Part shown: piece by piece, positions 1 through 64,000 of the stretch
Position numbering within the stretch: position 1 is the first letter of the stretch
Layout: each line of letters opens with the position of its first letter
Source: Bacteroidales bacterium UBA4772
Lineage (GTDB): Bacteria > Bacteroidota > Bacteroidia > Bacteroidales > VadinHA17
Assembly (NCBI GenBank): GCA_002403305.1
Contig: DHHM01000016.1
Coordinates: forward strand, 58,482 to 122,481
DNA: 64,000 nt
Direction: 5' to 3'
The notes under the pieces: generated by a model
Seen by the model: the letters and a program-made list of their open reading frames with translations, nothing else
Databases searched by the model: none
Told to the model about the DNA's origin: nothing
Translations under genes and position numbers: made by a program

Positions 1-99
1 TCCGAATACTATCTGGAGTATGGCAGCAACGCTGACATGTTTCTTCATCCGGTTCTCTTCTACGGTTACCTGCGGCTGTGAGACGGTGTTCTCTTCCAT
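1..99 (-). CDS. N-terminal 33 codons of an unidentified CDS that continues past the left window edge
   Basis: Own minus-strand translation from ATG 99..97 gives MEENTVSQPQVTVEENRMKKHVSVAAILQIVFG with no stop before position 1. It is below the ORF-track size cutoff. No family can be assigned. Confidence 0.25.
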   Translation of the reverse strand, partial: MEENTVSQPQVTVEENRMKKHVSVAAILQIVFG

Positions 100-188
100 G
101 ATACAAAAGTTTTAATGTTCGAATGTTCTACAGAATAATGACACTAATTTATGAAAAATGCTGCACAGGGTATGTAACACTATTTTTT

Positions 189-196
189 TAATTTTG
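189..196 (+). promoter_or_regulatory. candidate Bacteroidota -7 promoter box TAATTTTG (TAnnTTTG)
   Basis: Exact match to the TAnnTTTG -7 consensus known for Bacteroides/Flavobacterium sigma-A promoters, about 20 nt upstream of cassette copy A1. No convincing -33 TTTG at the expected spacing. Confidence 0.35.
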
Positions 197-214
197 CCGT
201 TATCTGATGAAAGT

Positions 215-309
215 ATGAAACTTGCATGAGCAGTAACTCACAAAAGGAGTTTATTATTTAATTTCGTGCAAGTTCCTTTAAGCCGATGAAATAAACATGT
301 TATTATCAA
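215..309 (+). repeat. palindromic cassette copy A1 (95 nt unit)
   Basis: ATGAAACTTGCATGAGCAGTAACTCACA...TTCGTGCAAGTTCC...GCCGATGAAATAAAC. The left arm is the inverted complement of the right arm. First of a tandem pair. Confidence 0.9.
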
Positions 310-404
310 ATGAAACTTGCATGAGCAGTAACTCACACCGGAAAATGATTATATTTCTTCATGTAAGTTCCATTAGACCAATAAAATAATAATCAATTAG
401 CCTA
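310..404 (+). repeat. palindromic cassette copy A2 (95 nt unit), ends exactly at the ATG of the 405 CDS
   Basis: ATGAAACTTGCATGAGCAGTAACTCACACCGGAAAATGATTATATTTCTTCATGTAAGTTCCATTAGACCAATAAAATAATAATCAATTAGCCTA followed by ATG at 405. Confidence 0.9.
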
Positions 405-635
405 ATGAAAAGAAAGATTGCATATATCGCCTCCCTCATTCTGACGGCAAGCCTCCTGACATCATGTGAGATGCTGGGCGACAACTGCCAGATATGTCAC
501 CAGGTAACATATGACAACGGTAATCCGGTCAACTACGGTGATGAAACAGAACTTTGCGGAGACGAACTCTTCGCCGTGAAGGCCAATCCGGAAACTACTG
601 TCGGCTCTGTCACCATCAGATGGGTATGCTATTAA
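405..635 (+). CDS. small Cys-rich lipoprotein, unknown function
   Basis: 76-aa ORF. N-terminus MKRKIAYIASLILTASLLTSC has a signal peptide plus a lipobox-like LTSC. Four further Cys residues. Preceded by cassette A2. Confidence 0.6.
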   Translation: MKRKIAYIASLILTASLLTSCEMLGDNCQICHQVTYDNGNPVNYGDETELCGDELFAVKANPETTVGSVTIRWVCY

Positions 636-765
636 AAGGGCCCCGCAGCTCATTATCTGAATGTTAACATACTGCTTATTTTTTGTTTAAAAGTTGTTGT
701 TAATAAGTTGTTCCTAAAGTTGACATTTGGAACAGAATTCTTTAATCTTGTTAGCCTCCGCCGGA

Positions 766-773
766 TATTTTTG
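766..773 (+). promoter_or_regulatory. candidate -7 promoter box TATTTTTG
   Basis: Matches TAnnTTTG, 41 nt upstream of the response-regulator ATG at 815. Confidence 0.4.
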
Positions 774-814
774 TGATGAGTTCGGAACATTAACCCCGGG
801 TTCAATTATAAAAG

Positions 815-1219
815 ATGCTTGATATTACTGGCAAACGGATTGCGATCGTTGAGGACGATGCTGCATCACTGAAGTATTACGAAACACTGTTAAAGGATTC
901 CGGCGCTGTCATCTCCGTTTACCGTAACGGAAGGGAGTTTGTCGATGCGGTTACCTCAGGCAGGGAAAATTTTGAACTCATATTCATGGATTTTCTCGTT
1001 CCCCTTGTCAACGGCATAGAATGCACCAGGGCCTTCCGGCAGGTAAACAAGTCGGCACCCGTTATCCTCATCACCGCATACTATTCCGAGCAGACCAGAA
1101 ATGAGGCTTATATAGCAGGTTGCACCGAGTACAACCTCAAGCCGGTCTTTCCCGATAAGATCCACATGATTCTGGAGAAGTATCTCTCCCCGCGGCCTGC
1201 ATATCAGTCATACGACTGA
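815..1219 (+). CDS. stand-alone response regulator receiver (CheY-like) protein
   Basis: 134 aa. IAIVEDD...FMDFLVP...ILITAY...KP layout of a REC domain. No output domain. Confidence 0.85.
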   Translation: MLDITGKRIAIVEDDAASLKYYETLLKDSGAVISVYRNGREFVDAVTSGRENFELIFMDFLVPLVNGIECTRAFRQVNKSAPVILITAYYSEQTRNEAYIAGCTEYNLKPVFPDKIHMILEKYLSPRPAYQSYD

Positions 1220-1322
1220 GGTTCAGTCCACAGTCGGCAGTCGGCAGTCGGCAGTCCACAGTCGGCAGTCGGCAGTCGGCAGTCTGACAATAGCGACTGA
1301 GGACTGAAGACTGAAGACTGGC
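1214..1322. repeat. heptanucleotide microsatellite hairpin: gactgag-gtt-(CAGTCNN)x9-acaatagc-(GACTGNN)x4
   Basis: Nine direct CAGTCGG/CAGTCCA/CAGTCTG heptads (1224-1286) are followed by four inverted GACTGAG/GACTGAA heptads (1295-1322). The structure fills the whole gap between convergent stop codons at 1217-1219 and 1322-1324. Confidence 0.9.
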
Positions 1323-4300
1323 TACTGCCTTAGCGCCATATATTTGGCATATAGTTCATTGAACCCTGCATTAAGCTCTTCGGCGAGATCAGTCTCACCG
1401 TAGTCATAGCAGGTCTGTATCAGCGGTGAAACTATCTGGAGTGTGATAACAATCTCCTGTTCCGCGTACAGGGCAACGGAGGGCACCTGATTTATCAGGT
1501 ATTCAGCACGACTGAAATAATAGTCTGCCAGGCCTCGGGCAAGCTCATTGGCCTTCTCTCTTTTCCCGGCAGCAAAACAGACAGATATTGTCTCCGGCAT
1601 ATAAAAATCATATCCCAGCTTTTCTGTCGGGAAAAGTTCCAGGCATCTGTCAATGACAGCCGAAGCCCTGACGGTGTCTCCCTCCTCAAGCAAGGCTCCG
1701 GCCAGCCTGGCATGGTTGAGCCTTGCCCGCACCACAGTGAGAGTGCGCTTGTGGTAGTAATCTATGTTAACATCCGGGTCTGCAGCACCGCCCCAGACAA
1801 ATTTGTTCATCATGTTATCGTACAGGATGTCTGTATTTATACGGCCGTAATCGAGCCTTCCCCTGTTGACTCCCTTCACCGGCACCAGTCTGTAGGCAAT
1901 GCCTTCCAGCTGGAAATATTCCTCCAGTCCCATGGCATCGTCATGCTGTCCGGCCACAAAATATATCGGTCGCTCCCAGTCGTTGTGGGCAATGATATCG
2001 AGGACCATCAGCTGGCTCTTCATCAGCCACTGGCCTTTGAGGTTGATATCTATGTATGGCACTATTCTGTCTGCATCCTCTGGCCTGACGGTTCCGTTGG
2101 CCACCACTTTGGCCGAATCAACCGGGATGCGTATGGTACGTGTTGGGATATAATAAATCTCCTCACCGTACATTTTGAGTTTTGACACTTCGCTGCCGCT
2201 GTTGATGAACCTCATCACCTCCTTTGCCGTTGCCGGCTCTTTGACGCGTTCGAATACCGCCACCTGGTTGTTTACCCCGTCATAGTACAGTTTCTTGGGC
2301 AGGCTTATGGGCAGCGGTTCGGAGCTGTATGCCTTCATCTTCATCTGGTCAATATACCAGTCGGTGTTGAGCAGCATCAGGTTGCACACCCGCACATCGG
2401 TACGCATGCCTTCCACCTCCTGGGCATACCACAGCGGGAAGGTGTCGTTGTCGCCGCCGGTAAATATCACCGCCTGCGGGGCGCATGAGTGGAGGTAGTT
2501 GAATGCCACATCCCGGGCAAGGTACCTCCCCGACCTGTCATGGTCATCCCAGTTCTCGGCAGCCATCAGTGCCGGGACGGCGGCAAAGGCAATGACGGTG
2601 GCGGCGATGGCTGCGGGCTTCTCAGTCACCGCCTTTCGCAACAGCTCATAAAGTGCCAGTACGCCCATGCCTATCCAGATGGTGAAGGCATAGAACGAAG
2701 CAGCATATGCATAATCGCGCTCGCGCGGCTGGTTGGGAGACTGGTTGAGGTATACCACAATGGCTATCCCGGTCATCACGAAGAGCAGCGACACTATCCA
2801 CCAGTTGCGCACATCACGGTTGAAGTGCCACAGGAAGCCGGCAAGGCCCAGCAGCAGCGGCAGCAGGAAATAAGTGTTGCGCGAGGGATGGTTCCTCATG
2901 TCATCAGGCATATCCTTCAGTGAGCCTGTCCTTGGTGCGTCAATAAAGTTTATTCCGGTGATCCAGTTGCCGTTCACCGGTCCCCCGAGGTGCTGTATGT
3001 CATTCTGACGGCCGCTGAAGTTCCACATGAAGTACCGGAAGTACATAACCCCGAACTGGTACCGGAACATGAACTTCAGGTTCTGTCCGAAGGTAGGCAC
3101 ACGCAGGGTAGTCGGCTCTCCCGACTGCGGGTCGGTGACAGTGACCGCCTTTCCCCCGGTGCCGGCATACTCTTCATAAACCCTCCTGTGATCAGGTGCT
3201 TCGCTCCACATCCTGGGCAGGAAAGTCACGAACCTCTCATCATACTCGCGCTCGGTGGCACGGTTGGTGATCACATATTTGCCGTCAACAGGATTATAGG
3301 TAGGCTTACCCTTCGTATAATCGGTTATGGGGGCATTGTAATAAGGACCGGTAAAGAGGGGACGCTGGCCGTACTGCTCGCGGTTGAGGTAATAAAGCAG
3401 TGCGAATGGGTTTGACGGGTTATTCTCATTCATGGGGGTATTTGCCGTTGATCTGATGACTATGGTGGCAAACGACGAATACCCTATAACGATGACGGTC
3501 ATCGCCGTCAGGATGGTGTTAAGCGCCACACGCTGACGCGTTGAGAGGTACCATGCACCGTAGATGAGCAGGGCAAGGAAGAGGAGGTTTGCCGCCAGTG
3601 AGTCTGTCAGCAGCCACATGCCCGACAGCAGAAGTGTCACCGCCGCCAGCAGGAACCCCTTTCTGCCGTCACGGTGGGTAAAGGAGTACCATACCGAGAG
3701 GATCAGTGCAGTGACAAAAAGGAGCAGGTGAATGACCATGCCGCTGTTGAAGGGCATGCCCAGGCTGTTTACAAAGAAGAGTTCAAACTTCGAGGTGACC
3801 CTGAAGATCCCCGGTATAATGCCGTACATTATCAGTACCAGCAAAATCACTGATACACCGGCAGATGCTGCCAGTCCCTTCCATGAGAACTGATACTTGC
3901 GGAAATACCAGACAAATACTATTGCCGGTATTGCCAGCAGATTTAGCAGGTGCACCCCTATTGAGAGCCCCATCATAAAGGCAATGAGTATAATCCACCT
4001 GTCAGCATGGGGCTCATCGGCCTCATCCTCCCATTTGAGAATGGCCCAGAAGACCAGTGCGGTGAAGAGTGAAGAGGTGGCATAGACCTCGCCCTCAACG
4101 GCTGAGAACCAGAATGTGTCAGAAAAGGCATAGGCCATGGCGCCCGTCAGTCCGGCACCGAGAACGGCGATGATCCTGCCGGGGGTATAATCAGACTCCT
4201 GCTTCAGGAAGATCCTGCGTGCAAGATGGGTGACGGTCCAGAAGAGAAACAGTATTGTCAGTGCACTGGCGAGTCCTGACATGGCATTGATCATCATTGC

Positions 4301-4528
4301 CACCCTGGAGACATCACCGCCGGCAAAATTGGCAAAGAACCGGCCGAGGATCATGAAGAAGGGAGCCCCGGGCGGATGCCCGACCTCAAGCTTAAAAGCA
4401 GAAGCGATGAACTCTCCGCAGTCCCACAGACTGGTTGTCGGCTCCAGGGTCATAAGGTATGTGACCGCCGCAACGGCAAAAGCCGTCCAGCCGAGTATAT
4501 TATCCCAAAGCCTGAATTTTTTTACCAT
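1322..4528 (-). CDS. DUF2723-family large polytopic membrane protein (putative glycosyltransferase-like)
   Basis: N-terminal motif LWDCGEFIASAFKLEVGHPPGAPFFMILGRFF as I recall for DUF2723. Many TM helices, then a soluble C-terminal half. The ORF extends to 4606, but MVKKFRLWDN at 4528 is the likelier start. Confidence 0.8.
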   Translation of the reverse strand: MVKKFRLWDNILGWTAFAVAAVTYLMTLEPTTSLWDCGEFIASAFKLEVGHPPGAPFFMILGRFFANFAGGDVSRVAMMINAMSGLASALTILFLFWTVTHLARRIFLKQESDYTPGRIIAVLGAGLTGAMAYAFSDTFWFSAVEGEVYATSSLFTALVFWAILKWEDEADEPHADRWIILIAFMMGLSIGVHLLNLLAIPAIVFVWYFRKYQFSWKGLAASAGVSVILLVLIMYGIIPGIFRVTSKFELFFVNSLGMPFNSGMVIHLLLFVTALILSVWYSFTHRDGRKGFLLAAVTLLLSGMWLLTDSLAANLLFLALLIYGAWYLSTRQRVALNTILTAMTVIVIGYSSFATIVIRSTANTPMNENNPSNPFALLYYLNREQYGQRPLFTGPYYNAPITDYTKGKPTYNPVDGKYVITNRATEREYDERFVTFLPRMWSEAPDHRRVYEEYAGTGGKAVTVTDPQSGEPTTLRVPTFGQNLKFMFRYQFGVMYFRYFMWNFSGRQNDIQHLGGPVNGNWITGINFIDAPRTGSLKDMPDDMRNHPSRNTYFLLPLLLGLAGFLWHFNRDVRNWWIVSLLFVMTGIAIVVYLNQSPNQPRERDYAYAASFYAFTIWIGMGVLALYELLRKAVTEKPAAIAATVIAFAAVPALMAAENWDDHDRSGRYLARDVAFNYLHSCAPQAVIFTGGDNDTFPLWYAQEVEGMRTDVRVCNLMLLNTDWYIDQMKMKAYSSEPLPISLPKKLYYDGVNNQVAVFERVKEPATAKEVMRFINSGSEVSKLKMYGEEIYYIPTRTIRIPVDSAKVVANGTVRPEDADRIVPYIDINLKGQWLMKSQLMVLDIIAHNDWERPIYFVAGQHDDAMGLEEYFQLEGIAYRLVPVKGVNRGRLDYGRINTDILYDNMMNKFVWGGAADPDVNIDYYHKRTLTVVRARLNHARLAGALLEEGDTVRASAVIDRCLELFPTEKLGYDFYMPETISVCFAAGKREKANELARGLADYYFSRAEYLINQVPSVALYAEQEIVITLQIVSPLIQTCYDYGETDLAEELNAGFNELYAKYMALRQ

Positions 4529-4635
4529 AACTCTCTCTTTTCCATTTGCCGGTAATACCGCACGAAAATAATAAGATTTTGGAGTGGCGCGGTGGATATC
4601 AGCCATTTTTGGTATTTTTGAAGAAACCGCCCTGC

Positions 4636-7623
4636 ATGAGGAAATTCATTATTCTGCTCTTAGTCAGCATCATAACTGCTACGGGTGCTGTAGCGCAGTA
4701 TTATGATACGGGGCAGGATCCGGCCTCACTGCGGTGGCGTCAGATACGCACTCCCCATTTCCGCGTCATCTTTCCCGTGGATTTTGCCGACGGTGCCGCG
4801 GAATATGCACGGCTGCTGGAGGATTCATACAGCAGGCTCTCCCACCTCTATCCTGATGCCAACGTCTCCGTTCCGGTTATCATCCACAGCCACTCTATGC
4901 TCTCAAACGGCTATGTGAGCTGGGCTCCTCGCAGGATGGAACTCTATCCTATCCCGGGCCAGGATAACCTGCCGATGTCTCCTGCCCGGCAGCTTGCTGT
5001 GCATGAGACTGCCCACGTCCTTCAGCTGGCATCACTAAACAGGAGAGGGCTGGGGAGGGCAGTATGGTACCTCCTGGGAGAACAGGCTGTCGGGCTGAGT
5101 GCCGTGGAGATACCCATGTGGGCCTTTGAAGGCGACGCCGTCTATGCCGAGACGGTCACAGGAGTGTCAGGCCGGGGCCGCAGCAACGCCTTCATACAGG
5201 AGGCCCGGGCACTGGCGGCCGGCCCCGGTGGCATCTACGGGTATGACAAGATGCTGGCGGGATCGTACAGACACTTCACACCTGACCATTACGTCTTCGG
5301 ATACCTCATGATGAATCATCTTCACAACACCGACAGCAGCGCATGGATCACCGCCGTCAGGAAGGTGTCGTCAGGCTATCCCTTCAATCCCGTCAACAGG
5401 AGCCTCAGACAGGTTGCGGGACTTACCAAAAAGAGTCTTTATGATTCTGTTTTCGCGACGCTGGAGAGACGGTGGCGGGAGTCAGAGAGCCACCACGGCT
5501 ACACCGGTTATCCTGCGCTGAACCTCCCGGCCCGAAGAGACCACGTGAACCACTATATACCCCACCGCACAGCTGACGGCACCATTATCTCACTCAAAAG
5601 CTCCATGTCCGCCCCCACAAAATTTGTGATCACTGATGAAAGTGGTGGTAAAGAGCATGTTCTGACCACCACCGGTTATATTTATCCCTATATTTTCTCG
5701 TATAATGACAGTACTGTAGTATGGTCAGAACTGCACCGCGACATCCGGTGGGACAACCGCGATTACTCTGTCATCAAGAAGATGAGCCTGGATGGCGGAG
5801 GGATGGAGCAGCTCACCCGGCGCTCCCGTTACAGTGCCCCCGATCTCTCGCCCGATGGAAGAACCATTGTGGCGGTCTCAACCACTCCTGAGCTGCGATG
5901 CTCCCTGGTATTTCTCGATGCCTTCACGGGCGAAGTGCTGATGGACCTGGTACCTCCTGAAAACCTCTTCCTGCAGCGGCCGGCATGGTCATCCGACGGC
6001 AGTGCCGTGACGGTGGTGACACTCAGCGACAGGGGAGAAGGCATCCGTACCTACCGGCCGACAGGCAAGCGATGGAAGGTGAACATGGAAGAGAGTAATA
6101 CAGATATCATCCAGGCGGAGATTTACAATGACACCCTCTTTTTCCTGGCCCAGGGCGACGGCTCTGACAACATCTACCGCATCACCAATGACACCGTCGT
6201 CACCCGTGTCACAAGGTCGCGCTACGGTATATCAGGCTTTTCAATATCCGACGGAGAGATTCTCTTTTCGGATTACACTACGGACGGCTTTGTAATTGCC
6301 TCGGAGAAGAGCTCTGCCGATGCGGGAGAGCCGTCGGGCAGCATGTACGGCGTCATCCCTGACCCTGCACCTTTTCCGTCAGCCGACGCGGGAGAACCGG
6401 CATGGGCCGGTCGTGGTGTCACCAATGATGAGGCTGCCTCAGCAGGAGATACTGCAAGCAAACAGTATAGCGTCATCCCCGCTACGGCTCAGGCAGCCCC
6501 TGATGACAAAACGGACAGGTCTTATTTTCAAATGCCTGAGTCAGAACCTTACAGTAAGCTTGCCAATCTCTTCAACTTTCACAGCTGGTTTCCATTTTAC
6601 GGAGACCTTGACCTTATCACGACAGACCCGACGAGCATCAGGCCGGGGGTTACGCTGATGTCACAGAACCACCTGAGCACCCTGATAACCACCGTGGGAT
6701 ATGAATACAGCGACGAGACCCACCGTCTTCATACAGGTATAATATGGAGCGGATGGCACCCCGTGATAGAGGCTGACATAGCCTTCGGGGGTGACCGGAT
6801 AATCAGAAAGGACACTGCCTCCCGACCTGATCCTTCCGATATCAAAGGTGACATAACCGTCAATGCCAGCATCTATGACCAGCTCTGGTTTGCCTACGGG
6901 AAGTTCAGACAGCTTCTGATGCCTGCACTCTATGTCAGTTACCGCAACGCCTATACATATATCAGTGAGGAGCATGGGTACGACAGGGGATTTGCCTTCG
7001 TCACCGGCAGGCTTTACTTTTCCAACACCTTCCGGGTGGCATACCGTGACATCAACCCCAGGTGGGGGCAGGTAGCAGATCTCAGGGTGACCTCAGCCCC
7101 GCTGGACAGGGACCTCTACGGCACCAGGAAATATGCCGGGGGAACACTCTATCTCCCCGGCATCTTCAGGAACCACAGCCTGGTGCTCAGGGCCGGGTAC
7201 GAAGACCAGTCGCCCTTCGGTAAGATGCTCTACGGTAATGCCCTGTCATATCCAAGGGGATATAATGAAACAGTCGTGTCGGAAAAGCTCATCTCCCTCT
7301 CAGCAGACTACACCATGCCTCTCTTCTACCCTGACCTGGCGGTGGGCAGCCTGCTATATCTCAAGAGAATAAGAGGCTCGGCATTCTATGACGCCTCAAG
7401 AGGGGAAAACACCTACAACTACGGATCAGGGAGCTATGCAGGAGGACTCACCGGATACAGTTCATTCGGCACCGAGCTGCTTGCAGATTTTTATCTTCTC
7501 CGGTTTCCGTTCGAGATAAGCGCAGGAGCCACTGCCGGTTATATCCCCTCGCAGGAGCGCTTTTTCATCAACGGCACTGTCTCAGCGAATATCTACGGTA
7601 CCGTCCTGGGCAGAGAGCGCTGA
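4636..7623 (+). CDS. secreted multidomain protein: peptidase-MA-like N-domain, TolB/PD40-like repeats, beta-rich C-terminal domain
   Basis: Signal peptide MRKFIILLLVSIITATGAVAQ (start chosen at 4636 rather than 4546). HETAH plus a downstream WAFEGDAVYAE (gluzincin-like HExxH...EGxA). SPDG/SSDG propeller-like repeats. Duplicated SADAGEP low-complexity patch. Confidence 0.7.
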   Translation: MRKFIILLLVSIITATGAVAQYYDTGQDPASLRWRQIRTPHFRVIFPVDFADGAAEYARLLEDSYSRLSHLYPDANVSVPVIIHSHSMLSNGYVSWAPRRMELYPIPGQDNLPMSPARQLAVHETAHVLQLASLNRRGLGRAVWYLLGEQAVGLSAVEIPMWAFEGDAVYAETVTGVSGRGRSNAFIQEARALAAGPGGIYGYDKMLAGSYRHFTPDHYVFGYLMMNHLHNTDSSAWITAVRKVSSGYPFNPVNRSLRQVAGLTKKSLYDSVFATLERRWRESESHHGYTGYPALNLPARRDHVNHYIPHRTADGTIISLKSSMSAPTKFVITDESGGKEHVLTTTGYIYPYIFSYNDSTVVWSELHRDIRWDNRDYSVIKKMSLDGGGMEQLTRRSRYSAPDLSPDGRTIVAVSTTPELRCSLVFLDAFTGEVLMDLVPPENLFLQRPAWSSDGSAVTVVTLSDRGEGIRTYRPTGKRWKVNMEESNTDIIQAEIYNDTLFFLAQGDGSDNIYRITNDTVVTRVTRSRYGISGFSISDGEILFSDYTTDGFVIASEKSSADAGEPSGSMYGVIPDPAPFPSADAGEPAWAGRGVTNDEAASAGDTASKQYSVIPATAQAAPDDKTDRSYFQMPESEPYSKLANLFNFHSWFPFYGDLDLITTDPTSIRPGVTLMSQNHLSTLITTVGYEYSDETHRLHTGIIWSGWHPVIEADIAFGGDRIIRKDTASRPDPSDIKGDITVNASIYDQLWFAYGKFRQLLMPALYVSYRNAYTYISEEHGYDRGFAFVTGRLYFSNTFRVAYRDINPRWGQVADLRVTSAPLDRDLYGTRKYAGGTLYLPGIFRNHSLVLRAGYEDQSPFGKMLYGNALSYPRGYNETVVSEKLISLSADYTMPLFYPDLAVGSLLYLKRIRGSAFYDASRGENTYNYGSGSYAGGLTGYSSFGTELLADFYLLRFPFEISAGATAGYIPSQERFFINGTVSANIYGTVLGRER

Positions 7624-9024
7624 GGCCATCTCTTTTATCAACTCCCAGGCATCAATCACATGCTTCTCCGTCACGACAGTCTGGGCCGTCACCATGCGAA
7701 GCACATATCTTCCGTCAAGGATCGTGTGGGTAAGGTATATCCTTCCGCTGTCATTCAGTGAATGATTGAGCTTCTCATTGAGCCTGTCGGCCTCCTCCGG
7801 GCTCATGGGGGCAGGTTCATACCTGAAACAGACAGTATTCAGCGGTACCGGGGCCATGAGTCTGAAGTTCTCCTCTGCCTCTATGAGGCCGGCGAGCATC
7901 TTCGCCAGGCGGATGTGCTCCCTGATCATCGACTGCAGCTTCTCAACCCCGTAGGTGCGTATCACGGCCCACAGCTTCAGCGCCCGGAAGCGTCTTCCCA
8001 GCGGTATTCCCCAGTCGCGGTAGTCGTTCACCGCTCCCCGAGTACGTGTCTTCAGGTACTCCGGGAGAATTTCGAAGGTGCGTATCAGTGCCGCGGCATC
8101 GCGTACAAAATATGCTGAGCAGTCGAAGTTGGTGAACATCCACTTGTGAGGGTTGAAGACCAGTGAGTCGACATACTCCATGCCGTCAGCCATCCACCGC
8201 ATCTCCGGCAGCATCAGGGCTGTGCCTCCCAGGGCAGCGTCAACGTGAAGCCATATATTCTTCTCAAGGCATATCTCACCCACGGCACGCAGCGGATCAA
8301 TGGCCGTGGACCCTGTCGTTCCCATGGCCGCCACAACACAACAAGGTATGTATCCCTCCCTGATATCCCTGTCTATTGCCTTCCTGAGGGCACCGGGGTC
8401 CATGGAGTAGTCGCTCCTGACGGGTATCCTCACAAGATTGCCACGTCCGAAGCCTGCCACTCCCGCTCCCTTCTCCACCGACGAGTGTGCCTGTGTGGAG
8501 GCGTAAACGCGCAGTCGTCCCGAGGATGACATACCCTCACTGTTGGAGCTGTAGCCTGTCACCCTCTCGCGTGCCGTTATCAGCGCCGCCAGTGTGGCGG
8601 ATGAGGCGCTGTCGTGTATCACTCCCTCGAAGGATTCGGGCAGTCCTGTCATCAGGCGAAGCCACTCCATCATCCTCTCCTCCAGCTCCGTAGCTGCAGG
8701 GGAGGTCTCCCAGATCATGCACTGTGCGCCAAGGGCGGCGGTGAGCATCTCTGCCAGTACGGAGGGCGGACTGCTGTTGGCGGGGAAGTAGGCAAAGAAA
8801 TTGGGACTCTGCCAGTGCGTTATGCCCGGCATGATAATCTCGTCAAAATCCTTCAGGAAGAGGTCAAACGACTCACTGGCGGAGGGTGGTATCTCCGGGA
8901 GGGAGGCTTTGACAGCGCCGGGGGTCACACCTGATTTTACGGGATACTGTTCTACCGTCTCATAGTAACGGGCTATCCATTCAACAATCTGATGACCGTA
9001 CCTGCGAAATTCATCACTGTCCAT
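7582..9024 (-). CDS. PLP-dependent group II decarboxylase (aromatic-L-amino-acid/tyrosine decarboxylase family)
   Basis: 480 aa with the NPHKW PLP-lysine motif (VFNPHKWMFTNFDCSAYF) and overall DDC-like sequence. Starts 5 nt after the atpC stop. Confidence 0.9.
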   Translation of the reverse strand: MDSDEFRRYGHQIVEWIARYYETVEQYPVKSGVTPGAVKASLPEIPPSASESFDLFLKDFDEIIMPGITHWQSPNFFAYFPANSSPPSVLAEMLTAALGAQCMIWETSPAATELEERMMEWLRLMTGLPESFEGVIHDSASSATLAALITARERVTGYSSNSEGMSSSGRLRVYASTQAHSSVEKGAGVAGFGRGNLVRIPVRSDYSMDPGALRKAIDRDIREGYIPCCVVAAMGTTGSTAIDPLRAVGEICLEKNIWLHVDAALGGTALMLPEMRWMADGMEYVDSLVFNPHKWMFTNFDCSAYFVRDAAALIRTFEILPEYLKTRTRGAVNDYRDWGIPLGRRFRALKLWAVIRTYGVEKLQSMIREHIRLAKMLAGLIEAEENFRLMAPVPLNTVCFRYEPAPMSPEEADRLNEKLNHSLNDSGRIYLTHTILDGRYVLRMVTAQTVVTEKHVIDAWELIKEMASALSAQDGTVDIR

Positions 9025-9029
9025 CAGCC

Positions 9030-9281
9030 TCAGCTTTGCCTGACGGCATCGGCGAGGAGGATGATCCTGTTTTTCTTCACCTCGATGAGGCCGCCGGTGA
9101 TCTCAAAGTGCTGAACGGTCCCCTGTTCGTCGGCCAGGGTGACGGTACCTGCGTCAAGGGTGGAGATGATGGGAGCATGGTCCTTAAGCACCTGGAACGA
9201 TCCCTTTCTGCCGGGCACCGTCACCGACTGAATATCTCCTGAATATACCTTGCTGTCGGGTGTTATTATCTCGATCTTCAC
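9030..9281 (-). CDS. atpC: F1 ATP synthase epsilon subunit
   Basis: 83 aa, MKIEIITPDSKVYSGDIQSVTVPGRKGSFQVLKDHAP. Immediately downstream of atpD. Confidence 0.9.
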   Translation of the reverse strand: MKIEIITPDSKVYSGDIQSVTVPGRKGSFQVLKDHAPIISTLDAGTVTLADEQGTVQHFEITGGLIEVKKNRIILLADAVRQS

Positions 9282-9299
9282 TTACCTGTCTGTTTGTCA

Positions 9300-10817
<1,518 letters not shown>

Positions 10818-10874
10818 TTAAAATATATTCTACTTTACTCTTCTTACCTCGCTCGCCGCATTCACGGCACACTT

Positions 10875-11849
10875 TCATTTGACCCTGCCGATGAGGTTCA
10901 CCGCCAGCTGTTTAAGTTCATTCTTACGTTCGTCCTTCACTGACACCTGGTCCAGTGCCCTGAAAGCCCTGTTGAAATAGTCATAGGCCAGGTTCTCTGC
11001 CTCCAGCCTTATCTCCAGCTCATCATAGATAGTCCTGACGGCTGTTATCTTCTCTTCCGGGTTGCCGTCGTTGGTTTCGATCTGCTTCCTCAGCTCACGC
11101 AGCTTCTCTCCTCCTGCCGTCTCCAGTGCCCGCACCAGCAGATATGTCTTTTTGTTTGAGACGATATCATTGCCGGTTTTCTTTCCGAACTTTTTTGTAT
11201 CACCATAAGTGTCAAGAACGTCATCCTGTATCTGGAAAGCCATTCCCAGGGAGCGGCCGAACTCATAAAGGAGATCCTGGTCTTTTTCGGAAGCCTCGCC
11301 GATGACGGCTCCAATCTTCAGCGATGCTGCCACCAGCACAGCTGTTTTGAGCTCTATCATGCGCAGGTACTCCTCAGTGGTGACGACTCCCTTTTTCTCA
11401 TAGTCCATGTCAAGCTGCTGACCGACGCACACCTCAATCGCGGTGCGGTTAAAGATCTTCAGTGTCAGTGGCAGCACCTTTTCGGGTGCATGGCCTATGC
11501 ACTCGGTAGCCAGGAAAGCCATCACGTCCCCCGAGAGTATAGCCTGGTCAGCACCCCATCTTGCATGAACGGTGGGTGAGCCTCTTCTGATATCGGCTCT
11601 GTCCATGATGTCGTCATGTACAAGGGTAAAGTTATGAAACACCTCAATACCTGCTGCCGGCATCACGGCATTATCAATCTTGTCGCTGAAGAGATTGCAT
11701 GCCATGAGACACATCACCGGCCTGAGCCTCTTGCCACCTATTGACAGAATATACCGCACCGGCACGAAGAGCCTGTCGGCTTCCGATGAAGACCCCAGGC
11801 CGGTAATAGCCTTGTCTGTCAGTTCTCTCAGGTAGTCGCCGGTGAACAT
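10875..11849 (-). CDS. polyprenyl diphosphate synthase (trans-isoprenyl diphosphate synthase family)
   Basis: Both aspartate-rich motifs are present (LVHDDIMD and QIQDDVLD). 324 aa. Confidence 0.9.
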   Translation of the reverse strand: MFTGDYLRELTDKAITGLGSSSEADRLFVPVRYILSIGGKRLRPVMCLMACNLFSDKIDNAVMPAAGIEVFHNFTLVHDDIMDRADIRRGSPTVHARWGADQAILSGDVMAFLATECIGHAPEKVLPLTLKIFNRTAIEVCVGQQLDMDYEKKGVVTTEEYLRMIELKTAVLVAASLKIGAVIGEASEKDQDLLYEFGRSLGMAFQIQDDVLDTYGDTKKFGKKTGNDIVSNKKTYLLVRALETAGGEKLRELRKQIETNDGNPEEKITAVRTIYDELEIRLEAENLAYDYFNRAFRALDQVSVKDERKNELKQLAVNLIGRVK

Positions 11850-11860
11850 TTATCTCTCCT

Positions 11861-12745
11861 TTATCCGTTAAGTGCTTCCGCGCCACTTACCACCTCAAGC
11901 AACTGGTTTGTGATGGCAGCCTGGCGAGCCTTGTTATACTGCAGAGTGAGATCCCTGATAAGCTCCGTGGCGTTGTCAGTGGCCTGGTGCATGGCAGTCA
12001 TTCGTGCACCGTGCTCTGCGGCAAATGAGTCGAGCAGTGCCTTGTAAAACTGTATCCGCAGACTCTTGGGTATCAGCTCCCTCACAATGCTTACCTGGTC
12101 AGGCTCGTAGATATAGTCAGCTGATTCATTATCAGTGTCATTCTCCGTAACGGTAACCGGCAGGAACTGCTCCGCGGTAAGCTTCTGGACAGCTGCATTC
12201 TTAAACTGGTTATAGACTATCTCTATAGTATCATACTCTTTTGAAAGGTACAGCGTGATAAGTCTGTCTGCCAGGATGGCTGTATTTTCATAGGTGAGGT
12301 CTGACCACAGATCACTGTGCTCTTCAAGTATGTTGCACTTCAGTCTTTTGAGCAGGTCATTTCCCTTTTTGCCAACGGTGACGAACCAGAGGTCTCCTCT
12401 CTTCGCCTGTTCCGGGTATTTCTCAGCCATGATGCGTCTTGCCTCCCTGACGACATTGGCATTGAAGGCGCCGCAGAGTCCCTTGTTGGAGGTGACTATT
12501 ACTATCAGCACCTTGCCGGAGGTCTGCTTCCTGGCGGCATAGATGTTCTCGGTTTCGGCATCACGCAGGGCATTATTCAGTCCTGTCAGTATCTCCTCCA
12601 GCTTGGCAGCGAATGGCCTCAGCTGTACGATCGCATCCTGTGACCTGCGCAGCTTTGCAGCCGCAACCATCTTCATCGCTGAAGTGATCTGGCGTGTCGA
12701 TTTGACCGAGCTGAGTCTGACCCTTATTGCCTTGAGGTTAGCCAT
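11861..12745 (-). CDS. atpG: F1 ATP synthase gamma subunit
   Basis: 294 aa. MANLKAIRVRLSSVKSTRQITSAMKMVAAAKLRR and a C-terminal ITNQLLEVVSGAEAL. Confidence 0.95.
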   Translation of the reverse strand: MANLKAIRVRLSSVKSTRQITSAMKMVAAAKLRRSQDAIVQLRPFAAKLEEILTGLNNALRDAETENIYAARKQTSGKVLIVIVTSNKGLCGAFNANVVREARRIMAEKYPEQAKRGDLWFVTVGKKGNDLLKRLKCNILEEHSDLWSDLTYENTAILADRLITLYLSKEYDTIEIVYNQFKNAAVQKLTAEQFLPVTVTENDTDNESADYIYEPDQVSIVRELIPKSLRIQFYKALLDSFAAEHGARMTAMHQATDNATELIRDLTLQYNKARQAAITNQLLEVVSGAEALNG

Positions 12746-12765
12746 AGTTTACTTACCGTTTCAGA

Positions 12766-14352
12766 TTAACGCTGGGAGTATCGCAGTGCAACATCCGCAG
12801 CAGCTTTTTCAAGCACCCCCGTTACCTCGTCATTGATAATGCCTTTGGCGATGGTCTCAAGCACATCGCTGTGATGGTCGCGCATGAAGGTCAGAAAATC
12901 GTTTTCGAAGAGCTTTACCTTATGCACCGGGATATCCTTAAGCAGCCCCTTTGTGCCGCAATAGATGATCGCTACCTGTTCTTCCACCTTCATGGGAGAG
13001 AACTGGTTCTGCTTCAGTATCTCGACGTTCCTGGCACCTTTGTTAAGTACTGCCAGGGTGGCAGGGTCAAGGTCGGAGCCGAACTTGGAAAAAGCCTCCA
13101 GCTCGCGGTACTGTGCCTGGTCGACCTTCAGGGTGCCTGCGATTTTCTTCATCGATTTTATCTGGGCGTTGCCCCCTACCCTGGATACGGAGATACCCAC
13201 GTTGATGGCGGGCCTGATACCGGCATTGAAGAGGCTGGTCTCAAGAAATATCTGTCCGTCAGTGATGGAGATCACGTTGGTGGGGATGTATGCTGACACG
13301 TCTCCTGCCTGTGTCTCGATGATGGGCAGTGCTGTCAGTGACCCTCCCCCCTTGATCATATCTTTTATTGAATCGGGAACGTCATTCATGCGCTGTGCCA
13401 CCTCGTCAGATTCGATGATCTTGGCTGCTCTCTCGAGCAGCCTCGAGTGGAGATAGAAGACGTCGCCCGGGTATGCTTCGCGGCCGGGGGGCCGGCGGAG
13501 CAGGAGTGACACCTCGCGGTATGATACTGCCTGTTTCGACAGGTCGTCATAGATGATCAGGGCATCGCGGCCGGTGTCACGGTAGAACTCGCCGATGGCG
13601 GCGCCGGCAAAAGGAGCATAGAACTGTGCGGCGGCGGAGTCGGCGGCGGTGGCACACACGATGACCGTGTAGTCCATGGCGCCGTAGTTCTCAAGGGTGG
13701 CTGCTATGTTTGCCACCGTCGATCCCTTCTGACCTATAGCAACATAGATGCAATAGACAGGTTTCCCCTTCTCATATTCGCTCTTCTGATTGATGATTGT
13801 GTCAATGGCAATGGCTGTCTTGCCGGTCTGACGGTCGCCGATGATCAGTTCGCGCTGTCCCCTGCCGATGGGTACCATGGCATCGATAGCCTTGAGACCC
13901 GTCTGCACCGGCTGTTTCACCGGCTGCCTGAAGATAACACCCGGAGCCTTCCTCTCGAAAGGCATCTCGTAAAGCTCTCCGGTGATCGGGCCCCGGCCGT
14001 CGATGGGGGTGCCGGTGGTGGTGATAACCCTGCCAAGCAGTCCTTCACCGACCATTATTGATGATATCCTTCCTGTGCGGCGTGCTATGTCACCCTCCTT
14101 TATCTTCTCGGAGGCTCCCAGGATCACAGCACCGACGTTGTCTTCCTCGAGGTTGAGGACAATGGCCTTGATGCCCGACTCCACGAATTCGATAAGCTCA
14201 TTGGAGCCGACATTCCTGAGACCGTAGATGCGTGCGATGCCGTCACCGACCTGAAGTACGGTCCCTACTTCCTCAACATCAATGGCCGTCTTTACTCCTT
14301 CAAGCTGCTGCCTCAGGATCTGTGATACCTCTGAAGGTTTGATATTAGTCAT
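12766..14352 (-). CDS. atpA: F1 ATP synthase alpha subunit
   Basis: 528 aa with Walker [10 protein letters not shown] and conserved alpha-subunit sequence. Confidence 0.97.
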
Positions 14353-14370
14353 CTCTCTTTATCTTATAAT

Positions 14371-14922
14371 CTATTCTTCGGCATACCCTGCCAGTGAAAA
14401 TTCTTTTCTGAATCTGTTAAGCCTGTTTCTCACGCTCGCGTCGATATATGCATCATCAACTCTGAGAATGAAGCCTCCGATAACCGATTCGTCAATCTTT
14501 TCAATGAATTCGATCTCTCCCGTCTCCTTCTCCTCCATCAGCAGGGCCATCTCCTTCCTGAGACTCTCGCCGACAGGCACCGCCGTGGTAAGGGTGACTT
14601 CGCGTATGCCCCTGTGGCGGCGAGTCAGGTCAATGACGTTCCTTGCTGCTGCCCCCAGGAATTCTCCCCGGCCCTGTTCAAACATCAGTCTGATGAACCT
14701 GACCGTAAATGCATCAGCATCATCACCTGTAAGGGCAATCATTATCTCCTTCCTCTTCTGCAGCGGTATGACCGGATTGCCGATCATCTCCTTCACCTCC
14801 TCCATGGAAGATACCCGGCTTATGACCTTCATGTCGCGGTACACCCTTTCCAGCGCATTCTTTTCGAGTGCGAGGCTGAAGAGGGCGGTGGCATACCTTA
14901 CTGCTATCTTGCTTGCGTTCAT
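14371..14922 (-). CDS. atpH: F1 ATP synthase delta (OSCP) subunit
   Basis: 183 aa. RYATALFSLA start typical of the delta subunit. Sits between atpF and atpA. Confidence 0.85.
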   Translation of the reverse strand: MNASKIAVRYATALFSLALEKNALERVYRDMKVISRVSSMEEVKEMIGNPVIPLQKRKEIMIALTGDDADAFTVRFIRLMFEQGRGEFLGAAARNVIDLTRRHRGIREVTLTTAVPVGESLRKEMALLMEEKETGEIEFIEKIDESVIGGFILRVDDAYIDASVRNRLNRFRKEFSLAGYAEE

Positions 14923-14927
14923 GAGAT

Positions 14928-15440
14928 TCAGTTACGGTTCGCCTCTATCTCCTTAAGATATCTCTCTATAAGCTTCTGCTGCTCGGCGTCGCTCTTCAGT
15001 GTCTCTCCGACAACCTTTGAGGCCACCTCTATTGCCAGACGGGCTACCTCGCGCTTTACCTCGGCGATAGCGCTCACCCTTTCACGTTCGATGAGCTCCC
15101 TTGCTCTACGGACCATGGCATCTGACTCCGACTGGCTCTTCTCCTTCGCCTCGGACATCATGCGTTCGTATGCCACACGTGCATCACGGAGTATCTTGTC
15201 TCTCTCCTCACGGGCCTTGCGAAGGATGATCTCATTGTCAGCCTGCAGGACCTTCATCTCTTCGCGCGCCTTTTCGGCAGCATCAAGGGCATTATGTATC
15301 ATGTCCTCGCGCGAACTGACAGCCTTCATGATCGGATCCCAGGCAAACTTCCATAGAAGGACCAGCAGGAGGAGAAAGATCAGTGTTGTCCAGAAGACAG
15401 TCCCGATGGCGGGACTGGCAAGACTGCTTTGTAGTAACAT
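14928..15440 (-). CDS. atpF: F0 ATP synthase subunit b
   Basis: One N-terminal TM helix, then a long charged helix. Start placed at MLLQSSLASP (15440) rather than the ORF maximum at 15482. Confidence 0.85.
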   Translation of the reverse strand: MLLQSSLASPAIGTVFWTTLIFLLLLVLLWKFAWDPIMKAVSSREDMIHNALDAAEKAREEMKVLQADNEIILRKAREERDKILRDARVAYERMMSEAKEKSQSESDAMVRRARELIERERVSAIAEVKREVARLAIEVASKVVGETLKSDAEQQKLIERYLKEIEANRN

Positions 15441-15506
15441 ATCGTATCTTTTTCGTTGATTCGGTTGATAGCCTGCAACCAACCGTTGCAGGCTATGTTT
15501 CCTTGC

Positions 15507-16839
<1,333 letters not shown>

Positions 16840-16850
16840 CCTAATCTAAA

Positions 16851-17243
16851 TTATACTGACATCTTTTTCAGGACACTGAGAAACGTAAGAATTACAAAAA
16901 CTGTGAATGCCAAATATAGGATAAAAAACAATATTACTGAAGCGGTATCCCTGTTTTTAAGCACAAGGAAAAACAGCAGGGCAAGTACCAGAGAGAGGAG
17001 CAGCTTGATTCCCAGCGCAATTAGTGTAGCAAAGACACTTGTTTCAGGATTTTTCCCTGCCCCCCGAAAGAAAACGATTATGGAAGCCAGGGCTGAAATG
17101 GCAAATCCGCCGGTCAGCATAAGTTCGCCTCTGCCCGGAAGAAGTGAGGGTTTGGCCGCATTGAGTGAGAGTATCAGTATGATGAAGATGACTGAGAGGC
17201 CCAGCAATGACAGCAGATTCTTGATTGGGACCGGTGAGGTCAT
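16851..17243 (-). CDS. small 4-TM membrane protein upstream of atpB (possible AtpI-like accessory protein)
   Basis: 130-aa hydrophobic ORF, co-directional and tightly spaced with atpB. No diagnostic motif. Confidence 0.5.
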   Translation of the reverse strand: MTSPVPIKNLLSLLGLSVIFIILILSLNAAKPSLLPGRGELMLTGGFAISALASIIVFFRGAGKNPETSVFATLIALGIKLLLSLVLALLFFLVLKNRDTASVILFFILYLAFTVFVILTFLSVLKKMSV

Positions 17244-17342
17244 GCTGGTTGTTTCTTTAGGATTCGCTGGTTGCTTGTTCCGGCATATGAATTCTGTCTG
17301 TTTCTGACGGCTATCTCTATTAATTGAATTGGCTGAGGCATG

Positions 17343-17585
17343 CTATCTGTTTCTTGAAGCTTCTCTTATTACAAGCCAGATGGCAGCTGCCACCCCCAGC
17401 AGTGAGAGGATCACGGTGAACAGGTGTTCTGTTCCGATGGCTTTGTCGAGTTTGACTCCGCCCAGGGATGTCAGGATTATTATTACCGCCATCTCGATGG
17501 CGATGGCGCTGTATCTCGAGTAGGCCTGCAGGCCGTTCTCCCCCTTATTTTTCTCCCTCTTTTGGTTTGGCTGCCGTTCCTCCAT
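17343..17585 (-). CDS. AtpZ/AtpI family protein
   Basis: 80 aa. A basic N-terminus is followed by YSRYSAIAIEMAVIIILTSLGGVKLD, which resembles the AtpZ/AtpI family as I recall it. Position at the head of the atp operon. Confidence 0.7.
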   Translation of the reverse strand: MEERQPNQKREKNKGENGLQAYSRYSAIAIEMAVIIILTSLGGVKLDKAIGTEHLFTVILSLLGVAAAIWLVIREASRNR

Positions 17586-17934
17586 TATCTCCGTCTTTCA
17601 TGGAGCAGTTTCCTGTAAAGAGGGCTCCCGGCTCAATGGAGAGCTTGTCTGTCATAATTGTGCCGTTGATCTTTGATGATGCCTTGAGTATCAGCAATTG
17701 CGTGACAGTTATCTTGCCTTCAATAAGTCCTGACACTTCGGAGTTTTTACACTCCACCTCGCCCTTGACACGTCCGGTAGGGCCGATCACCACCTTGCCC
17801 CTGGTTACCATGTTACCGTTCAGCACTCCGTCAATGCGTACATCTCCGGTTGACTTTACGTCGCCGGTAATCTCCGTACCCTGGCTTATCAGGTTAACTG
17901 CCGTTCCGTTGTCTGTCTCTATTATTTTTGCCAT
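17545..17934 (-). CDS. bactofilin (polymer-forming cytoskeletal protein, DUF583)
   Basis: Repetitive beta-helix pattern GTEITGDVKSTGDVRIDGVLNGNMVTRGKVVIGPTGRVKGEVEC. Lys/Gly/Glu-rich, mixed-charge C-terminal tail. Confidence 0.85.
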   Translation of the reverse strand: MAKIIETDNGTAVNLISQGTEITGDVKSTGDVRIDGVLNGNMVTRGKVVIGPTGRVKGEVECKNSEVSGLIEGKITVTQLLILKASSKINGTIMTDKLSIEPGALFTGNCSMKDGDNGGTAAKPKEGEK

Positions 17935-17978
17935 ATGAAACTTGTGTTTAATCCTTTTCCCTGAGTTATTTTAACCCA

Positions 17979-17986
17979 CAAATATA
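17979..17986 (-). promoter_or_regulatory. candidate -7 promoter box TATATTTG for the bactofilin-atp transcription unit
   Basis: The reverse complement of caaatata equals TATATTTG (TAnnTTTG), 45 nt upstream of ATG 17934. Confidence 0.45.
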
Positions 17987-18044
17987 GAAAGTATTGTGGC
18001 CTGTGAAAAAAAAGAGGGCTGAATCAACGCTCCCTGTCAGATTC

Positions 18045-19052
18045 TTATTCCGGGGGGGCTGAATCATACGCCCATTTCAACCATATGCTGCCCCATGTAA
18101 AACCGCCTCCGAAGGCGGCCAGCACCAGGTTGTCACCCTTTTTGAGTCTCTTCTCGAACTCCCAGAGAACAAGCGGTATTGTGGCTGCGGTGGTGTTGCC
18201 GTACTTCTGAATGTTGATCATCACCTTCTCCGGTGGCAGTCCCATCCTGCGACCTGTGGCATCGATGATGCGGAGGTTTGCCTGGTGTGGCACCAGCCAG
18301 GCGATGTCTTCCGGACGGAGGTTATTTCTGTTCATCACCTCAACAGCGATATCTGCCATGTTTGAGACGGCAAACTTAAAGACAGCCTGTCCCTCCTGGT
18401 ATATATAGTGCTCTCGTCCGCCCACCGTTTCATGCGATGCCGGCCTTAGTGACCCTCCGGCCTTCATGTGAAGGTATTTTCTTCCTGACCCGTCGCTTTT
18501 GAAGACATGGTCCATAATACCGTATTCCTCAAGTGTGGGCTCAAGCAGGACTGCACCTCCGGCGTCGCCGAAGAGAGTGCAGGTGGTACGGTCAGTGTAG
18601 TCAGTTATGGATGACATCTTGTCGGCACCGACCACTACTACCTTTTTGTATCTTCCCGATTCAACATATGATGCTGCGGTCTGCAGCGCAAAGAGAAACC
18701 CTGAGCAGGCAGCCCCGACATCAAAGCTGAAGGCATTCTTAATTCCTGTCTTGTCACAGATGATGTTCGCAGTGGCGGGGAACATCATGTCAGGCGTAAT
18801 GGTTGCGCAGACGAGCAGGTCCACCTCATCGGGAGAGGTGCCGGTCTTCTCAAGGAGGCCTGTGACGGCCGGTGCGCCCAGGTCGGAGGTGCCGAGGCCT
18901 TCACCTTTAAGTATCCTTCTCTCTTTGATGCCTACGCGTTGCATGATCCACTCGTCGCTGGTCTCGACCATCGTCGACAGCTCATGGTTTGTAAGCCGGT
19001 ATTCCGGCACCCAGGCATTTATTCCGGTAACTGCAGCTCTGATCCTTGTCAT
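18045..19052 (-). CDS. fabH: beta-ketoacyl-ACP synthase III
   Basis: [25 protein letters not shown]..., active-site region GAACSGF, C-terminal GGGFTWGS. The ATG overlaps the plsX stop (ATGA). Confidence 0.93.
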
Positions 19053-19993
19053 GCTCCAAGCGCCTCCTTGATTTTTCCGGCAAGGTCGGCATGAACAACA
19101 TCGCATGTCTGAAGAAGCATGTTCATTATAGCCTTGCGGTTTGAGATACCGTGACCTACCACGACATTCTCATTGATGCCAAGCACGGGTGTGCCCCCGA
19201 CAACCTCAAAGTTCATCCTGTCAAAAAAGTCATCGCTGATCCCTTTTGATTTCAGCACCACATAGAATTTCTCAGCCATCTTCAAGACCACGTTACCCAC
19301 GAATCCGTCGCACACGATAACGTCAGTCATCTCATCGGTGAAGAGGTGGTGTCCTTCTATGTTGCCTTTAAAACTGATCTCGCTGCTTTCGCGCAGCATC
19401 TCGAAGGCACTCTTCACCGCTGCCGAGCCCTTTGTCTCCTCGATGCCGATATTCAGCAGCCCGACGGATGGATTGTCAATGCCAAGCACATACTTTGCAT
19501 ATACCGTTCCCAGCAGCCCGTACTGAAGAAGGACATCCGGCTTGCTGTCAGGGTTTATCCCCACGTCCAGCATTACCGATGAGCTGCCGTTGATATTTGG
19601 GATGAGGGCGGCAAGGGCAGGCCTGAAGACACCGGGGATGACATTGACGGTATAACTTGCCCCAACCAGCATTGCACCGGTGTTTCCTGCACTGGCAAAA
19701 CCGTCGATGAGCCCGCTCTTAAGCATGTTGTATCCTACTGCGATGGATGAGTCTCTCTTCTGCGAGAATGCCTTTGCAGGATGGTCTGACATCTCGATAA
19801 CCTCCGTTGTGGGAACAATATCGAACATGTCAGGGTCAGCATGCATCAATGCAAGCTTCTCCCTGATCTTCTGACCGTCACCCAGAAGTACGACACGGTC
19901 ACCTGACGGCAGTTGTCCCAGGGCATCCACAGCCCCTTCAAGAATAGCATCGGGAGCAAAGTCGCCCCCCATGACATCAAGACCTATTTTCAT
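19049..19993 (-). CDS. plsX: phosphate acyltransferase PlsX
   Basis: [14 protein letters not shown] start and overall PlsX sequence. Canonical rpmF-plsX-fabH order. Confidence 0.93.
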
Positions 19994-20021
19994 CGTTCAG
20001 CTTTTTTGAACGGTTGAAAGA

Positions 20022-20207
20022 TCAGGCGGTCGTCGTCTTCTCGACGGCCAGCTTACCTCTGTAGTATCCGCATTCAGGACATACCCTGTGATACAGATGG
20101 GCGGAACCGCAGTTGGGGCATGCAGCCACTGTCGGGGCCACAGCCTTGTAATGGGTTCTCCTCTTGTCTCTCCTGGTGCTGGAGTGTCTGTGTTTTGGAT
20201 TTGGCAT
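20022..20207 (-). CDS. rpmF: 50S ribosomal protein L32
   Basis: MPNPKHRHSSTRRDKRRTHYKA plus a CPNCG...CPECG zinc ribbon. Confidence 0.93.
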   Translation of the reverse strand: MPNPKHRHSSTRRDKRRTHYKAVAPTVAACPNCGSAHLYHRVCPECGYYRGKLAVEKTTTA

Positions 20208-20224
20208 CGCAGTAATTAATTTCG

Positions 20225-20746
20225 TTAGTTGTTCGTTGTCAGTCTCTCAAGCTCATCCCACCGGGGATCATGCTCTTTCTCCCCATGCGCGAGATGTTCT
20301 TCAAGTTTCCTGATCATTTCCGGATCGCATGTGGATCGACCCTCACTGTCATCAGGATGTATGCGTTTAATGGGCAACGCCAGGTGAATGTATTCATAGA
20401 AAAACTGGCTCAGATCCAGCTCGTACTCGTCCGGAGAAATTGTGACCATGTCAGGGTCACTGTCACCCCACTCCCTGCCCTGCCTGACAAACAGCCTGTT
20501 GGCAGCAGAGACCGGCATGAAAAACTCCTCAAGACATCTGTCACATATCACCCCGACCTGACCATTAATTACTATGTCAAGCTCGAAATGAGCAGAACAT
20601 TTCTGAAGCACTACCTCCGCCTTAAGCTCTCCCCTCTTTATCTCTGACCCCTCAAAAGCCTCAAAGAAATCGTCACCCAATGAAAATTCGTAGGTGTACC
20701 TGGCTTCCTTCAGTCCGGCCAGCGGTATGGAATACAATCCGGGCAT
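20225..20746 (-). CDS. yceD: YceD/DUF177 family protein
   Basis: 173 aa with a CDRCL...hairpin motif. Conserved position upstream of rpmF. Confidence 0.85.
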   Translation of the reverse strand: MPGLYSIPLAGLKEARYTYEFSLGDDFFEAFEGSEIKRGELKAEVVLQKCSAHFELDIVINGQVGVICDRCLEEFFMPVSAANRLFVRQGREWGDSDPDMVTISPDEYELDLSQFFYEYIHLALPIKRIHPDDSEGRSTCDPEMIRKLEEHLAHGEKEHDPRWDELERLTTNN

Positions 20747-20765
20747 CTTCCCTTTTTTCGGTCTG

Positions 20766-20773
20766 CAAAATTA
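20766..20773 (-). promoter_or_regulatory. candidate -7 promoter box TAATTTTG for yceD-rpmF-plsX-fabH
   Basis: The reverse complement of caaaatta equals TAATTTTG, 19 nt upstream of ATG 20746. The leader would be very short. Confidence 0.35.
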
Positions 20774-20896
20774 TAAATCCTACTCCAATAAAAAAAATTA
20801 TGAACAAAAAAGTAACAATACCTGGCCTTTTCGCCGTTTACCGCCCTTTATCCGCAGTCTGCCGGAAATCTGTGGCAGCGGTATAGTTAGTGGTGG

Positions 20897-20904
20897 TATT
20901 TTTG
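20897..20904 (+). promoter_or_regulatory. candidate -7 promoter box TATTTTTG
   Basis: TAnnTTTG match 24 nt upstream of ATG 20929. Confidence 0.4.
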
Positions 20905-20928
20905 ATGCGAAAATAAACTTCAACCGAC

Positions 20929-21264
20929 ATGAAAGAGAGACACCACAATCCGTTTGCAGGCATCGCGAGATTCCTCATATCCCTGGGGCTGGTGATGATA
21001 GCAGCAAAGACAGACCTGCTCAGCCTTGGTGATATCTCAGATTACTACAGGTGGGAGATGCTGCTCATATTTTTCGGGATCTGGTCTCTCCTGAGCCTGG
21101 AGCTGGTATCAGCCGTGGTCCTGTTCGCCCTGGGATTCTGGTTCCTGATGCCCGACATGACTGTACAGCTATCGCCTCTCTACAGGCAGATATTCTGGCC
21201 TGCAGTGCTTGTACTGGCCGGGGTGGCATTCATGATCAGGCCGATTACAAAAAGAAAACAATGA
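20929..21264 (+). CDS. small multi-TM membrane protein (first gene of the LiaF-like/LytS/LytTR cluster)
   Basis: 111-aa hydrophobic ORF with a promoter-like box upstream. No diagnostic motif. Confidence 0.55.
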   Translation: MKERHHNPFAGIARFLISLGLVMIAAKTDLLSLGDISDYYRWEMLLIFFGIWSLLSLELVSAVVLFALGFWFLMPDMTVQLSPLYRQIFWPAVLVLAGVAFMIRPITKRKQ

Positions 21265-21285
21265 CAGGAAACCAATAATTGACTA

Positions 21286-22035
21286 GTGATGGAAAACGAA
21301 ACAAACAAACCAATTAAAAATCCTGAAACCTCAAGCAGGCTTATCATCGGGATACTCCTCATCGTCGCAGGAATGGTGCTTATCCTCAAGAAAACAACTG
21401 TACTGCCCGGGCCTCTCGACGATTTTATTGATGACGTTATCTTCAGCTGGCAGATGCTGCTGATAGTCATCGGTGTAATAACACTTGTGGGCTCTGACAA
21501 CAAGACTCCGGGCATCGTACTGATATCCGTAGGAGGCTTCTTCCTGATACCTGAGCTGTTCACCGATTTCTTCAGATCCTTTAATTTCTTCTGGCCAGCC
21601 CTCTTCATAGTTGTGGGCATTGTGCTTCTCATTAACTCCAAAAGGCTCGCAAAAACCGTGAGTTACAACAGCGCCAGCACCAATAAGGCCGATGTGATAG
21701 ACATCGTCAATATCTTCAGCGGGGCGGAACGGCAGCTCATCACTGATAATTTCAAGGGCGGAAAAATAACCTCCATCTTCGGCGGCGGAGAGGTTGACCT
21801 TACGAGATCGTCCCTGGCTCCGGGCGACAATGCGATTGAAATTACCTGTATCTTTGGGGGCACAACGGTCATCGTGCCCGACAGCTGGAATGTTATAATA
21901 GATGTGACTCCAATACTGGGAGGCTTTTCAGACAGCAGAAAACTACGGGGCGATGAGATGAGAGACAACACCAGAAGCCTTACTTTGAGAGGCACCGTGA
22001 TATTCGGAGGGGGCGAGATCAAAAGCTACAAATAG
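21286..22035 (+). CDS. LiaF-like (cell-wall-active antibiotic response, DUF2154-like) membrane protein
   Basis: N-terminal TM helices. The C-terminal beta-rich IFGGGEVDLTRSSL...ITCIFGGTTVIVPDSWNV...GTVIFGGGEI repeats resemble the LiaF C-domain as I recall it. Confidence 0.55.
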   Translation: MMENETNKPIKNPETSSRLIIGILLIVAGMVLILKKTTVLPGPLDDFIDDVIFSWQMLLIVIGVITLVGSDNKTPGIVLISVGGFFLIPELFTDFFRSFNFFWPALFIVVGIVLLINSKRLAKTVSYNSASTNKADVIDIVNIFSGAERQLITDNFKGGKITSIFGGGEVDLTRSSLAPGDNAIEITCIFGGTTVIVPDSWNVIIDVTPILGGFSDSRKLRGDEMRDNTRSLTLRGTVIFGGGEIKSYK

Positions 22036-22038
22036 CAT

Positions 22039-23097
22039 ATGAGGCATCCGGTACTGGAGAACAGAACAAGGTTACTGACCTGGTGGCTGGTCTGGCTGAC
22101 ACTTGCAGCCTGCCAGTCACTCCTCATTCATTATGCCTACGGCAGTACAATGAATGTGGCCCTGCTCGACGGAACTGTGTCGATGTTGCTATACGGCTTA
22201 CTTGGCCTGGCGATATGGTTTCCGGTGAGATACATCCTGAGAGATGACAGTGAAGCCTATACTGCAATCTTTAACATCGCCCTGACAGGGACGGCCACAA
22301 TCTTTGCATGGCTCTTCATCCCAAGGTTCCTGGTGAGGGCGATGGTGACCGAGAAGGTGGATTACATGATCTTCTGGCATTCGGTACTGGTCTTCAGGCT
22401 TACGGCCGGCATACTCATCTTTTTTGTGATCATCCTTGTCTACTATCTCTTTCTCAGCGCCGGCAGGCTGGCGGAAAAGGCGAAGCGGCAGGCACAACTG
22501 GAGGCGCAGGTACGCAACGGTGAGCTGATGATGCTGCGCGCACAGATAAACCCCCATTTCCTCTTCAACAGCCTCAACTCCGTCAGTTCGCTCACCGTTA
22601 CCGACCCCCTCAAGGCCAGGGAGATGATAGTCAAGCTCTCTGATTTCATGAGATACTCGCTCTCCTCCCGGAATGATCAGCCGGTTACGCTTCAGAATGA
22701 GCTGGAAAGCCTGAGGCTCTATCTGCAGATCGAGAAGGTTAGGTTCGGTGAACGGCTCATGATAGAGGAGGATATAAGTCCCGAATGCCTCACGGCAATT
22801 CTCCCTGGGATGCTTCTTCAGCCTCTCTATGAAAACGCCATCAAGCACGGGGTGTACGAGTCTACCGAAGAGATCATCATAAAGACCACAGCAAGGCTGG
22901 AGGATGATCTTGTAGTAATTACAATAACAAACAATATCGACAGGGAATCAGTTGTGACACGGAGGGGGGCAGGCATAGGACTGAAGAATGTCAGCAGCAG
23001 GCTGGAACTCTTCTTCGGAGAGAAGGCAGGACTGAAAATCAACCTCTCAGACGACATGTTTACTGCGGAGGTGAGGTTTCCCTGCCGGAAAACATGA
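22039..23097 (+). CDS. sensor histidine kinase, LytS/YehU type
   Basis: Multi-TM N-terminus, the INPHFLFNSLNSVSSL His_kinase motif, and a C-terminal GAGIGLKNV ATPase region. Confidence 0.88.
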   Translation: MRHPVLENRTRLLTWWLVWLTLAACQSLLIHYAYGSTMNVALLDGTVSMLLYGLLGLAIWFPVRYILRDDSEAYTAIFNIALTGTATIFAWLFIPRFLVRAMVTEKVDYMIFWHSVLVFRLTAGILIFFVIILVYYLFLSAGRLAEKAKRQAQLEAQVRNGELMMLRAQINPHFLFNSLNSVSSLTVTDPLKAREMIVKLSDFMRYSLSSRNDQPVTLQNELESLRLYLQIEKVRFGERLMIEEDISPECLTAILPGMLLQPLYENAIKHGVYESTEEIIIKTTARLEDDLVVITITNNIDRESVVTRRGAGIGLKNVSSRLELFFGEKAGLKINLSDDMFTAEVRFPCRKT

Positions 23098-23112
23098 AAA
23101 TATTTTTTCGAG

Positions 23113-23865
23113 ATGCAAAAAATAAGAGCACTTATCATTGAAGATGAAGCACCGGCACGCGAGCTGATAAAGTTTATGCTTAAAGATCATCCTGAGATAG
23201 AGATTGCGGGAGAGTGCGGCGACGGGTTCTGCGGGGCCAGGGAGATGAAGGAGAAACATCCTGACCTTATCTTCCTCGACATACAGATGCCCAAGCTGAC
23301 AGGCTTCGAGCTGCTGGAGGTTATCGATGAAAAGCCCGAGGTGATCTTCACAACTGCCTTCGACCAGTATGCCATCAGGGCCTTCGAACTCAATGCAGTC
23401 GATTACCTGCTCAAGCCATTCTCGAAGGAGCGCTTTGATGATGCGCTGGAAAAGGCCGTCAGCCGCCTAAACAAGCAGGAGAGGGAGACGGAGAAGATAG
23501 AGAAGCTCGTGACCGCCGTCTCTGAGAGCGAGGGTCAACTGACAAGGATAGTATTCAGGAAGGGTGCCGGGATAAAGATCATCCCGCTCAACAATGTCTC
23601 CCACCTTGCTGCGGAGGATGATTACGTGATGATATATCATACCGAAGGCAAGGCGCTGAAGCCCAAGACCATGAAGTATTACGAGGAGCATCTGCCACCG
23701 TCACTGTTCCTGAGAGTGCACCGTTCGTTCATGGTCAATGTGGAGTACATAACACGACTCGAACCCTACAGCAAGGATAACTACGTGGCCATACTCAAAT
23801 CGGGAGAAAAGATCCCGGTGAGCCGTGCCGGGTATAAGATGCTGAGGGAAAAACTTAACTTTTAA
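23113..23865 (+). CDS. LytTR-family DNA-binding response regulator
   Basis: REC domain (ALIIEDE...FLDIQMP...KP) plus a C-terminal LytTR-like domain (FLRVHRSFMVNVEYI). Confidence 0.92.
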   Translation: MQKIRALIIEDEAPARELIKFMLKDHPEIEIAGECGDGFCGAREMKEKHPDLIFLDIQMPKLTGFELLEVIDEKPEVIFTTAFDQYAIRAFELNAVDYLLKPFSKERFDDALEKAVSRLNKQERETEKIEKLVTAVSESEGQLTRIVFRKGAGIKIIPLNNVSHLAAEDDYVMIYHTEGKALKPKTMKYYEEHLPPSLFLRVHRSFMVNVEYITRLEPYSKDNYVAILKSGEKIPVSRAGYKMLREKLNF

Positions 23866-24176
23866 TCTCTCTCCTTCAGCCTGTTGCAACGGGGCGTCCT
23901 GCGGGTGAAACCACCGCCGGCACGATAACGTTTGAATATATAGCGGGGTACGGGGTCATAACCGTGGGTGCCGCCGGGCCTGCACCGCAGGATACGGTCA
24001 GCAGCAAGCAGCGTTCCTGCCAGCGGACCGTGCATGGTCAGGGCATCAATAGCATACTGCGAACAGGTAGGCACATGACGGCATGAGGAGGGAGTCCAGG
24101 GAGAGATTACCCACCTGTATATCCATACCGGTATAAGCAGTAAAAAAGAGAATATCTTTGCAGGTGTCTTTAACAT
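23862..24176 (-). CDS. yidD: membrane protein insertion efficiency factor YidD
   Basis: YRWVISPWTPSSCRHVPTCSQYAIDAL...HGYDPVP signature. Start at MLKTPAK (24176). Confidence 0.85.
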   Translation of the reverse strand: MLKTPAKIFSFLLLIPVWIYRWVISPWTPSSCRHVPTCSQYAIDALTMHGPLAGTLLAADRILRCRPGGTHGYDPVPRYIFKRYRAGGGFTRRTPRCNRLKERD

Positions 24177-24284
24177 CGCCCTCAAAGATAATCTGAATGG
24201 TCATGACAAAATGACCTCTTTTCAGAACTTATAGGGAATGGCAGATGTTTTGATAATAAATTGACGAATTAAACTGAAGGATAT

Positions 24285-24992
24285 ATGAGCGAGTCGATGT
24301 TTTTGCACAACGGGACCTACTGGATCATCTTTATAGTCTTCATGCTGCTGAGCTGGATAGTCAGCAACAGGCTCAAGTCGAAGTTCAGAAAATATTCCAG
24401 GATGCCGATAGGCAGCGGCCTGACCGGGCGCGACGTGGCTGAAAGGATGCTGCGCGACAGCGGTGTTACCGACGTCACCATACACAGCGTGCAGGGGGAA
24501 CTCTCTGACCATTACAATCCGCTGAAGAAGACCATCAACCTGAGTCGTGAGGTCTATTCCAATGCCAGCATTGCATCAGCTGCAGTGGCAGCTCACGAGA
24601 CCGGCCACGCACTGCAGCATGCGCAGTCATATGCCTGGCTGAATATGAGGTCGAAGCTTGCGCCGGCGGTGAGCTTTGCCTCCAACTGGATACAGTGGGT
24701 GCTCATTGCCGGATTGGTGCTTATCAACTCGCGACCTGAGATACTGCTGGTTGGCATCGGGCTGTTCGCCCTCACCACCATCTTCAGCCTCATCACCCTC
24801 CCTGTGGAGATTAACGCCTCAAAGCGTGCACTGGCATGGCTGTCCAACGCCGGGATCACCCAGCGCGAGACTCACGCCAGGGCTGAGGATGCCCTGAGAT
24901 GGGCGGCATATACATACGTCATCGCAGCCCTGGGGTCCCTGGCGACACTTATCTACTATATAATGATATTCATGGGAGTACGCGACAGGTAG
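24285..24992 (+). CDS. membrane zinc metallopeptidase (YugP-like, Zn_peptidase_2)
   Basis: AAHETGHALQH HExxH motif with flanking TM helices. 235 aa. Confidence 0.85.
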   Translation: MSESMFLHNGTYWIIFIVFMLLSWIVSNRLKSKFRKYSRMPIGSGLTGRDVAERMLRDSGVTDVTIHSVQGELSDHYNPLKKTINLSREVYSNASIASAAVAAHETGHALQHAQSYAWLNMRSKLAPAVSFASNWIQWVLIAGLVLINSRPEILLVGIGLFALTTIFSLITLPVEINASKRALAWLSNAGITQRETHARAEDALRWAAYTYVIAALGSLATLIYYIMIFMGVRDR

Positions 24993-25004
24993 ATCCCTCG
25001 CGGC

Positions 25005-25739
25005 CTATCTCCCGTCCACGTAGAGGAAGCTGGTACGCTTGACCAGGTATCTCACAACAGCCCAGAAGATGCCGGCTGCCACCAGCAGCGTAACGTACAG
25101 CGGCTCCATGTAAACCCTCCCTGTGACTGCAATATTGCGGACCGTATCGAGTATGGCAAAGACGATGAAGAGATTGGCCACGCTGTTGTGCTCGCGCTTG
25201 AGAACATTCCTGAAAGAGAATGGAAGTGCAGGCTTTTTGTAATGTTTCAGAGAGGGTATAACCGCTTTAACCCTGAAGGCCCAGATGTCATATGTCTCTC
25301 CGAACTTGCGGCGCAGATATTGCTCCTCGGCAAATATTATCCGTTCATAGTAGAGCCAGAAGGCCAGGATAAAAATAATGAGGCACCATACTGACCTCAG
25401 GAACATAACCGGTCCCAGCCACATCAGGAAGTTGCCGAGGTAAAGAGGGTTACGTACTATGGAATAGATGCCCGTTGTATTAAGTTCATCGGCCAGCTGG
25501 TCTATTACATTGCGCCCGGAGGTGTTGCGGGGTACATACCCCACTGTAAATGACCTGACCAGTTCACCTGCGACTGATACCAGGATGCAGATTATCTCCC
25601 AGGTGTAGTTGAAATAGATGACACTGCGGTTTGCTATGAAGAGCCAGATGATTGCCGGAACAAGAATCACCACCGGCAGCCAGCTCCTGCGTCTGAACAA
25701 CCAGTTACCTGATTTTTCAAGTTCATGGACAAGTGACAT
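25005..25739 (-). CDS. isoprenylcysteine carboxyl methyltransferase (ICMT/PEMT-like) family membrane methyltransferase
   Basis: Polytopic protein with SIVRNPLYLGNFLMWLG typical of the family. Start chosen at MSLVHELEK (25739) rather than 25880. Confidence 0.7.
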   Translation of the reverse strand: MSLVHELEKSGNWLFRRRSWLPVVILVPAIIWLFIANRSVIYFNYTWEIICILVSVAGELVRSFTVGYVPRNTSGRNVIDQLADELNTTGIYSIVRNPLYLGNFLMWLGPVMFLRSVWCLIIFILAFWLYYERIIFAEEQYLRRKFGETYDIWAFRVKAVIPSLKHYKKPALPFSFRNVLKREHNSVANLFIVFAILDTVRNIAVTGRVYMEPLYVTLLVAAGIFWAVVRYLVKRTSFLYVDGR

Positions 25740-25887
25740 ACTTACGGAGTTACTCCGTAAAAGTATGAAAAATTCATCATATAATAATTTACTCCATTTG
25801 TATGAAAGCCTGTCCCGGTTTATGGGAGAACCTCCATGTATCAGATTATTATTTACTTGTATTTGTGTGTGATAACACATGGAGGTT

Positions 25888-27117
25888 TCAGAAACTATAC
25901 CTGATCCTTAAGAAGCCAAGATTAAGCTTCGTCTCTGCGGAGGCCAGACGCATGTCAAAATGTTGCCAGAGTAATGAGAAATCGACATTCTCAGCCAGTG
26001 AAACATCCACTGAAGGGCCGGCGTACCATCCATCCATGTCAGGGTACCACATGGCTGAAAGTGATATACTGAGAAGGGGCATCGGCGCCCATGTCACCTG
26101 TCCTACGGCGCTGAATTCCGAGAAGGCAAGGTCTCTGGCCGTCAGGCCCCCCTTATAAAGCACGGTGAAACTGTCGAGTGATAGCGGGCGGTTTGAGTAC
26201 ATCAGCTGCACAATGGCGGTCAGCCTGTCAGAGAAGACCCTGTCAACGCCGGCGGTGGCAATCACGGTGCTCCCTTCATGCTCTGATCCGTCAAAAGGGG
26301 AAAAGAGTGTTGCCTCACCCCTGACGGAAAAGGGCCCGACGGCTCCTGACCATCCGGTGCCGGCGGTGAATAACTCCTCATCGGTCTCTCCGGCAAGAAA
26401 CTGGAGGTCGGTGTTCAGCAGGCTGAAGCGGAAGAGAGCTGCGGCGGTGAACCGGCCCTGGCTGTTGATCTTGACGGCAGCCTCGGCAGCTGACGATGGG
26501 CCGGTGGAATATACCAGCCTGACGGCGTCACTGCCCGGACGCTCAACATAGTCGAAATCAAAAAATGAGTAGGTGTTGAAGATGTCATTGGGGTTCCATA
26601 CCAGCGACTGGCTCCAGTTGATGCGCTGGCGGCCGGCGGTGATCTGCAGCCTGCCCAGCGTGAAGTCAGCGTATGCCCTGTCGATCATCGAATTCAGGAC
26701 ATAGGAGTTGCCGTCGGATATGTTCCATGAAAGGTCAATCCATCCGTCGTCGGTTGCCAGTCCTGACACATAACCGGGATCGAGCGCAATCATGTCGCCG
26801 GTGACAAACCTGTTCCTGATCTCTAAAGCAAAAGTGAACCTACTTCCTGCCCAGGCTTTGAAGTTTAGCCTGTTATGAAGCATGCTGCTGTTGATCCAGG
26901 TTTCTGCAGGCTTTTCGAACATGGCAGTATGGAGCCATGAGGCATACCCCCCGGCAGTGAGGCTGACCATCTTCTCTTTCTCTTCCGGAGGATCCGTGAT
27001 GACGCCGTTCATCTTCAGCGTATCACTCTTAGCAACGCCGGGGTCGATGCCGGTAAGGGCGACAGACTGCAGCATTGCGGCAAACATCATAACTGCCGGA
27101 AGGAGTGTTCGCATCAT
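25888..27117 (-). CDS. predicted outer-membrane beta-barrel protein, last gene of the ABC/LolA_like cluster
   Basis: Signal peptide MMRTLLPAVMMFAAMLQSVA. Alternating beta-strand pattern. C-terminal ...LGFLRIRYSF with a terminal aromatic residue. 4-nt overlap with the ATPase gene. Confidence 0.6.
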   Translation of the reverse strand: MMRTLLPAVMMFAAMLQSVALTGIDPGVAKSDTLKMNGVITDPPEEKEKMVSLTAGGYASWLHTAMFEKPAETWINSSMLHNRLNFKAWAGSRFTFALEIRNRFVTGDMIALDPGYVSGLATDDGWIDLSWNISDGNSYVLNSMIDRAYADFTLGRLQITAGRQRINWSQSLVWNPNDIFNTYSFFDFDYVERPGSDAVRLVYSTGPSSAAEAAVKINSQGRFTAAALFRFSLLNTDLQFLAGETDEELFTAGTGWSGAVGPFSVRGEATLFSPFDGSEHEGSTVIATAGVDRVFSDRLTAIVQLMYSNRPLSLDSFTVLYKGGLTARDLAFSEFSAVGQVTWAPMPLLSISLSAMWYPDMDGWYAGPSVDVSLAENVDFSLLWQHFDMRLASAETKLNLGFLRIRYSF

Positions 27118-27809
27118 GAAGTATGATTTGTTCTTTCGTCTGACACAACCTTCCCGTCCTCAAGGGTGATGACCCTGCGGGCCCTCTTCACAACCCGTGC
27201 ATCATGTGTCGAGAAGATAAAAGTCATCTCCTCCCCGCGGTTCAGCTTCTCCATGATGTCAAGAAGGGTCTCGGCCGATTTGGTGTCGAGGTTGGCTGTG
27301 GGCTCGTCGGCCAGGATAAACTGTGGCCGCGGCGCCAGGGCGCGGGCCACGGCAACCCTCTGCTGCTGTCCGCCTGAGAGCTGCGCAGGACGACTGCTGT
27401 GGCGGTCAGAGAGGCCTACGGCTTCCAGCAGCTCCCCGGTGCGTGCCATCCGCTTCTCCTTCGGCCATTTCTGGAGGCTCATGATAAACCCCACATTCTC
27501 TGAAGCCGTGAGAACGGGGATGAGATTGTACGACTGGAAGACGAAGCCCACATGCTCCATACGGAAATCTATCAGCTCCGAGGGCTTCAGTTCCGAGAGC
27601 CTGTGGCCCGCCACGATGATCTCCCCGGCGGTAGGCTGGTCAAGCCCCCCGATGAGGTTCAGGAGGGTGGTCTTGCCTGAGCCCGACGGACCCACTATCA
27701 CTGCAAAATCGCCCTTTTCAAAACTGAGCGTGACGCCGTTGACGGCCTTCACCTCAACTTCTGTATCATGATAGGTCTTGAAGACATCATTGATTTCAAC
27801 TACTTTCAT
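27114..27809 (-). CDS. ABC transporter ATP-binding protein (LolD/MacB-type)
   Basis: Walker A GPSGSGKTT, signature LSGGQQQRVAVARAL, Walker B ILADEPT. Confidence 0.93.
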   Translation of the reverse strand: MKVVEINDVFKTYHDTEVEVKAVNGVTLSFEKGDFAVIVGPSGSGKTTLLNLIGGLDQPTAGEIIVAGHRLSELKPSELIDFRMEHVGFVFQSYNLIPVLTASENVGFIMSLQKWPKEKRMARTGELLEAVGLSDRHSSRPAQLSGGQQQRVAVARALAPRPQFILADEPTANLDTKSAETLLDIMEKLNRGEEMTFIFSTHDARVVKRARRVITLEDGKVVSDERTNHTS

Positions 27810-27827
27810 TGTATTGCGTTTTTCTGG

Positions 27828-29255
27828 TTATTCTCCTCTTAATGCTTCAACAGGGTTTAGCTGCAACGCTTTCCTGGCGGGATAGATGGCTGCAACGATC
27901 CCGGTGATCACGATCATTACAGTCAGCATGATAAAGAAATCAGCCCCGATGGTGGGATAGAGATGGGCTGAGTATCCGAATGCCTCAAGGCCCTCCGAGT
28001 ACTTCACCAGGTTGATGCCGGTATGATTGGTAATGGCTATCACAATGGCACTTACTGCCATTCCCGCAAAACCTCCGACTATCGAAAGGAATATAGATTC
28101 AAGCATGATCATGCTGAATACACGGCGACGGTTCATGCCTATGGCTGAGAGCATGCCCAGCTCACGTGTGCGTTCCAGCACCGCCATCAGCATGGTGTTT
28201 ACTATTCCGAAGGCCAGGGCTGCCAGGATTAGCACCATGAAGATGCCATATATCTGGTTTACGTAATCGGCTATCATGGCCAGGTCAGTCTGTATCTGCT
28301 TCCAGCTCATCACCTCCAGTCCGGGGAGCGCTTCCTTTACGGATGCGCTGGCTTTGTCAGTCAGGTCATCATCCTCCAGGCGTGCAATGATGCGGTGGTA
28401 CTGCCCCTCTTCCATCCCTGTGAGGCGGAGCAGTTCATCATGCGGCACAAATACCGAAAAGGCCTCGAAAAAGTCGTTGTTCGTGCGGAAGATGCCGCTG
28501 ATACGGAAGGCAGCCCCTGTCTGTGTGCCGTTTGCATCAAGGAAGGTGAGGATGACCTTTGATCCCTCTCGGTATGACCAGGCTGCCTCCTTGATCCTCA
28601 TCCCGTACAGCTTCCCCTCCTTCTCCGTGAGCAATCCGGAACAGGCCTCCGACAGTTTCTTTTCCGCGGTGAACCTCTGGTTTTCGAGGGGTCTGAGTTT
28701 CTCAACAACGGCTGCAGGAACATCCTCAGCTTCAAGGGCGGTAAAGGATTCTTCCGTGAGGATATACCGGATTATGTAGAGCTCTTTTGCCAGCTTCTCG
28801 CCGATGAAGGCGCTGTTGAGCCTGGTGTCGGTTCCAAAGTAGCTCCCCGTTCCGGGTATGAGACGTTCCTTAAGGGTAAACATCTGCTGCTCCTTTTCAA
28901 CGTCTATGCCCGTGATCTCCACGCCCGCGCTCCCGGCGGAGGTTGAGGCTATGCCCCGTACAATTATCCGTTCGGTGATATGAGTCACTCCGGGTGTCTC
29001 TTCGAGCACCGATACAACCTTTTCAGGCTCGGCTATCACATTGGCTATGTCACTGCTGCCCCTGAATCCGGGGTTGTTTACCTGGATATGAGACAGCTCC
29101 TCGTTGACAGCGGCATCAATGCGCTGAACAATAGAGCTGTTGATGGCAGCCATGGCAAAGACGCCCGCAAAGACGCCCACGGTCACGGCAGCTATCACGG
29201 TCAGGCTCCTGGTCCTGTTCCGCCAGACATTCTTCCATGCAATGGATGTTATCAT
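27828..29255 (-). CDS. FtsX/MacB-type ABC permease (4 TM with a large periplasmic domain)
   Basis: N-terminal WKNVWRNRTRSLTVIAAV TM1, a ~270-aa extracytoplasmic insert, and three C-terminal TM helices of an FtsX domain. Confidence 0.88.
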   Translation of the reverse strand: MITSIAWKNVWRNRTRSLTVIAAVTVGVFAGVFAMAAINSSIVQRIDAAVNEELSHIQVNNPGFRGSSDIANVIAEPEKVVSVLEETPGVTHITERIIVRGIASTSAGSAGVEITGIDVEKEQQMFTLKERLIPGTGSYFGTDTRLNSAFIGEKLAKELYIIRYILTEESFTALEAEDVPAAVVEKLRPLENQRFTAEKKLSEACSGLLTEKEGKLYGMRIKEAAWSYREGSKVILTFLDANGTQTGAAFRISGIFRTNNDFFEAFSVFVPHDELLRLTGMEEGQYHRIIARLEDDDLTDKASASVKEALPGLEVMSWKQIQTDLAMIADYVNQIYGIFMVLILAALAFGIVNTMLMAVLERTRELGMLSAIGMNRRRVFSMIMLESIFLSIVGGFAGMAVSAIVIAITNHTGINLVKYSEGLEAFGYSAHLYPTIGADFFIMLTVMIVITGIVAAIYPARKALQLNPVEALRGE

Positions 29256-29267
29256 TTTAGTCTTCTG

Positions 29268-30683
29268 TTAGGCTCTGATAGCATTTATTATGTTCAATTT
29301 GAATATCCTCCGCACACTGAATGTGATGGCTATGAGCAGTATCAGCAGCACAATCGCTGCCTGCCACAGGTAGTAGGTGTCCGGGAGATGCATGGGCATC
29401 ACCGCTTCAAAGCCGTACTCCTCGTACATCTTTGCCAGCTCCCCGGTGAAGCGCAGGGGCCTTGCATAGCCATAGTAGACAATGGGCAGTGATGCTGCAA
29501 TACCTGCCAACACACCCAGCAATCCGATGAACAGCATCTCCATGCTTACTATGCCGGCCAGCTTACGCTTCTGCATCCCTATAGAGACCAGCATGCCGAA
29601 CTCCCTCCTCCGTTCAGCCATCATCATAAGTACTGTACCGGATACGCCAAAGGCTATCACCAGGTAAAGGATGCCTATCATGATTGCCCCGCTCTTGTTG
29701 TCAGCCTCCATCTGGTTCAGCAGGAGGGCATTCATCTCCTTCCAGTTGCGTATTACCAGCCCGTCATTGCAGGAGGCGGACAGCCGCTGTTGCGTTTGCA
29801 GAAGCTCCCTGTCATCTGTATCGCTTATACTTATTATGGCCGAGGTGACCATTTCGGGTGCAGCATAGAGATACTGTGCATCTGCCAGGGTGATGTAAAC
29901 AAATGCATTGTCAATCTCGGGGTTTGGCATGCTCACTATACCCTTTATCACGAAGAGTCCGGCTGCGGATACCCCGTGATAGCCCTGTCCCATCACCACC
30001 AGGGTGTCTCCAACGTCTGCGCTGAGATAACGCGACAGTCCGTATCCTATAACCGCCCGGCCGGAATCTGCCGAAGTGAGGTAACGGTTGTCGAGTGATG
30101 CATACTTCCTGAAGAGAGGCATCACTGCTGCTGAATCATCATCGCCTATGCCGAGGTCAGAGATGAGGCTCTTTTCATCGGTCCAGGCCTCACCGGAAAA
30201 TACATCGACCAGCTTAGCGGTGCGGGACGGCAGGTTTTCTCCTTTAAGAGCTTCGGTTGCATCAGGAGTAAGGCGGTATTTTATGAGACGGTTCTTTATG
30301 TTCAGCGTCTTCTGCTCATTGTCGGGATCCATGCCGATCACCATCACACCCCGGGTGCGACTCCCGGCAGCTGCCAGCGCGAACGATTCCAGCTTTGGAA
30401 TAACCCCCGTTACATTGGGGTCTGCCTCTATTATGTCAGTCAGCGACTGCTCAGGAACAAACCCGTTGTCAAGATTTGATTCATCAAGGTAGTCACTGTG
30501 CTGAAGCTGCAGGTAACCGGAGTATGATTCGATGACATCCCTGTACATCTTTTCGTATGTACCCAGCTGAAACGACCTCATCACCAGTGCAAAGAAGACT
30601 GCAAAGAATACCGAGGCTGCCGTTATGAGGGTCCTCCTTTTGTTTCGCCATAGATTTCTCCAGGCAAGCTGATAGTTCTTCAT
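29268..30683 (-). CDS. FtsX/MacB-type ABC permease, paralogue of the preceding gene
   Basis: WRNLWRNKRRTLITAASV TM1, a large periplasmic insert, and a C-terminal FtsX domain. Preceded by cassette copy B. Confidence 0.88.
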   Translation of the reverse strand: MKNYQLAWRNLWRNKRRTLITAASVFFAVFFALVMRSFQLGTYEKMYRDVIESYSGYLQLQHSDYLDESNLDNGFVPEQSLTDIIEADPNVTGVIPKLESFALAAAGSRTRGVMVIGMDPDNEQKTLNIKNRLIKYRLTPDATEALKGENLPSRTAKLVDVFSGEAWTDEKSLISDLGIGDDDSAAVMPLFRKYASLDNRYLTSADSGRAVIGYGLSRYLSADVGDTLVVMGQGYHGVSAAGLFVIKGIVSMPNPEIDNAFVYITLADAQYLYAAPEMVTSAIISISDTDDRELLQTQQRLSASCNDGLVIRNWKEMNALLLNQMEADNKSGAIMIGILYLVIAFGVSGTVLMMMAERRREFGMLVSIGMQKRKLAGIVSMEMLFIGLLGVLAGIAASLPIVYYGYARPLRFTGELAKMYEEYGFEAVMPMHLPDTYYLWQAAIVLLILLIAITFSVRRIFKLNIINAIRA

Positions 30684-30776
30684 TCGATTATCTTATTATT
30701 TCATTGGTCGAAAGAAACTTACATGTAGTAAAAACAATCATGTCCAATTGTGAGTTTCTGTCCATGTAAGTTTCAT
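30684..30776 (-). repeat. palindromic cassette copy B (93 nt), intercistronic
   Basis: Minus-strand reading: ATGAAACTTACATGGACAGAAACTCACAATTGGACATGATTGTTTTTACTACATGTAAGTTTCTTTCGACCAATGAAATAATAAGATAATCGA, then ATG at 30683. Confidence 0.88.
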
Positions 30777-30798
30777 GCCAGTGGATATTTGATGGACA

Positions 30799-31569
30799 CT
30801 ATCTGATGGTCTTCATATTCTGCTGTGAGAAGAAGCTCTCCTCAATCTTTACATTGAATTTTACCTCTGTTATATTAAGGATGGTCTTGCGGCCCGGCTC
30901 CTCGGCGGGGATCAGTTCAATGGTGGTGGGTATAAACCTTCCGTCCATTGTCCTGAGATCACTGCCCCGCTCCGTTCTGACCAGGTAGCCGTCCTCATCA
31001 TAGAGCTCGGCTTTCAGGACAATAAACTCATTTTTATCAACCCACCACAGCTGGTGACTCCAGAGAACGTCGGCATCATCCTTTGCCGTCAGCCTGATCT
31101 TGTGGCACATGCGGCCGTCGATCTCCTCCTCTCCCTCGAAAGTGTGGGTGTAGTCTTCCACCACGGAGGACTCCCTGAGGATATCATCATTGGTGTAGTC
31201 TGACCCCATCCAGCCCTGCGACATCATTGAGGGCGGCAGCTTGATAAGCCTGTTGATGGCGGGATTCCAGCTCCACATCTCCGTGCCCCGTTTGAGAAAT
31301 GTCTGTCCCTTTTCGCGCGCCGGCGCGGTGATTAGCGTGAGGGCATAGTCATCTTCCAGGGCCCACGATTTGAATTCTATTGTGCGCTGCCATGAGGAGC
31401 GCACGATGGTCATGCTCATGACGCTGTAGCCCGAGAGCTCACCGTTGAATTTCTCGTCTGTTTTTTTGATTATTTCTTTGGCGCTCAGCTGCTGCGCGGT
31501 GGCCGGCCCGCTTGCCGGCAGCAGGAGGAGCATTGCGATGCCTGTGATTATCTGACCTGTTAGTTTCAT
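30799..31569 (-). CDS. LolA_like periplasmic protein (outer membrane lipoprotein-sorting protein family)
   Basis: Signal peptide MKLTGQIITGIAMLLLLPASGPATAQ. IKLPPSMMSQGWMGSDYTNDDILRESS matches my recollection of the LolA_like family. Confidence 0.8.
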   Translation of the reverse strand: MKLTGQIITGIAMLLLLPASGPATAQQLSAKEIIKKTDEKFNGELSGYSVMSMTIVRSSWQRTIEFKSWALEDDYALTLITAPAREKGQTFLKRGTEMWSWNPAINRLIKLPPSMMSQGWMGSDYTNDDILRESSVVEDYTHTFEGEEEIDGRMCHKIRLTAKDDADVLWSHQLWWVDKNEFIVLKAELYDEDGYLVRTERGSDLRTMDGRFIPTTIELIPAEEPGRKTILNITEVKFNVKIEESFFSQQNMKTIR

Positions 31570-31665
31570 TAGATTATTTGTTTATTATTATATTGGACTA
31601 ATGGAACTTGCATGAAGTTTACAGTCATTTCCCCGGGAGGAGTTGCTGCTCATACATGGTTTCAT
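31570..31665 (-). repeat. palindromic cassette copy C (96 nt, left arm degenerate)
   Basis: Minus-strand reading: ATGAAACCATGTATGAGCAGCAACTCCTCCCGGGGAAATGACTGTAAACTTCATGCAAGTTCCATTAGTCCAATATAATAATAAACAAATAATCTA, then ATG at 31569. Its head ATG overlaps the stop of the upstream ORF (ATGA). Confidence 0.8.
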
Positions 31666-32057
31666 CTGTATCTTTTTATCAGTGCGTCTGTTACCTTTTC
31701 ATAATATTCACCCTGATACTGTTCTTCAGAGAATATGGAAGTGATGGCAAACCCCTTGATCGCATTTATAAACATGAGCAGATCGGTCATCGGGTTATAG
31801 TCCGGACCGGCGTTCTCTCCCTTCTTCCGGAAGTATTCCACCAGGAGGCTCATCATGCTTTCGGTGTATTCCCTGAAAGGTCTTCCTGATATTGATAAGG
31901 ACCCTGACTCCTCCCCGAATAGTTTCTCATAGACTCCGGGCTGTATCATTATTCTGAAGAGCAGTTTCCGGAACTGCCTCTTCTCATGAAGCACTTTAAA
32001 TACTTTCCGGATTTGCAGAAAGTGTTGAAAATAAAATATATGTAGTAATATTAACAT
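31662..32057 (-). pseudogene. ORF of unknown function, possibly the C-terminal remnant of a TetR-like regulator (no HTH present)
   Basis: 131-aa helical ORF in the position where such clusters often carry a regulator. The frame is closed by in-frame stops at 32070-32072 and 32088-32090, so no DNA-binding N-terminus can be encoded. The family assignment is a guess. Confidence 0.3.
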
Positions 32058-32143
32058 TATTGCATCTGGTCACTGATGAATTCTGTTTCAATTAGCGATT
32101 TCAGTATTGCTGAAGGTTTGATTGGCAGAAAGAATTACCAGGA

Positions 32144-33346
32144 TCAGGGTGTAAGCAAAAAATCGACCAGATTTTGCCATTTTATACCATTTCGCACGTT
32201 GCCATAATGCCTGTCCATGGACAGTACAAGTTTGGGATAATTGTCCCGCACCGTTTCAAGAGCACCAAATTCTCTTTCAATAACAGCCTCATCTGAGAGC
32301 ATATAGGCAACTTGTATGTAAGTTTTGGTGTTACCTTTTACTGCAATAAAATCGATCTCACGTTCGTATAGCTTGCCAATATGAACTTTAAACCCTCGTG
32401 CAACCAGTTCAAGGTAAACAATGTTTTCAAGCTTCCCGGATATGTCCTGAAACTTATCACCCAGCAAGGAATACATAAATCCGATATCACCAAGATAGTA
32501 TTTGTCGTAAAGCTCCAGCTGTCTCTTCCCTTTTATATCGAACCTATTCACCTTGTGTGCCATGTAAGCCTGAGAAAGCCAATGCAGATAATTCTGCACC
32601 GTATCAGCAGAAAATTTTAGGTGTTGGGATTTAAAATAGTTGCTTATACCTTTGGCAGTAGTTATATTGCCAATATTATCAGCAATATAGGCGGTTATCC
32701 TTTCAAGCATAGCTACATCACGTACCTGGTTCCGGGACACAACATCCTTTAGAAGAATGGTGCTGTATATGGCGCTTATATACTGACTGATAACTTCATC
32801 AGCAAATTCCATTCTATGAATCCCCGGGAAACCGCCATATTTCATGAAAAGGGCAAACTCATCATCCCTTTCAGCCCCTGATTTGTTTCTGAATGTAAGA
32901 AATTCACTGAATACAAGAGTATTCATCTTAAATTCAATATACCTCCCTGTCAAAAGTGTTGCCAGGTCAGATGCCAGTAAATCCGCATCGGACCCTGTGA
33001 TGTATATATCTGCAATCTCATCCGCAAAAAAGCCGGCAATTGCCTTCTCCCATTGTTCAATTTCCTGAACCTCATCAACAAATAGGTACTTCCTGGCATT
33101 GTTTTTAATTAAATTTTTGGTTACATAGACATGAAGATCCATATAGGTCGTGATGAAGTCAAATTCCAATGAATCTTTGTTGATATACAGTATATCAGCA
33201 GGGTCTACTCCTTCAGTTTCCAGCTCATTAATCAGCAGTTTCAGAAAGGTGCTTTTGCCACATCTTCTTATCCCGGTGATTACTTTTATTACAGGTTTAT
33301 CGATGAATGGTGCTATTCGATCAAGATACATGTCTCTCCTAATCAT
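32144..33346 (-). CDS. AAA+ ATPase (AAA_14 N-domain with DUF4143-type C-domain)
   Basis: Walker A ITGIRRCGKSTFLK and Walker B LFVDEVQEI. Start at MIRRDMYLDRIAP (33346); the longer ORF to 33595 is a non-homologous extension. The gene is visibly AT-richer than its flanks. Confidence 0.85.
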   Translation of the reverse strand: MIRRDMYLDRIAPFIDKPVIKVITGIRRCGKSTFLKLLINELETEGVDPADILYINKDSLEFDFITTYMDLHVYVTKNLIKNNARKYLFVDEVQEIEQWEKAIAGFFADEIADIYITGSDADLLASDLATLLTGRYIEFKMNTLVFSEFLTFRNKSGAERDDEFALFMKYGGFPGIHRMEFADEVISQYISAIYSTILLKDVVSRNQVRDVAMLERITAYIADNIGNITTAKGISNYFKSQHLKFSADTVQNYLHWLSQAYMAHKVNRFDIKGKRQLELYDKYYLGDIGFMYSLLGDKFQDISGKLENIVYLELVARGFKVHIGKLYEREIDFIAVKGNTKTYIQVAYMLSDEAVIEREFGALETVRDNYPKLVLSMDRHYGNVRNGIKWQNLVDFLLTP

Positions 33347-33604
33347 TTTCGAGTATATTACGATTATTACAAATATATGCAAATATTTCGACTGTATTCG
33401 TTTTATTGAAGTTTTTCTATGATTGAGGAGAGTCTGTTCACGGCAGGTGCGGTGGAGGTAACGCTGTCCCATGCCGTTCCGCGGGCTCCCGGCAAGTACT
33501 CCTCGCAGCAGATGACGTGGGTTAAGAGATCTTGCGTTGATATGTATCCATATTAAATAGAGTACAAGTACAGTTATTAAAAGTATTGTCAGCAACCCTG
33601 ACCT

Positions 33605-33635
33605 AAAAAAAATCCGGGAGAGATCACCTCCCGGA
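33605..33635 (-). terminator. rho-independent terminator after the BlaR1-like gene
   Basis: The minus strand reads TCCGGGAGGTGATCTCTCCCGGA (an 8-bp GC-rich stem) followed by TTTTTTTT. Confidence 0.7.
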
Positions 33636-33659
33636 CTTTTAAATTGAGACCGTACCGGA

Positions 33660-35744
33660 TTATAATCCTTCCTGAATTTTCTCGCCAGAGGATAGTGCGA
33701 ATGAAATCGGGACAGAATACCATACGTTGACAGGCTTACCGCCCTGCATTCCTGGTGTCCAGTCGGGAAGAAGACTCATTACCCTTACTGCTTCGGCATC
33801 AAGCAGGGGGTCAATTCCTCTGACAACTGTAACATCTTCGACTGAACCATCAGAAGTGACCACGAACCTCAGAATGACTTTTCCCTGTATACCCCGTTCT
33901 TTAGCTTCAGGCGGATACCTGACATTTTCATTTATGAATTTGAACAGGGCTTCATCACCACCCGGATATACCGGCATTTTTTCAACTACAACAAATATTT
34001 CCCCTCCTCCCACCTTGTCAGGCAGCGAGAATTTAGCAGTGATTTCGGAGGTAAAGGGTTCATTCATGCCTGGATTCTTCGGAGGTTCCCACAGGGGAGA
34101 GGTTTTGATCACTTCTGCCAGGGCATTGGCAAGAAGAGGATTGGTTGTTCCTTTGGGTTTTATATTGCTTACAGAACCGTCCGGCTCAACCGTAAAGCTG
34201 ACATGGGCCCAGCCCTCTATTCCGGCTGCAGCAGCCTCAGGAGGATATTTGGTTCGGCTTATCACCCAGTCGGTAAATGTAGTATGAAAGCTGCCCCCAA
34301 AGGTCGGAAAATCGTCCTGGGACTTCCTGCGAAGGGGAACGGTCATGCCCAGCTCTTTGGCTTTTTCCCTGGAATATATTTCCATCACGCCTGCAGCTCC
34401 CTTCTCTCCATACTTTTCCTTGGCTTCACTAAAGGTTAGGGCTTTTGCTATACCCAGGTCGTTCCCCATCTTTTCCATAATTTCAGTAAGGGTCTGATCA
34501 GTGATGACGCCGTCAACAACCAGCAGCTGCTTCGGTTTAGGTTTATCCGTAGCATCAGGCTTCACAGTGGCAGGGTCAACGTAATTGGGGTCAGGTTGCA
34601 TCCTGACTATCATCTCCTTGTCTGTAACAGGATTAAGTGGCAGGTACTTATAGCCTTTATAAGTAAAAACCAGTATCACATTTTCGGGAATGCCCCTGAA
34701 CTCAAAGCGGCCTGAAGCATCGGTACTCACTGAAAGGGAGGTGCCGGATACGTTGACATTTACTCCGGGAAACGGTGTTCCGTCTTCACGGTAAACGACT
34801 CCCCTTACAGTATTCTGGATCAGGGGTGCCGGCTGGCTGATAGTTAACTCAGATGTACCTGTGGTTTCCGCATAAACATATCTGGGAGATGCAAATGCAA
34901 ACAACATTCCTGCCATAAGTGGCAGTACAAGAAGCAGTTTAAGCTTCCTGAATGGAGAATAAGTTTTCTTTTTCATCATTTCAAACCTGTTTGTGTTAAA
35001 CGAAAAATTGAATGAATTCGAGAGACTGATCAGCCTGGCGCTGAAGACCTGGTTGAGGAGAGTAGCCCTGTATCCTGCCGGGTCAGATGTCTGCTGCAGC
35101 GCCACCTCATCGGCAAGATGCTCATGATTCTGCCTGACAAGCGCCGAACAGATCCATGCAAAGGGATTCATCCATTGCACCAGGCTAATCACTTCAACAA
35201 GCAGGAGATCAAACCAGTGCTTCTGTCTGAGGTGCACCATCTCATGGTTCAGTATCTCCCTGACCTCACGCCCGCTCAGTGAAGGATTGATAAAAACGTA
35301 ATTGAAAAATGAAAAGGCGGAGGTATATTTTTCTGATCTGACAAGCAAGGCATCTCCTTCCCTGTGTACCGGCCCGCTTCTTACAGCGCGGTACACCGTG
35401 AAGAGGTACTGCAGCGTCCGCCCCAGCAGGAAGACTAATCCTGCAGCATAGAATATCATGAACCATTTCAGCGGATCTTTCTCCGCCACAATCTCCGCCG
35501 CCGCTGCCGGTGATGAAGGCAAAACCGGGGTCATCCCCTGCGTCTCCTGTATCAGCGGAGCAGGAAGCTCAACCCTGTAATGCAGAGTTACCAGCGGAAG
35601 GATCAGTGAGAGAGCCACTCCTGCCAGGAGGTAGATCCGCTTAAGCATGAAAAACCTCTCCTTCTGCAGAAAGAGAAGGTATACCAGCGTAAAACCTGCC
35701 AGCCATGCGGCCGATTTCAGCAGGTAGAATGCAATCTGTTCCAT
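33660..35744 (-). CDS. BlaR1/MecR1-type M56 peptidase sensor fused to a CarboxypepD_reg-like domain and two TonB C-terminal-like domains
   Basis: N-terminal TM region with HEMVHLRQKHWFD (M56 HExxH). Central VRGVVYREDGTPFPGVNVNVSG. Two C-terminal YPPEA...G.V.V.F.V..DG modules. Confidence 0.85.
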   Translation of the reverse strand: MEQIAFYLLKSAAWLAGFTLVYLLFLQKERFFMLKRIYLLAGVALSLILPLVTLHYRVELPAPLIQETQGMTPVLPSSPAAAAEIVAEKDPLKWFMIFYAAGLVFLLGRTLQYLFTVYRAVRSGPVHREGDALLVRSEKYTSAFSFFNYVFINPSLSGREVREILNHEMVHLRQKHWFDLLLVEVISLVQWMNPFAWICSALVRQNHEHLADEVALQQTSDPAGYRATLLNQVFSARLISLSNSFNFSFNTNRFEMMKKKTYSPFRKLKLLLVLPLMAGMLFAFASPRYVYAETTGTSELTISQPAPLIQNTVRGVVYREDGTPFPGVNVNVSGTSLSVSTDASGRFEFRGIPENVILVFTYKGYKYLPLNPVTDKEMIVRMQPDPNYVDPATVKPDATDKPKPKQLLVVDGVITDQTLTEIMEKMGNDLGIAKALTFSEAKEKYGEKGAAGVMEIYSREKAKELGMTVPLRRKSQDDFPTFGGSFHTTFTDWVISRTKYPPEAAAAGIEGWAHVSFTVEPDGSVSNIKPKGTTNPLLANALAEVIKTSPLWEPPKNPGMNEPFTSEITAKFSLPDKVGGGEIFVVVEKMPVYPGGDEALFKFINENVRYPPEAKERGIQGKVILRFVVTSDGSVEDVTVVRGIDPLLDAEAVRVMSLLPDWTPGMQGGKPVNVWYSVPISFALSSGEKIQEGL

Positions 35745-35756
35745 TTTTTATTCCTG

Positions 35757-36122
35757 TTAGTCATCGTCAAGCTCTTCCCGGGCCTCCTCGAGTATCCTGT
35801 CGAGGTCCTTTACTGAAAGATTCTTCTCCCTGGCAAAGAACGATGTCATTGCCGGGAAAGAATTGTTGAAGTACCCTTCGAGCAGCCCGAACAGCTGGTG
35901 CTTTGAATACTCCCGTTTCGAAACCAGGGGAAAATAGAGGAATACATTCGCATAAGCCCGGTGATCCACATAACCCTTCTTCTCAAGGACCTTCAGCACT
36001 GTTGAGATGGTGTTACGCGCCGGCTTCGGATCATCAAATTTTCCCCTGATATCCTTTACCACTCCCTCTTCCAGATCCCATAAAATCTGCATTATCTGCT
36101 CTTCAGCCTTAGTCAGTTGCAT
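35757..36122 (-). CDS. BlaI/MecI/CopY family transcriptional repressor
   Basis: MQLTKAEEQIMQILWDLEEGVVKDI winged-helix start (ATG at 36122). 12-nt gap to the BlaR1-like gene. Confidence 0.88.
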   Translation of the reverse strand: MQLTKAEEQIMQILWDLEEGVVKDIRGKFDDPKPARNTISTVLKVLEKKGYVDHRAYANVFLYFPLVSKREYSKHQLFGLLEGYFNNSFPAMTSFFAREKNLSVKDLDRILEEAREELDDD

Positions 36123-36200
36123 AAAATCTTTTTTAATTAATACCACAACAATGCCCGTTTCCGGACACTTCTTTTCAATCAATCCTTCAACACAAATATA

Positions 36201-36258
36201 CGACTATATTTATAGACGCGCAAGCTTTTATGAATTTTTTCGTCTATTTTTATAGTCA
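36201..36258. promoter_or_regulatory. candidate operator pair for the BlaI-family repressor
   Basis: CGACTATATTTATAGACG (36201-36218) and its inverted copy CGTCTATTTTTATAGTCA (36241-36258). Each contains a CTAT-N4-ATAG dyad. Located 80-135 nt upstream of the blaI ATG. Confidence 0.35.
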
Positions 36259-36354
36259 CATAATCTGATTAATTATATTATAATGAGTTAATGATCTTTG
36301 AAGATTGGGATTTCGACAGGATTTACATTTCACTGTCTGCACCCTGGCACCTTG

Positions 36355-37392
36355 TCAGAATGACTCCAGCATATTCACCAGCTTCTCGCGCCCGGTGATG
36401 CCCGGGGCAGCTCTGAGAAGGTCATTGAGCCAGTTGCCGTACATGGGGTTGGGAAGCACGATGTATCTTGTGCCGAAGAGCCGGCGGTCGGCATCAACAG
36501 CAGCAAAGCCATGGTCAGGACCCCGTTTTTCGTAGATGCCGCTGTGGTCGGCGAGGTTATCACCTACCAGGAGCAGAATCTCATAATCCTTCTCGATAAG
36601 CGCCCGTCTCTCCACCTTTGAGGAGGTTGTCTCCTTAAGCAGCATGTGTGTGCTGTCGGCGTTGACAAATCCCCAGGCCGCCATGTTTTCAATCGTGGGA
36701 CCCATCTCCTGCACGGTTCTGTTTGACACATAGAAGACCTCTACTCCCAGCGAATCAGCATACCTGGTGAACTCCACAGCGCCAGGAAGAGGCCTGGCGC
36801 GGGCAAGCTCCACCCACCGGAACCAGTCGTCGTTGTTGAATGACTTCTTCTCAAGCACCTGCCATCCCTGGAAGGGGGAGTTGTCGAGCAGCGTCTCATC
36901 GATATCAATAACCACCGCGGCAGGTTTCGGCAGCTCCGTCCTCTGAAGGTTGCCGGAGGCGGCTCTCTTATTATCACCCAATGACTCTTCGTTAAAAGTC
37001 CCGGGTTCCGGTAGAGAAACATCAGCAACAGTCCCGGTACGGCCTGATGATGCAAGGTTCTCCTTCAGCGCGATCCCGGCATTCCGGAAGCACTGGTAGA
37101 AAAGCGCCCGCATCTCGGCCGATTTCTGGAACCAGAGGGTCGCCAGTATCAGGTGGTCCTGGTCCTCTGCGGCTGCCAGTGCAGGGTGGCTTCTGGCCTC
37201 CACTGATGACGAGTCCTCAGCAGTCACGGCCTTTGCCTCACTGCCGGTCTGGCCGGACTGGCCTTCCGGAGGCAATACTGCATGGCTCCTTGCAGCCCTG
37301 GCTGATCGCTTCTCCGCAGGCTGGGTTGTTTGTTTCACCGTGGCACAGGATGCCACCATTATCAGAAGGGTAACAATAATGAGCTTTTTCAT
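36355..37392 (-). CDS. lipoprotein e(P4)-family 5'-nucleotidase / class C acid phosphatase (HAD superfamily)
   Basis: Lipobox LLIMVASC. DIDETLLDNSPF and LLVGDNLADH HAD motifs. A Ser/Ala/Glu/Gln-rich low-complexity region follows the lipobox. Confidence 0.8.
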   Translation of the reverse strand: MKKLIIVTLLIMVASCATVKQTTQPAEKRSARAARSHAVLPPEGQSGQTGSEAKAVTAEDSSSVEARSHPALAAAEDQDHLILATLWFQKSAEMRALFYQCFRNAGIALKENLASSGRTGTVADVSLPEPGTFNEESLGDNKRAASGNLQRTELPKPAAVVIDIDETLLDNSPFQGWQVLEKKSFNNDDWFRWVELARARPLPGAVEFTRYADSLGVEVFYVSNRTVQEMGPTIENMAAWGFVNADSTHMLLKETTSSKVERRALIEKDYEILLLVGDNLADHSGIYEKRGPDHGFAAVDADRRLFGTRYIVLPNPMYGNWLNDLLRAAPGITGREKLVNMLESF

Positions 37393-37540
37393 CCGTTTTT
37401 ATTCTGTTGAAAATAAACTATTTGTCGCAACTGATCCGATTTTGTTTGTTATTGCCTAATTAACAAATAATTGGCTGATGCGACTATAATGTATGAAAGA
37501 TATTTAACTTTATCCGAACTATACCAAAAAGCAACCTGCA

Positions 37541-39127
37541 ATGTCAACCTTAAAGCTGATGCTGGGGATGATCCCCTCAACCTCCAAAATCGAACAGGAA
37601 GAGAAGGCTCTGATTGCCGAGTATGAAAAGATGATCGCCTTTGCCGGCTCGGAAGCACTGGCACGATACAACGTATTGCACGAGAGTGTCAACTCGGCCG
37701 GCTTCATGCAAAAAAAGAAGGAGATAGAATCGCTTGCCTACAAGGGCTCGGAGGAGCACGCCAGGGAGACTGAATTCCTGGGCCTTCAGAAGGCAAAAGA
37801 CATTGTATCATATTTCAGGACAGAGGGCAGCGCCCTGCTGAAGAATTTCCAGTCGCTTGACGCATCAGCCAGGATAAAGGAGATCGAAGACCTTCAGCTC
37901 TTCGTGCAGTCGCCTGAATTCAGGCAAAAGGAGAAGATGAAGCCGGTGACATTCAGGGATACGGAGGAGTATGGCAAGTGGCTGGAATTCAAAAAACTGA
38001 AGAGAGACAAGGAGGTTAAGAAGAATCTTAATCCCGAAAAGGTGAAAAGGTTCTCCGAGTTGCAGTCCCTGGTGACCTCATCGGCCTTCCTGCTGAAGAA
38101 AAACATGAAGCCCGTCACATTCAGGGATACTCCCGAATATCAGAAACTGCAGGAACTCAAAACCAAAAAGAGTGCTTCGGATATTGTTTCCTACTACAAG
38201 TTTCGCAATTCAAAGGAATATCACAACTACACCGGTGTAAAGGATTCCGCCCGCCTGAAGAGGTACCATGAACTCCAGGAGTATCTCAAGACTAAGGAAT
38301 TTTCGGAGAGGAAAGAGTACCTGCTCGACAAGCGTCGGTTTGAAAAGACGGAGATGTTCAAGGAGCTGAAGGAGTACGAGACACTGAAGAATTCACCTGA
38401 CATCAAATGGTACTTTGGCGTTAAGGATTCGAGCAAGTTTGATATCATCAAAAACCGCAAACTCACTTTCAGCGATGAGTTCGACGGTACTGCCCCTGAC
38501 AGCAGCAAGTGGATAAACAAATACTATTGGGGTGATAAGCTGCTACACGACAGCTACAGTATTGCCACCGATCTTCACTGTTACACACCTTCGGACAATT
38601 TCGAGATGCGTCACAGTGTACTTCGCATCATCACCAAACCTCAGAAGATAAACGGCAAGGTATGGGATCCGTCAAAGGGTTTCTACACCAAGGATTTCAA
38701 CTTTACCTCCGGCATTATCAACACCGGCGCTTCTTTCAGGCAGAAGTACGGCACCTTCTCCGCCAAGATCAAGCTTGCCGACCACAATGTCCGCAACGCC
38801 TTCTGGCTGATCGGCGACCGCATAACACCTCATCTGGACGTCTGCAGATCGGGCGGCGGAAAGGTCTGGTTTGATCTCTTCACCTCGCCGGGCAGCCATT
38901 ATAAGAAAAGCATCGGATCACGATATCTCTCTGATTTCTACATATACACCCTCGAGTGGACGCCCCGGAGCCTCATCTGGAAGATCAACGGTGTGGAGGT
39001 GATGCGCCAGACAACAGGCGTGCCCCAGGAGGAGATGTACATCAACCTCGCAGGAGGCGTTGACAAGCCCATAGGAGGGATCTCATCGATGGAGATCGAC
39101 TGGGTCAGGGTTTACCAGGAGAAATAA
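37541..39127 (+). CDS. GH16/ConA-like lectin-fold protein with an N-terminal array of charged ~55-aa repeats; canonical catalytic motif absent
   Basis: The C-terminus (FSDEFDG...SGIINT...YGTFSAKIKL...NAFWLIG...MEIDWVRVYQ) follows the GH16 fold landmarks. The ExDxxE position reads PHLDVCR. N-terminal repeats include KMKPVTFRDTEEY and NMKPVTFRDTPEY. No signal peptide is seen. Confidence 0.7.
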   Translation: MSTLKLMLGMIPSTSKIEQEEKALIAEYEKMIAFAGSEALARYNVLHESVNSAGFMQKKKEIESLAYKGSEEHARETEFLGLQKAKDIVSYFRTEGSALLKNFQSLDASARIKEIEDLQLFVQSPEFRQKEKMKPVTFRDTEEYGKWLEFKKLKRDKEVKKNLNPEKVKRFSELQSLVTSSAFLLKKNMKPVTFRDTPEYQKLQELKTKKSASDIVSYYKFRNSKEYHNYTGVKDSARLKRYHELQEYLKTKEFSERKEYLLDKRRFEKTEMFKELKEYETLKNSPDIKWYFGVKDSSKFDIIKNRKLTFSDEFDGTAPDSSKWINKYYWGDKLLHDSYSIATDLHCYTPSDNFEMRHSVLRIITKPQKINGKVWDPSKGFYTKDFNFTSGIINTGASFRQKYGTFSAKIKLADHNVRNAFWLIGDRITPHLDVCRSGGGKVWFDLFTSPGSHYKKSIGSRYLSDFYIYTLEWTPRSLIWKINGVEVMRQTTGVPQEEMYINLAGGVDKPIGGISSMEIDWVRVYQEK

Positions 39128-39148
39128 GAAAACTCATATCACTGAAGA

Positions 39149-39196
39149 GGCCGCCCGGGGGAGCAGTCGAAAACTGCACACCGGCGGTCTTTTTTA
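39149..39196 (+). terminator. possible rho-independent terminator after the GH16-like gene
   Basis: GGCCGCCCGG...CCGGCGGTC imperfect stem with a ~22-nt loop, followed by TTTTTTATT. The CCGGCGGTCTTTTTT segment recurs at 39237-39251. Confidence 0.4.
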
Positions 39197-39384
39197 TTCC
39201 TTCAGGGTCGCCAGGCAAGTACTGGTTTTGTGAGCTCCGGCGGTCTTTTTTCCATTCCGTCGGACCGGAAAGCCTCCGGTTTCATTGCTGAAGCAGGCAA
39301 ATTCTTACTGTTTTCCTGATAGCTGTAACCTTTTCTGATTTCTCACCGGGCTTTGCAATTTCTCTCATATTTTTACCGGAGAGC

Positions 39385-39411
39385 TGTAACATTTGCCGTC
39401 TTACGGCCGTC
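39385..39411 (+). promoter_or_regulatory. candidate ECF-type autoregulatory promoter TGTAAC-N17-CGTC
   Basis: TGTAAC at 39385-39390, a 17-nt spacer, and CGTC at 39408-39411, 27 nt upstream of the sigma-factor ATG. AAC...CGT architecture is typical of many ECF promoters. Confidence 0.5.
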
Positions 39412-39437
39412 TTTATGTTGTCAGTGCATTGACCTGA

Positions 39438-39923
39438 ATGACCGTAAAAGAGTACAATAACGCCGTCAGGGAGTTCGGTGACCATGTTTACCGGTTCATC
39501 TTCCGCAGTATCAAGGACAGCCACAGGGCTGACGATATCGTACAGGACAGCTACGAAAAGCTGTGGCGGAACGTTACTGAAATAGAGTACTGCGCCGTGA
39601 AATCATGGCTCTTTTCAACGGCATACAACAGGATGATTGATGTTATCAGGAAAGACTCCAGGCTGGTAGGCGTGGAGTATTACGATGACAGTTCACTATA
39701 TGCGGAGGAGAACGGCAGCGACCTTAACGAGGTGCTGCACAGGGCCCTGGAGACCCTTCCGCCGGCCCAGCGATCGGTAATTCTCCTGCGTGATTACGAA
39801 GGGTACAGCTATAAGGAGATAGCTGACATCACCGCACTCTCTGAGGCACAAGTCAAGACCTACATCTTCAGGGGACGTGTGGCTCTCAGGAACTATCTGG
39901 TAAAGACATCGGTATGGCAATGA
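39438..39923 (+). CDS. ECF (sigma-70 family group 4) RNA polymerase sigma factor
   Basis: 161 aa. Region 2 (DIVQDSYEKLW...W Lfstaynrmid) and region 4 (LPPAQRSVILLRDYEGYSYKEIADITALSEAQVKTYIFRGR). Confidence 0.9.
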   Translation: MTVKEYNNAVREFGDHVYRFIFRSIKDSHRADDIVQDSYEKLWRNVTEIEYCAVKSWLFSTAYNRMIDVIRKDSRLVGVEYYDDSSLYAEENGSDLNEVLHRALETLPPAQRSVILLRDYEGYSYKEIADITALSEAQVKTYIFRGRVALRNYLVKTSVWQ

Positions 39924-41071
39924 CAGAAAATACAGACTTCCCACACCTTACACCCCGGGACGACAGGCTGCAGGGCGAAGGGAAGCTGTTCCGCCGGCCG
40001 GAGGAGCTTACTGATGAGCAGTTTGATCTCCTCGCTGCCGCGTGGGCCGATGATGCTCTCGGCGGCGACAGTCTCGCAGAGACAGAGGCGGCGCTGTCCT
40101 CCAGTCCTGAAAGAAGGATGCGCGCTGAAAGCTTCCGGCAGATCAGGCTCTCTCCTCTGATTGACAGGTGGGAGGGCAGGAACCGAATACTGAAAGCTGA
40201 TCCGGGTACCTACGCCATCAGGCGCATACTGATTGTCACACTGACTGTCGCCGCGGCACTGGGAGCCCTGGTAATCCTGGGCCCGTTAAAAACGGAACCC
40301 GACAACAAATCAGCGGGTCCGGCTGTTGCTGAGGCACAAAAAATTGGTGAGGCCATAACAATAGCTGAAGCACAGACAATGGGTGAGGCCCTCATCTCCG
40401 AAGCATCACCGGTGATCGTGGCCCTGCCGGCAGAGAGTGTGACTCCTGCGACACAAAATATTAATCAAACTGCCGGTGCGGCTAACCCATCCATTGACAA
40501 AACAAGCAGTACCCGGTTGGCCGGTGTCATCTCCGGATCTGCTGCTGACATAACGAGTAAGCCGCGGCCAGTCGGGGTGATCCCGGAATCACTTAAGCCG
40601 GAAAGAATAGTGCCGCAACAGAATGATATTACTGCCTCAGTTACCAACTCATTCATCCACGCTAATAGTGAGCCGCGAACCACCGCGGAAATTGCTGAAT
40701 ACCGTGATCTGGCAGAGTCTATTGCCTTGATGCATGATTTTTCGGGTGCAGTGCCCCTGCTGGCTGCCGGACCGGAAGCATCCCGCCTGGCTCCGGTGGA
40801 GCTTAAGGATATAACCCCTCTTCCTGCTCTGGAGAGAGAGGAAAACTGGCTGGTGAGAGGTCTCTCACTGCTGGCGGAGGCCATAACAAAAGAACCGAAA
40901 AGTGTTGACGGATACTTTATTGCCGATGCCTGCATCAGAGGAGTAAACAGAGTGCTGGGCTGGGAAATGGAGCTCGAACAGGAGAAAAATAATGAAGGGG
41001 AGCAACTTGCAACGAATTTCAGCTCTTCACTGCTAACCTTCTCTGCCCCGGCGAAAAAAACTCATCCCTGA
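39914..41071 (+). CDS. putative anti-sigma factor (single-pass membrane protein)
   Basis: Overlaps the sigma gene by 10 nt. N-terminal cytoplasmic segment, one TM helix (ILIVTLTVAAALGALVILG), and a low-complexity periplasmic part with an AEAQxxGEA repeat. Confidence 0.55.
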   Translation: MAMTENTDFPHLTPRDDRLQGEGKLFRRPEELTDEQFDLLAAAWADDALGGDSLAETEAALSSSPERRMRAESFRQIRLSPLIDRWEGRNRILKADPGTYAIRRILIVTLTVAAALGALVILGPLKTEPDNKSAGPAVAEAQKIGEAITIAEAQTMGEALISEASPVIVALPAESVTPATQNINQTAGAANPSIDKTSSTRLAGVISGSAADITSKPRPVGVIPESLKPERIVPQQNDITASVTNSFIHANSEPRTTAEIAEYRDLAESIALMHDFSGAVPLLAAGPEASRLAPVELKDITPLPALEREENWLVRGLSLLAEAITKEPKSVDGYFIADACIRGVNRVLGWEMELEQEKNNEGEQLATNFSSSLLTFSAPAKKTHP

Positions 41072-41113
41072 GTGTAACTTTCCGGGTGCATTGATCGTCC
41101 CACCAATAAACAA

Positions 41114-41183
41114 CAGAAACTTGCATGAGCAGAAACTCACAGCAGTAAATGACTACTACATTCATGCAGGTTCCATTCGACCA
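41114..41183 (+). repeat. palindromic cassette copy D1 (70 nt short form, lacks A/T tail)
   Basis: cAGAAACTTGCATGAGCAGAAACTCACAGCAGTAAATGACTACTACATTCATGCAGGTTCCATTCGACCA. A tail-like remnant CCACCAATAAACAACA lies just upstream. Confidence 0.85.
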
Positions 41184-41277
41184 GTGAAACTTGCATGAGC
41201 AGGAACTCGCAACAGGTTTTGATTGTCAAATTCATGTAAGTTCCATTCGACCAATAAAATAATAATTATATAACCGA
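41184..41277 (+). repeat. palindromic cassette copy D2 (94 nt)
   Basis: GTGAAACTTGCATGAGCAGGAACTCGCAACAGGTTTTGATTGTCAAATTCATGTAAGTTCCATTCGACCAATAAAATAATAATTATATAACCGA, then ATGAAATAA. A duplicated 25-nt tail follows, then the gene ATG at 41303. Confidence 0.9.
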
Positions 41278-41302
41278 ATGAAATAATAATTAAATAAACG
41301 CC

Positions 41303-42403
41303 ATGAAGAGAACATTGTTAACAGTCACTGTGATAATTGCGCTGATCCTTCCGGTGCAGGCACAGGAGAAGGAAGAAAAACTGAAGGAGTTGGAGAAACT
41401 TGAGGCGGAGGCAGGTACGGTCACTCCCCCTGACACCCTGAAAGCGAAAACGGACATCAGTGCAGCAGAGGCAGACACCCTGAGGCAGGAGGCAGAAGCG
41501 CTGCCGGCAGAGGAGGGAAACCTCCCGGCAGAGGAGGCGGAGGAGATAATGATTGAAGAGCCGGAATCTCCGGCTCTTCCCGGCGATGGTGAAGACACTG
41601 CCCGCATTACAATAGGTGAAATAGTCACCGTGGAGGACACGGGTGACGAGACAGTGATAAGGATCGGGAAGAAGGCTGTCAGGATTCTGACAGACGGTGA
41701 CAACGCGGAGATCCGGATGGAAGATGAGGAAGAAGATGCAGATGAAGAGTTTTCCACTCCCGGCAGACGCTTGTTTGAGGGCCACCTCGGAGGCATTGAG
41801 ATCGGCTTCAACAGCTATTCCACCGGACAGTGGGGCCGTAATCCGGAAATGGCCGATGACTATCTCGACCTGAACACGGCAAAATCTTCCAATTTCAATA
41901 TCATCTCACCGCCAGTGAGCCTGGGACTGTCGCGCCACATCGGTATCGTGTCGTCCCTGGGTGTCAGCTTCAACAACTACCGCTTTGACAACAACAACTC
42001 GGTCATCCCGGGAGACGGCGGGATCGTGGAACCATATTATCCTGCTGATGGAATAAATTATGAAAAGAGCAAGCTTGCTACCGTCTACGGCGTGCTGCCC
42101 GTAATCCTGGAGGCACAGATACCCGTGACATACAGTAGCACCCTGAACATCGGGGCGGGCATCATCGGGGCAGTGAAGCTGGGATCACATACCAAGGTGG
42201 TCTACTACAGCGACGGAAAGCAGAAGGATAAGAACCATGACGACTTCAGCCTCAATGTGCTGAGATACGGAGTCACAGCACGGGCAGGGTACGAGATGGT
42301 ACAGGTGTACGGCACCTGCTACCTGTCACAGATGTTCGAAAAGGGCAAAGGACCGGAACTCTATCCCTTTGAGGTCGGCATAGCCCTGACCATCAACGAC
42401 TGA
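41303..42403 (+). CDS. outer-membrane beta-barrel protein with an acidic low-complexity N-terminal region
   Basis: Signal peptide MKRTLLTVTVIIALILPVQAQ. A Glu/Ala-rich ~130-aa segment, then an alternating beta-strand C-terminal half. Lies downstream of the sigma/anti-sigma pair. Confidence 0.6.
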   Translation: MKRTLLTVTVIIALILPVQAQEKEEKLKELEKLEAEAGTVTPPDTLKAKTDISAAEADTLRQEAEALPAEEGNLPAEEAEEIMIEEPESPALPGDGEDTARITIGEIVTVEDTGDETVIRIGKKAVRILTDGDNAEIRMEDEEEDADEEFSTPGRRLFEGHLGGIEIGFNSYSTGQWGRNPEMADDYLDLNTAKSSNFNIISPPVSLGLSRHIGIVSSLGVSFNNYRFDNNNSVIPGDGGIVEPYYPADGINYEKSKLATVYGVLPVILEAQIPVTYSSTLNIGAGIIGAVKLGSHTKVVYYSDGKQKDKNHDDFSLNVLRYGVTARAGYEMVQVYGTCYLSQMFEKGKGPELYPFEVGIALTIND

Positions 42404-42441
42404 CAGCAGGATCAAGGTTGACATTACCGGCATGATACGGG

Positions 42442-42477
42442 GAGGGTGTTTCGCGGAAATACCCTCTCTTTTTTTTT
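42442..42477 (+). terminator. rho-independent terminator
   Basis: GAGGGT-gtttcgcggaaat-ACCCTC stem-loop followed by TCTCTTTTTTTTT. Confidence 0.7.
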
Positions 42478-42484
42478 ATGTATC

Positions 42485-42652
42485 TTTGGCGCAACAGCGC
42501 GGTCAGCAGAGTGTTGTACATTTGGCACAACAGCACATTCAGAAGAGCGGGCCGCAGGGCGTTGTATATTTGGAACAACAGCGCATTCAGAAGAGCGGGC
42601 CGCAGGGCGTTGAAGATTTGACGCAGCGGCACGTGTCGCAGAGCGTTGAAAC
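42485..42652. repeat. tandem array of four 36/48-bp units upstream of pepE
   Basis: Units begin with TTTGG/TTTGA at 42485 (36 bp), 42521 (48 bp), 42569 (48 bp) and 42617 (36 bp). The 48-bp units carry a 12-nt insert CGGGCCGCAGGG. Confidence 0.9.
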
Positions 42653-42689
42653 TTTTAAGTTGTAAACATAAAACGGAAACCCGACAGAT

Positions 42690-43403
42690 ATGAGACTTTT
42701 ACTTATCAGCAATTCAACCAATGCCGGAGAGGCATATCTCGAGTATCCCAGGAACAATATCCGGAAGTTCCTCGGCACCAGGAAGGTGAAGGCACTCTTC
42801 ATTCCCTATGCGGCCGTCACCTTCTCCTACGATGCCTATGAGGAAAAAGTGAGATCGCGTTTCAGGGAGGTGGGGCACGACGTCATATCCATTCACCGCT
42901 TCAGTGACCCCGTGCAGGCTGTCATGGATGCCCCGGCGATAGTAGTCGGCGGCGGCAACACCTGGATGCTTCTCAAATGCCTCAGGGAAAACGGGCTTAT
43001 AGCAGCTGTCAGAAAGAAGGTGCTTGGCGGCACACCCTACATAGGCTGGAGTGCCGGTTCCAATGTGGTGTGTCCCACCATCATGACCACCAACGACATG
43101 CCGGTGACGGCTCCCTCGTCATTCAGGGCTTTCGGGCTGATACCGTTCCAGATAAATCCCCATTACCTTGATGCCAATCCTGCAGGCCATGCCGGGGAGA
43201 CCCGTGAGCAGAGGATACAGGAGTTCATCGAGGTCAACAGGGATATCTTCGTAGCCGGACTGCGCGAGGGAACAATGTTCCTCCTGGAGGACAGGAAGCT
43301 CTCACTCATCGGCCCGCGCAACTGCCGCATATTCAGGTACGGCAGGGAGTCTGTGGAGGTGATCCCCGGCTCCGATCTCTCCTTTCTGCTTGCCAGGAAG
43401 TAA
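42690..43403 (+). CDS. pepE: dipeptidase E (S51 alpha-aspartyl dipeptidase)
   Basis: MRLLLISNSTNAGEAYLEY..., GGGNTWMLL, GWSAGSNV. Collinear with PepE. Confidence 0.88.
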   Translation: MRLLLISNSTNAGEAYLEYPRNNIRKFLGTRKVKALFIPYAAVTFSYDAYEEKVRSRFREVGHDVISIHRFSDPVQAVMDAPAIVVGGGNTWMLLKCLRENGLIAAVRKKVLGGTPYIGWSAGSNVVCPTIMTTNDMPVTAPSSFRAFGLIPFQINPHYLDANPAGHAGETREQRIQEFIEVNRDIFVAGLREGTMFLLEDRKLSLIGPRNCRIFRYGRESVEVIPGSDLSFLLARK

Positions 43404-43409
43404 AAATAA

Positions 43410-46049
43410 ATGCCGGCGGCGGCAGGGACAATGAGATGGTTGAAGAAAATAGCACTCCTTGCAGGCGGACTGCTCCTGCTGCTCCTTGTCGTGCTTGTCG
43501 TCTATACCTCACTGCGACATGAGAAGATTACAGCAGCCCTGACCGGGAAGGTCAATGAGGCTGTCAACACCAAAATATCATACGGCAACCTTCGACTTAC
43601 GGTTTTATCGTCATTCCCGAACATAGGTGCCAGGTTTGACAACCTGCTTGTTGCGCCGTCGCCCTACTATGACATGACACAGTTTGCCGGTGATAATACT
43701 GACACCCTGCTCTACGCATCCTCGCTCTCACTGAAGATCTCTCTCCCGTCGCTGCTCACGGGTACCGTAGCCGTAAAAGCCATCACGGTGAGTGACGGTA
43801 AGATCAGCATGCTTACAGACAAGAGGGGTGACATCAACTTCGAGGTGCTTGCCAGCAGGAAAGGAGGGGGAAAGAATGTCAGGCTGAAAAATATAAGTGC
43901 AAAGAACATAGGGGTCATATGGCATGACAGAAGCAACGAAATGAGGATAGCAGGCAACATCAGCCAGGCTACCCTCGGAGGTGAGATATTCAAAACGGGT
44001 GTCTTCCTCAATGCTGCTCTCAGTGCCAAAGTAGACTCCGCCACCATCGGGGGTATGGATTTCCACGGCCTGCCGGCCTCCGCCAGCCTCCGGATGCGCA
44101 AGTCGGCCAACTCAATCTCAATAGCAAAAGGGGCCCTGGAGCTGGCAGGGCTTGACTTTGACGTCGACGGCAATGTAAACTTCTCCGCGAAGAAGCTGGA
44201 TCTTACCGTCACCGGGCAGAAGATTGAGATCTCCACCCTCTCTGCTCTCCTTCCGGCGCGCTGGGGTTCACTCACCAGCAGCTTCACCCCGTCAGGGATA
44301 CTCGATATTGGCTTTTCTGTCAGCGGCCCCTACGGTGAGGCAGGCAGCCCCCATATCGATATGAGCTTCGGGCTGTCGGGTGGCAGGATGAGTCACACGG
44401 CATCAGGATTCAGGGTCAACAGCCTTGAGTTCCGCGGCGGCATGACAAACGGTGATCGCAACGGTCCGGAGACATTCCGGTTTACTGTTGACCGGCTTGA
44501 GGCATCATACGGCACGGCAAGCCTGAAAGGCTCATTCATGCTGAACGACCTCACCTCTCCCCACATCATCCTGAGCCTTGAGGGTGATCTCGACTTTGAC
44601 GACCTGGGCAAAATAATTAACCCGGGTTATATTCATGATCAGACCGGGTTGCTGTCAGGAAGCATACGTCTCTCCGGAACTCTGCCCGACACCATGAAGC
44701 TGAGAGCGGCCACACTGCCGTTGCTCAATCCGGAGGTATCTCTTCTGTTCCGCGACTTCGGAGCATCATTCGGTGAAAAGGGGCCGTCACTCACCGGGAT
44801 GAACGGCTCTGTAACCGTCATGAATGACCTGGTAGCCGACAGCCTCTCTCTAACCTACGGGGAACAGCACTTCATCATCGATGCCTCCATGCGCGACTTT
44901 GTACCGTGGCTGTCGGGACGGCCGGTGATGCTTTATGTCAGCGGGGATGTCAGGACGGATATGTTCATCCCGGAAAAGTTCGCGGTAAGAGACACTGTCA
45001 GTGACATTGTCAGTGTACGGAGTGAAGGAAAGAAGAGGGATATCTTCCCGGCATCGGTTACCGCAGATGTGAGGTTTGCGGCTGACAGCCTGGTATTCAA
45101 AGGCTTCAGGGCGTCAGACCTGAAAACCTCAATTGATTACAGGCCTTATGTGTTCACCTTCAAAGATATAAGTGCAGGAGGCCTTGGGGGGCTCCTTGAG
45201 GGAGAACTGATGCTCGGCAAGCAGAAGGAGAGCGATTATATTGCAAGGGTCAGGCTTGATGTTGAGGGTACTGATATCAACAGCGCATTCACCGCCTTCA
45301 ATAACTTCGGGCAGAACTTCATTGTGAGTGACAATCTCCGGGGTAATCTTACCGGATCCGTTAACATGCTGTCTCCCCTCGACTCTCTATACAGGATCAT
45401 CAGGCCGGAGCTCATAGCCGAGGCACATCTTGTGATCACGGAAGGCAGGCTGACGGACTTCGGGCCGGCAGAGAGTCTATCGTCATATCTTGACCTGGAT
45501 GAGTTGAAGGATATCTCCTTCTCCAGGATGGAGAATGACCTCTTCATCAAAAGCGAGAGTGTCTCCATACCGAGGATGCTCATCAACTCCTCAGCCGTGA
45601 ACTTCACCCTTTACGGCAGTCACAAATTCAATGGCGATTATTCATATCACCTGCGCCTCCTGTTATCGGAGGTAATGAGCCGCAAGGCCAGGGACCGCAA
45701 TCGCGGCGTGAGCTCCTTCGGACAGGTGACGGTCGACGGCAGCGGCAAGGCCACCGTCCCGCTGAAGATTGTTTGTGTCGGAGGAGAAACGGAAGTTAAA
45801 TACGATTTCGGACAGGCACAGGATAACATTAAGACCGACATAGCCCTGGAGAAGCAGGAGCTGAAGGGGATCCTCAACGAGGAGTACGGCTGGTACAGGT
45901 CAGATACACTCATTACAAAACCAACTGAGGGCAAGCCCAGGTTTACTATCACCTGGGAAGAGGGAAAAGAGGGTGCCACCCCTGCCGCACAGAGCCAGGA
46001 GGAGGTGAAGGAGAGTCCCCTGAAAATTTTACTCAGAAAAAAGAGGTGA
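43410..46049 (+). CDS. AsmA/TamB-like large envelope protein
   Basis: 879 aa. An N-terminal TM anchor (IALLAGGLLLLLLVVLVVY) is followed by a long beta-rich sequence. The family call is from architecture and recollection only. Confidence 0.5.
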   Translation: MPAAAGTMRWLKKIALLAGGLLLLLLVVLVVYTSLRHEKITAALTGKVNEAVNTKISYGNLRLTVLSSFPNIGARFDNLLVAPSPYYDMTQFAGDNTDTLLYASSLSLKISLPSLLTGTVAVKAITVSDGKISMLTDKRGDINFEVLASRKGGGKNVRLKNISAKNIGVIWHDRSNEMRIAGNISQATLGGEIFKTGVFLNAALSAKVDSATIGGMDFHGLPASASLRMRKSANSISIAKGALELAGLDFDVDGNVNFSAKKLDLTVTGQKIEISTLSALLPARWGSLTSSFTPSGILDIGFSVSGPYGEAGSPHIDMSFGLSGGRMSHTASGFRVNSLEFRGGMTNGDRNGPETFRFTVDRLEASYGTASLKGSFMLNDLTSPHIILSLEGDLDFDDLGKIINPGYIHDQTGLLSGSIRLSGTLPDTMKLRAATLPLLNPEVSLLFRDFGASFGEKGPSLTGMNGSVTVMNDLVADSLSLTYGEQHFIIDASMRDFVPWLSGRPVMLYVSGDVRTDMFIPEKFAVRDTVSDIVSVRSEGKKRDIFPASVTADVRFAADSLVFKGFRASDLKTSIDYRPYVFTFKDISAGGLGGLLEGELMLGKQKESDYIARVRLDVEGTDINSAFTAFNNFGQNFIVSDNLRGNLTGSVNMLSPLDSLYRIIRPELIAEAHLVITEGRLTDFGPAESLSSYLDLDELKDISFSRMENDLFIKSESVSIPRMLINSSAVNFTLYGSHKFNGDYSYHLRLLLSEVMSRKARDRNRGVSSFGQVTVDGSGKATVPLKIVCVGGETEVKYDFGQAQDNIKTDIALEKQELKGILNEEYGWYRSDTLITKPTEGKPRFTITWEEGKEGATPAAQSQEEVKESPLKILLRKKR

Positions 46050-46052
46050 GCA

Positions 46053-47192
46053 ATGAACATCTACCGTAAGAAGTTGGTATGGAAGATATTGCTCCTGGTG
46101 TTCGCGGTTATCATAGGCCTCGGATCACTCTTTTACACCCGGCAGCTTGTGACAAAGCTCAAGCTGGAAGAGAAGAAGAAGGCTGAACAGTGGGCTGAGG
46201 CAACAAGAAGGTTGGTCACGTCTGACGACTTCGAATTCCTCTTCAGGATCATCGAGGATAACACCACCGTGCCGGTGATTCTGACCGACGGTAACAAAAC
46301 CATCATATCACACCGGAATATTCCTTCAGGTATTGCATCCGACACTCTCTCCCTTCAGCGTGAGCTGAGCCGCATGGAGAAATGGAATGAACCCATTACC
46401 GTGGAGCTCGGCGACGGTATCAGCAACTACCTCTATTACCGTGAGAGCACACTCCTCCGGCAGCTCAGGATATACCCCTATGTGCAGCTGGGAGTGATCC
46501 TTCTGTTCATTGCTGTGGCATACGTTGCCTTCAGCTCCTCACGGATGGCTGAACAGAACCAGGTGTGGGTAGGGCTCTCGCGGGAGACGGCCCATCAGCT
46601 TGGGACACCCACCTCGTCGCTGTCGGCATGGAGCGAGATCATCAGCAGCAGGTACCCCGGCACTGACATAGCCGAGGAGCTGCCTGCCGACGTGGAGAGA
46701 CTGGTGCGGGTGGCGGAGAGATTTTCGCTGATAGGGTCAAAGCCGAAGCTTCAGCCCGGCGACCTGCCTGCCCTGGCGGATACAACGGCAGGGTACCTGA
46801 GGAAGAGGATAGCCTCCACCATCGGGCTCACCGTCGTCAATAACACCTCCTCATGCAGCTCCGTGCCGCTGAATGCCGTTCTGCTAGGCTGGGTTATCGA
46901 GAACCTCGTCAAGAACTCGGCAGATGCAATGAAAGGCAGCGGAACCATTACCATCATCCTGAGCGAGAATGAGAAAGAGGCTTTCATTGATGTAGAAGAC
47001 ACCGGCAAGGGTATTCCGAGAAAAGATTTCAAGACCATCTTCAAGCCCGGCTATTCGACCAGGGAACGGGGCTGGGGACTGGGTCTCTCCCTCTCTAAGA
47101 GGATCATTGAAGAGTATCACGGTGGCAAGATCTTTGTTCTCCGTTCCGAGCCCGGCAACGGATGCTGCATGAGGATCATTCTTAACAAATGA
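46053..47192 (+). CDS. sensor histidine kinase
   Basis: Two TM helices, H-box ETAHQLGTPTSSL, and HATPase motifs NLVKNSADA, DTGKGI, GWGLGLS. Confidence 0.85.
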   Translation: MNIYRKKLVWKILLLVFAVIIGLGSLFYTRQLVTKLKLEEKKKAEQWAEATRRLVTSDDFEFLFRIIEDNTTVPVILTDGNKTIISHRNIPSGIASDTLSLQRELSRMEKWNEPITVELGDGISNYLYYRESTLLRQLRIYPYVQLGVILLFIAVAYVAFSSSRMAEQNQVWVGLSRETAHQLGTPTSSLSAWSEIISSRYPGTDIAEELPADVERLVRVAERFSLIGSKPKLQPGDLPALADTTAGYLRKRIASTIGLTVVNNTSSCSSVPLNAVLLGWVIENLVKNSADAMKGSGTITIILSENEKEAFIDVEDTGKGIPRKDFKTIFKPGYSTRERGWGLGLSLSKRIIEEYHGGKIFVLRSEPGNGCCMRIILNK

Positions 47193-47214
47193 GAGGCAAC
47201 AGACGGCTACAGGG

Positions 47215-48474
47215 ATGAAGAGAAGCGATATAGAGATAATGGCTCCGGCCGGCTCACGCGAGACGCTCAGGGCAGCTGTCGCAGGAGGGGCTGACTCGGT
47301 ATATTTTGGCGTGGGCAGGCTGAACATGAGGGCCCGTTCCTCGGATAACTTCACCGTTGATGATCTGCAGGAACTGGCGGAGCTGTGCAGGGATAACGGG
47401 ATGAAGAGCTACCTCACCCTGAATATCGTCATGTATGACGATGAGATGGAGGAGATGAGGGCGATACTCGATTCTGCCGTAAGCGCCGGCGTGTCAGCAG
47501 TCATAGCCACTGACCAGGCAGCCATCACAGCAGCCAGGGAGAGAGGCCTGGAGGTACATCTGTCAACACAGCTTAACATCTCAAACAGTGAGTCGCTCAG
47601 GTTCTACTCCCAGTGGGCTGATGTGGCCGTTCTGTCGCGTGAGCTTAACCTGCAGCAGGTAAGGAAGATACATGACACCATCATCCGTGATGATATCCGC
47701 GGTCCCGGCGGTGATCTCATCAGGCTGGAGATGTTCGTCCACGGCGCACTCTGCATGGCAGTCTCGGGAAAGTGCTACCTGAGCCTGCACGAGTACAATA
47801 CCTCCGCGAACAGGGGCAACTGCTACCAGACGTGCCGGAGAGGCTATACCGTGACCGACCGTGAGACAGGCTATGAGCTGGATATTGACAATGAATTTAT
47901 AATGTCACCCAAAGATCTCTGCACCATAGGGTTCCTCGATCAGATCATTGACTCCGGCGCCAGGGTGCTGAAGATAGAGGGCAGGGCCAGACCGGCAGAG
48001 TATGTGAAGACCGTCACGGAGTGTTACAGTGAGGCTGCCGCAGCGGTGGCGGAGGGCACCTTCGGACCGGAGAGGGTCAGCGGCTGGATGAGCCGTCTGG
48101 AGACCGTCTTCAACAGGGGTTTCTGGGACGGCTGGTACCTCGGTCAGAGGCTGGGAGAGTGGAGTACCACCTACGGATCCGCAGCTACCAAAAGAAAGAT
48201 CTACCTGGGTAAGATCACCAATTTCTTCAGCAGGCCTGGCGTTGCTGAGATCAGGCTGGAGACCGGCAGTCTGAGTGTCGGCGACGAGCTGATAATAACA
48301 GGACCCACAACGGGTATTGTTGAGTATACTGTCACCGGACTGAGGGATTCTTTGGAAAATGATGCTGATACAGTACCAAAGGGAGAGCTCTGCTCCATTC
48401 AGGTGCCCGCACAGGTGAGGCGGTCAGACAAGGTCTTCAGACGGGTTGATGCCTCCTCACTCAGGAAAGAGTGA
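47215..48474 (+). CDS. U32 family peptidase
   Basis: IEIMAPAGSRETLRAAVAGGADSVYFG start and overall U32 layout with a C-terminal beta-barrel domain. Confidence 0.9.
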   Translation: MKRSDIEIMAPAGSRETLRAAVAGGADSVYFGVGRLNMRARSSDNFTVDDLQELAELCRDNGMKSYLTLNIVMYDDEMEEMRAILDSAVSAGVSAVIATDQAAITAARERGLEVHLSTQLNISNSESLRFYSQWADVAVLSRELNLQQVRKIHDTIIRDDIRGPGGDLIRLEMFVHGALCMAVSGKCYLSLHEYNTSANRGNCYQTCRRGYTVTDRETGYELDIDNEFIMSPKDLCTIGFLDQIIDSGARVLKIEGRARPAEYVKTVTECYSEAAAAVAEGTFGPERVSGWMSRLETVFNRGFWDGWYLGQRLGEWSTTYGSAATKRKIYLGKITNFFSRPGVAEIRLETGSLSVGDELIITGPTTGIVEYTVTGLRDSLENDADTVPKGELCSIQVPAQVRRSDKVFRRVDASSLRKE

Positions 48475-49517
48475 CCACCGGACACCATCTCAGCGGCTGC
48501 AGCTGCCACCATTGAGGCATTCACCGCCACATCATCGGTATGTGTCTCCACATATATCACCTGTCCCTCCGGCCTCTTTGACAGGCCGTAGCGGTATGAT
48601 TTGTCATAGTATTCAAGGGTGATCCTTATGGCAGTGCTGAAGTCGCCTCTCTGCAGCGCTTCGATCGCCTCCCTGGTCCTGTCGCCCCCCAGGCGTTTCG
48701 ATATTCTCATCACCGAGGCGGTGATCTGTTCCAGTGGAAAGGATGTATAGTCCTCGAGCAGTCGCGGCATGCGCGTTTCTATGCTCATCATCAGGGCAAC
48801 CACCGGGGCTTTTTGCATCTGTTCGAAGAAGCTGTCGGGCATGAATACCGATCCTATATTGCGGCTCTCATCCTCCAGCCATATAGCCTCTCCCTCTCTC
48901 ATGCCGGAGAGATCTTCATACAACAGGTTGGCAAAGTGTTCCGATGAGGGCTGCGGTGGCTGTCCCAGGGCTCCGAATGCCGACCCCCGGTGTGATGCCA
49001 GCCGTTCCAGGTCTGTCACCTGTGCCCCCGCACTGTCCATATGATTCAGTATCCCTGTCTTGCCGCTTCCGGTAAGACCTCCCAGGATGATGTAATCTCT
49101 CTTCCGGGAAAGATCTGTCAGGATATAATTTCTGTAGGCCTTGTAACCCCCGGTGAGGAACAGGGGCGTTATTCCTCCTGTGTGGAAGAGCCACGCCATA
49201 GCTTCGGAGCGCATCCCTCCCCGCCAGCAGTAGAGCCGCAGCCCTCTCCCCGCGGCCAGAGCCAGCGCCTGCCTGAGCTTTGCCGGCATCTCCGGTGCTG
49301 CCAGCTCAATGCCCCGAAGCACCGCGGGGGTGCTGCCCTCCTTTTTAAAGAGGGTGCCCACCTCCGCCCTCTGACTGTCATCAAAGAGTGGTATGTTCAC
49401 CGCACCGGGGATATGCCCGTATACATATTCGGAGGGGGATCTTACATCCACCAGCGGCATCTCCGCCCTGCGGGCAAGGAATTCTTCAGGATCGAGACCG
49501 GTAATATTCAGGGCCAT
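48399..49517 (-). CDS. selU: tRNA 2-selenouridine synthase
   Basis: N-terminal rhodanese domain with YCWRGGMRS and a P-loop GGLTGSGKT. The 3' end overlaps the convergent U32 gene by 76 nt. Confidence 0.88.
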   Translation of the reverse strand: MALNITGLDPEEFLARRAEMPLVDVRSPSEYVYGHIPGAVNIPLFDDSQRAEVGTLFKKEGSTPAVLRGIELAAPEMPAKLRQALALAAGRGLRLYCWRGGMRSEAMAWLFHTGGITPLFLTGGYKAYRNYILTDLSRKRDYIILGGLTGSGKTGILNHMDSAGAQVTDLERLASHRGSAFGALGQPPQPSSEHFANLLYEDLSGMREGEAIWLEDESRNIGSVFMPDSFFEQMQKAPVVALMMSIETRMPRLLEDYTSFPLEQITASVMRISKRLGGDRTREAIEALQRGDFSTAIRITLEYYDKSYRYGLSKRPEGQVIYVETHTDDVAVNASMVAAAAAEMVSGGHSFLSEEASTRLKTLSDRLTCAGT

Positions 49518-49520
49518 GCG

Positions 49521-52337
49521 TCAGTCTTGCCTGTGATACCTGGTTATCACTCTTCTCAGCTCCTCCACAGTCACCGGCTTGGAGAGCAGCTCCTTCATTC
49601 CGGTCTGCTCCACACGTGTCCGGGTTTCGGGCATGGTATCTGCCGAGAGAGCGACGATAATCGCTTCACTGTGCATTGTCAGGATAGTCTTCGCAGCCTC
49701 GAAACCGTCCTTCTCAGGCATGATAAGATCCATAAGTATCAGATCATAGCTTTTGGCAGCAGCCATCGCAATGGCCTCATCGGCGCCGGAGGCGAATTCG
49801 GCATTGACGCCCAGAACCTTCAGGAGCGAACCTTCCACCTTCCTGTTGAGATAGTTGTCGTCAACGACAAGTATGACGGGAACGTCAGACCGGTCTGACG
49901 ACACGGTGCCCCTGTGCTCCCTGAGGCCGGGGAAATGATCCTTGAGCACACTGACAAGATCTTCGCCAGCAAAAGGCTTGACAAGAAGATGGTCAATGCC
50001 CAGGTCAACACACTTTGCATAGTGGCCTTTGGGGTCCCTGGAGGTAAACATAAGCACGATATGCTGGCTGGTCATTCCTGCCTCCATCAGTTTGCGTGCC
50101 GCCTCAAAGCCGTCAGTTTCAGGCTCATCGAAGATAACCAGCAGTATATACCTGTTCTCGTCGTTTCCAAGGCTGGTTTTTATCTGTGACACCGTATGCT
50201 TCTGGAAGCTGGTCACCGATACCGGGAGCCCAATGCGGTGCATGATGCCGAGGAAATCGTCATCACGGCCATGTGAACCGGTGATGGCAAGAGTGCGTAT
50301 CATCCCCGTCTCATTGTAGCGACTGAGATCAATCTCCTTGGCAATCTTTTCATTCAGGTGGACGCTTACTGTGAATGTCACCTTCAGTCCTCTCTCCTTT
50401 CCGGAGGAGTCTTTGCCCGCCGGACTCTCGGCGTGCAGCTCGCCGCCCATTAGCTCGGTGAGCTGACGTGCAAGCACAGGACCCAGCTTCAGGTCATCAG
50501 ACCAGCCGGAACGCTCGCTGAGGTTGGTGATGTAGTCGCCAAACAGCTTCCTGATCTCGGCTTTGGTGTAATTGGTGCCGGTGTCGGTCACGGTGAACTC
50601 CAGCAGGAACTGGTTTCCCTCTGTCCTTTTTACCCTGCAACCAACCCTTATCTCTCCCGTTTTTGTTCCGGTCAGGGAGTTGTTAAGCAGATTGGTGATG
50701 ACCTGACGCAGCCTGTAGGGATCTCCGATGAGGCTCTCCGGTACCGACTGCTCAACCGAAGAGGTTATATTGACCGCAGCGTCGGGGTTCTCTCTCCTGA
50801 CGAGGTTGATGCAATAGTCGACCTGCTCCCTGAGCCGGAACGGGATCTCGTCGAGTATCATCTTGCCGGTCTCTACTTTCGAGACATCGAAGATATCATT
50901 GATGATGTTGAGAAGCAGGTCGGCCGACCGTCTGAGCAGCATGGCCACCTCCTTTGTCTCCTCCGACAGCTCCGCCCTGTTGAGCATATCGGTCATACCC
51001 AGGATGCCACTCAGTGGAGTGCGTATCTCAAAGCTCATGCGCGCCAGAAGCTCCGACTTGGCAATATTTGCATCTGCCTCAAGCCGGCGTGCCAGTTCCA
51101 GTGAGGTAACATCAATGAGGACCTCCAGTGTGGCACTCTCGCCATGATACTGTACCGGAATGGCGTTGTGGAATATCACCTTCTCTCCTGAGGCGCCTCC
51201 CAGCCTGATGATATTACCGTTTCCGCCCTGGCCGGCAAAGTCCCCGGCAAACTCACTGCCTGACAGGTCGGGCACCAGCTTGCCGGTCATCTCACTATCA
51301 CTATCATAGCCGAAGAGCAGTGCTGCTTCACGGTTTGCCCTGAGGATCTCGCGGCCGGCATTGCATACAATGAGTCCTGCAGGCATCTTATCCATCAGTG
51401 ATAGAAGGGTCTTCTCCGACTCGGCTGTCTTCTTAAGCTGACGTTCCTGTCTCCCTGAGGCATAGCGGAACAATATGATAATAAAAAGAAGTGTCAGCAT
51501 CGTCAGCAGGCCCAGGATGAGCGAGTTCCTGACAATATACTTCCGGAAAAAATCTGTCGGCGCAGAGAAGACCATCCCGAAATCGAGGCCCAGAAGTGTA
51601 ACCGGATAGTAGGCTGAGAGTATCTCGTTGGTGAGGCCATCCTGCTCCATGGTGTGCGTGATCCTCCCCGAGCTGCCGAGAGTGATGCCTTCTGCAATTT
51701 TATCCAGATGGTTGTAACTTACCTCACCGCCGTGATTGTCGAAGACTATCCCGCCTGTATCATTGACAACCCACTGCCACTGGTACTGTTCGAGATTGTA
51801 CTTGGTGAAAATCCTGGAGAAATACTTTTTGAAATCAACGGTTATAACCAGGTTACCGAGCACACGGCCATCATCCAACACCGGCAGGAAGTACCTGTAT
51901 CGGTCACGCTCGGCCTCCAGATGCTCTGTCTCAAATATCTCGGGCACATTCTGTGCTTTGTAAGATCCGTCGAGCCATGCATTCCTTTCCTCATCCTTAA
52001 ACAGGGTATAGACATCACCCGAGGTGTTGTACAGCATAAGCCCGACAACGATATCCTCATACTTGGAATAGTAGAGTTTCATCCTCTCCGTGACACGCTC
52101 ATTGGTAATTTCATCGGTGAAAAAACCGGAGAAATCATCCGAGAAATCAAGCTCCGTAAGGTCGCTGACAATATACATGCTGGTATTGTCAATGTCGGAG
52201 CCGGCTATCATTACCTGTCTGTCAAGCAGCTTGTTGGAATATTCTATCTGGTTTCTGTAGAGGCTCAGGTAGAATATCACCGTGACCAGCATGATCAGGA
52301 AGAAAGCAGACCAGGCAACAAGAGATATTTTTTTCAT
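49521..52337 (-). CDS. hybrid sensor histidine kinase with periplasmic sensor, PAS, HisKA/HATPase and two receiver-like domains
   Basis: 938 aa. TM-flanked N-domain, H-box SFEIRTPLSGILG, HATPase region, a degenerate REC, then a canonical REC (ILVVDDN...LILMDLIMP...KP). Confidence 0.9.
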   Translation of the reverse strand: MKKISLVAWSAFFLIMLVTVIFYLSLYRNQIEYSNKLLDRQVMIAGSDIDNTSMYIVSDLTELDFSDDFSGFFTDEITNERVTERMKLYYSKYEDIVVGLMLYNTSGDVYTLFKDEERNAWLDGSYKAQNVPEIFETEHLEAERDRYRYFLPVLDDGRVLGNLVITVDFKKYFSRIFTKYNLEQYQWQWVVNDTGGIVFDNHGGEVSYNHLDKIAEGITLGSSGRITHTMEQDGLTNEILSAYYPVTLLGLDFGMVFSAPTDFFRKYIVRNSLILGLLTMLTLLFIIILFRYASGRQERQLKKTAESEKTLLSLMDKMPAGLIVCNAGREILRANREAALLFGYDSDSEMTGKLVPDLSGSEFAGDFAGQGGNGNIIRLGGASGEKVIFHNAIPVQYHGESATLEVLIDVTSLELARRLEADANIAKSELLARMSFEIRTPLSGILGMTDMLNRAELSEETKEVAMLLRRSADLLLNIINDIFDVSKVETGKMILDEIPFRLREQVDYCINLVRRENPDAAVNITSSVEQSVPESLIGDPYRLRQVITNLLNNSLTGTKTGEIRVGCRVKRTEGNQFLLEFTVTDTGTNYTKAEIRKLFGDYITNLSERSGWSDDLKLGPVLARQLTELMGGELHAESPAGKDSSGKERGLKVTFTVSVHLNEKIAKEIDLSRYNETGMIRTLAITGSHGRDDDFLGIMHRIGLPVSVTSFQKHTVSQIKTSLGNDENRYILLVIFDEPETDGFEAARKLMEAGMTSQHIVLMFTSRDPKGHYAKCVDLGIDHLLVKPFAGEDLVSVLKDHFPGLREHRGTVSSDRSDVPVILVVDDNYLNRKVEGSLLKVLGVNAEFASGADEAIAMAAAKSYDLILMDLIMPEKDGFEAAKTILTMHSEAIIVALSADTMPETRTRVEQTGMKELLSKPVTVEELRRVITRYHRQD

Positions 52338-52368
52338 TCAGGAGCAGTTCTTACCAATAGCATAACGA

Positions 52369-53283
52369 TTATCTGTACTTATCATTGTCTTCCAGCATCA
52401 TGCTTATGTAGCTTTTATATCTCCACGGTTCAATTTCATTGCGGGCAACGGCTTCACGCACCGCACAGCCGGGTTCTGCCAGGTGGAGGCAGTTGTAGAA
52501 TCTGCAATCTGATGATCTCCGGAAAATCTCCGGAAAGAAATGATATATCTCGCTGCGGTCGAAGTCGATAACACCAAATCCCCTGATGCCTGGAGTGTCA
52601 ATGACATACCCCACCTCCGGCAGCGGATGCATCTCCGGGAAGGTGGTCACATGGCGGCCCTGTTCATGATACTCTGAGATCTCTCCTGTTCTCAGTGAGA
52701 GTGCCGGGTTGAGCCTGTTGAGCAGGGAGCTCTTGCCAACGCCGCTGTTGCCGGAGAGCAGTGTGATCTTGCCTTTCAGGGCAGCTGTGATCTGGCTTAT
52801 GCTGCTATCCGTTGTAACGGAGATAATGTAGACAGGATACCCGATTTTTTCATACACGCTCTTTATTCTGTCAGCCAGAGCGTCATCTTCATCGCCATAG
52901 AGGTCTGTCTTGTTAATGATTATTGAAGCGGGTATGCGGTAGGCCTCGGCGGTGGCCAGAAACCGGTCGATAAACTCTATTGGCGTGCTTGGCATGGTGA
53001 CGGCAATCATCAGGAAGGCCTGGTCAACATTGGCTGCGATGATCTGCGATTCCCTGGAGAGGTTTGATGCTCTGCGGATGATGTAGTTATGCCTGGGGAA
53101 GAGGTATGTGATCACGTTCTCCTTGCCGTCAAGAGTCACCCTGTCACCCACAGCCACCGGGTTGGTGGTACGGAGGCCGCTGACCCTGAACCTGCCCTTG
53201 AGGACACACTCATGGATCATGCCGTCATCAGCAAGCACCCTGTAGCGGCTGCCGGTCGATTTTATTACAACGCCATCCTTCAC
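52369..53283 (-). CDS. rsgA: ribosome small-subunit-dependent GTPase A
   Basis: GNSGVGKSSLLNRL P-loop and a C-terminal zinc knuckle CRFYNCLHLAEPGCAV. Confidence 0.92.
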   Translation of the reverse strand: MKDGVVIKSTGSRYRVLADDGMIHECVLKGRFRVSGLRTTNPVAVGDRVTLDGKENVITYLFPRHNYIIRRASNLSRESQIIAANVDQAFLMIAVTMPSTPIEFIDRFLATAEAYRIPASIIINKTDLYGDEDDALADRIKSVYEKIGYPVYIISVTTDSSISQITAALKGKITLLSGNSGVGKSSLLNRLNPALSLRTGEISEYHEQGRHVTTFPEMHPLPEVGYVIDTPGIRGFGVIDFDRSEIYHFFPEIFRRSSDCRFYNCLHLAEPGCAVREAVARNEIEPWRYKSYISMMLEDNDKYR

Positions 53284-53368
53284 CCCCGCAACTATTTCCG
53301 CTGAAATAAAGAAAGTGATGCCCTGTGTGATCCGGCATCACCTTCTGTTATATCTGAACAGGTTATTT

Positions 53369-54574
53369 TCAATACTCTGCCGCCATAAGGAAGAACGGCT
53401 TCATCTCGAAGTTTGAATAGTAAGGCCTGAGCCTTTCGGTGTTGTAGTATTCGGATACCTTCACAACCTTTTTTGAAGAGGTGACCACGTCAATAGGTAC
53501 ATTGTCATAACGTCCGTTCTTGAGCACCACCACCCTGCCGTGCAGGCCTTTCATGATAAGGTCGAGGGCCAGGTTTCCGAAGGCCATCGGTACTATTGAG
53601 TCGACAGCGTCAGGGTCACCGCCCCTGACCATGTAACCCAGCTTTTGGGTAATGATATTTATGGTCTTGCCGCCGTTGAATTTTGCGGTGTGTTCCTTGA
53701 TTTCGGCTGACACAAGATCTCCGATGCCGCCGAGCTTGGCATGGCCGTAAGCATCGAGCTCGCTGTCCTGGAATATCATCTCACCGCCCTTGTAGAGTGC
53801 GCCTTCCGAGACCAGGACTATGGAGTACTTGCTCGGGTTGGAGTTGCGGTCTTCCACCAGCAGCTGTGTGAGAAGTTCAATATCAAACTTGTATTCCGGG
53901 ATTACGCACCTGTTGGCTGCTCCCGCCATGGTGGGCAGCATGGCGGTGAAGCCGGCATATCTGCCGAACACTTCCAGCACCATTATGCGCTCATGTGACC
54001 CGGCCGAGGTGCGCAGGGTGTTGGTCATCTGTATGGTACGGGTAACACACGTGCTAAAACCTATGCAGTAGTCCGTGCCCGGGACGTCGTTGTCCATCGT
54101 CTTGGGCATGGCCACTATCTTCACTCCCTGCTTGTAGAGATGGACACCGTAACTGAGGGTGTCATCACCGCCTATTGGTATCAGGAAATCGATCCCCAGC
54201 CACTCAAGATTCTTCAGAACCTCAGGCGTAAGATCGTTGATATCATCCTTATAGGTATCCTTCAGATGATCCGGGACATAAGCTTTGGCCACATGGCTGG
54301 GCCTGGTGCGTGATGTGTGAAGGTATGTGCCGCCAGTCCTTCCCGCTTTGTTGACAATATCATCCGTGAGCACCTGAAAACAGTTACTGTTATCGACCTT
54401 GGGATCCCTTACTATCTCCAGCAGGCCGGCCCAGCCCCTGCGGAGCCCTATTACCTTGTAACCTTCCCTGTTGGCCCTGATGGTCACCGCCCTGATGGCA
54501 GGATTAAGCCCCGGAACATCTCCTCCTCCGGTAAGAATACCGATCACTCCCCTTATTTTCTTCTGATTTGCCAT
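53369..54574 (-). CDS. pfp: 6-phosphofructokinase, pyrophosphate-dependent type
   Basis: GILTGGGDVPGLN. GGDDT replaces the GGDGS of ATP-PFKs. MPKTMDNDV carries Lys at the position equivalent to E. coli Gly124. Both are known PPi-specificity signatures. Confidence 0.85.
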   Translation of the reverse strand: MANQKKIRGVIGILTGGGDVPGLNPAIRAVTIRANREGYKVIGLRRGWAGLLEIVRDPKVDNSNCFQVLTDDIVNKAGRTGGTYLHTSRTRPSHVAKAYVPDHLKDTYKDDINDLTPEVLKNLEWLGIDFLIPIGGDDTLSYGVHLYKQGVKIVAMPKTMDNDVPGTDYCIGFSTCVTRTIQMTNTLRTSAGSHERIMVLEVFGRYAGFTAMLPTMAGAANRCVIPEYKFDIELLTQLLVEDRNSNPSKYSIVLVSEGALYKGGEMIFQDSELDAYGHAKLGGIGDLVSAEIKEHTAKFNGGKTINIITQKLGYMVRGGDPDAVDSIVPMAFGNLALDLIMKGLHGRVVVLKNGRYDNVPIDVVTSSKKVVKVSEYYNTERLRPYYSNFEMKPFFLMAAEY

Positions 54575-54837
54575 TTTTAAATATTTTGATTGATCTCTGT
54601 TGATTGAAGGTGATAAAAATATGACTTTTCGAATTCATATCAAAAAGAGAATCAACTGCTACTTTATTTTTTTAATCAGCCGTCGCGTAAAAATTCAGAC
54701 TTCGGCCGGTATAATCAGCTACGTCCGATGAAGCAGGCAGACGCGAAGGAAAGATAGAGGTTTTCGGCGTTTGCACCGTTCTTTGAGCCCAGAGGTCCGG
54801 GGTTCATATCATTTGATTATTTTTGACGAAAAAGCGA

Positions 54838-54999
54838 ATGATCACAACAGATAAGGCTATCAACTTCTTCAGGGCCGGTTACAGCTGCTCGCAGTCGGTA
54901 CTCATGGCCTGTGCCGGTGAGAGTGATTCTGCTTCCAGAACGGCGGGGGCTTTCGGAAAAGGTGTGCGAGAAGTGCATTCGCGGCGCCGCATCATGTGA
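54838..54999 (+). pseudogene. N-terminal fragment of a C_GCAxxG_C_C family gene
   Basis: Own translation: MITTDKAINFFRAGYSCSQSVLMACAGESDSASRTAGAFGKGVREVHSRRRIM*. The first ~42 aa fit the family N-terminus (F..GY.C.Q.VL...FG.G). The CGAxxG core is missing. Confidence 0.4.
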
Positions 55000-55205
55000 C
55001 ACATGACATGCTGATGAGGGAGGTGGCCCGCCCGAAAGGGCTTCCGGTATTCCTTCCCCGCCTGCCGGTATGGCTGCTGCGTGCCGTTATGGGAGAGATG
55101 TCCGTGCTGCTGACAACCGGAAGCCGTATCTCATCGGAGCGTCTTTCAGCAGCGGGATTTCAATTCAGCTATCCTGATATATCATCTGCCCTGAGGGCCT
55201 GCTGA
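54996..55205 (+). pseudogene. C-terminal fragment of a DUF1731 / YfcH-type epimerase-family gene
   Basis: PRLPVWLLRAVMGEMSVLLTTGSRISSERLSAAGFQFSYPDISSALRAC matches the conserved C-terminus of TIGR01777-type proteins. The ~230-aa Rossmann part is absent. Confidence 0.5.
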
Positions 55206-55335
55206 CGTCATAATGTCCTGCCTGGATCCACTGCATCTGTAATTGCGGGGTGACCTGCTCAAATCACTCTTCGCCCGTAAAATAAAGACTATCTGATAAT
55301 GAATTCCTTATCCGGAGGTAAGCCGGCACCGGTGA

Positions 55336-56043
55336 TCAGCCCCGGCGCGAGATCACCTCAAGTTTTTTCATGTCGGCAATCTCAATGGTGCGGCCATTCG
55401 ATTTGATTATGCCGTCACGGCGGAAATCGCTGAAGGTGCGAATGACGTTGGCAGGACTCATGCTGATGAGATCGGCTATCTCCTTGCGTGATACCGGAAG
55501 GTCAAATATCCTGGAACGAAATATCTCATTGGCAAAATAGAGAAGCACATATGCTATCCTGCCCGCCAGGTTACGCTGCCTGATCTCAAGGCCGAGGGCA
55601 ATGATATTCTGCGAAGTGCGTGACAGAACGGAGATGAGATTGAGCGCAAACCTGCCGTTATTTTCAATCAGCTCCTTCATCAGATCAAGCCGGATGCAGC
55701 ATACTTCGGAATCTTCGAGGGCAGTGAGAGAGTATCTGTAATGGGTCTCGTGGAACACGTTGGTGTTACTGACAAACTCAAGGGGACGGGTGATGGTGAT
55801 GATCTGCTCGTCGCCGTCGCCGTTGATCCTGAACAGTTTTACAAGACCATGTTTCAGGTATTTGAAATCGTGTATGGCATCACCCTCATGGTGGATTATC
55901 TCACCCCTGGCATAATGCCTCTCCTCCCTGGCCTCACAGACACGACTCATGTCCTTGTCGCTGAGGTTGGTGAATGCCACATTCCTGAATTCGCAGGAGA
56001 TGCAGTTACATTTGCTTTTTTGTGTATCCGTCATCGTGGCCAT
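55336..56043 (-). CDS. Crp/Fnr family transcriptional regulator with an N-terminal Cys cluster
   Basis: cNMP-binding-like beta-roll plus a C-terminal HTH (RKEIADLISMSPANVIRTFSDF). N-terminal CNCISC. Start at MATMTDT (56043). Confidence 0.88.
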   Translation of the reverse strand: MATMTDTQKSKCNCISCEFRNVAFTNLSDKDMSRVCEAREERHYARGEIIHHEGDAIHDFKYLKHGLVKLFRINGDGDEQIITITRPLEFVSNTNVFHETHYRYSLTALEDSEVCCIRLDLMKELIENNGRFALNLISVLSRTSQNIIALGLEIRQRNLAGRIAYVLLYFANEIFRSRIFDLPVSRKEIADLISMSPANVIRTFSDFRRDGIIKSNGRTIEIADMKKLEVISRRG

Positions 56044-56197
56044 GAATAATGCAAATTTAGAACAATCTGTCAACAAATTCGTTCACCTTTCCTTAATTTG
56101 AAGGTGAGCTTTCAATCGCTGATAAGAGATCCCGTTCTGAAATGTTCTGATTGAACCCGTTGAAACGAACCGGGCTGATTTCACCCGGCGCAGTGTG

Positions 56198-56764
56198 TCA
56201 GGCAGCAGCCGTCAGGTGTTCGACCAGGATCCGGATTCCTATTACCGCCAGAATAATTCCGCCTATGATCTCAACCCTTGATCCGAGGCGGTCACCGGCG
56301 GACTTGCCTATACGTATTGCAGTCATGGATGCCAGGAAGGTGACAGCCCCTATTATCAGGCCGGCGGTCCATATCTGTACCTTCAGCAGGGCGAAACTGA
56401 TGCCAACGGCAAAGGCATCGATGCTTGTACCGACAGCCATGGTGAGAACCACCGGCCAGCGGTTGATGTCTACCGGCTGACGTTCGGAACCGTCCTTCAA
56501 TCCCCCGATAATCATTCTTGTTCCGAGAAACATCAGAAGGATAAATGCCACCCAGTGATCATATTTTTCAATGTATATGCTTACGGTTGAGCCCAGGAAG
56601 AAGCCGGCCACCGTCAGTCCGCCCTGGAACAGGGCAAGGATAAATGCTATCCTCATGGCATTACTGAAACGTATCCTGGACTCTATGACGCCGCATGAGA
56701 GGGAGACAGCGAAACTGTCAAACGAGAGGCCCAGGGCTATCGCCGTTATTGTGATGAGGTCCAT
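56198..56764 (-). CDS. mntP: manganese efflux pump MntP
   Basis: MDLITITAIALGLSFDSFAVSLSCG... and the repeated DAFAVGISF motif. Start at 56764. The annotated ORF to 57070 is an artefactual extension across dtd. Confidence 0.88.
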   Translation of the reverse strand: MDLITITAIALGLSFDSFAVSLSCGVIESRIRFSNAMRIAFILALFQGGLTVAGFFLGSTVSIYIEKYDHWVAFILLMFLGTRMIIGGLKDGSERQPVDINRWPVVLTMAVGTSIDAFAVGISFALLKVQIWTAGLIIGAVTFLASMTAIRIGKSAGDRLGSRVEIIGGIILAVIGIRILVEHLTAAA

Positions 56765-56824
56765 AACTGCAAGATGGCCGCAAAAATAGTAATAATTGCT
56801 ATTTTTACCACCTTGTTTGGCGGT

Positions 56825-57277
56825 ATGAGGATAGTAATACAAAGAGTGAAGCGGGCCTCTGTAACCATTGAAGGGAAGATACATTCTTCCATCGGGATGG
56901 GGCTGCTGGTGCTTACCGGCATTGAGGAGGCCGACACTACCGATGATGTTGAGTGGCTGGCAGCCAAGGCGGTTAACCTGCGGCTTTTCGATGACAGCAA
57001 AGGGGTGATGAACCTCTCTGCCGCTGAGACCGGAAGTGAGATAATGATTGTCAGCCAGTTTACCCTGCATGCCTCCACCAGGAAAGGCAACAGGCCCTCA
57101 TATATCAGGGCCGCCAGGCCGGACAGGGCGATCCCGATATACGAGGAGTTCATTATGCGCATCGGTGAGCTCCTTGGACACAAACCGGAAACGGGAATAT
57201 TTGGTGCCATGATGGAAATTGAACTGGTTAATGATGGGCCGGTAACGATAATTATAGACAGCAAGCAGAGGGAATGA
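56825..57277 (+). CDS. dtd: D-aminoacyl-tRNA deacylase
   Basis: MRIVIQRVKRASVTIEG...SQFTLHA...GNRPSY...NDGPVTI. Start at 56825. Confidence 0.93.
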   Translation: MRIVIQRVKRASVTIEGKIHSSIGMGLLVLTGIEEADTTDDVEWLAAKAVNLRLFDDSKGVMNLSAAETGSEIMIVSQFTLHASTRKGNRPSYIRAARPDRAIPIYEEFIMRIGELLGHKPETGIFGAMMEIELVNDGPVTIIIDSKQRE

Positions 57278-58650
57278 CGGAGAAAGAGTTTAAAAGATCA
57301 GTGCTGACGGTCACTGCCTTCGCCTCATTTCTGACCCCTTTTATGGGTTCGGCGGTCAACCTGGCACTCCCCTCCATCGGTGAGGAGTTCAGTCTCAATG
57401 CCGTCACCCTCAACTGGATTGTCAGCAGCTACATGCTTACCACCTCCATGCTGCTCCTTCCTGCAGGAAGGGCCGGGGATATACTGGGACGCAGGAAGAT
57501 CTTCACCGCGGGGATGATTGTTTTCACTTTCTCGATGATACTTCTGACCTTCACCCCCGGCATACGATGGCTTATCGCTGTAAGGATACTGCAGGGGGTG
57601 GGAGGAGCCATGATGTTCGGCACAAACATGGCGATACTGACCTCGGTCTTCCCTCCCGGAGAGAGAGGCAGGGCCATGGGAATAAATGTCACGGCAGTAT
57701 ATGCCGGCCTTGCCTCAGGACCCTTTCTGGGAGGGTTGCTGACGCGCTATCTGGGCTGGAGAAGCATCTTCGCCTTTCTAATACCCATGGGAATTATCAG
57801 CCTGATACTTATCCGTACCCGCATGAAGAAAGAATGGGCTGATGCCAGGGGCGAGAGTTTCGACTGGCAGGGATCGGTGGTCTACGGTCTGGCGATGGCG
57901 GCACTGATGTACGGCTTCTCCAAACTGCCCTCGCCGGCGGGGTGGATCATAACAGGCGCCGGCCTGTTGCTCATGCCGCTCTTCATCATGAGGGAGAAGA
58001 GAGCAGTTCACCCGCTGTTCGACATAACACTCATCTCCAGAAACAGGGTCTTTGCCTTTTCAAGCCTCGCCGCACTTATCCATTATGCCGCCACCAGTGC
58101 CGTAGGCTTCTTTCTGAGCCTGTTCCTGCAGTATATCAAGGATATGGGACCCCGTGACGCGGGGTTCGTGCTCATGTCATTGCCTGTCACAATGACACTG
58201 ATATCACCTCTTGCCGGCAAGCTGTCAGACCATCATAACCCGGGAGTGCTCGCCTCCATAGGCATGGCCATATCCACGGCCGGACTGATATTACTCTGCT
58301 TTCTTACCGAACAGACTTCGATTCTGTTCATTGTTGTGGTACTGCTGATTATGGGAGCCGGATTCTCGCTCTTCTCATCACCAAATTCAAATGCCATAAT
58401 GAGCTCCGTTGAGAAAAGACAGCTGGGAAATGCCTCAGGCATGCTTGGCACCATGAGAAACGTGGGCCAGACATTCAGTATGGCAATAGCACTGATGCTG
58501 CTGGCACTCTACATGGGTCAGGAAAAGATCGGCCCGGCAAACTACCCTCAGCTGATGAATTCGATGAAGAGCGCGTTTATCGTCTTCTCCGTCCTCTGCT
58601 TAGCGGGTGTTTTCGCCTCCCTGGCGCGAAATAAAAATCTTCGGCGGTAG
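57274..58650 (+). CDS. MFS transporter, 14-TMS DHA2 (EmrB/QacA)-like
   Basis: 458 aa with ~14 hydrophobic segments and the GRAGDILGRRKIF motif A. 4-nt overlap with dtd. Confidence 0.9.
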   Translation: MTEKEFKRSVLTVTAFASFLTPFMGSAVNLALPSIGEEFSLNAVTLNWIVSSYMLTTSMLLLPAGRAGDILGRRKIFTAGMIVFTFSMILLTFTPGIRWLIAVRILQGVGGAMMFGTNMAILTSVFPPGERGRAMGINVTAVYAGLASGPFLGGLLTRYLGWRSIFAFLIPMGIISLILIRTRMKKEWADARGESFDWQGSVVYGLAMAALMYGFSKLPSPAGWIITGAGLLLMPLFIMREKRAVHPLFDITLISRNRVFAFSSLAALIHYAATSAVGFFLSLFLQYIKDMGPRDAGFVLMSLPVTMTLISPLAGKLSDHHNPGVLASIGMAISTAGLILLCFLTEQTSILFIVVVLLIMGAGFSLFSSPNSNAIMSSVEKRQLGNASGMLGTMRNVGQTFSMAIALMLLALYMGQEKIGPANYPQLMNSMKSAFIVFSVLCLAGVFASLARNKNLRR

Positions 58651-58680
58651 CCTTAACTCTACTTTTTGTTTGCTTTTCAT

Positions 58681-58774
58681 TCGGTTATTTAATTATTATT
58701 TTATTGGTCAAATGGAACTTACATGAATTTGACAATCAATACCTGTTGCGAGTTCCTGCTCATGCAAGTTTCAT
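58681..58774 (-). repeat. palindromic cassette copy E2 (94 nt)
   Basis: Minus-strand reading: ATGAAACTTGCATGAGCAGGAACTCGCAACAGGTATTGATTGTCAAATTCATGTAAGTTCCATTTGACCAATAAAATAATAATTAAATAACCGA, then ATG at 58680..58678. Near-identical to D2. Confidence 0.9.
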
Positions 58775-58845
58775 TGGTCGAATGGAACTTACATGGAGTA
58801 AAACAATCATAACCTTTTGCGAGTTGCTGCTCATGTAAGTTTCAT
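58775..58845 (-). repeat. palindromic cassette copy E1 (71 nt short form)
   Basis: Minus-strand reading: ATGAAACTTACATGAGCAGCAACTCGCAAAAGGTTATGATTGTTTTACTCCATGTAAGTTCCATTCGACCA. Confidence 0.88.
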
Positions 58846-58917
58846 TAAAAACAATTAAATTGACCCCTGTTTGCCTGAGGGCAGATAATGTCTGTTTTTT
58901 ATTACATATCATTAATT

Positions 58918-59790
58918 ATGACTAAATTATACAAGAAACTACTGAACCACGACTACTCACCCGGGGAGATGGGTGAATGCATTACCGAGGCTCAAAGGAT
59001 GACCACTTCAGTGGAGAGAGGCCCTCTTTTGAAAGATATTTTTTCCATGATTGACCTGACAAGCCTCAACACCTCCGACAGCGAAGGAACAATAGGCAGT
59101 TTTGCAGAGAGAGCAGCTTCATTCCGTTACAGTTTCAGCGGGATAAACAATGTTGCCGCCCTCTGCGTCTATCCCAACTTTATCACCGTTGCCCGCCAGG
59201 GCCTGAGCGACTGCGGGATCAGGCTTGCTGCCGTCGCGGCATCCTTTCCCACCTCCCAGACATTCCTGGAGATCAAGACTCTGGAGACGGCACTGGCAGT
59301 AAGGATGGGCGCTGATGAGGTTGATGTGGTCATTCCCGTGGGAACATTCCTTGAAGGGGCATACGAAAAGGTGATAGATGAACTGAAGGCTGTAAGGCAG
59401 GCAGCAGGAGAGGCTACCCTCAAGATAATACTGGAAACGGGGCTACTCAAGGACGAAAGGAACATCTACAGGGCATCTATAATCGCCATGGATACCGGTG
59501 CTGATTTTATCAAGACCTCAACGGGAAAGAGCCCTGTCTCCGCAACACCCGAGGCAGCATGGGTGATGTGCCGTGCAATACGTGACTACTGGAATGAGAC
59601 CGGCATAATGGTTGGCTTTAAGCCCGCAGGCGGGATTGTCACTCCTGATGATGCCCTGGTCTATTATTTCATCGTCAGGAACATGCTTGGAGAAAAATGG
59701 CTGACGGCTGAATACTTCAGGATCGGCGCATCAAGACTTGCCAATAACATACTGGCAGAACTGTACCCCGGCAAGCCTGCCTTCTTTTAA
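58918..59790 (+). CDS. deoC: deoxyribose-phosphate aldolase (long form)
   Basis: DLTSLN..., EVDVVIPVG, LKIILETG, ADFIKTSTGK (Schiff-base lysine). Start at MTKLYKK (58918). Confidence 0.9.
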   Translation: MTKLYKKLLNHDYSPGEMGECITEAQRMTTSVERGPLLKDIFSMIDLTSLNTSDSEGTIGSFAERAASFRYSFSGINNVAALCVYPNFITVARQGLSDCGIRLAAVAASFPTSQTFLEIKTLETALAVRMGADEVDVVIPVGTFLEGAYEKVIDELKAVRQAAGEATLKIILETGLLKDERNIYRASIIAMDTGADFIKTSTGKSPVSATPEAAWVMCRAIRDYWNETGIMVGFKPAGGIVTPDDALVYYFIVRNMLGEKWLTAEYFRIGASRLANNILAELYPGKPAFF

Positions 59791-59799
59791 TCGCCGGGG

Positions 59800-60660
59800 A
59801 TGATCACCGTCACCGGAGATACTGTCACCGCTCCTGCTGCCGACACCCTTACAGGTGCAGCCAGGGGCAATACCTTCAGCATAGGCAGGTTCCTCCCGCT
59901 GAACGAAGAACATGTGCTGACCGGCGTTGGCACTCAGGCCGGCGGCATCCTCAGGACTGACATCATTCAGCAGGCAGAACGCGTTGCCGGTCTGCCACTG
60001 CCGCCGGAAAAGATGAATTCCGACTTCGGGTTCATCATTCTCTCACTCTCCCTCCTGCTGCTGACACTGCTGACAGTCATAGCCCGTAAATCTGTTTTTA
60101 CCGGATTATCATCCCTGAGCTTCCGGAAACAACCGGCGCCGCCCCCCCCGGGCACGTCCGAAGTCTTTACCTGGCCGCCGGTAATACGAAACATCTTCTC
60201 GGCACTTAACATCAGCCTCTTCGCCACTTTATCACTCCTTCTCGCCGGAATCCTGAAGCCGGACAGCCTGGCAGACTCTGTATGGCTTACTGCAATTATT
60301 GCCGGCTCGTTCATTGCAGGAGTGATGCTGAGACATCTTACCAGCATAGTAACCGCGGAGCTCACAGGATGGAAGAACCCCCTGAGGGAATATATGAATG
60401 TCATCTACAACGTGTGGTTTACAACTGCACTTTTACTCTTTCTTCTCAACGCAGTCATCATTTTTTCACCTCTCAACAATCCGCTTCCGGTTATAATTGC
60501 CGGCCTCGCCGTATCTGTCATACTGCTTATTATCAGGGTCTTAAGGCTGTTGGTCATTTTTTACAACTGGCATATTTCGATTTTGTATTACATTTTATAC
60601 CTTTGTGCCCTTGAAGTCTTACCTGTCCTGGTCATTCTCAAAATAATCGGTGTTTTCTGA
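59800..60660 (+). CDS. DUF4271-like polytopic membrane protein
   Basis: 286 aa, 6-7 TM helices. Sits directly upstream of hemD, which is where DUF4271 genes lie in Bacteroidota as I recall. Confidence 0.6.
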   Translation: MITVTGDTVTAPAADTLTGAARGNTFSIGRFLPLNEEHVLTGVGTQAGGILRTDIIQQAERVAGLPLPPEKMNSDFGFIILSLSLLLLTLLTVIARKSVFTGLSSLSFRKQPAPPPPGTSEVFTWPPVIRNIFSALNISLFATLSLLLAGILKPDSLADSVWLTAIIAGSFIAGVMLRHLTSIVTAELTGWKNPLREYMNVIYNVWFTTALLLFLLNAVIIFSPLNNPLPVIIAGLAVSVILLIIRVLRLLVIFYNWHISILYYILYLCALEVLPVLVILKIIGVF

Positions 60661-60681
60661 CCGGCAGGTAATCAGAGGAGG

Positions 60682-61452
60682 TTGAACTTAAAACTTAAGG
60701 CGTTGAAAATTAGGAAGGTATTAGTGTCGCAGCCTGAGCCCAACAATCCGAAATCACCATATTTCGAGCTCGCCAAAAAACACAATCTGAGAATTGATTT
60801 CAAGCAGTTCATTCAGATTGAAGGTATCCCTGCAAAGGATTTCCGTCATCAGAAGATCAATCCGACAGATTACTCAGCCGTTGTTTTTACATCCAAGACG
60901 GCCATTGACCATTTTTTCAGAATCTGTGACGAGATGCGCATCATGGTGCCTGATACCATGAAGTATTTCTGCATCACTGAAAATGTGGCTTTTTACCTCC
61001 AGAAATATATTGTCTACCGCAAGCGCAAAGTCTTTCACGGCAAAGCCAAATTTGAAGATCTCATTGACATTATCGTGAAGCATAAGGAGGAAAACTACCT
61101 TGTTCCTCTCTCCGAGCCCCATAATACTGATATTCCGGACCTGTTGACAAAACAGGGAGTTAACTACACTGTTGCCACCATGTACAGAACAATCAGTGCC
61201 GGATTTGACGGTGAGGAGCTTGACTATGACCTGCTTGTATTCTACAGTCCTTCGGGAATCAAGTCCCTGAAGGAGAATTTCCCCTCCTTTATCCAGGGAG
61301 AGATAAAGATCGCTGCCTTTGGCCCTACTACGGCGGAGGCGGTAACCAATGAGGGTTACCGGCTCGACATTCAGGCACCCAACCCCAAGGCTCCATCCAT
61401 GACAATGGCTCTTGACTGCTTCATACGCGACTTTAACAGGAATAACAAATAG
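60682..61452 (+). CDS. hemD: uroporphyrinogen-III synthase
   Basis: KVLVSQPEPNNPKSPYFELAKKHNLRIDF...VVFTSKTAIDHFFRI...YRKRK pattern of the Bacteroidota HemD family. The true start is probably TTG at 60703 (MKIRKVLVSQP). Confidence 0.8.
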   Translation: MNLKLKALKIRKVLVSQPEPNNPKSPYFELAKKHNLRIDFKQFIQIEGIPAKDFRHQKINPTDYSAVVFTSKTAIDHFFRICDEMRIMVPDTMKYFCITENVAFYLQKYIVYRKRKVFHGKAKFEDLIDIIVKHKEENYLVPLSEPHNTDIPDLLTKQGVNYTVATMYRTISAGFDGEELDYDLLVFYSPSGIKSLKENFPSFIQGEIKIAAFGPTTAEAVTNEGYRLDIQAPNPKAPSMTMALDCFIRDFNRNNK

Positions 61453-61521
61453 AGCTTACTGAAAAGAGACTCTTAATGAAGGCATCCATCCCTGACGCGG
61501 ATCGATGCTTTCTCTTTTGAG

Positions 61522-61914
61522 ATGACACGGAAAAAGGCATCACTGGTTAAGGGAGAAAGGCTCTGCGGGGTAAAGGCCGTCAGCGAACTCTTTGCCCGAG
61601 GAAAGTTACTGAGCGATCCTCCTCTCAGGATAATATACAGGACAGCCCCGGCAGAGAAATCGCTGAGCACCGTAAGAGTGCTCATATCAGTTCCGAAAAG
61701 AAATTTCAAAAAGGCAACTGACCGCAACCTGATAAGAAGGAGAATCAGGGAGGCATGGAGGCTCAACAGAATGCCCCTGATGGAGAGGCTCGACGGCAGC
61801 GGCAGGCGCATGGACCTTGCCATCATATGGAATGACACTCAGATAAGGCCTTATGACTTTGTGGTGAAGTGTGTCACCGGGGTGATCAGCAGATTGACGA
61901 ATCTTAAATATTAA
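61522..61914 (+). CDS. rnpA: ribonuclease P protein component
   Basis: LISVPKRNFKKATDRNLIRRRIREAWR RNR-motif region. 130 aa. Confidence 0.85.
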   Translation: MTRKKASLVKGERLCGVKAVSELFARGKLLSDPPLRIIYRTAPAEKSLSTVRVLISVPKRNFKKATDRNLIRRRIREAWRLNRMPLMERLDGSGRRMDLAIIWNDTQIRPYDFVVKCVTGVISRLTNLKY

Positions 61915-61919
61915 CTTTG
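61912..61919 (+). promoter_or_regulatory. candidate -7 promoter box TAACTTTG
   Basis: TAnnTTTG match that begins with the rnpA stop codon, 14 nt upstream of cassette copy F1. Confidence 0.35.
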
Positions 61920-61933
61920 TGAAAACGGTCTTT

Positions 61934-62026
61934 ATGAACTTGCAAAAGCGGGGACTCTCAATAGGAGATGACGTTAAAACTTCATGCAAGTTCAATCCGG
62001 CCAGTAAAATAAATATTTATACACGA
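61934..62026 (+). repeat. palindromic cassette copy F1 (93 nt, degenerate)
   Basis: ATGAACTTGCAAAAGCGGGGACTCTCAATAGGAGATGACGTTAAAACTTCATGCAAGTTCAATCCGGCCAGTAAAATAAATATTTATACACGA. Confidence 0.8.
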
Positions 62027-62121
62027 ATGAAACTTACAAGAGCAGTAACTTACAATAGGTAATGATTATTTCTCTTCATGTAAGTTCCATTAGACCAATA
62101 AAATAACAATCAAGTAATCTA
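62027..62121 (+). repeat. palindromic cassette copy F2 (95 nt), ends at the ATG of the S41 protease gene
   Basis: ATGAAACTTACAAGAGCAGTAACTTACAATAGGTAATGATTATTTCTCTTCATGTAAGTTCCATTAGACCAATAAAATAACAATCAAGTAATCTA, then ATG at 62122. Confidence 0.9.
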
Positions 62122-63792
62122 ATGAAAAGAGGCAACAGAAAGAGAATATTGCTGATACCGGTGATGGCACTGGCAGCTATGCTTGCGTTGGGGTTTCTGA
62201 TGGGCGGACAGGAGAGCAAGGACTTCAAGCTCACCAGGAATCTTGATATATATATATCGCTTTTCAGGGAGCTGAACGCTTTCTATGTAGATGAGATAGA
62301 CCCTGAAAAGCTTGTCACAAGAAGCATCACAGCGATGCTTTCAACCCTCGATCCATATACTGTCTACTACCCAGAAGAGGAGCGCGAGGATCTCGATTTC
62401 CTCACCACCGGGAAATACGGCGGTTTTGGCTCCCTGATAAGAAAGTCAGGTGACTATATCGTTGTCACCAATGTCTACCGGGGGTTCCCTGCCGACAAGA
62501 ACGGCATCAGGCCGGGTGACATGATGCTTAGTATTGACGGCACATCACTCAAGGGAGTATCCTCCGAGAAGGCTTCTGACATGCTCAAGGGCGAGCCGGG
62601 GACTGCGGCTGAGATAACCTTCAGACGCAACGGGGAAGAGTTTGCGAAAACCATAAAGAGAGAGAGGATATCTATCTCTGCAGTGCCCTATTACGGGATG
62701 ATCGATGATAACACCGGATATATCCGGTTCACCAATTTCACACAAAACTGTATCGCTGAGGTGAGGGATGCTGTCACCGACCTGAAGGATAACCTTGGTG
62801 CCACTGATCTGATACTGGACCTCAGGGGCAATCCCGGTGGCCTTGTCAATGAGGCCGTGGAGATTGTGAATCTGTTTGTTAGGCCCGGACAGGAGGTGGT
62901 GAGCACCAGGGGAAGGGCAAAACAGTATGATGCCGTTTTCCGTACATCCAGAACCCCGGTGGCCCCCGATATGCCGGTGGTGGTCCTGATAAACAGAGGC
63001 TCTGCATCCGCTTCGGAGATAGTGGCCGGGGCATTGCAGGACCTTGATCGCGGGATCATCGTCGGAGAGAGGTCCTACGGCAAGGGGCTGGTGCAGGTGG
63101 CCAGGCCCCTGAGCTACAAGGCACAGCTTAAGGTGACCACGGCAAAATACTATATCCCCAGCGGCAGATGCATACAGGCTGTCGATTTCTCCCACAGGAA
63201 CGAAGACGGCAGCGTAGGACAGATACCGGATTCGCTGATAAAGACATTCACCACCAGGAATGGCAGGCCGGTGAAGGACGGCGGTGGCATCATACCTGAC
63301 CTGCAGGTGGAGTCAGACATGTTCAGCCGCTTCACCAGCGAACTCTATGTTCAGAACATGGTCTTTGACTTCGCCACGGAATACTACTGGTCGAAACCGC
63401 AGCCATCGTCACTCGACAGCCTGAAGGTGACCGACAGTGACCTGGAGCGTTTTGAACAGTTCCTCCGGGATCGCAATTTCTCATACAGCACAGGTTCGGA
63501 ACTTATGCTTGAGGAGCTCGCCTCCGCGGCCAGAGAAGAGAATCTATATGACGCCAACAGCAGTGAGATTGAGAATCTGAAGGCCGGTCTGAGCCATTCG
63601 CTCGACAGGGATATGACTGCACAGAAGAGCGATATCATTGAGCTGCTGGAGTCGGAACTGGCAGGCAGGTATTTCTACGATGCCGGTTCGGTGAGATATT
63701 CGCTGAAACGCGACAGACAGGTGCAGGCAGCAATGGAAATAGCAGGAGACAGGATGCGCTACAACAACCTGCTGAAAGGTGCAGGAGAGTAA
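62122..63792 (+). CDS. S41 family C-terminal processing peptidase with PDZ domain
   Basis: N-terminal membrane/signal anchor, PDZ (GIRPGDMMLSIDG), LDLRGNPGG, LINRGSASASEIVAGALQD. Confidence 0.92.
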   Translation: MKRGNRKRILLIPVMALAAMLALGFLMGGQESKDFKLTRNLDIYISLFRELNAFYVDEIDPEKLVTRSITAMLSTLDPYTVYYPEEEREDLDFLTTGKYGGFGSLIRKSGDYIVVTNVYRGFPADKNGIRPGDMMLSIDGTSLKGVSSEKASDMLKGEPGTAAEITFRRNGEEFAKTIKRERISISAVPYYGMIDDNTGYIRFTNFTQNCIAEVRDAVTDLKDNLGATDLILDLRGNPGGLVNEAVEIVNLFVRPGQEVVSTRGRAKQYDAVFRTSRTPVAPDMPVVVLINRGSASASEIVAGALQDLDRGIIVGERSYGKGLVQVARPLSYKAQLKVTTAKYYIPSGRCIQAVDFSHRNEDGSVGQIPDSLIKTFTTRNGRPVKDGGGIIPDLQVESDMFSRFTSELYVQNMVFDFATEYYWSKPQPSSLDSLKVTDSDLERFEQFLRDRNFSYSTGSELMLEELASAAREENLYDANSSEIENLKAGLSHSLDRDMTAQKSDIIELLESELAGRYFYDAGSVRYSLKRDRQVQAAMEIAGDRMRYNNLLKGAGE

Positions 63793-63810
63793 GATACGGT
63801 TACGGTACTG

Positions 63811-64000
63811 TCAGAATATCTCTTTCTTCCATACAGGCAGCCGCTCCTTGACCATCTCCAGTGTGTGACGGCAAGCACGCGTAGCATGGTCTCGGTGGCC
63901 CGATGTCACCATGATGAAGAGCGATGCCTCGCCGGCTTTGACCATTCCCGTGGAGTGAACCAGCAAAACTTTCCTCACGTCGCTGAAAGCTGCCTTCACC
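63811..64000 (-). CDS. moaE: molybdopterin synthase catalytic subunit, 3' part (5' end beyond the window)
   Basis: C-terminal ...GEASLFIMVTSGHRDHATRACRHTLEMVKERLPVWKKEIF matches the MoaE HR..AF...K...P.WKKE signature. Confidence 0.75.
   Translation of the reverse strand, partial: VKAAFSDVRKVLLVHSTGMVKAGEASLFIMVTSGHRDHATRACRHTLEMVKERLPVWKKEIF

Follow-up and report, generated by a model that had tools for sequence, protein, structure and literature searches.

A short palindromic repeat of Bacteroidales that probably inserts at start codons and spares the gene

INTRODUCTION

According to a passage of PMC12548453 that cites Supply 1997, MIRUs insert at start codons and spare gene expression. As far as that passage describes them, they are short (40-100 nt) oriented repeats located directly 5' of genes, often in tandem and without a transposase of their own; they are not palindromic hairpins, and they carry a small ORF whose translation is coupled to that of the gene, with a -4 overlap.

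REP, BIME and REPIN elements are dispersed, non-autonomous and palindromic, have no terminal inverted repeats, are presumed to be recognised as a folded single strand and persist for long in a lineage. To our knowledge, REPs are not fixed to start codons. The REPs of the Bacteroidetes RAYT subclass 2.6 are atypical, being weaker hairpins that flank the genes, have copies elsewhere in the genome and lack GTAG (PMC6006769).

IS200/IS605 elements and PATEs insert 3' of a short specific sequence and have hairpins near their ends, which are not inverted repeats. In IS608, an internal guide base-pairs with the cleavage sites. The attC sites of integron cassettes and the CTX-phi sites are imperfect palindromes of 60-100 nt that act as a folded strand, with AAC...GTT at the crossover and a stem completed only across the circular junction. 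Canonical attC anatomy comprises R'' (RYYYAAC) and R' (GTTRRRY) boxes, extrahelical bases and an association with cassettes and IntI. Correia elements of Neisseria, ERIC/IRU, RUP/BOX and the Rickettsia palindromic elements (RPEs) are small, are co-transcribed with their neighbours, form RNA hairpins and can alter expression. Correia and ERIC have terminal inverted repeats with TA or other duplications, whereas RPEs insert in frame inside genes and persist through function-sparing insertion. We know of none of these that replaces a start codon.

Here we have analysed a repeat of ~95 nt found in a 64-kb stretch of Bacteroidales DNA (the window). Its closest analogues are MIRUs and REP/REPIN elements. 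Our literature searches, which covered both the sequence and any Bacteroidales repeats that target start codons, returned no description of the family; given the MIRU precedent, the kind of element is not unprecedented, the Bacteroidales family itself being undescribed.

RESULTS

Copies of the repeat in the window

An earlier note, made from the letters of the window, had claimed ten copies of a non-coding palindromic repeat on both strands. The sequence, alignment A1 and a covariance model of the core bore out the copies with their coordinates and orientations (Table 1), and the family is real. The model found exactly ten sense-strand copies (62.8-98 bits), with only weak echoes on the opposite strand (15-29 bits). 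The 17-mer GAAACTTGCATGAGCAG occurred nine times with up to three mismatches, against 0.24 expected from 100 shuffles, and Tandem Repeats Finder detected tandem pairs with periods of 95, 70 and 71. The consensus and inverted-repeat arms quoted in the note were also correct (stem 94-96% paired), and its statement that the arrangement is not CRISPR-like was supported.

Pairwise identity among the ten copies was 68-87%, with one exception: the 41184 copy and the 58681-58774(-) copy, at different loci, are 96% identical, which is evidence for recent movement. An eleventh, divergent copy at 25785-25895(-) was the sole extra match in the window to the pattern GAAACNNNNATG-N25-55-CATNNNNGTTY (0.01 expected), and, compared with the family consensus, its stem has two double changes that are compensatory and preserve the pairing.

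All window arrays adjoin a same-strand ATG downstream. The ATGAAA of the 58681-58774(-) copy opens a mere 26-codon ORF, so that this site is not a gene start; the orthologous locus in L009 has a single copy. The ortholog of the lipoprotein-like ORF in L002 has an arrangement identical to that of array 1, and L076, the ortholog of the 30684-30776 locus, has the unit at the identical site.

Table 1. Coordinates of the repeat copies and associated features in the window. R1 and R2 are covariance models of the repeat
Feature	Position	Strand	Evidence and remarks
-7-box match TAATTTTG (TAnnTTTG)	189-196	+	Host sequence outside the repeat, 24 nt upstream of array 1
Array 1, distal (older) copy	215-309	+	R1 88.2, R2 76.2 bits; ATGAAA 215-220, mini-ORF ATGAAACTTGCATGA
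Array 1, gene-proximal copy	310-404	+	R1 97.5, R2 116.8 bits
Array 1 proximal, stem P1	314-325 with 358-369	+	Fold, pair counts
Array 1 proximal, P1 5' extension	309-312 with 371-374	+	
Array 1 proximal, alternative helix P2	371-376 with 402-407	+	
Array 1 proximal, A/U-rich tail	377-401	+	
Lipoprotein-like ORF, 76 aa (MKRKIAYIASLILTASLLTSC...)	405-635	+	ATGAAA 405-410 = 3' end of the repeat unit
Empty target, LytTR response-regulator gene start ATGCAA	23113-23118	+	Alignment A8, Pfam
Eleventh, divergent copy GAAACCTCCATG...CATGGAGGTTC	25785-25895	-	R1 21.2 bits, E=0.016; R2 28 bits, E=0.01
Single copy, LolA-like / FtsX/MacB permease gap	30684-30776	-	R1 84.5 bits; permease start 30683, ATGAAG
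Single copy directly 5' of LolA-like gene	31570-31665	-	R1 68.7 bits; gene start 31569 (ATGAAA) = end of the unit
Array 4, distal copy	41114-41183	+	R1 62.8 bits; tail split at internal GTGAAA by next copy
Array 4, proximal copy	41184-41283	+	R1 93.1, R2 116.7 bits; terminal ATGAAA 41278-41283
Array 4, remainder of older copy's tail	41284-41302	+	Alignment A6
OMP beta-barrel gene	start 41303	+	Pfam OMP_b-brl_2
Array 5, proximal copy	58681-58774	-	R1 95.2 bits; ATGAAA 58680-58675
Array 5, distal copy without tail	58775-58845	-	R1 73.9 bits; 70-nt spacing
-7-box-like motif TAACTTTG	61912-61919	+	Host; overlaps rnpA stop, 19 nt upstream of array 6; conserved in L009
Array 6, distal, degenerate copy	61934-62026	+	R1 74.5 bits; ortholog of the single copy of L009 (alignment A5)
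Array 6, proximal copy	62027-62121	+	R1 98 bits; 95-nt insertion relative to L009 (A5)
S41 (Ctp) protease gene	start 62122	+	Pfam Peptidase_S41

Anatomy and folding of the unit

The unit is composed of a ~70-nt hairpin module, a 23-nt A/U-rich tail and a terminal CNA-ATGAAA, ~95 nt in total, and its GC content is 0.27-0.43 against 0.51 for the window (GC skew was uninformative on replication direction). It forms one large hairpin and a small inner one (P1b), and no hairpin lies near its right end. The two inverted arms are ~17 nt long, with weaker similarity beyond them and strongly asymmetric halves. Each unit is headed by a conserved 4-codon mini-ORF, ATG AAA CTT RCA TGA (MKL[A/T]-stop), whose stop lies ~80 nt upstream of the AUG of the gene. 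The claim that no reading frame is conserved stands for the interior of the unit, where loop indels break any common frame (a conserved peptide was rejected on this ground, and an internal ORF with a stop overlapping the downstream start is absent), and has to be qualified at the two ends, given the mini-ORF at the start and the gene-used ATG AAA at the end.

The stem AACUUGCAUGAG/CUCAUGYAAGUU was paired in 94-96% of cells (41-87 copies), slid controls giving pairing in 16-33% of cells. It is free of bulged bases and its only mismatch is one A.C, and the foot sequence of the hairpin is AATGAAAC. At its 3' foot the hairpin has UUCCAUUNGA, a sequence able to base-pair either with the 5' AAUGAAA or with the unit's own 3' end, UCNAAUGAAA; pairing with the latter gives a second helix, P2. 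Pair counts were done twice, on the model-fitted alignment A10 and as a MAFFT-based version. Stem P1 was 96% paired, with one pair distributed as AU38/GC37/GU7, and P2 was 93% paired, with one pair distributed as CG43/AU23. Double changes were observed at 8 pairs versus 2.6 in shuffles (none of 500 shuffles reached at least 8), this covariation being carried mainly by two pairs in an alignment (A10) fitted to the model. The P2 covariation is present inside both subfamilies, and the covariation events are not independent, since part of the signal tracks subfamily structure. The mean energies of the two conformers (-18.1 vs -18.5 kcal/mol) are roughly iso-energetic. On the sense strand, G.U pairs exceeded A.C pairs only modestly (52 vs 32), and the structure may matter either as RNA or as single-stranded DNA. 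The loop motifs GCAGnAACUCAC, GG and AUGAUU are conserved, and a partial covariation of GCAG[N]AAC with GAUU[N]U was seen by eye in alignment A9.

Such an architecture could be that of an immobile, vertically inherited 5'-UTR RNA (riboswitch, thermometer or protein-binding switch), its start codon being masked by P2 or freed by the extended P1. The covarying structure, the location of the start codon within the 3' strand of P2, the iso-energetic conformers and the conserved loop motifs all suit such an RNA. Against it, the composition of the unit is atypical of the genome and Rfam matches are absent. At gathering thresholds the whole window gave no match to a known Rfam family, and the E-value mode (positions 100-520) returned only chance-level snoRNA/miRNA matches far under gathering scores; the note had likewise been unable to place the repeat in a named Rfam family.

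Two further functional readings of the unit were rejected. An intrinsic terminator does not fit, the A/U-rich stem being followed by CCAUUNGACCAAUAAAAUAA and no U-run. An internal ECF-sigma/Bacteroidetes promoter was considered on account of the arms GAAACTT/GGAACTT, but the TAnnTTTG box is absent in the unit. Promoter-like boxes occur in host DNA upstream of some arrays only, the other arrays being intercistronic.

Distribution and association with start codons

Beyond the window, we have extended the survey to 78 loci drawn from at least 12 Bacteroidales/Rikenellaceae MAGs and several metagenomes. Together with the window (594 kb in total), these gave 90 sense-strand matches of 45-124 bits and antisense echoes of only 15-30 bits. 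In 73 of the 85 gene-proximal copies, the unit immediately precedes a co-oriented ORF. For 54 of these, an ORF of at least 60 aa begins with the ATG that the unit itself supplies; for the other 19, the start of a co-oriented ORF lies no more than 120 nt downstream. Sites other than gene starts account for ~11% of copies. In most copies the hairpin foot is separated from the start region by a 23-nt gap, and the ORF starts 16 nt past the core-model match. The bias in position and orientation relative to genes, which the note had named as a test of its claim, is very strong (73/85 co-oriented). The loci are between genes, as it had stated, and yet they are not generic intergenic sites, given that the unit ends in the downstream start codon and the insertion is at ATGAAA. 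The window has 65 ATGAAA sites, mostly intragenic. The start-codon preference may partly reflect a selection filter rather than targeting.

Related MAGs contain 1-11 exact 23-mer matches each, and in ~530 kb of DNA flanking the other loci extra copies occur at ~1 per 100 kb. The low rate in related DNA makes the window unusually dense, and the large genome-wide family that the note had expected was not confirmed by these counts. No copies were found in the viral contigs, plasmids and phages searched.

The downstream genes are mutually unrelated, encoding lipoprotein, OMP, Ctp, FtsX and LolA-like products in the window (Pfam) and including SDR, LytTR, FTHFS and ROK proteins elsewhere (from N-terminal sequences). 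An envelope-stress regulon was suggested by the window, where they are all envelope proteins, and was rejected given the cytoplasmic enzymes at other loci. The lack of a common function and the copies without a downstream gene also speak against the 5'-UTR RNA, which the constant distance to the AUG and the copies kept at orthologous loci in several species would favour. Many copies are indeed retained at orthologous sites across species, as a useful cis-element would be.

Apart from a -7-box motif at -24/-25 or -19/-20 of the first copy in 7 arrays, the upstream flanks are mutually non-homologous. Their A fraction (0.41) resembles that of native leaders (0.40) and exceeds that of the window (0.24).

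Filled and empty sites

In four filled/empty orthologous pairs with aligned flanks, the difference is placed just after (A/G)TGAAA, a site that belongs either to a start codon or to a resident copy. The comparison of raw sequences of L014 (filled) and L021 (empty) revealed a unit with ATGAAA on either side. The window start at 23113 is empty, and the orthologous start in L004 (MAG WOFB09) has one unit (A8). Relative to L009, the window has an additional 95-nt unit (62027-62121), placed at the terminal ATGAAA of the older copy (A5). In L016, the ortholog of the 41114 copy is alone and its tail is intact, whereas in the window and L008 a 94-nt unit lies within the resident tail at GTGAAA, with GTGAAA as the left repeat and ATGAAA as the right one (A6). 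All four pairs can be explained by one position only, located inside TGAAA/C or at its edge (the slash marks the point of exchange), that is G/TTTCA on the bottom strand. The pairs are also readable as precise loss between ATGAAA repeats, the direction of insertion being inferred. In 10 of 12 arrays the proximal copy outscored the distal one. This difference, the upstream flanks described above and the low GC content of the unit are further evidence for recent movement.

Orthologous empty sites and a copy number that varies among relatives, together with decayed upstream copies in arrays and near-identical copies at separate loci, leave the immobile 5'-UTR RNA very unlikely. Inserted copies may nevertheless have a secondary regulatory effect.

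A short, non-coding, dispersed unit flanked by direct repeats would also suit a classical MITE, moved by a DDE transposase with a 5-6-bp target-site duplication (TGAAA/ATGAAA). However, it lacks terminal inverted repeats: the palindrome ends with its right arm 25-30 nt short of the 3' end, and the A/T-rich 3' tail has no complement at the 5' end. The flanking "duplication" is invariably (A/G)TGAAA instead of variable, and is unequal in the A6 pair. No IS with matching ends was found among the 78 loci, and we regard a MITE as extremely improbable.

The exchange point also suits an attC-like folded-hairpin site used by a tyrosine recombinase, of the kind known from integron cassettes or CTX-phi/Xer, the unit being an ORF-less minimal cassette that recombines at G/TTTCAT. 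On the bottom strand it would consist of TTTCAT, a 23-nt payload and a hairpin with the outer boxes ATGGAAC...G/TTTCAT, with AAC/GTT at the junction. The P2 covariation would then be explained by a stem continuous across the circular junction, and the divergent copy at 25.8 kb retains the GAAAC/GTTC boxes while its inner stem changes are compensatory. Set against canonical attC anatomy, ATGGAAC and GTTTCAT miss RYYYAAC and GTTRRRY at two of four variable positions each. Extrahelical bases are absent, no integrase is encoded in the window (Pfam), no gene cassettes are bounded by units and the inserted segment is just 94-95 nt, which makes an attC-like site quite unlikely.

Search for a mobilising enzyme

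In agreement with the note, which had seen no transposase, Pfam analysis of the ~50 window genes revealed no transposase, integrase, RT or HUH genes. A RAYT motif regex gave no match in the window plus 78 loci (594 kb), a weak test given that RAYT is normally single-copy, and tblastn with IS200/IS608 TnpA detected no similarity in the 594 kb, also a weak test. A longer, autonomous element sharing either end was not found among the 78 loci. Searches with a left-end pattern in genomes and a right-end pattern in metagenomes returned complete short units only, except for L018, which has a ~110-nt insertion in the loop; L047 and L054 each have a 20-nt insertion.

We hold as possible, although unlikely, that the repeat is a REP/REPIN-type element moved by a RAYT (TnpA_REP, HUH Y1), perhaps of the Bacteroidetes-specific subclass 2.6. 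It is a hairpin with two ~17-nt inverted arms, in dispersed copies without terminal inverted repeats or a linked transposase. Insertion 3' of a short sequence that is repeated at the unit's 3' end is reminiscent of IS200/IS605 cleavage sites, as known from IS608/ISDra2. The missing GTAG/GTGG in foot and consensus counts against a typical REP and does not exclude an atypical one, since subclass 2.6 REPs also lack GTAG and offer a precedent for atypical hairpins (PMC6006769). On the other hand, Pedobacter subclass 2.6 hairpins are ~33 nt long and unrelated in sequence (PMC6006769), and the unit occurs in both orientations inside 64 kb, tracking gene direction. The fixation to start codons and the negative RAYT search, weak as that is, also count against a REP.

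DISCUSSION

The ~95-nt repeat is probably a non-autonomous, oriented insertion element that lands 3' of (A/G)TGAAA and spares the gene. It behaves like a gene-sparing genomic parasite, comparable to REP/MITE elements and mycobacterial MIRUs, and unlike a classical regulatory RNA family.

In the mechanism that we propose, the element would usually target a start codon together with the Lys codon behind it, or else the ATGAAA of an earlier copy. Upon insertion, the old ATGAAA would become the 5' foot of the hairpin and the head of the 4-codon mini-ORF, while the unit's ATGAAA, in frame with the gene and preceded by the A/U-rich leader, would serve as the new start, leaving the protein N-terminus (MK...) unchanged. 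Repeated insertions at one start codon would build head-to-tail arrays of 95-nt period, with the youngest copy adjacent to the gene and the older ones decaying upstream; the 70-nt spacing would result from insertion at an internal AATGAAA of a tail. We infer that copies do the gene almost no harm and persist for that reason.

The anatomy of the unit suggests a recombinase working on a single-stranded hairpin. In a circularised or excised unit, the junction would read ...CNAATGAAA joined to CTTGCATG..., and both helices would fuse into a continuous ~20-bp stem across it. In mRNA, the two helices would exclude one another, one hiding the old AUG and the other the new one. The unit would be moved in trans, by a recombinase recognising the folded single strand, candidates being an HUH/Y1 enzyme (RAYT or IS200 type) and a tyrosine recombinase that would use the unit much as integron integrase uses attC. 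A more far-reaching and rather doubtful proposal is that of a mobile DNA class homing to start codons by base pairing, in which the ~10-nt guide UUCCAUUNGA would recognise both the target ATGAAA and the unit's own end, the single-strand recombinase being of the host or unlinked. Its by-product would be a bistable 5'-UTR, with the old or the new AUG masked, maybe co-opted by the host as a portable translational switch.

The filled/empty pairs and the 54 of 85 copies whose own ATG opens the ORF make this an oriented short repeat at the gene start with expression presumably preserved, as reported for MIRUs, with which the unit shares the small size, the frequent tandem arrangement and the lack of a transposase. 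Unlike a MIRU, it brings along a hairpin, its own ATGAAA and an A/U-rich leader, with only a 4-codon mini-ORF upstream; it also occurs in another phylum and shows no sequence similarity. The general traits of REP/BIME/REPIN elements given above also apply to the unit; its ~95 nt with an asymmetric A/U tail, the absent GTAG foot, the strict gene co-orientation, the start-codon fusion and the defined (A/G)TGAAA site set it apart.

Insertion 3' of TGAAA agrees with an IS200/IS605-type target, and in pairing with both ends the foot UUCCAUUNGA resembles the guide of these elements, yet the right-end hairpin is absent: the unit has one hairpin rather than separate left-end and right-end hairpins, its ~10-nt guide lies 3' of the hairpin, no TnpA/TnpB was found in the 594 kb and the copies have no single orientation in the window. 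Similarly, the unit resembles attC and CTX-phi sites in its palindrome, its AAC...GTT and its stem across the circular junction, and differs from attC in its off-consensus boxes, in the absence of extrahelical bases, cassettes and integrase, and in sitting before genes instead of after them. In size, co-transcription with neighbours and hairpin formation it is comparable to Correia, ERIC/IRU, RUP/BOX and the RPEs, the last also in persisting through insertions that spare function.

The units are likely to mislead gene-start prediction, promoter/UTR annotation and MAG assembly in this lineage. If the proposed reading is true, the repeat would be a clean example, outside mycobacteria, of a genomic parasite whose survival rests on providing a substitute for each start codon that it destroys, and the hairpin and guide would imply a structure-specific recombinase with a 5-6-nt target. 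The order of insertions would be recorded in the tandem arrays, and the 5' leaders of housekeeping genes would have been rewritten by the element. Translation initiation in Bacteroidota does not rely on Shine-Dalgarno pairing, and each insertion would thus test, as a natural experiment, which features a Bacteroidota leader requires.

Repeat copies and adjoining start codons

The ten copies of a palindromic cassette located by the earlier note were all confirmed in place by sequence reading and by an alignment of the copies (A1). The left-arm 17-mer (up to three mismatches) has nine matches in the window vs. 0.24 expected by chance, and Tandem Repeats Finder returned the neighboring pairs with periods of 95, 70 and 71. 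Run without filters, the core covariance model (R1) detected exactly these ten copies (62.8-98 bits, one strand), with echoes only (15-29 bits) on the opposite strand and one additional weak match at 25.8 kb. The copies share 68-87% pairwise identity, the exception being 41184-41277 and 58681-58774 (96%), and the units have a G+C content of 27-43% vs. ~51% for the window.

All arrays in the window adjoin a same-strand ATG. Exact-pattern scans extended the family to 37 loci from about a dozen Bacteroidales/Rikenellaceae MAGs and to 41 metagenome contigs, all holding complete short units. Among 85 gene-proximal copies, the unit's own ATG opened an ORF of at least 60 aa in 54, a co-oriented ORF started within 120 nt in 19, no ORF lay within 120 nt in nine, and three were followed by a contig end or another copy. 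The downstream gene functions are unrelated, hence the repeat-bearing genes do not form a regulon. No homology was found among the upstream flanks; some carry the Bacteroidetes -7 box (TAnnTTTG) 19-25 nt 5' of the first copy, and in other cases the flank is the 3' end of the gene before it. ATGAAA occurs 65 times in the window, and 7 of its 52 genes start with this hexamer; part of the start-codon preference may stem from selection against insertions within genes. Related MAGs gave 1-11 exact matches each, and at the other loci additional copies occurred about once per 100 kb; with six loci in 64 kb, the window is unusually rich in this family.

Orthologous copies in two MAGs (L019, 384-489 (+), and L012, 399-504 (-)) have a decayed 3' end, with GTTAAT replacing ATGAAA. 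Their position, downstream of a convergent glycoside-hydrolase-like gene, is thus a non-start site kept in both MAGs. Another unit (L013) is on a 1.8-kb contig binned as "Clostridia bacterium" (JAFGUQ010000102.1), beside a hybrid histidine kinase that looks Bacteroidales-like; given the short contig and this neighbor, mis-binning is more likely than a Firmicutes copy.

Repeat arrays (by lowest coordinate of each copy) and other features of the window
Position	Feature	Context
215, 310	Array	ATG 405, 76-aa lipoprotein-like ORF
30684	Single copy	ATG 30683, FtsX/MacB permease
31570	Single copy	ATG 31569, LolA-like protein
41114, 41184	Array	ATG 41303, 19 nt past the unit, OMP beta-barrel protein
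58681, 58775	Array	ATG 58680, 26-codon ORF only
61934, 62027	Array	ATG 62122, S41/Ctp protease
25785-25895 (-)	Divergent relative, GAAACCTCCATG...CATGGAGGTTC, two compensatory stem changes	Overlaps annotated start of 291-aa PEMT/ICMT-like ORF (25005-25880), whose true start is thus uncertain
1224-1284	Perfect tandem heptamer array, CAGTCGG x 7.7 (alternatively 28-nt period)	Between response-regulator ORF (815-1219) and convergent TMEM260-like gene (1322-4606)
42499-42620	Tandem repeat, 48 nt, 2.5 copies, 87% matches	Spacer between OMP gene (end 42403) and S51 peptidase gene (start 42690)
40326-40389, 41465-41513	Short tandem repeats within genes (18- and 21-nt periods), probably encoding low-complexity peptide repeats	385-aa ORF after ECF sigma factor; OMP beta-barrel gene
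27114-32057 (-)	Lol-like operon: 131-aa ORF, LolA-like gene, two FtsX/MacB permease genes, ABC ATPase gene	Units at two intercistronic junctions; ABC ATPase gene starts with ATGAAA, yet has no unit
39438-42403 (+)	ECF sigma factor gene (39438-39923), overlapping 385-aa ORF (without a Pfam match, perhaps an anti-sigma factor)	Followed by the array at 41114, 41184 and OMP gene

Insertion at (A/G)TGAAA

We have compared filled and empty sites in four orthologous comparisons, with flanks aligned on both sides. In the first, L021 is empty (...cataaattcatgagactATGAAATACAC) and L014 is filled (...cataaattcaccggaccATGAAAC-unit-cgggATGAAATACAT), the proteins being 94% identical. In the second, the LytTR regulator at window position 23113 lacks the unit, which in its L004 ortholog (92% identical) lies between ...tttcaatATG and AAAAAGATAAGAGC. 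The third involves L009, with a single old copy 5' of ctp ending in CGAATGAAA|AGAGGC, and the window, which has an additional 95-nt unit at the equivalent ATGAAA. The fourth is the OMP locus, where L016 carries only copy 1 (tail ...CCCGTG|AAATAATAATTAAGTAAACGCC); in the window and L008, a 94-nt unit is inserted at this point of the tail, the remainder of which stands 3' of the new unit (window 41284-41302). The repeats here read GTGAAA on the left and ATGAAA on the right, so that either TGAAA at most was duplicated or a unit with its own ATGAAA inserts 3' of TGAAA.

These sites show the unit as an insertion at (A/G)TGAAA in the same orientation as the gene, the direction of each difference being inferred. 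The gene's present ATG AAA is supplied by the unit, and the old ATG starts the mini-ORF ATG AAA CTT RCA TGA.

The array periods follow from insertion at the terminal ATGAAA (95 nt) or at an internal AATGAAA (~70 nt), which about half of the tails contain. In 10 of 12 arrays the score was higher for the gene-proximal than for the distal copy, as expected if new units land on the functional start and older ones decay upstream. The A fraction in the 20 nt before first copies is 0.41 (native leaders, 0.40; whole window, 0.24), which fits the 5' ATGAAA being the original start codon; 77% of first copies retain ATG at this triplet.

Unit structure and covariation

The full unit is ~95 nt long, starting with AATGAAAC and ending with CNA-AUGAAA. 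Its main stem P1 (AACUUGCAUGAG/CUCAUGYAAGUU) closes ~33 nt. This loop includes a conserved GCAGnAACUCAC, and part of it folds into a short hairpin of its own, P1b (UGAG/CUCA), which reads UGAGC/GCUCA, GAGCU/AGCUC or CCCGC/GCGGG in a second subfamily. The stem is followed by CCAUUNGACC and an A/U-rich tail, with 23 nt between foot and start region in most copies. The foot UUCCAUUNGA can pair either with the 5' AAUGAAA, lengthening P1, or with the 3' UCNAAUGAAA, forming helix P2; the two pairings are mutually exclusive.

In a MAFFT alignment of 41 full-length copies, P1 was 93.9% and P2 91.4% paired vs. 20-40% of cells in slid controls. The full-length model (R2), with 87 distinct copies aligned to it, gave 96.4% (P1), 91.8% (P1b) and 93.0% (P2). 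Two-sided changes occurred in eight pairs vs. 2.6 in shuffles (8 reached in 0/500), counts that come from copies related to one another and from an alignment (A10) fitted to the model. Two pairs gave the bulk of the signal, AU38/GC37/GU7 in P1 and CG43/AU23 in P2, the latter covarying within each of the two subfamilies (A...CUAAUG vs. C...CGAAUG). The excess of G.U over A.C on the sense strand (52 vs. 32) points to a modest sense-strand bias, as RNA or as top-strand DNA.

The loop tolerates insertions, since L018 (2300-2475) has ~110 nt of extra sequence within it, and L047 (7244-7369) and L054 (718-843) share a 20-nt insert, CCGAAGCTCGAYGCAGTC. The copy at L025 5980-6086 (-), with foot CCAUGCGG and start region CGUGUGAAA, has several P2 pairs altered together, and the gene start is GUG.

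Proposed mechanism

Insertion would be nearly neutral to the gene because the N-terminus (MK...) and a Bacteroidota-type A/U-rich leader are restored, which would let copies persist. On the transcript, P1 in its extended form may hide the obsolete AUG and P2 the new one; the mean predicted energies of the two conformers are similar, at -18.1 and -18.5 kcal/mol. We would expect the effect on translation to be modulating at most, since the predicted P2 is weak and closes a 23-nt loop. At the DNA level, P1 and P2 would join into one continuous ~20-bp stem where the ends of a circular or excised unit meet, and the covariation of the unit's last nucleotides with the hairpin foot would then be accounted for.

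The lack of terminal inverted repeats, the specific target and the strand-specific structure suggest that a putative mobilizing enzyme recognizes a folded single strand. Precedents are HUH/Y1 enzymes (RAYT with REP, IS200/IS605) and tyrosine recombinases acting on hairpins (integron attC, CTX-phi). Pfam analysis of ~50 window genes gave no candidate enzyme and an ordinary chromosomal content (ATP synthase operon, fatty-acid synthesis, two-component systems, ECF sigma factor, Lol-like transporter), and no Y1-like protein emerged from crude searches covering 594 kb.

Comparison with known elements

The repeat had no match in Rfam and no copies in viral contigs, plasmids or phages, and our literature searches gave no description of the family. 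The unit departs from a MITE in having neither terminal inverted repeats nor duplication of variable sequence, and from an attC in not matching the box consensus. REP/REPIN elements are nearest in structure, but the unit lacks GTAG and no RAYT is linked to it. Bacteroidetes RAYT subclass 2.6 has atypical hairpins without GTAG, the given examples of which do not resemble the unit (PMC6006769). The closest functional analogue is the mycobacterial MIRU. With reference to Supply et al. 1997, PMC12548453 describes it as a mobile unit that inserts at start codons and affects the gene only minimally; unlike the present unit, MIRU acts through a translationally coupled internal ORF and is not a hairpin. 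From these comparisons, we file the unit with small, non-autonomous, gene-sparing repeats.

Follow-up and report, generated by a model that had tools for sequence, protein, structure and literature searches.

A 95-nucleotide repeat of Bacteroidales is probably an insertion-polymorphic cassette that brings a replacement leader and start codon to ATG-AAA gene starts

We analyzed a stretch of 64,000 nucleotides from Bacteroidales bacterium UBA4772 (contig DHHM01000016.1, positions 58,482 to 122,481 of the forward strand), referred to here as the window and numbered from its first letter. Near its left end, at locus A, a gene for a 76-aa putative lipoprotein (405..635, + strand) is preceded by two copies of a 95-nt unit. 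The protein has five homologues at 78-93% identity and belongs to no Pfam family. Each unit consists of a 70-71 nt hairpin part, H, and a conserved 24-nt A/T-rich tail, T, that ends in ATGAAA. The first unit, A1, is older and partly degenerate; its H spans 215..285 (+) with the head ATGAAA at 215-220, and its 24-nt tail is ATGAAATAAACATGTTATTATCAA (286..309, +). It is the sole unit at this locus in the relatives L216-L218. The second unit, A2, comprises H at 310..380 (+), headed by ATGAAA at 310-315, and an A/U-rich 24-nt tail at 381..404 (+). The repeat that flanks A2 has its downstream copy in the ATGAAA of the gene itself (405-410). Our covariance model, R1, matches the two hairpin parts at 213-287 (85.3 bits) and 308-382 (91.6 bits).

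Further units lie at loci B to F. Locus B (30684..30776, -) has H at 30705-30776 and a 21-nt tail at 30684-30704, adjoins an FtsX-like permease gene that begins at 30683, and has orthologous copies in L013 and L064. At locus C (31570..31665, -), H at 31594-31665 and a 24-nt tail at 31570-31593 are followed by a LolA-like gene from 31569. Locus D (41114..41302, +) has the nested layout H1-[H2-T2]-T1, in which the H parts of D1 (41114-41183) and D2 (41184-41253) are followed by T2 (41254-41277), an older tail T1 (41278-41302, +; ATGAAATAATAATTAAATAAACGCC) and an outer-membrane beta-barrel gene from 41303. Locus E (58681..58845, -) is an H-H-T array (E1 H 58775-58845, E2 H 58705-58774, T 58681-58704) with no co-oriented long gene downstream. 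Locus F (61933..62121, +) is an H-T-H-T array made up of F1 (H 61933-62003, 23-nt tail 62004-62026) and F2 (H 62027-62097, 24-nt tail 62098-62121), and an S41 peptidase gene begins at 62122. The window also holds two empty sites. One, ATGCAA at 23113..23118 (+), is the start of a LytTR response-regulator gene and is filled exactly there in relatives, with H-T in L020 and H-H-T in L072. The other, ATGGAG at 25792..25797 (-), is a non-start site in a 5' leader, where L014 carries H-T flanked by ATGAAA.

The units are phased on start codons. An earlier note on this DNA had described ATGAAA heads at 215, 310 and 405 that lie 95 nt apart, and the coordinates bear this out: ATGAAAC at 215 and 310 and ATGAAAAG at 405 are separated by exactly 95 nt. 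It had also listed the distance from a conserved GACCA motif to the following ATG, and all of its values were reproduced save one. At A2, GACCA occupies 376-380 and 24 nt (381-404) precede the ATG at 405; the distance is likewise 24 nt at C (ATG 31569, -), D2 (41278), E2 (58680, -) and F2 (62122), 21 nt at B (ATG 30683, -) and 23 nt at the F1/F2 junction. The A1/A2 junction, for which 23 nt had been given, measures 24 nt in the register of the covariance model. A 23-mer from the unit gave seven matches with at most three mismatches where none were expected, and the matches of R1 in the window, 10 units in all, score 67-92 bits. A 21-mer that excludes the tail and the ATG was used to fetch 95 loci, which yielded 106 further units and brought the collection to 116 copies (10 in the window, 106 fetched) from at least 18 species-level Bacteroidales genomes. 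The distance histogram that the earlier note had suggested as a check was run on these fetched loci, and the 24-nt spacing was found to extend well past the window. Over the 105 units with an ATG 15-30 nt past GACCA, the offset was 24, 23 or 21 nt in 95 (n = 68, 19 and 8, respectively), 20 or 22 nt in three units each, and 18, 25, 28 or 29 nt in one each.

The consensus of H is ATGAAA-CTTRCATGAG...CTCATGYAAGTTCCATTNGACCA and that of the 24-nt T is AT(A/G)AAATAATAATnAAATAAnC(G/T)A. H and T travel jointly and T never occurs alone; a weight-matrix scan for tails found none without an adjacent H. Since no tail lacking a neighbouring H was found, the possibility that T is a generic initiation region of these genomes was rejected. 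The variants of the two parts are also linked, the N of CATTNGACCA being associated with the tail end (Fisher p = 1.6e-11). Each 95-nt unit contains one long hairpin, P1, and its termini, CTTGCATGAG and AAATAATCGA, do not form inverted repeats: the 5' arm begins at unit base 5, the 3' arm stops 31 nt short of the right end, and the right end has only a 6-bp helix, P2. P1, which in A2 pairs 314-325 with 358-369, is 92.9% paired across copies. One of its pairs is GC in 52 copies, AU in 42, GU in nine and unpaired in two, and at another position G-U is the commonest pair, so that good folding is available only on the sense strand. G-U (or G-T) pairs are tolerated and A-C is not.

P2 is a second covarying helix, in which a CAUUNG box 3' of the hairpin pairs with the last three nucleotides of the tail and the AUG. 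It is 95.6% paired in 68 copies, with one pair realized as CG (33), AU (21), UA (2) or UG (2) and another as UA (60), UG (4) or CG (3); in A2 it joins 402-404 and the AUG at 405-407 to CAUUAG at 371-376. It is probably this covarying pairing that sets the fixed length of the tail. The description of the tail as unstructured in the earlier note is thus too simple, since its last three nucleotides and the AUG pair with the box. The CAU of the box can alternatively pair with the AUG of the head (in A2, 310-312 with 371-373), and the two alternatives differ little in energy (-12.5 vs -13.5 kcal/mol). A pseudoknot between loop and tail (GAUUAUU with AAUAAUC) was considered and dropped, cognate pairs being no better than non-cognate ones (-3.48 vs -3.55 kcal/mol). 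Covariation could in part reflect a few subfamily lineages and not many independent events. Whether the CAUUNG/CN'AAUG pairing acts in RNA or in single-stranded DNA cannot be separated.

The relation of the units to genes is close. In 74 of the 106 arrays a long ORF begins directly at the tail ATG, and 24 more have a co-oriented gene start within 200 nt. The ORF that begins at the head is only four codons long in 79 of 97 units (MKLA or MKLT, then a stop), so a protein cannot start upstream of the tail; owing to the in-frame stops in H, the tail is the only place where the gene can start. It contains no purine-rich Shine-Dalgarno motif, and a role for the A/U-rich tail as a Shine-Dalgarno-independent initiation region, as the earlier note proposed, is plausible, although initiation is inferred in the absence of expression data. 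That note had also placed the gene start codon in the position of the next unit head. This follows from the ATGAAA found on both sides of every insertion. The ATGs at D2 and E2 do not start long genes. The D2 ATG (41278) reads ATG-AAA-TAA, with the true gene start at ATG 41303, and the E2 ATG (58680) opens an ORF of only 26 codons and points at the 3' end of a gene on the + strand. The phased ATGAAA is therefore the element's own and need not coincide with a gene start. Identity between orthologous H units is 88.5%, compared with 69.7% at the 4-fold sites of the gene next to them, and in one trio 73-74 of the 75 aligned H positions are retained, along with a private tail variant. Judged by these identities, resident H copies are under constraint, being more conserved than 4-fold degenerate sites.

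Seven presence/absence comparisons were available between related genomes that are 75-94% identical, comprising six empty sites and unit A2. Four of the empty sites come from pairs of fetched loci (L050 vs L063, L070 vs L065, L067 vs L056, L087 vs L030, filled vs empty) and the others from comparison with the window (L020 and L072 vs 23113; L014 vs 25797). H-T is flanked by ATGAAA on both sides in all seven comparisons. Each of the six empty sites has a single ATG-NNN, which in five is the gene's own start codon. Given that three of the six read ATGACA, ATGCAA or ATGGAG and not ATGAAA, it is not settled what the exact target is or which bases the element supplies. The ATGAAA direct repeat, with one copy at the empty site, can be read either as a target next to an identical end of the element or as a duplication of 6 bp. 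Mobility is an inference from population differences alone, which do not tell gain from precise loss.

Copy number varies as well: loci E and F have two units in the window and one in L040, and locus A has two or one. Unit A2 (310-404) is missing from L216-L218, and codons 3-5 of the gene differ between one-unit and two-unit genomes (AAAACAGCT vs AGAAAGATT). The event at locus A may therefore have its boundary 9 nt inside the gene, and in that case recombination or gene conversion would be a better fit than clean transposition. The closest relative of a unit is not its neighbour in the array. A2 resembles F2 and the L008/L055 type and not its neighbour A1, and D2 has an almost identical counterpart in E2, at a distance of 17 kb. 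The H-H-T-T layout found at D/L039, L086 and L056 is predicted by insertion into the tail's own ATGAAA; the H-H-T arrays at E and L072 need an extra step in this nested model. Of two tail-less H copies (L079:2666 and L001:4682), one is a truncation and one is split by another small insertion.

Searches for a mobilizing enzyme and for a known family were negative within their scope. No transposase, integrase or HUH protein was found among the approximately 50 ORFs of the window, and a crude regular expression for the Y1 motif (HUH...Y) had no match in the window and 99 loci, whole genomes being outside its scope. An autonomous partner was likewise not recognized, given these two results and the separate explanations of the tail-less H copies. 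Rfam gave no match in the 64 kb at gathering thresholds, and on 150-470 only chance-level miRNA and snoRNA matches (E >= 0.16). The FopS small-RNA family was rejected because its architecture differs, with a single-stranded 5' region and a terminator; it is already in Rfam (PMC11697453). A metagenome scan with GAGCAGNAACTCACA recovered one true unit in 120 loci, the pattern being too unspecific, and viral contigs gave no match.

On this evidence, we consider it probable that the 95-nt repeat is a small, insertion-polymorphic, non-coding cassette of uncultured Bacteroidales that occupies ATG-AAA starts and lets the gene survive insertion by supplying a substitute leader and start codon. The joint travel of H and T, their linked variants, the presence/absence differences with ATGAAA flanks and the 74 of 106 ORFs opened by the tail ATG uphold the suggestion that the unit is a portable leader-plus-start-codon module and not a randomly inserted repeat. 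In the proposed mechanism, H-T would be gained or lost as a block at ATGAAA, usually the start codon and a following Lys codon of a gene, and ATGAAA would remain on both sides. The upstream copy, the old start, would become the head of the unit, be drawn into the base of the hairpin and open the four-codon ORF; the downstream copy, at the end of the tail and in frame with the remainder of the gene, would become the working start codon. Insertion would thereby recreate ATGAAA at the head and the end of the tail and, for about half of the tails, also where the tail begins. Further copies can land at these places to give the 95-nt-phased H-T-H-T arrays at A and F and the nested H-H-T-T at D. The unit is presumed to be transcribed within the mRNA from the host gene's own promoter and translation to begin at the tail AUG, both without support from expression data. 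As with IS200/IS605 or REP elements, spread may rely on a trans-acting enzyme that works on the sense strand in its folded form; the box that contains CAT would then pair with the ATG at both the target and the right end. The nearly equal pairings of CAU with the head AUG and the gene AUG may also modulate translation.

A bolder version of this mechanism is advanced only tentatively, as a possibility that the evidence leaves in the minority. H-T would be a self-guided single-stranded DNA element that homes to start codons; its box, TTCCATTNG, would pair with the target ATG(AAA) and with its own right-end CNAATG, and an unidentified trans-acting enzyme (HUH/Y1-like or other) would cut and join at start codons. 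The transcribed box would then toggle between the displaced and the working AUG.

The structural evidence by itself would also suit a fixed cis-regulatory 5' leader RNA (riboswitch, thermosensor or protein-binding) that is immobile and conserved with a regulon, its spacing reflecting sequestration of the start codon by an expression platform. Two covarying helices that form on the sense strand only, one of them including the start codon, two nearly isoenergetic states and the conservation of resident copies above 4-fold sites all speak for such a leader. It seems unlikely in view of the seven presence/absence differences with exact ATGAAA boundaries, the tandem and nested arrays, the absence of a co-oriented gene downstream of array E and the lack of an Rfam match. 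The notion of a regulon was itself rejected, as the 73 downstream proteins represent 85 Pfam families with no functional theme. A regulatory role alongside mobility is not excluded and forms part of the best explanation.

Variable copy number in orthologous arrays could instead point to a local minisatellite of MIRU/VNTR type, multiplied by slipped-strand or unequal recombination, with ATG phasing as a by-product of in-frame tandem duplication; MIRUs are indeed 40-100 bp operon units with ORFs that overlap flanking genes (PMC3184786). This account is very hard to maintain when neighbouring units are not closest relatives, single units occupy sites that are empty in relatives, the unit precedes more than 100 unrelated genes, and H-H-T-T is not the product of tandem H-T duplication. 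We give equally little credence to a portable promoter module like Neisseria REP2, in which the 5' arm, GAAACTT-N14-TCACA, would act as an ECF sigma -35/-10 pair and bring a transcription start, leader and ATG. The GAAACTT motif and the conserved downstream TCACA exist, and an ECF sigma gene lies at 39438-39923; the likeness to an ECF promoter is no more than a presumed resemblance to consensus sequences. GAAACTT covaries with the 3' arm, with G-U tolerated and A-C not, and a promoter needs no such helix. Many units also lie within operons (B, D, F). The canonical Bacteroidota -7 box, TAnnTTTG, occurs inside one of 115 units, and in 10 units a native -7 box stands 20-29 nt before the head; a canonical promoter of the unit's own was thus rejected, non-canonical promoters not being covered.

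If the repeat is the mobile start-codon cassette that we favor, it adds to a known but incompletely understood group. Small mobile repeats were known, including one start-codon-bearing class (Neisseria REP2, Borrelia IR), while the spread of such modules and the reasons for their position remained open. In H-T, the boundaries can be read directly: ATGAAA flanks the unit, the displaced frame is stopped and a new initiation region is brought. It shows a selfish element occupying the most sensitive triplet of a gene without killing the gene. In practical terms, gene callers will misplace starts or call spurious mini-ORFs at such loci, as at D2 and E2. Bacteroidota are a phylum without Shine-Dalgarno pairing, and the 24-nt tail with AUGAAA provides a natural transferable initiation region, inferred to serve over 70 unrelated genes, and a defined sequence for testing how start codons are chosen in the phylum. 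Should the element's own box select the target by pairing, it would constitute a reprogrammable insertion system directed at start codons; should the self-guided single-stranded DNA element be real, a parasite would have placed roughly a tenth of genes under one common translational switch.

Several classes of known repeats share features with H-T. Like MITEs such as the Neisseria Correia elements, ERIC and RUP (PMC3184786), it is apparently non-autonomous, high-copy, approximately 100 bp long and presumably transcribed with its neighbours, and has filled and empty sites with a short direct repeat on either side. MITEs, however, have terminal inverted repeats, whereas the 3' arm of H-T ends 31 nt before the right end; their targets are short (TA) and unrelated to start codons, and they supply no gene start codon. 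MIRUs resemble H-T as tandem units of 40-100 bp in operons, with variable copy number and reported filled and empty sites, and their small ORFs are in phase with the stop and start codons of flanking genes (PMC3184786). In contrast to H-T, whose arrays consist of non-sister copies and whose unit stops the upstream frame, MIRU arrays expand locally, and their ORFs continue across the unit. The Rickettsia palindromic elements (RPEs) are included in the same review (PMC3184786). RPEs and H-T are both selfish palindromic repeats tolerated in gene space with the host gene intact. As Ogata et al. are said to have described in 2000, RPEs are inserted in frame and translated within the protein; H-T, unlike them, replaces the start codon and so remains outside the protein.

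With IS200/IS605 elements, PATEs and REP/BIMEs (mobilized by RAYT), H-T has in common a small size, a strand-specific subterminal hairpin, the lack of terminal inverted repeats and a flanking sequence that is short and specific. IS608 recognizes its cleavage and target sites through base pairing with a guide that adjoins a hairpin (PMC3201880, PMC5934647), and the CAT in TTCCATTNG is complementary to the flanking ATG(AAA) and the right-end CNAATG. H-T differs in having one hairpin per unit and not one per end, and thus lacks subterminal imperfect palindromes at both the left and the right end; its putative guide lies 3' and not 5' of the hairpin, the putative right-end site is 24-30 nt away, and no Y1 transposase was found in the window or the fetched loci. 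REPs usually lie 3' of genes, while H-T sits on start codons. The IS605 stem-loops of Borrelia, at the 3' ends of genes, were set aside as not comparable (PMC2775950).

The closest precedent is Neisseria REP2, which also bears a start codon. REP2 and the Borrelia IR-A/IR-B repeats are dispersed repeats of 120-180 bp without terminal inverted repeats and with two internal stem-loops, located immediately upstream of unrelated genes with their own ATG fused to the downstream ORF (reviewed by Delihas 2011, PMC3184786). REP2 carries a promoter and a Shine-Dalgarno site, and its approximately 26 copies mark a set of co-regulated genes; how it spreads is not known (PMC3184786). H-T is likewise a portable leader-plus-start-codon module, but it has no canonical promoter or Shine-Dalgarno site and precedes functionally unrelated genes. 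With 10 units in the 64 kb it is also denser; its arrays are phased and nested, its filled and empty sites are bounded by ATGAAA, and its start codon pairs with an internal box.

At locus A, ATGAAAC stands at 215 and 310 and ATGAAAAG at 405, a regular 95-nt phasing. The GACCA of unit A2 (376-380) is followed by 24 nt and then by ATG 405, the start codon of a 76-aa putative lipoprotein. The phasing and gap described in the earlier note are thus confirmed at 215/310/405. Further copies of this H-T unit, a cassette of a hairpin part (H) and a tail (T) ending at ATGAAA, are found at loci B (about 30684-30776, -), C (31570-31665, -), D (41114-41302, +), E (58681-58845, -) and F (61933-62121, +). 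A unit 23-mer matches the window seven times at three or fewer mismatches, against zero expected. A covariance model (R1) made from ten window units retrieved exactly those ten at 67-92 bits; the only other matches in the window were low-scoring reverse-strand echoes and one weak match at 25822-25893. Two of the ATGs that the note had taken as gene starts are not. At D2, ATG 41278 reads ATG-AAA-TAA and the true gene start is 41303, while at E2 the ATG at 58680 opens 26 codons only and faces the 3' end of a plus-strand MFS-transporter gene. The phased ATGAAA is thus a feature of the element itself.

The window is core chromosome and includes the ATP synthase operon (about 9300-16806) as well as plsX and fabH for fatty-acid synthesis (18045-19993). 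At gathering thresholds, Rfam 15 detected no RNA family in the 64 kb, whether riboswitch, tRNA or small RNA, and near A2 there were chance-level matches only. ARAGORN reports a 92-nt tRNA-Gln(CUG) at 38682-38773 (-), within a 528-aa ORF with a GH16 domain; this tRNA call is probably a false positive. The weak R1 match at 25822-25893 (-, 22.6 bits) is to a hairpin other than H, GAAACCTCCATGT...ACATGGAGGTTC, which is flanked by two co-oriented genes and recurs at the orthologous position of another genome (L014). This hairpin could be remotely related to H, its stem having undergone several compensatory changes, or could have no relation to H at all.

H is 70-71 nt long and consists of ATGAAA-CTTRCATGAG, a loop of about 35 nt with conserved GCAGnAACTCACA and ATGAYT, and CTCATGYAAGTT-CCATTNGACCA. 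T is 24 nt long with the conserved sequence AT(A/G)AAATAATAATnAAATAAnC(G/T)A; a second type of the same length, ATGAATTAACCAAATTATTTTCTA, occurs in other genomes. The 12-bp helix P1 is 92.9% paired across 105 distinct copies, with one covarying pair being GC in 52, AU in 42, GU in 9 and unpaired in 2. At another position G-U is the most frequent pair (77 copies), so the gene-sense strand alone folds well. In single-sequence folds P1 is extended by pairing of the head AUG with the CAU of UUCCAUU.

The N of CATTNGACCA is linked to the tail end, A going with CTA-ATG and C with CGA-ATG (Fisher p = 1.6e-11). This linkage was first read as subfamily structure, a reading since replaced by base pairing in a second helix, P2, in which 5'-CAUUNG-3' pairs with 5'-CN'AAUG-3', made up of the start codon and the three tail bases before it. 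Over the 68 copies with a 24-nt tail P2 is 95.6% paired; one pair covaries (CG 33, AU 21, UA 2, UG 2), as does another (UA 60, UG 4, CG 3), and none of the slid registers compared comes close. In A2, CAUUAG 371-376 pairs with CUAAUG 402-407. P2 probably explains the fixed tail length. It is weak (-3.0 kcal/mol alone), and P1 with P2 (-13.5 kcal/mol) is nearly equal in energy to P1 with the AUG/CAU extension (-12.5 kcal/mol). Partition-function folding of 67 copies leaves the tail mostly open (0.64 unpaired) and its AUG mostly paired (0.22 unpaired). A loop-tail pseudoknot was tested and rejected. Seven loci in other MAGs (L047, L052, L059, L069, L003, L004, L035) form a subfamily with a different loop and the ATGAATTAACCAAATTATTTTCTA tail, retaining the 24-nt spacing and the CAUUAG/CUAAUG pairing.

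Beyond the window, one genome per species was scanned with the 21-mer CATGYAAGTTCCATTNGACCA, a pattern containing neither tail nor ATG. This yielded at least 95 loci, in which R1 found at least 106 units. Of these loci, the 80 with listed titles represent no fewer than 18 MAGs of uncultured Bacteroidales, which carry the labels Bacteroidales, Rikenellaceae or Rikenella and, in a few cases, Marinilabiliaceae. The distance histogram proposed as a check in the earlier note bears out its claim: among the matches listed, 105 units have an ATG 15-30 nt past GACCA, at an offset of 24 nt in 68, 23 in 19, 21 in 8, 20 and 22 in 3 each, and 18, 25, 28 and 29 in one each. Among the same matches, 74 of 106 arrays have a tail ATG that is itself the start of a long ORF; in 24 a co-oriented long ORF begins 27-200 nt further downstream, and 8 have no such ORF. 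AAA is codon 2 in 67 of the 76 listed genes opened by a tail ATG; by rough gene calls, ATGAAA occurs at 7 of 53 starts in the window.

Several MAGs are 85-95% identical to the window, which makes orthologous sites comparable. Six filled/empty pairs were found, that is, orthologous sites with and without a unit. The empty site reads ATGAAA in three (L050/L063, L070/L065, L067/L056) and ATGACA in one (L087/L030). At window 23113 it is TTTCGAG-ATGCAA-AAAATAAGA, filled in L020 (H-T) and L072 (H-H-T), and at window 25797 (-), which lies within a 5' leader and is not a start, it is ATGGAG and the site is filled in L014. In all six, the upstream flank reaches the ATGAAA that is now the unit head and the gene continues past the tail-end ATGAAA. 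A2 is itself polymorphic: A1-T-A2-T precedes the lipoprotein gene in the window and L219, and an A1-type unit only in L216 (C14-10), L217 and L218. Copy number differs at arrays E and F too, where L040 has a single unit instead of the two in the window. What is shown is a discrete cassette with ATGAAA on either side, which occupies start codons in some genomes and not in others and provides the working start codon. The earlier interpretation as a portable leader-plus-start-codon module is supported and extended.

After A2, codons 3-5 of the lipoprotein gene (window 411-419, L216:1507-1515) differ at 5 of 9 bases, being AGAAAGATT (window) and AGAAAAATT (L219) in two-unit genomes and AAAACAGCT in one-unit genomes; over the 21 bases that follow, L216 shows no difference. 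The gain or loss of A2 may thus reach 9 nt into the gene. A similar pattern is seen for L067 versus L056.

H and T appear to be one unit, spread by copying to new places and not by duplication in situ. In a weight-matrix scan every tail had an H beside it. A2 does not derive from A1 but groups with F2 and the L008/L055/L066 type, and D2 and E2, which are 17 kb apart, are almost the same sequence. About half of the tails (49 of 116 units in the window and matches listed) themselves start with ATGAAA (GACCA-ATGAAATAA). If this is an insertion site, a nested H1-[H2-T2]-T1 layout is predicted, and this is the layout of locus D with its orthologue L039, of L086 and of L056; tandem H-T duplication would not yield it. 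The H-T-H-T arrays (A, F) are compatible with insertion at a head or terminal ATGAAA. The H-H-T arrays (E, L072) need one further step, a loose end for nested insertion. At L001:4600-4680 (-), a tail is interrupted by a G+C-rich insertion of about 60 nt that has inverted repeats of its own (CCCCAGAGCAAGCTCTGG...CCGCTGCAAGCAGCGG), so that one small repeat sits within another.

The displaced ATGAAA starts an ORF of four codons, ATG AAA CTT RCA TGA (MKLA or MKLT), in 79 of 97 units. As a result, translation from the old start cannot reach the gene, and the protein has to begin no earlier than the tail AUG. Of 68 tails, 40 have stops in every frame. The canonical Bacteroidota -7 box, TAnnTTTG, lies inside 1 of 115 units and 20-29 nt upstream of the head in ten, including TAATTTTG at 189-196 before A1. 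Transcription of the unit therefore most likely begins at the promoter of the host gene itself, and the B, D and F units appear to lie inside operons; both are inferences made without expression data. The nested D array belongs to a row of three genes at 39438-42403 (+). The first encodes an ECF sigma factor, the second is a 385-aa ORF without a Pfam match, maybe for an anti-sigma factor, and the third, an outer-membrane beta-barrel gene, follows the array. The 26-codon ORF past array E (58602-58680, -; MKSKQKVELRLPPKIFISRQGGENTR) has 39 codons in L040, with a similar N-terminus; whether it is a small protein or merely intergenic sequence hit by the element is undecided.

Orthologous H units are 88.5% identical (923/1043 positions) and four-fold degenerate sites of adjacent genes 69.7% (859/1232), with H substitutions concentrated in the variable part of the loop. 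In the trio L002, L012 and L062, 73-74 of 75 aligned H positions are kept, four-fold sites are 61-69% identical and an identical private tail variant is retained. Such constraint on resident copies speaks for a host-level role of some kind. A few orthologous pairs (e.g. L041/L090, L042/L080) differ as much as random copies do, which suggests turnover. A ligand-specific riboswitch or functional regulon is argued against by the downstream genes: 73 distinct proteins carry 85 Pfam families, each at most four times with repeats being orthologues, and include peptidases, aldo-keto reductases, a tRNA synthetase, ROK kinases, epimerases, response regulators and LolA-like proteins.

How H-T moves is inferred only. 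By resemblance of features, movement would be like IS200/IS605 and REP-type single-strand transposition: the hairpin is strand-specific and subterminal, terminal inverted repeats are absent, a specific sequence flanks the unit, and a box, TTCCATTNG, is complementary to both the flanking ATG(AAA) and the right-end CNAATG. In IS200/IS605-type transposition, a guide adjoining the hairpin base-pairs with cleavage and target sites (PMC3201880, PMC5934647). The geometry of H-T differs, with one hairpin and the box 3' of it, and no transposase turned up, either in the window or in a crude motif scan of the fetched loci. Three points sit badly with clean transposition: three empty sites are not ATGAAA, codons 3-5 differ beside A2, and gain cannot be separated from precise loss. 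The same pairings could equally serve the mRNA as a weak switch hiding the old or the new AUG.

Rfam and full-text literature searches aimed at such elements returned no description of H-T. It lacks the terminal inverted repeats that define MITEs and the two subterminal palindromes that define IS200/IS605 derivatives, and it is not a MIRU-type minisatellite, since neighbouring units are not sister copies. The nearest precedents are the Neisseria REP2 and Borrelia IR-A/B repeats, dispersed repeats without terminal inverted repeats whose origin and spread are called open (PMC3184786). H-T shares their leader-plus-ATG logic, but has no canonical promoter or Shine-Dalgarno site, is far denser, forms phased and nested arrays, pairs its start codon with an internal box and has filled and empty sites bounded by ATGAAA. 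We rate H-T as a start-codon-carrying dispersed repeat, a concept with precedent in REP2, for which the evidence is unusually clear on where the element inserts and how it stays harmless.

Follow-up and report, generated by a model that had tools for sequence, protein, structure and literature searches.

In the window, that is, the whole stretch of 64,000 nucleotides that was analysed, five co-directional genes lie on the minus strand between positions 25888 and 31569. According to the list of open reading frames, the Pfam matches and, for the last gene, the structure model they encode, in this order, a LolA_like protein, two FtsX permeases (FtsX_A and FtsX_B), an ABC ATPase and a predicted barrel of 409 aa. 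These five genes had been proposed in a first-pass annotation made from the letters of the DNA, and we found every one of them at these positions.

The first gene in the conserved order, LolA_like (30799..31569, 256 aa), matched PF17131 with 188 bits against a cut-off of 30 (E 1.7e-55); this family carries the name TP_0789-like in newer Pfam. Its sequence matches in the PDB were the LolA-superfamily structures 3buu, 9tp6, 4z48 and 3bk5 (E 1e-17 to 1e-13), and the product had rightly been called a LolA_like periplasmic protein. The N-terminus has a hydrophobic, signal-like segment and there is no lipobox and no cysteine in residues 1-45 (the whole protein has only one), therefore we predict a soluble periplasmic carrier or adaptor and not a lipoprotein. 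Against the Bacteroidota LolA1 model of NCBIfam it scored 20 bits, the cut-off being 100, and it showed a remote similarity, below the Pfam threshold, to DUF1329, which is also part of the LolA superfamily.

Regarding the permeases, FtsX_A (29268..30683, 471 aa; Pfam FtsX and MacB_PCD) is a type VII ABC permease of the MacB/LolCE type and FtsX_B (27828..29255, 475 aa; Pfam FtsX) is a second, paralogous permease, which is presumed to be its heterodimer partner. The two proteins are 22% identical along their full length (E 1e-33) and each has 4 predicted transmembrane segments, with a periplasmic domain of ~295 aa between TM1 and TM2, which agrees with the two paralogous 4-TM permeases described before. 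The nearest solved structures are LolF (E 2.5e-11) and LolE (7e-5) for FtsX_A, and LolF, LolC and MacB for FtsX_B. The best NCBIfam match of both was lolCE, with scores of 75 and 103 bits at a cut-off of 362. In the Mangrovivirga locus L161 the orthologue of FtsX_A is the first permease (404 aa), which is gapped by ~68 residues, and FtsX_B has ~70 additional residues (roughly 136-205) with respect to its 405-aa orthologue in the same locus; in the Bacteroidales lineage both permeases have these ~70 extra residues, at matching sites of their periplasmic domains. The nucleotide-binding subunit (27114..27809, 231 aa; Pfam ABC_tran, E 1e-33) scored 222 bits with LolD, 213 with the N-terminal part of MacB and 210 with DevA, each under its cut-off (308 for LolD). 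These scores are about equal; the earlier label had been LolD/MacB-type ATPase.

The start codon of the last gene (25888..27117) and the stop of the ATPase gene share a 4-nt overlap (27114-27117), and the 409-aa product ends in RIRYSF, both of which had been read correctly from the letters. The protein is composed of a signal peptide (~1-20), a disordered linker (21-44) and a barrel (52-408) with a C-terminal Phe, and its sequence had no match in Pfam, NCBIfam or PDB. With a deeper alignment, the AF2 model reached a pLDDT of 88.4 (76 in the first model) and a pTM of 0.81, and it has 18 strands, with short turns on the periplasmic side, while the loops L2, L3 and L7 are long. Its best Foldseek matches were the 18-stranded MOMP, ChiP, AlgE and Occ/OprD (TM 0.55-0.6), and none of the 50 best structural matches was an Omp85, Slam or LptD-type fold. 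The dedicated beta-barrel, for which a check of the fold had been proposed, is thus borne out by a model that confidently predicts an 18-stranded outer-membrane barrel of the OprD/AlgE/MOMP type, similar to Occ/OprD, ChiP and AlgE, which are substrate-specific channels and exporters. The hallmark motif of the family, GRQRINWSQ..VWNPNDIFNTYSFFDFDYVERPGSDA (residues 162-198), is inside loop L3, which in the model probably occludes the pore. Most of the invariant residues carry a charge or are polar (R83, R101, R147, Q164, R165, N167, D178, D187, D197, D237, Q239 and E268; R103 and R163 are invariant in part of the alignments). A barrel interior that is polar and charged would not be expected if the cargo were purely apolar; it points to an amphipathic molecule whose head group is anionic. 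Among the distant members of the family, 16 of 45 matched DUF1302 at the hallmark motif, below the Pfam threshold.

A loop L3 that is long, invariant and probably pore-occluding makes an externally triggered gate plausible, and complexes of the FtsEX type act mechanically on periplasmic partners. It could be that the ABC complex transports nothing and that ATP hydrolysis shifts the conformation of the LolA_like protein, which would open or energise the barrel; the extra residues at one site of the periplasmic domain in both Bacteroidales permeases would fit this mechanism. However, LolA-superfamily proteins are known as binders of lipids and lipoproteins, not as force transducers, and the permeases are nearer to the Lol-type extractors than to FtsX. 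Such a purely mechanical role is, in our opinion, quite improbable.

The order LolA_like-FtsX-FtsX-ATPase-barrel was kept in 102 of the 104 related loci with sufficient flanking sequence (62 of 63 loci from genomes and 40 of 41 from metagenomes), while the identity of the barrel went from 72% down to 29%. In these loci the five genes have been inherited together with hardly an exception. Given that the same order recurs in so many loci, the grouping is well above chance expectation, and the cluster is a real operon, widely conserved in Bacteroidota. In the flanks of the related loci we found no conserved biosynthetic, lipoprotein, membrane-fusion protein or TolC gene, and the conserved module itself has no lipoprotein gene among its members. 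The distribution looks accessory, with no Bacteroides, Prevotella or Flavobacterium among the named matches. Cultured bacteria that carry the system include Salinimicrobium flavum, Salegentibacter sediminis and Mangrovivirga sp. M17.

A TetR gene lies immediately upstream of the operon at 47 Bacteroidales loci and ~15 distant loci. It was undetected at ~15 of the ~62 Bacteroidales loci and at roughly 60% of the distant ones, therefore the regulation of the operon is not uniform. Where TetR is present, a 20-bp palindrome, TTGACTGACCGTTCAATCAA, was found in 46/47 Bacteroidales and 13/15 distant loci, and in 44/47 and 11/15 respectively it directly adjoins TAnnT. As the palindrome follows TAnnT directly, it overlaps the -7 box TAnnTTTG, and it forms the conserved TetR operator. 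In these relatives a ligand would release the autoregulated TetR repressor and turn the operon on. This arrangement of a repressor and its conserved operator marks an efflux operon that is induced by a ligand, and not a housekeeping role in envelope biogenesis.

In the window we did not find the TetR operator. When the 210-aa TetR of the related locus L005 was compared by tblastn, residues 93-210 alone matched (window 32018-31665), and the remnant on the minus strand (31662..32018, ~residues 94-210) is without HTH domain, promoter and operator; full-length TetR_N proteins occupy the equivalent position in L005 and L162. In blastn comparisons with L162, L004 and L005 the homology is interrupted between 33608 and 32012, 887 bp of L162 are replaced, and the breakpoint at window position 32012 corresponds to position 3111 of L162. 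The 1.6-kb segment that was inserted or that replaced the original DNA (32013..33607, minus strand; blastn and Pfam) carries an AAA_14/DUF4143 ATPase gene (ORF 32144-33595, probable start at 33346 or 33331; Pfam AAA_14 and DUF4143) and has a GC content of ~0.40 (0.403 for 32001-34000). The sole exact Bacteroidetes -7 box upstream of the operon on the same strand, TATATTTG (33377-33370), is inside this segment. The truncation of TetR is recent, and the inserted gene has replaced the promoter and operator of the operon together with the TetR DNA-binding domain; expression of the operon in this genome is probably unregulated, for instance by read-through from the inserted gene. The first-pass annotation was literally right that the ORF upstream lacks a regulator-type N-terminus. 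This ORF (31662-32057), however, is what is left of the C-terminal part of a TetR regulator, the DNA-binding half having been removed by the insertion.

The five genes had been read as an inner-membrane extractor, a periplasmic shuttle and an outer-membrane acceptor. We keep this layout as regards an inner-membrane type VII ABC complex, a soluble LolA-superfamily protein and a dedicated barrel, but not as regards the delivery of lipoproteins. In a specialised Lol-type pathway the ABC complex would extract particular lipoproteins, the LolA_like protein would chaperone them and the barrel would insert them or flip them to the surface. The cluster does share with LolCDE-LolA(-LolB) of E. coli and its LolF variants a heterodimer of 4-TM FtsX-type permeases laid out as LolC/LolE, a separate ATPase and a soluble partner of the LolA superfamily; moreover, LolF, LolC and LolE are the closest solved relatives of the permeases and lolCE is the top NCBIfam match of both. 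As to the export of surface lipoproteins in Bacteroidota, an F. johnsoniae mutant without all its LolA/LolB homologues still displays a surface lipoprotein (PMC11885536), and an analogous Borrelia cluster has been proposed for lipoprotein handling (PMC13078400). Nevertheless, the LolC/E, LolD and LolA scores (75 and 103 against 362, 222 against 308 and 20 against 100) are far under the curated cut-offs, the carrier belongs to PF17131 and not to the LolA family, and the acceptor is an 18-strand barrel of the porin/AlgE type, with no Omp85, Slam or LptD-type fold in its 50 best structural matches, instead of the lipoprotein LolB. Furthermore, there is no conserved lipoprotein gene inside or beside the operon, its distribution looks accessory, and in the relatives it is under TetR control with a conserved operator, which is unusual in envelope biogenesis. 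All this makes a lipoprotein pathway unlikely.

The proteobacterial DUF1302/DUF1329/BNR/RND clusters (HAE3-MMPL type), such as AmeABCD of Castellaniella defragrans, Sama_1588-1591 and PP_0765/0766, likewise pair an 18-strand barrel with a periplasmic protein of the LolA superfamily and have an energised pump in the inner membrane. These clusters have been tied to hydrophobic compounds (PMC6394551; bioRxiv 10.1101/2020.07.04.188060; bioRxiv 10.1101/072470). Actually, AmeABCD, which is the DUF1302/DUF1329 pair with an RND pump, is tied to monoterpene efflux (PMC6394551), the pair shows cofitness in both Shewanella and Pseudomonas (bioRxiv 10.1101/072470), and a DUF1302-DUF1329 complex has been predicted with an ipTM of 0.84 (PMC13499233). 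DUF1302 models share the Foldseek neighbours Occ and AlgE with our barrel, at a TM of ~0.55 (PMC13499233), and the barrel and the carrier have sub-threshold Pfam matches to DUF1302 and DUF1329 respectively, a homology that stays under the gathering thresholds. The differences are the engine, which is a type VII ABC complex here and an RND/MMPL pump there, the BNR propeller protein, which is absent here, the length of the barrels (~540-600 aa in DUF1302 and ~385-410 aa in the five-gene family) and the regulator, LuxR or AraC there and TetR here.

P. putida mutants in DUF1302/DUF1329 grow poorly on fatty esters, and those in the pair, in BNR and in RND are less fit when Tween 20 or butyl stearate is the carbon source (bioRxiv 10.1101/2020.07.04.188060), a defect for which uptake or processing is another explanation, against an export reading. 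The five-gene system might be a retrograde route for hydrophobic nutrients or lipids, in which the barrel would admit them, the LolA_like protein would carry them inward and the ABC complex would insert them into the inner membrane or pull the flow inward; the barrel is as similar to the uptake channels Occ/OprD and ChiP as to the exporter AlgE. However, the characterised type VII ABC systems MacB, LolCDE and FtsEX serve export, extraction or force transmission, and we know of no importer among them. In addition, TetR-repressed operons with ABC or RND pumps typically serve efflux, and no catabolic genes are conserved near the operon. We regard uptake as improbable.

Other systems are similar in part. 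PG1178-PG1181 of P. gingivalis and the paralogous operons of Prevotella intermedia are alike by annotation, as they combine a transporter of the inner membrane with a TetR regulator, a porin or hypothetical protein and an 'outer membrane lipoprotein-sorting protein', the last being also the annotation of close homologues of our LolA_like protein. Their transporter is an MMPL protein instead of an FtsX/ABC complex, and the operon, which the literature presents as an uncharacterised transport system (PMC13096392, PMC10434189, PMC10470040, PMC11018363), is strongly induced by iron/haem limitation and NO stress. The BBJ23-BBJ29 cluster of Borrelia has been proposed, from computation only, as an exporter of non-polar ligands (PMC13078400); it differs in its Omp85-family barrel, its proposed homodimer permease, its extra chaperone-like genes and its location on spirochaete plasmids. 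MacAB-TolC and DevBCA-HgdD have an FtsX/MacB-type permease with an ATPase of the same subfamily, and a dedicated duct for crossing the outer membrane. However, our operon and its surroundings have no HlyD membrane-fusion protein or TolC-type duct, and what stands in for them is a LolA-like protein with a barrel of the porin type.

Downstream of the operon, with its ATG at 25739, lies a methyltransferase gene (25005..25739, minus strand, 244 aa, 5 predicted TM segments), at the 148 nt from the barrel gene that had been reported. Its ICMT-family label is supported by Pfam (PEMT, ICMT) and by a PDB match to the Tribolium ICMT 5vg9 (E 4e-9), and we amend it to an LmtA-like membrane SAM methyltransferase of ICMT/PEMT fold, because it matched LmtA_Leptospira of NCBIfam (TIGR04571) along its full length with 241 bits (E 1e-71), under the cut-off of 325. 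Of the close set, 56 of 73 loci have the methyltransferase within 700 nt downstream, and of the distant set 1 of 51; in Bacteroidales it typically comes ~40 nt after the barrel gene. The linkage belongs to the Bacteroidales branch only. The gene appears to have its own conserved promoter box, as a -7 box, TACTTTTA (25765-25758; TAcTTTTG in most relatives), is followed by the palindrome TTACGGAGT-A-ACTCCGTAA (25760-25742), and this element (25742..25765, minus strand) adjoins the ATG on its upstream side. After the stop codon of the barrel gene, ..TTTTCATACTTTT(G/A)C.. is kept in nearly all loci carrying the methyltransferase, and the perfect palindrome occurs in the window, L002 and L013 only. 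Owing to the promoter box of its own and to the linkage in one sub-lineage alone, the methyltransferase is weak evidence on the cargo. Furthermore, several genes beyond it (YidD, a LytTR regulator and a histidine kinase) are about as well conserved in this lineage, in 41-46 of the analysed loci, so that its place next to the operon may reflect inherited synteny.

The enzyme might methylate lipid A 1-phosphate, like LmtA of Leptospira (a lipid A 1-phosphate O-methyltransferase of multi-TM ICMT/Ste14 fold), or another anionic head group, and the exporter would move the modified lipid outward, remodelling the charge of lipid A or the outer membrane. The full-length LmtA match and the usual position of the gene would agree with this, and the conserved barrel arginines would suit a head group bearing phosphate or carboxylate. 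Nevertheless, 50 of the 51 distant loci keep the ancient five-gene core without the methyltransferase, and LPS is already served by the Lpt pathway; together with the score under the cut-off, the separate promoter box and the possible inherited synteny, this makes charge remodelling very improbable.

We favour, at somewhat better than an even chance, an exporter that spans the envelope, is induced by a ligand and moves hydrophobic cargo other than proteins. What follows on the cargo, on its passage from one protein to the next and on the direction of transport is inferred. The FtsX_A/FtsX_B heterodimer with two copies of the ATPase would form a type VII ABC mechanotransmitter like LolCDE/MacB, which would take cargo from the periplasm or the outer leaflet of the inner membrane and pass it to the soluble LolA_like protein. 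This protein would carry it to the 18-stranded barrel, or stay docked there, and the in-pore loop L3 with the conserved Arg/Asp/Glu of the barrel would be the specific exit site. The cargo is most likely a lipid or a small hydrophobic molecule and not lipoproteins; candidates, hydrophobic or amphipathic, are membrane lipids, toxic metabolites and xenobiotics. By analogy, the five-gene system is best read as the ABC-driven equivalent of the DUF1302/DUF1329/RND modules and of PG1178-81 of P. gingivalis.

On the minus strand, positions 25888-31569 hold five closely spaced ORFs, and the ORF calls confirmed the five co-directional genes described in the first-pass annotation. The first four genes are separated by 115, 12 and 18 nt, the ATG of the last gene overlaps the ATPase stop codon by 4 nt, and the base composition of the operon is the same as that of the flanking DNA. 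The first gene (30799-31569) encodes a LolA_like protein of 256 aa that matches Pfam PF17131 with 188 bits against a gathering score of 30 (E 1.7e-55, model positions 2-184 of 184). Its N-terminus contains a hydrophobic segment but no cysteine within residues 1-45, and a soluble periplasmic protein rather than a lipoprotein is therefore predicted. Its relatives in the PDB are 3buu, 4z48 and 3bk5, and from homology to these solved structures we infer a fold of the LolA-superfamily type. Regarding the permeases, FtsX_A (29268-30683, 471 aa) and FtsX_B (27828-29255, 475 aa) match Pfam FtsX with E 1.8e-14 and 2.8e-17, and MacB_PCD was matched in FtsX_A. The two proteins are paralogues from end to end (22% identity, E 1e-33). 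The predicted topology is of four TM segments each, at about 17-38, 334-356, 384-406 and 440-461, with around 295 residues between TM1 and TM2, in agreement with the paralogous 4-TM pair already recognised in the sequence. An ABC ATPase of 231 aa (ABC_tran, E 1e-33) and the 409-aa barrel protein follow on the same strand. A 37-nt direct repeat (78% identity; 31582-31618 and 30693-30729) is located just 5' of the start codons of LolA_like and FtsX_A. A 33-bp part of it is also found, inverted, in the BlaR1-TetR intergenic region of L162, the closest related locus (2276-2308), and it may be a small repeated intergenic element.

The permeases and the ATPase have the features of type VII ABC (MacB/FtsX) systems, namely four TM segments, a large periplasmic domain, an FtsX domain and a cognate ATPase. 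The closest solved relatives of the permeases are LolF, LolC and LolE, followed by MacB and YtrF. The operon resembles Lol in outline, but its scores stay below the Lol-family thresholds. Against the lolCE equivalog TIGR02212 (362 bits), FtsX_A and FtsX_B gave partial alignments of 75 and 103 bits; the ATPase gave 222 bits against the LolD equivalog TIGR02211 (cut-off 307.75), and the carrier 19.8 bits against the Bacteroidota LolA1 model NF053572 (cut-off 100). Judged by these profiles, the operon is not a Lol system. Furthermore, there is no HlyD adaptor and no TolC in the operon or among its conserved neighbours, therefore it is not a MacAB-TolC type pump. The NCBIfam scores of the ATPase are nearly equal for LolD, the N-terminal part of MacB, DevA and FtsE (200-222 bits). 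An FtsEX-like complex whose task is to gate the barrel is a reading that we consider decidedly improbable.

We compared 80 loci from species genomes and 80 metagenome loci, the latter fetched with a profile of distant barrels, and counted gene order only where the sequence extended 4.6 kb or more upstream of the barrel. LolA_like, FtsX, FtsX, ATPase and barrel followed one another co-directionally in 62 of 63 genome loci and 40 of 41 metagenome loci (102/104), with barrels from 72% down to 29% identical to that of the window. The two exceptions are L080, where the barrel stands alone, and L098, where the permease pair is duplicated. The latter is a metagenome locus that reads LolA_like, FtsX, FtsX, ATPase, FtsX, FtsX, barrel (436-8098). 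In distant loci, such as that of the cultured Mangrovivirga (L161), the permeases have 404-405 aa. The Bacteroidales permeases carry about 70 added residues at the same site of the periplasmic domain in both paralogues, which with respect to the L161 orthologues correspond to residues ~136-205 of FtsX_A (~30070-30280) and of FtsX_B (~28640-28850). This extension was either acquired in parallel or co-inherited in both subunits. No conserved membrane-fusion protein, TolC, lipoprotein or biosynthetic gene was found in the flanks of the 160 loci, nor any related transport gene at 36-52 kb of the window. Two ORFs of that region, of 879 aa (43410-46049) and 385 aa (39914-41071), had no Pfam match at E <= 1e-5; the longer one is flanked by a Peptidase_S51 gene and a gene for a protein with a histidine-kinase-type ATPase domain (HATPase_c).

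The 409-aa protein had no match in Pfam, NCBIfam or PDB, either in single-sequence or in profile searches. A first AlphaFold2 model, made with 49 close homologues, reached a pLDDT of 76, and a second one, whose alignment contained 81 sequences down to around 30% identity, a pLDDT of 88.4 and a pTM of 0.81. In this second model a signal peptide and a disordered linker (21-44) precede 18 antiparallel strands that fall within 52-408, in support of the proposed beta-barrel as the last gene product. Periplasmic turns are 2-5 residues long and there are three long external loops, L2 (108-129), L3 (165-195) and L7 (309-334). The Foldseek neighbours, with TM scores of 0.55-0.6, are Campylobacter MOMP, E. 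coli ChiP, the Occ/OprD channels of Pseudomonas and Acinetobacter, and the alginate exporter AlgE; no Omp85, LptD, TolC or FadL fold was among the 50 best matches. With its 18 strands and without periplasmic domains, the barrel falls outside the Omp85/BamA-TamA, LptD and Slam translocons. Channels and an exporter stand side by side among the neighbours. The rival reading that the operon serves an inward or retrograde route seems to us unlikely.

The most conserved stretch of the family, GRQRINW..VWNPND.FN.YSFFDFDYEERPGSDA, is located in L3, a loop whose counterpart in classical porins and Occ channels folds inwards to the lumen. Residues R83, R101, R147, Q164, R165, N167, D178, D187, D197, D237, Q239 and E268 are invariant down to 28% identity, and R103 and R163 are so in part of the alignments; most of the invariant residues are charged or polar. 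From the conservation and the model, the barrel looks like a specific channel or exit site and not like a general porin, and the charged interior of the model suggests a cargo with an anionic head group.

Regarding the size of the family, a word-indexed search gave more than 3,400 clusters of barrel relatives at 90% identity, and an exhaustive search at least 1,426 representatives at 50% identity, 393 of the 1,426 listed being below E 1e-30. In a collection of one genome per species, at least 591 matched places encode a relative. According to the taxon labels of the database records, the cultured carriers are Mangrovivirga, a Flammeovirgaceae bacterium, Salinimicrobium flavum and Salegentibacter sediminis, and there are MAGs of Bacteroidales, Crocinitomicaceae and Cyclobacteriaceae. 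All the named relatives are annotated as hypothetical protein, and the family has no name, no Pfam model and no solved structure for any member. The window barrel did not match DUF1302 (PF06980, gathering score 23.2 bits) at E <= 1. Among 45 distant members scanned singly against Pfam, 16 match DUF1302 at E <= 1 (best E 1.2e-5), and the three matches listed singly fall on the hallmark motif and, at 15-19 bits, do not reach the gathering score. The window LolA_like protein matches DUF1329 weakly (E 0.009), and several of its close homologues have precomputed DUF1329 matches. These profile matches point to a sub-threshold kinship of barrel and carrier with the DUF1302/DUF1329 pair.

In Proteobacteria, clusters that pair the DUF1302 barrel with DUF1329, of the LolA superfamily, also encode a BNR protein and an RND pump. 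Shewanella, Kangiella and Pseudomonas show cofitness of these genes (bioRxiv 10.1101/072470), one cluster, AmeABCD of Castellaniella, has been associated with monoterpene efflux (PMC6394551), and the DUF1302/DUF1329 genes of P. putida play a part in its growth on fatty esters (bioRxiv 10.1101/2020.07.04.188060). A 2026 analysis described DUF1302 as an 18-strand barrel, whose Foldseek neighbours and TM scores are the same as those of the window barrel, and predicted a DUF1302-DUF1329 complex with an ipTM of 0.84 (PMC13499233). Our operon likewise pairs an 18-strand barrel with an adjacent LolA-superfamily gene, in the 102 of 104 loci that keep the order. In P. gingivalis, the PG1178-81 operon, with a TetR regulator, an MMPL transporter, a protein annotated as lipoprotein-sorting and one annotated as porin or hypothetical, responds to iron or haem limitation with an induction of 13- to 136-fold and is induced by NO stress as well, and Prevotella intermedia has operons resembling it (PMC10434189, PMC10470040, PMC11018363, PMC13096392). 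Borrelia BBJ23-29 consists of a MacB-like ABC transporter, a LolA-like protein and an Omp85-type barrel, and was proposed, from computation alone, to export a non-polar ligand (PMC13078400). Within this recurring design the operon is the ABC-driven version with a porin-type barrel, its resemblance to PG1178-81 being one by description. AupA/AupB of Marinobacter were considered as a further DUF1302/DUF1329 pair and dropped, since their paper mentions neither family. Literature searches on LolA-like with FtsX and Bacteroidota, on PF17131 and on LolA-like with MacB found no study of the operon, and a search on TP0789 returned a proteome list only.

In the relatives, a 210-aa TetR-family gene lies directly upstream of LolA_like, sometimes with a 4-nt overlap; 47 of about 62 Bacteroidales loci and around 15 distant ones have it. 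Upstream of TetR we found a -7 box of the Bacteroidetes type (TAnnTTTG) in all 44 loci inspected, and the 3' part of this box runs into a 20-bp palindrome with the consensus TTGACTGACCGTTCAATCAA, of which a second copy is often placed just before the TetR start codon. Allowing up to 4 mismatches, the palindrome occurs upstream of TetR in 46/47 and 13/15 loci, including distant marine ones, and around 70 of the 77 matches within 1.8 Mb of DNA fall there. Examples within 130 nt upstream of the TetR start are L005, another relative, at 2850-2945 and L162 at 2740-2828. Read from the motifs, this is the classical layout of an autoregulated, ligand-released TetR repressor. A scan for sigma-70-type promoters and terminators gave no useful signal inside the operon, and it was the Bacteroidetes -7 motif that proved informative.

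In the window, only residues ~94-210 of TetR remain (31662-32018). The TetR_N helix-turn-helix domain, which is present in L005 and L162, is lacking, and no operator palindrome was found in the entire 64 kb. The earlier remark that the upstream ORF has no regulator-type N-terminus was therefore right, and the reason is that an insertion replaced the N-terminal half of TetR. L162, whose barrel is 92% identical, aligns with the window at around 90% nucleotide identity across 32012-25000, and the breakpoints lie at window positions 33608 and 32012. Between them, 887 bp of L162, with the promoter, both operators and TetR codons 1-94, have been swapped for 1,595 bp of low-GC DNA (32013-33607) that carries, on the minus strand, an AAA_14/DUF4143 ATPase gene (32144-33595). 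A decay of the remnant, first deduced from its 58-63% identity to L004, L005 and L015, was rejected: the remnant is as similar to L162 (around 90%) as the rest of the operon, thus there is no evidence of pseudogene decay and the insertion event is recent. By this comparison, the upstream ORF is a freshly decapitated repressor gene. The sole exact -7 box on the minus strand at 25000-33700 precedes the inserted gene, at 33377. Here the operon is probably without ligand control, and it may be transcribed by read-through from upstream. On the far side of the insertion, at 33660-36182, a BlaI-type repressor (Penicillinase_R) adjoins a 694-aa BlaR1-like M56 protein whose sensor architecture is unusual, with CarboxypepD_reg and two TonB_C domains in the same fusion. 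A hairpin terminator (33613-33635) closes the gene, right where the insertion begins.

Downstream of the barrel gene lies an ORF with its real start at 25739 (25005-25739). It has an ICMT/PEMT fold with five predicted TM segments, and Pfam places it in the broader ICMT/PEMT family. Against the model of Leptospira LmtA (TIGR04571), by its name a lipid A 1-phosphate O-methyltransferase, it aligns over the full length with 241 bits, below the cut-off of 325. In the Bacteroidales set, 56 of 73 loci have this methyltransferase 3' of the barrel gene, mostly at a distance of around 40 nt, whereas 1 of 51 distant loci has it. The spacer contains a strongly conserved TTTTCATACTTTTG/A element, a -7 box around 20 nt before the ATG and right after the barrel stop codon, which reads TAcTTTTG in the relatives and TACTTTTA in the window. 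A near-perfect palindrome, TTACGGAGT-A-ACTCCGTAA, comes after this box in the window, L002 and L013; box and palindrome together take up 25742-25765 of the window. With a conserved -7 box of its own, the methyltransferase has its own promoter. Beyond it there is a convergent block (21286-24992) with LiaF-like, His_kinase (PF06580), LytTR response regulator, YidD and Zn_peptidase_2 genes. These genes recur downstream of the operon in 37-46 of the Bacteroidales relatives analysed, which reflects either inherited synteny or a functionally linked cell-envelope stress module. Since the methyltransferase belongs to a block of equally conserved, unrelated neighbours, it is only weak evidence on the cargo. 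We had considered it as the gene that defines the cargo, and downgraded it because of its own promoter box and its absence from 50 of 51 distant loci; we treat it as a lineage-specific neighbour. The full-length match and the position next to the barrel would suit a module in which the LmtA-like enzyme takes part in lipid A remodelling; on the grounds just given, we rate this as the most improbable of the rivals.

Altogether, a type VII ABC heterodimer, a soluble LolA-superfamily protein and an 18-strand barrel with a conserved, polar L3 are inherited together, and gene order and promoter motifs place the operon ancestrally behind a TetR-controlled promoter. In the mechanism we propose, the ABC complex would pick up its cargo, amphipathic or hydrophobic, on the periplasmic side of the inner membrane and hand it to the LolA_like protein, which would deliver it to the barrel, or dock on the barrel, for exit; the ligand of TetR would be the cargo or a related compound. 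We give this reading, envelope-spanning export of amphipathic or hydrophobic cargo, a slightly better than even chance. The architecture proposed in the first-pass annotation is borne out, whereas its lipoprotein angle is not supported. A specialised lipoprotein route has the outline resemblance to Lol on its side; with no conserved lipoprotein gene in the flanks and with the TetR control, we think it has little chance of being correct. Given TetR control and no linked biosynthetic genes, lipoprotein sorting seems to us less likely than efflux/tolerance or the export of a common membrane lipid. It is a long shot that the operon represents a so far unrecognised class of trans-envelope machine in which the ABC extractor and the LolA-like protein feed or gate the barrel and place endogenous amphipathic cargo (lipid or lipoprotein) on the surface. 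If true, this ATP-powered outer-membrane route could explain part of the Lol-independent surface export in Bacteroidota.

The operon is more robust than could be seen in the single window, and it is widespread and uncharacterised: the combination of type VII ABC, LolA-like protein and porin-type barrel has been characterised experimentally in no organism. As far as homology and gene order can tell, it shows a LolA-like carrier and a DUF1302-like barrel as a reusable periplasm-to-outer-membrane module, coupled to RND/MMPL pumps in Proteobacteria (and, by description, in P. gingivalis) and to ABC pumps here. Cultured carriers exist, therefore the question of the cargo is testable. The conserved TetR operator can be used for ligand screening and so gives direct access to the inducer, probably the cargo itself or a compound related to it. 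Once the cargo is known, it should become clearer by what route hydrophobic molecules can pass the aqueous periplasm and the outer membrane where no TolC duct is involved.
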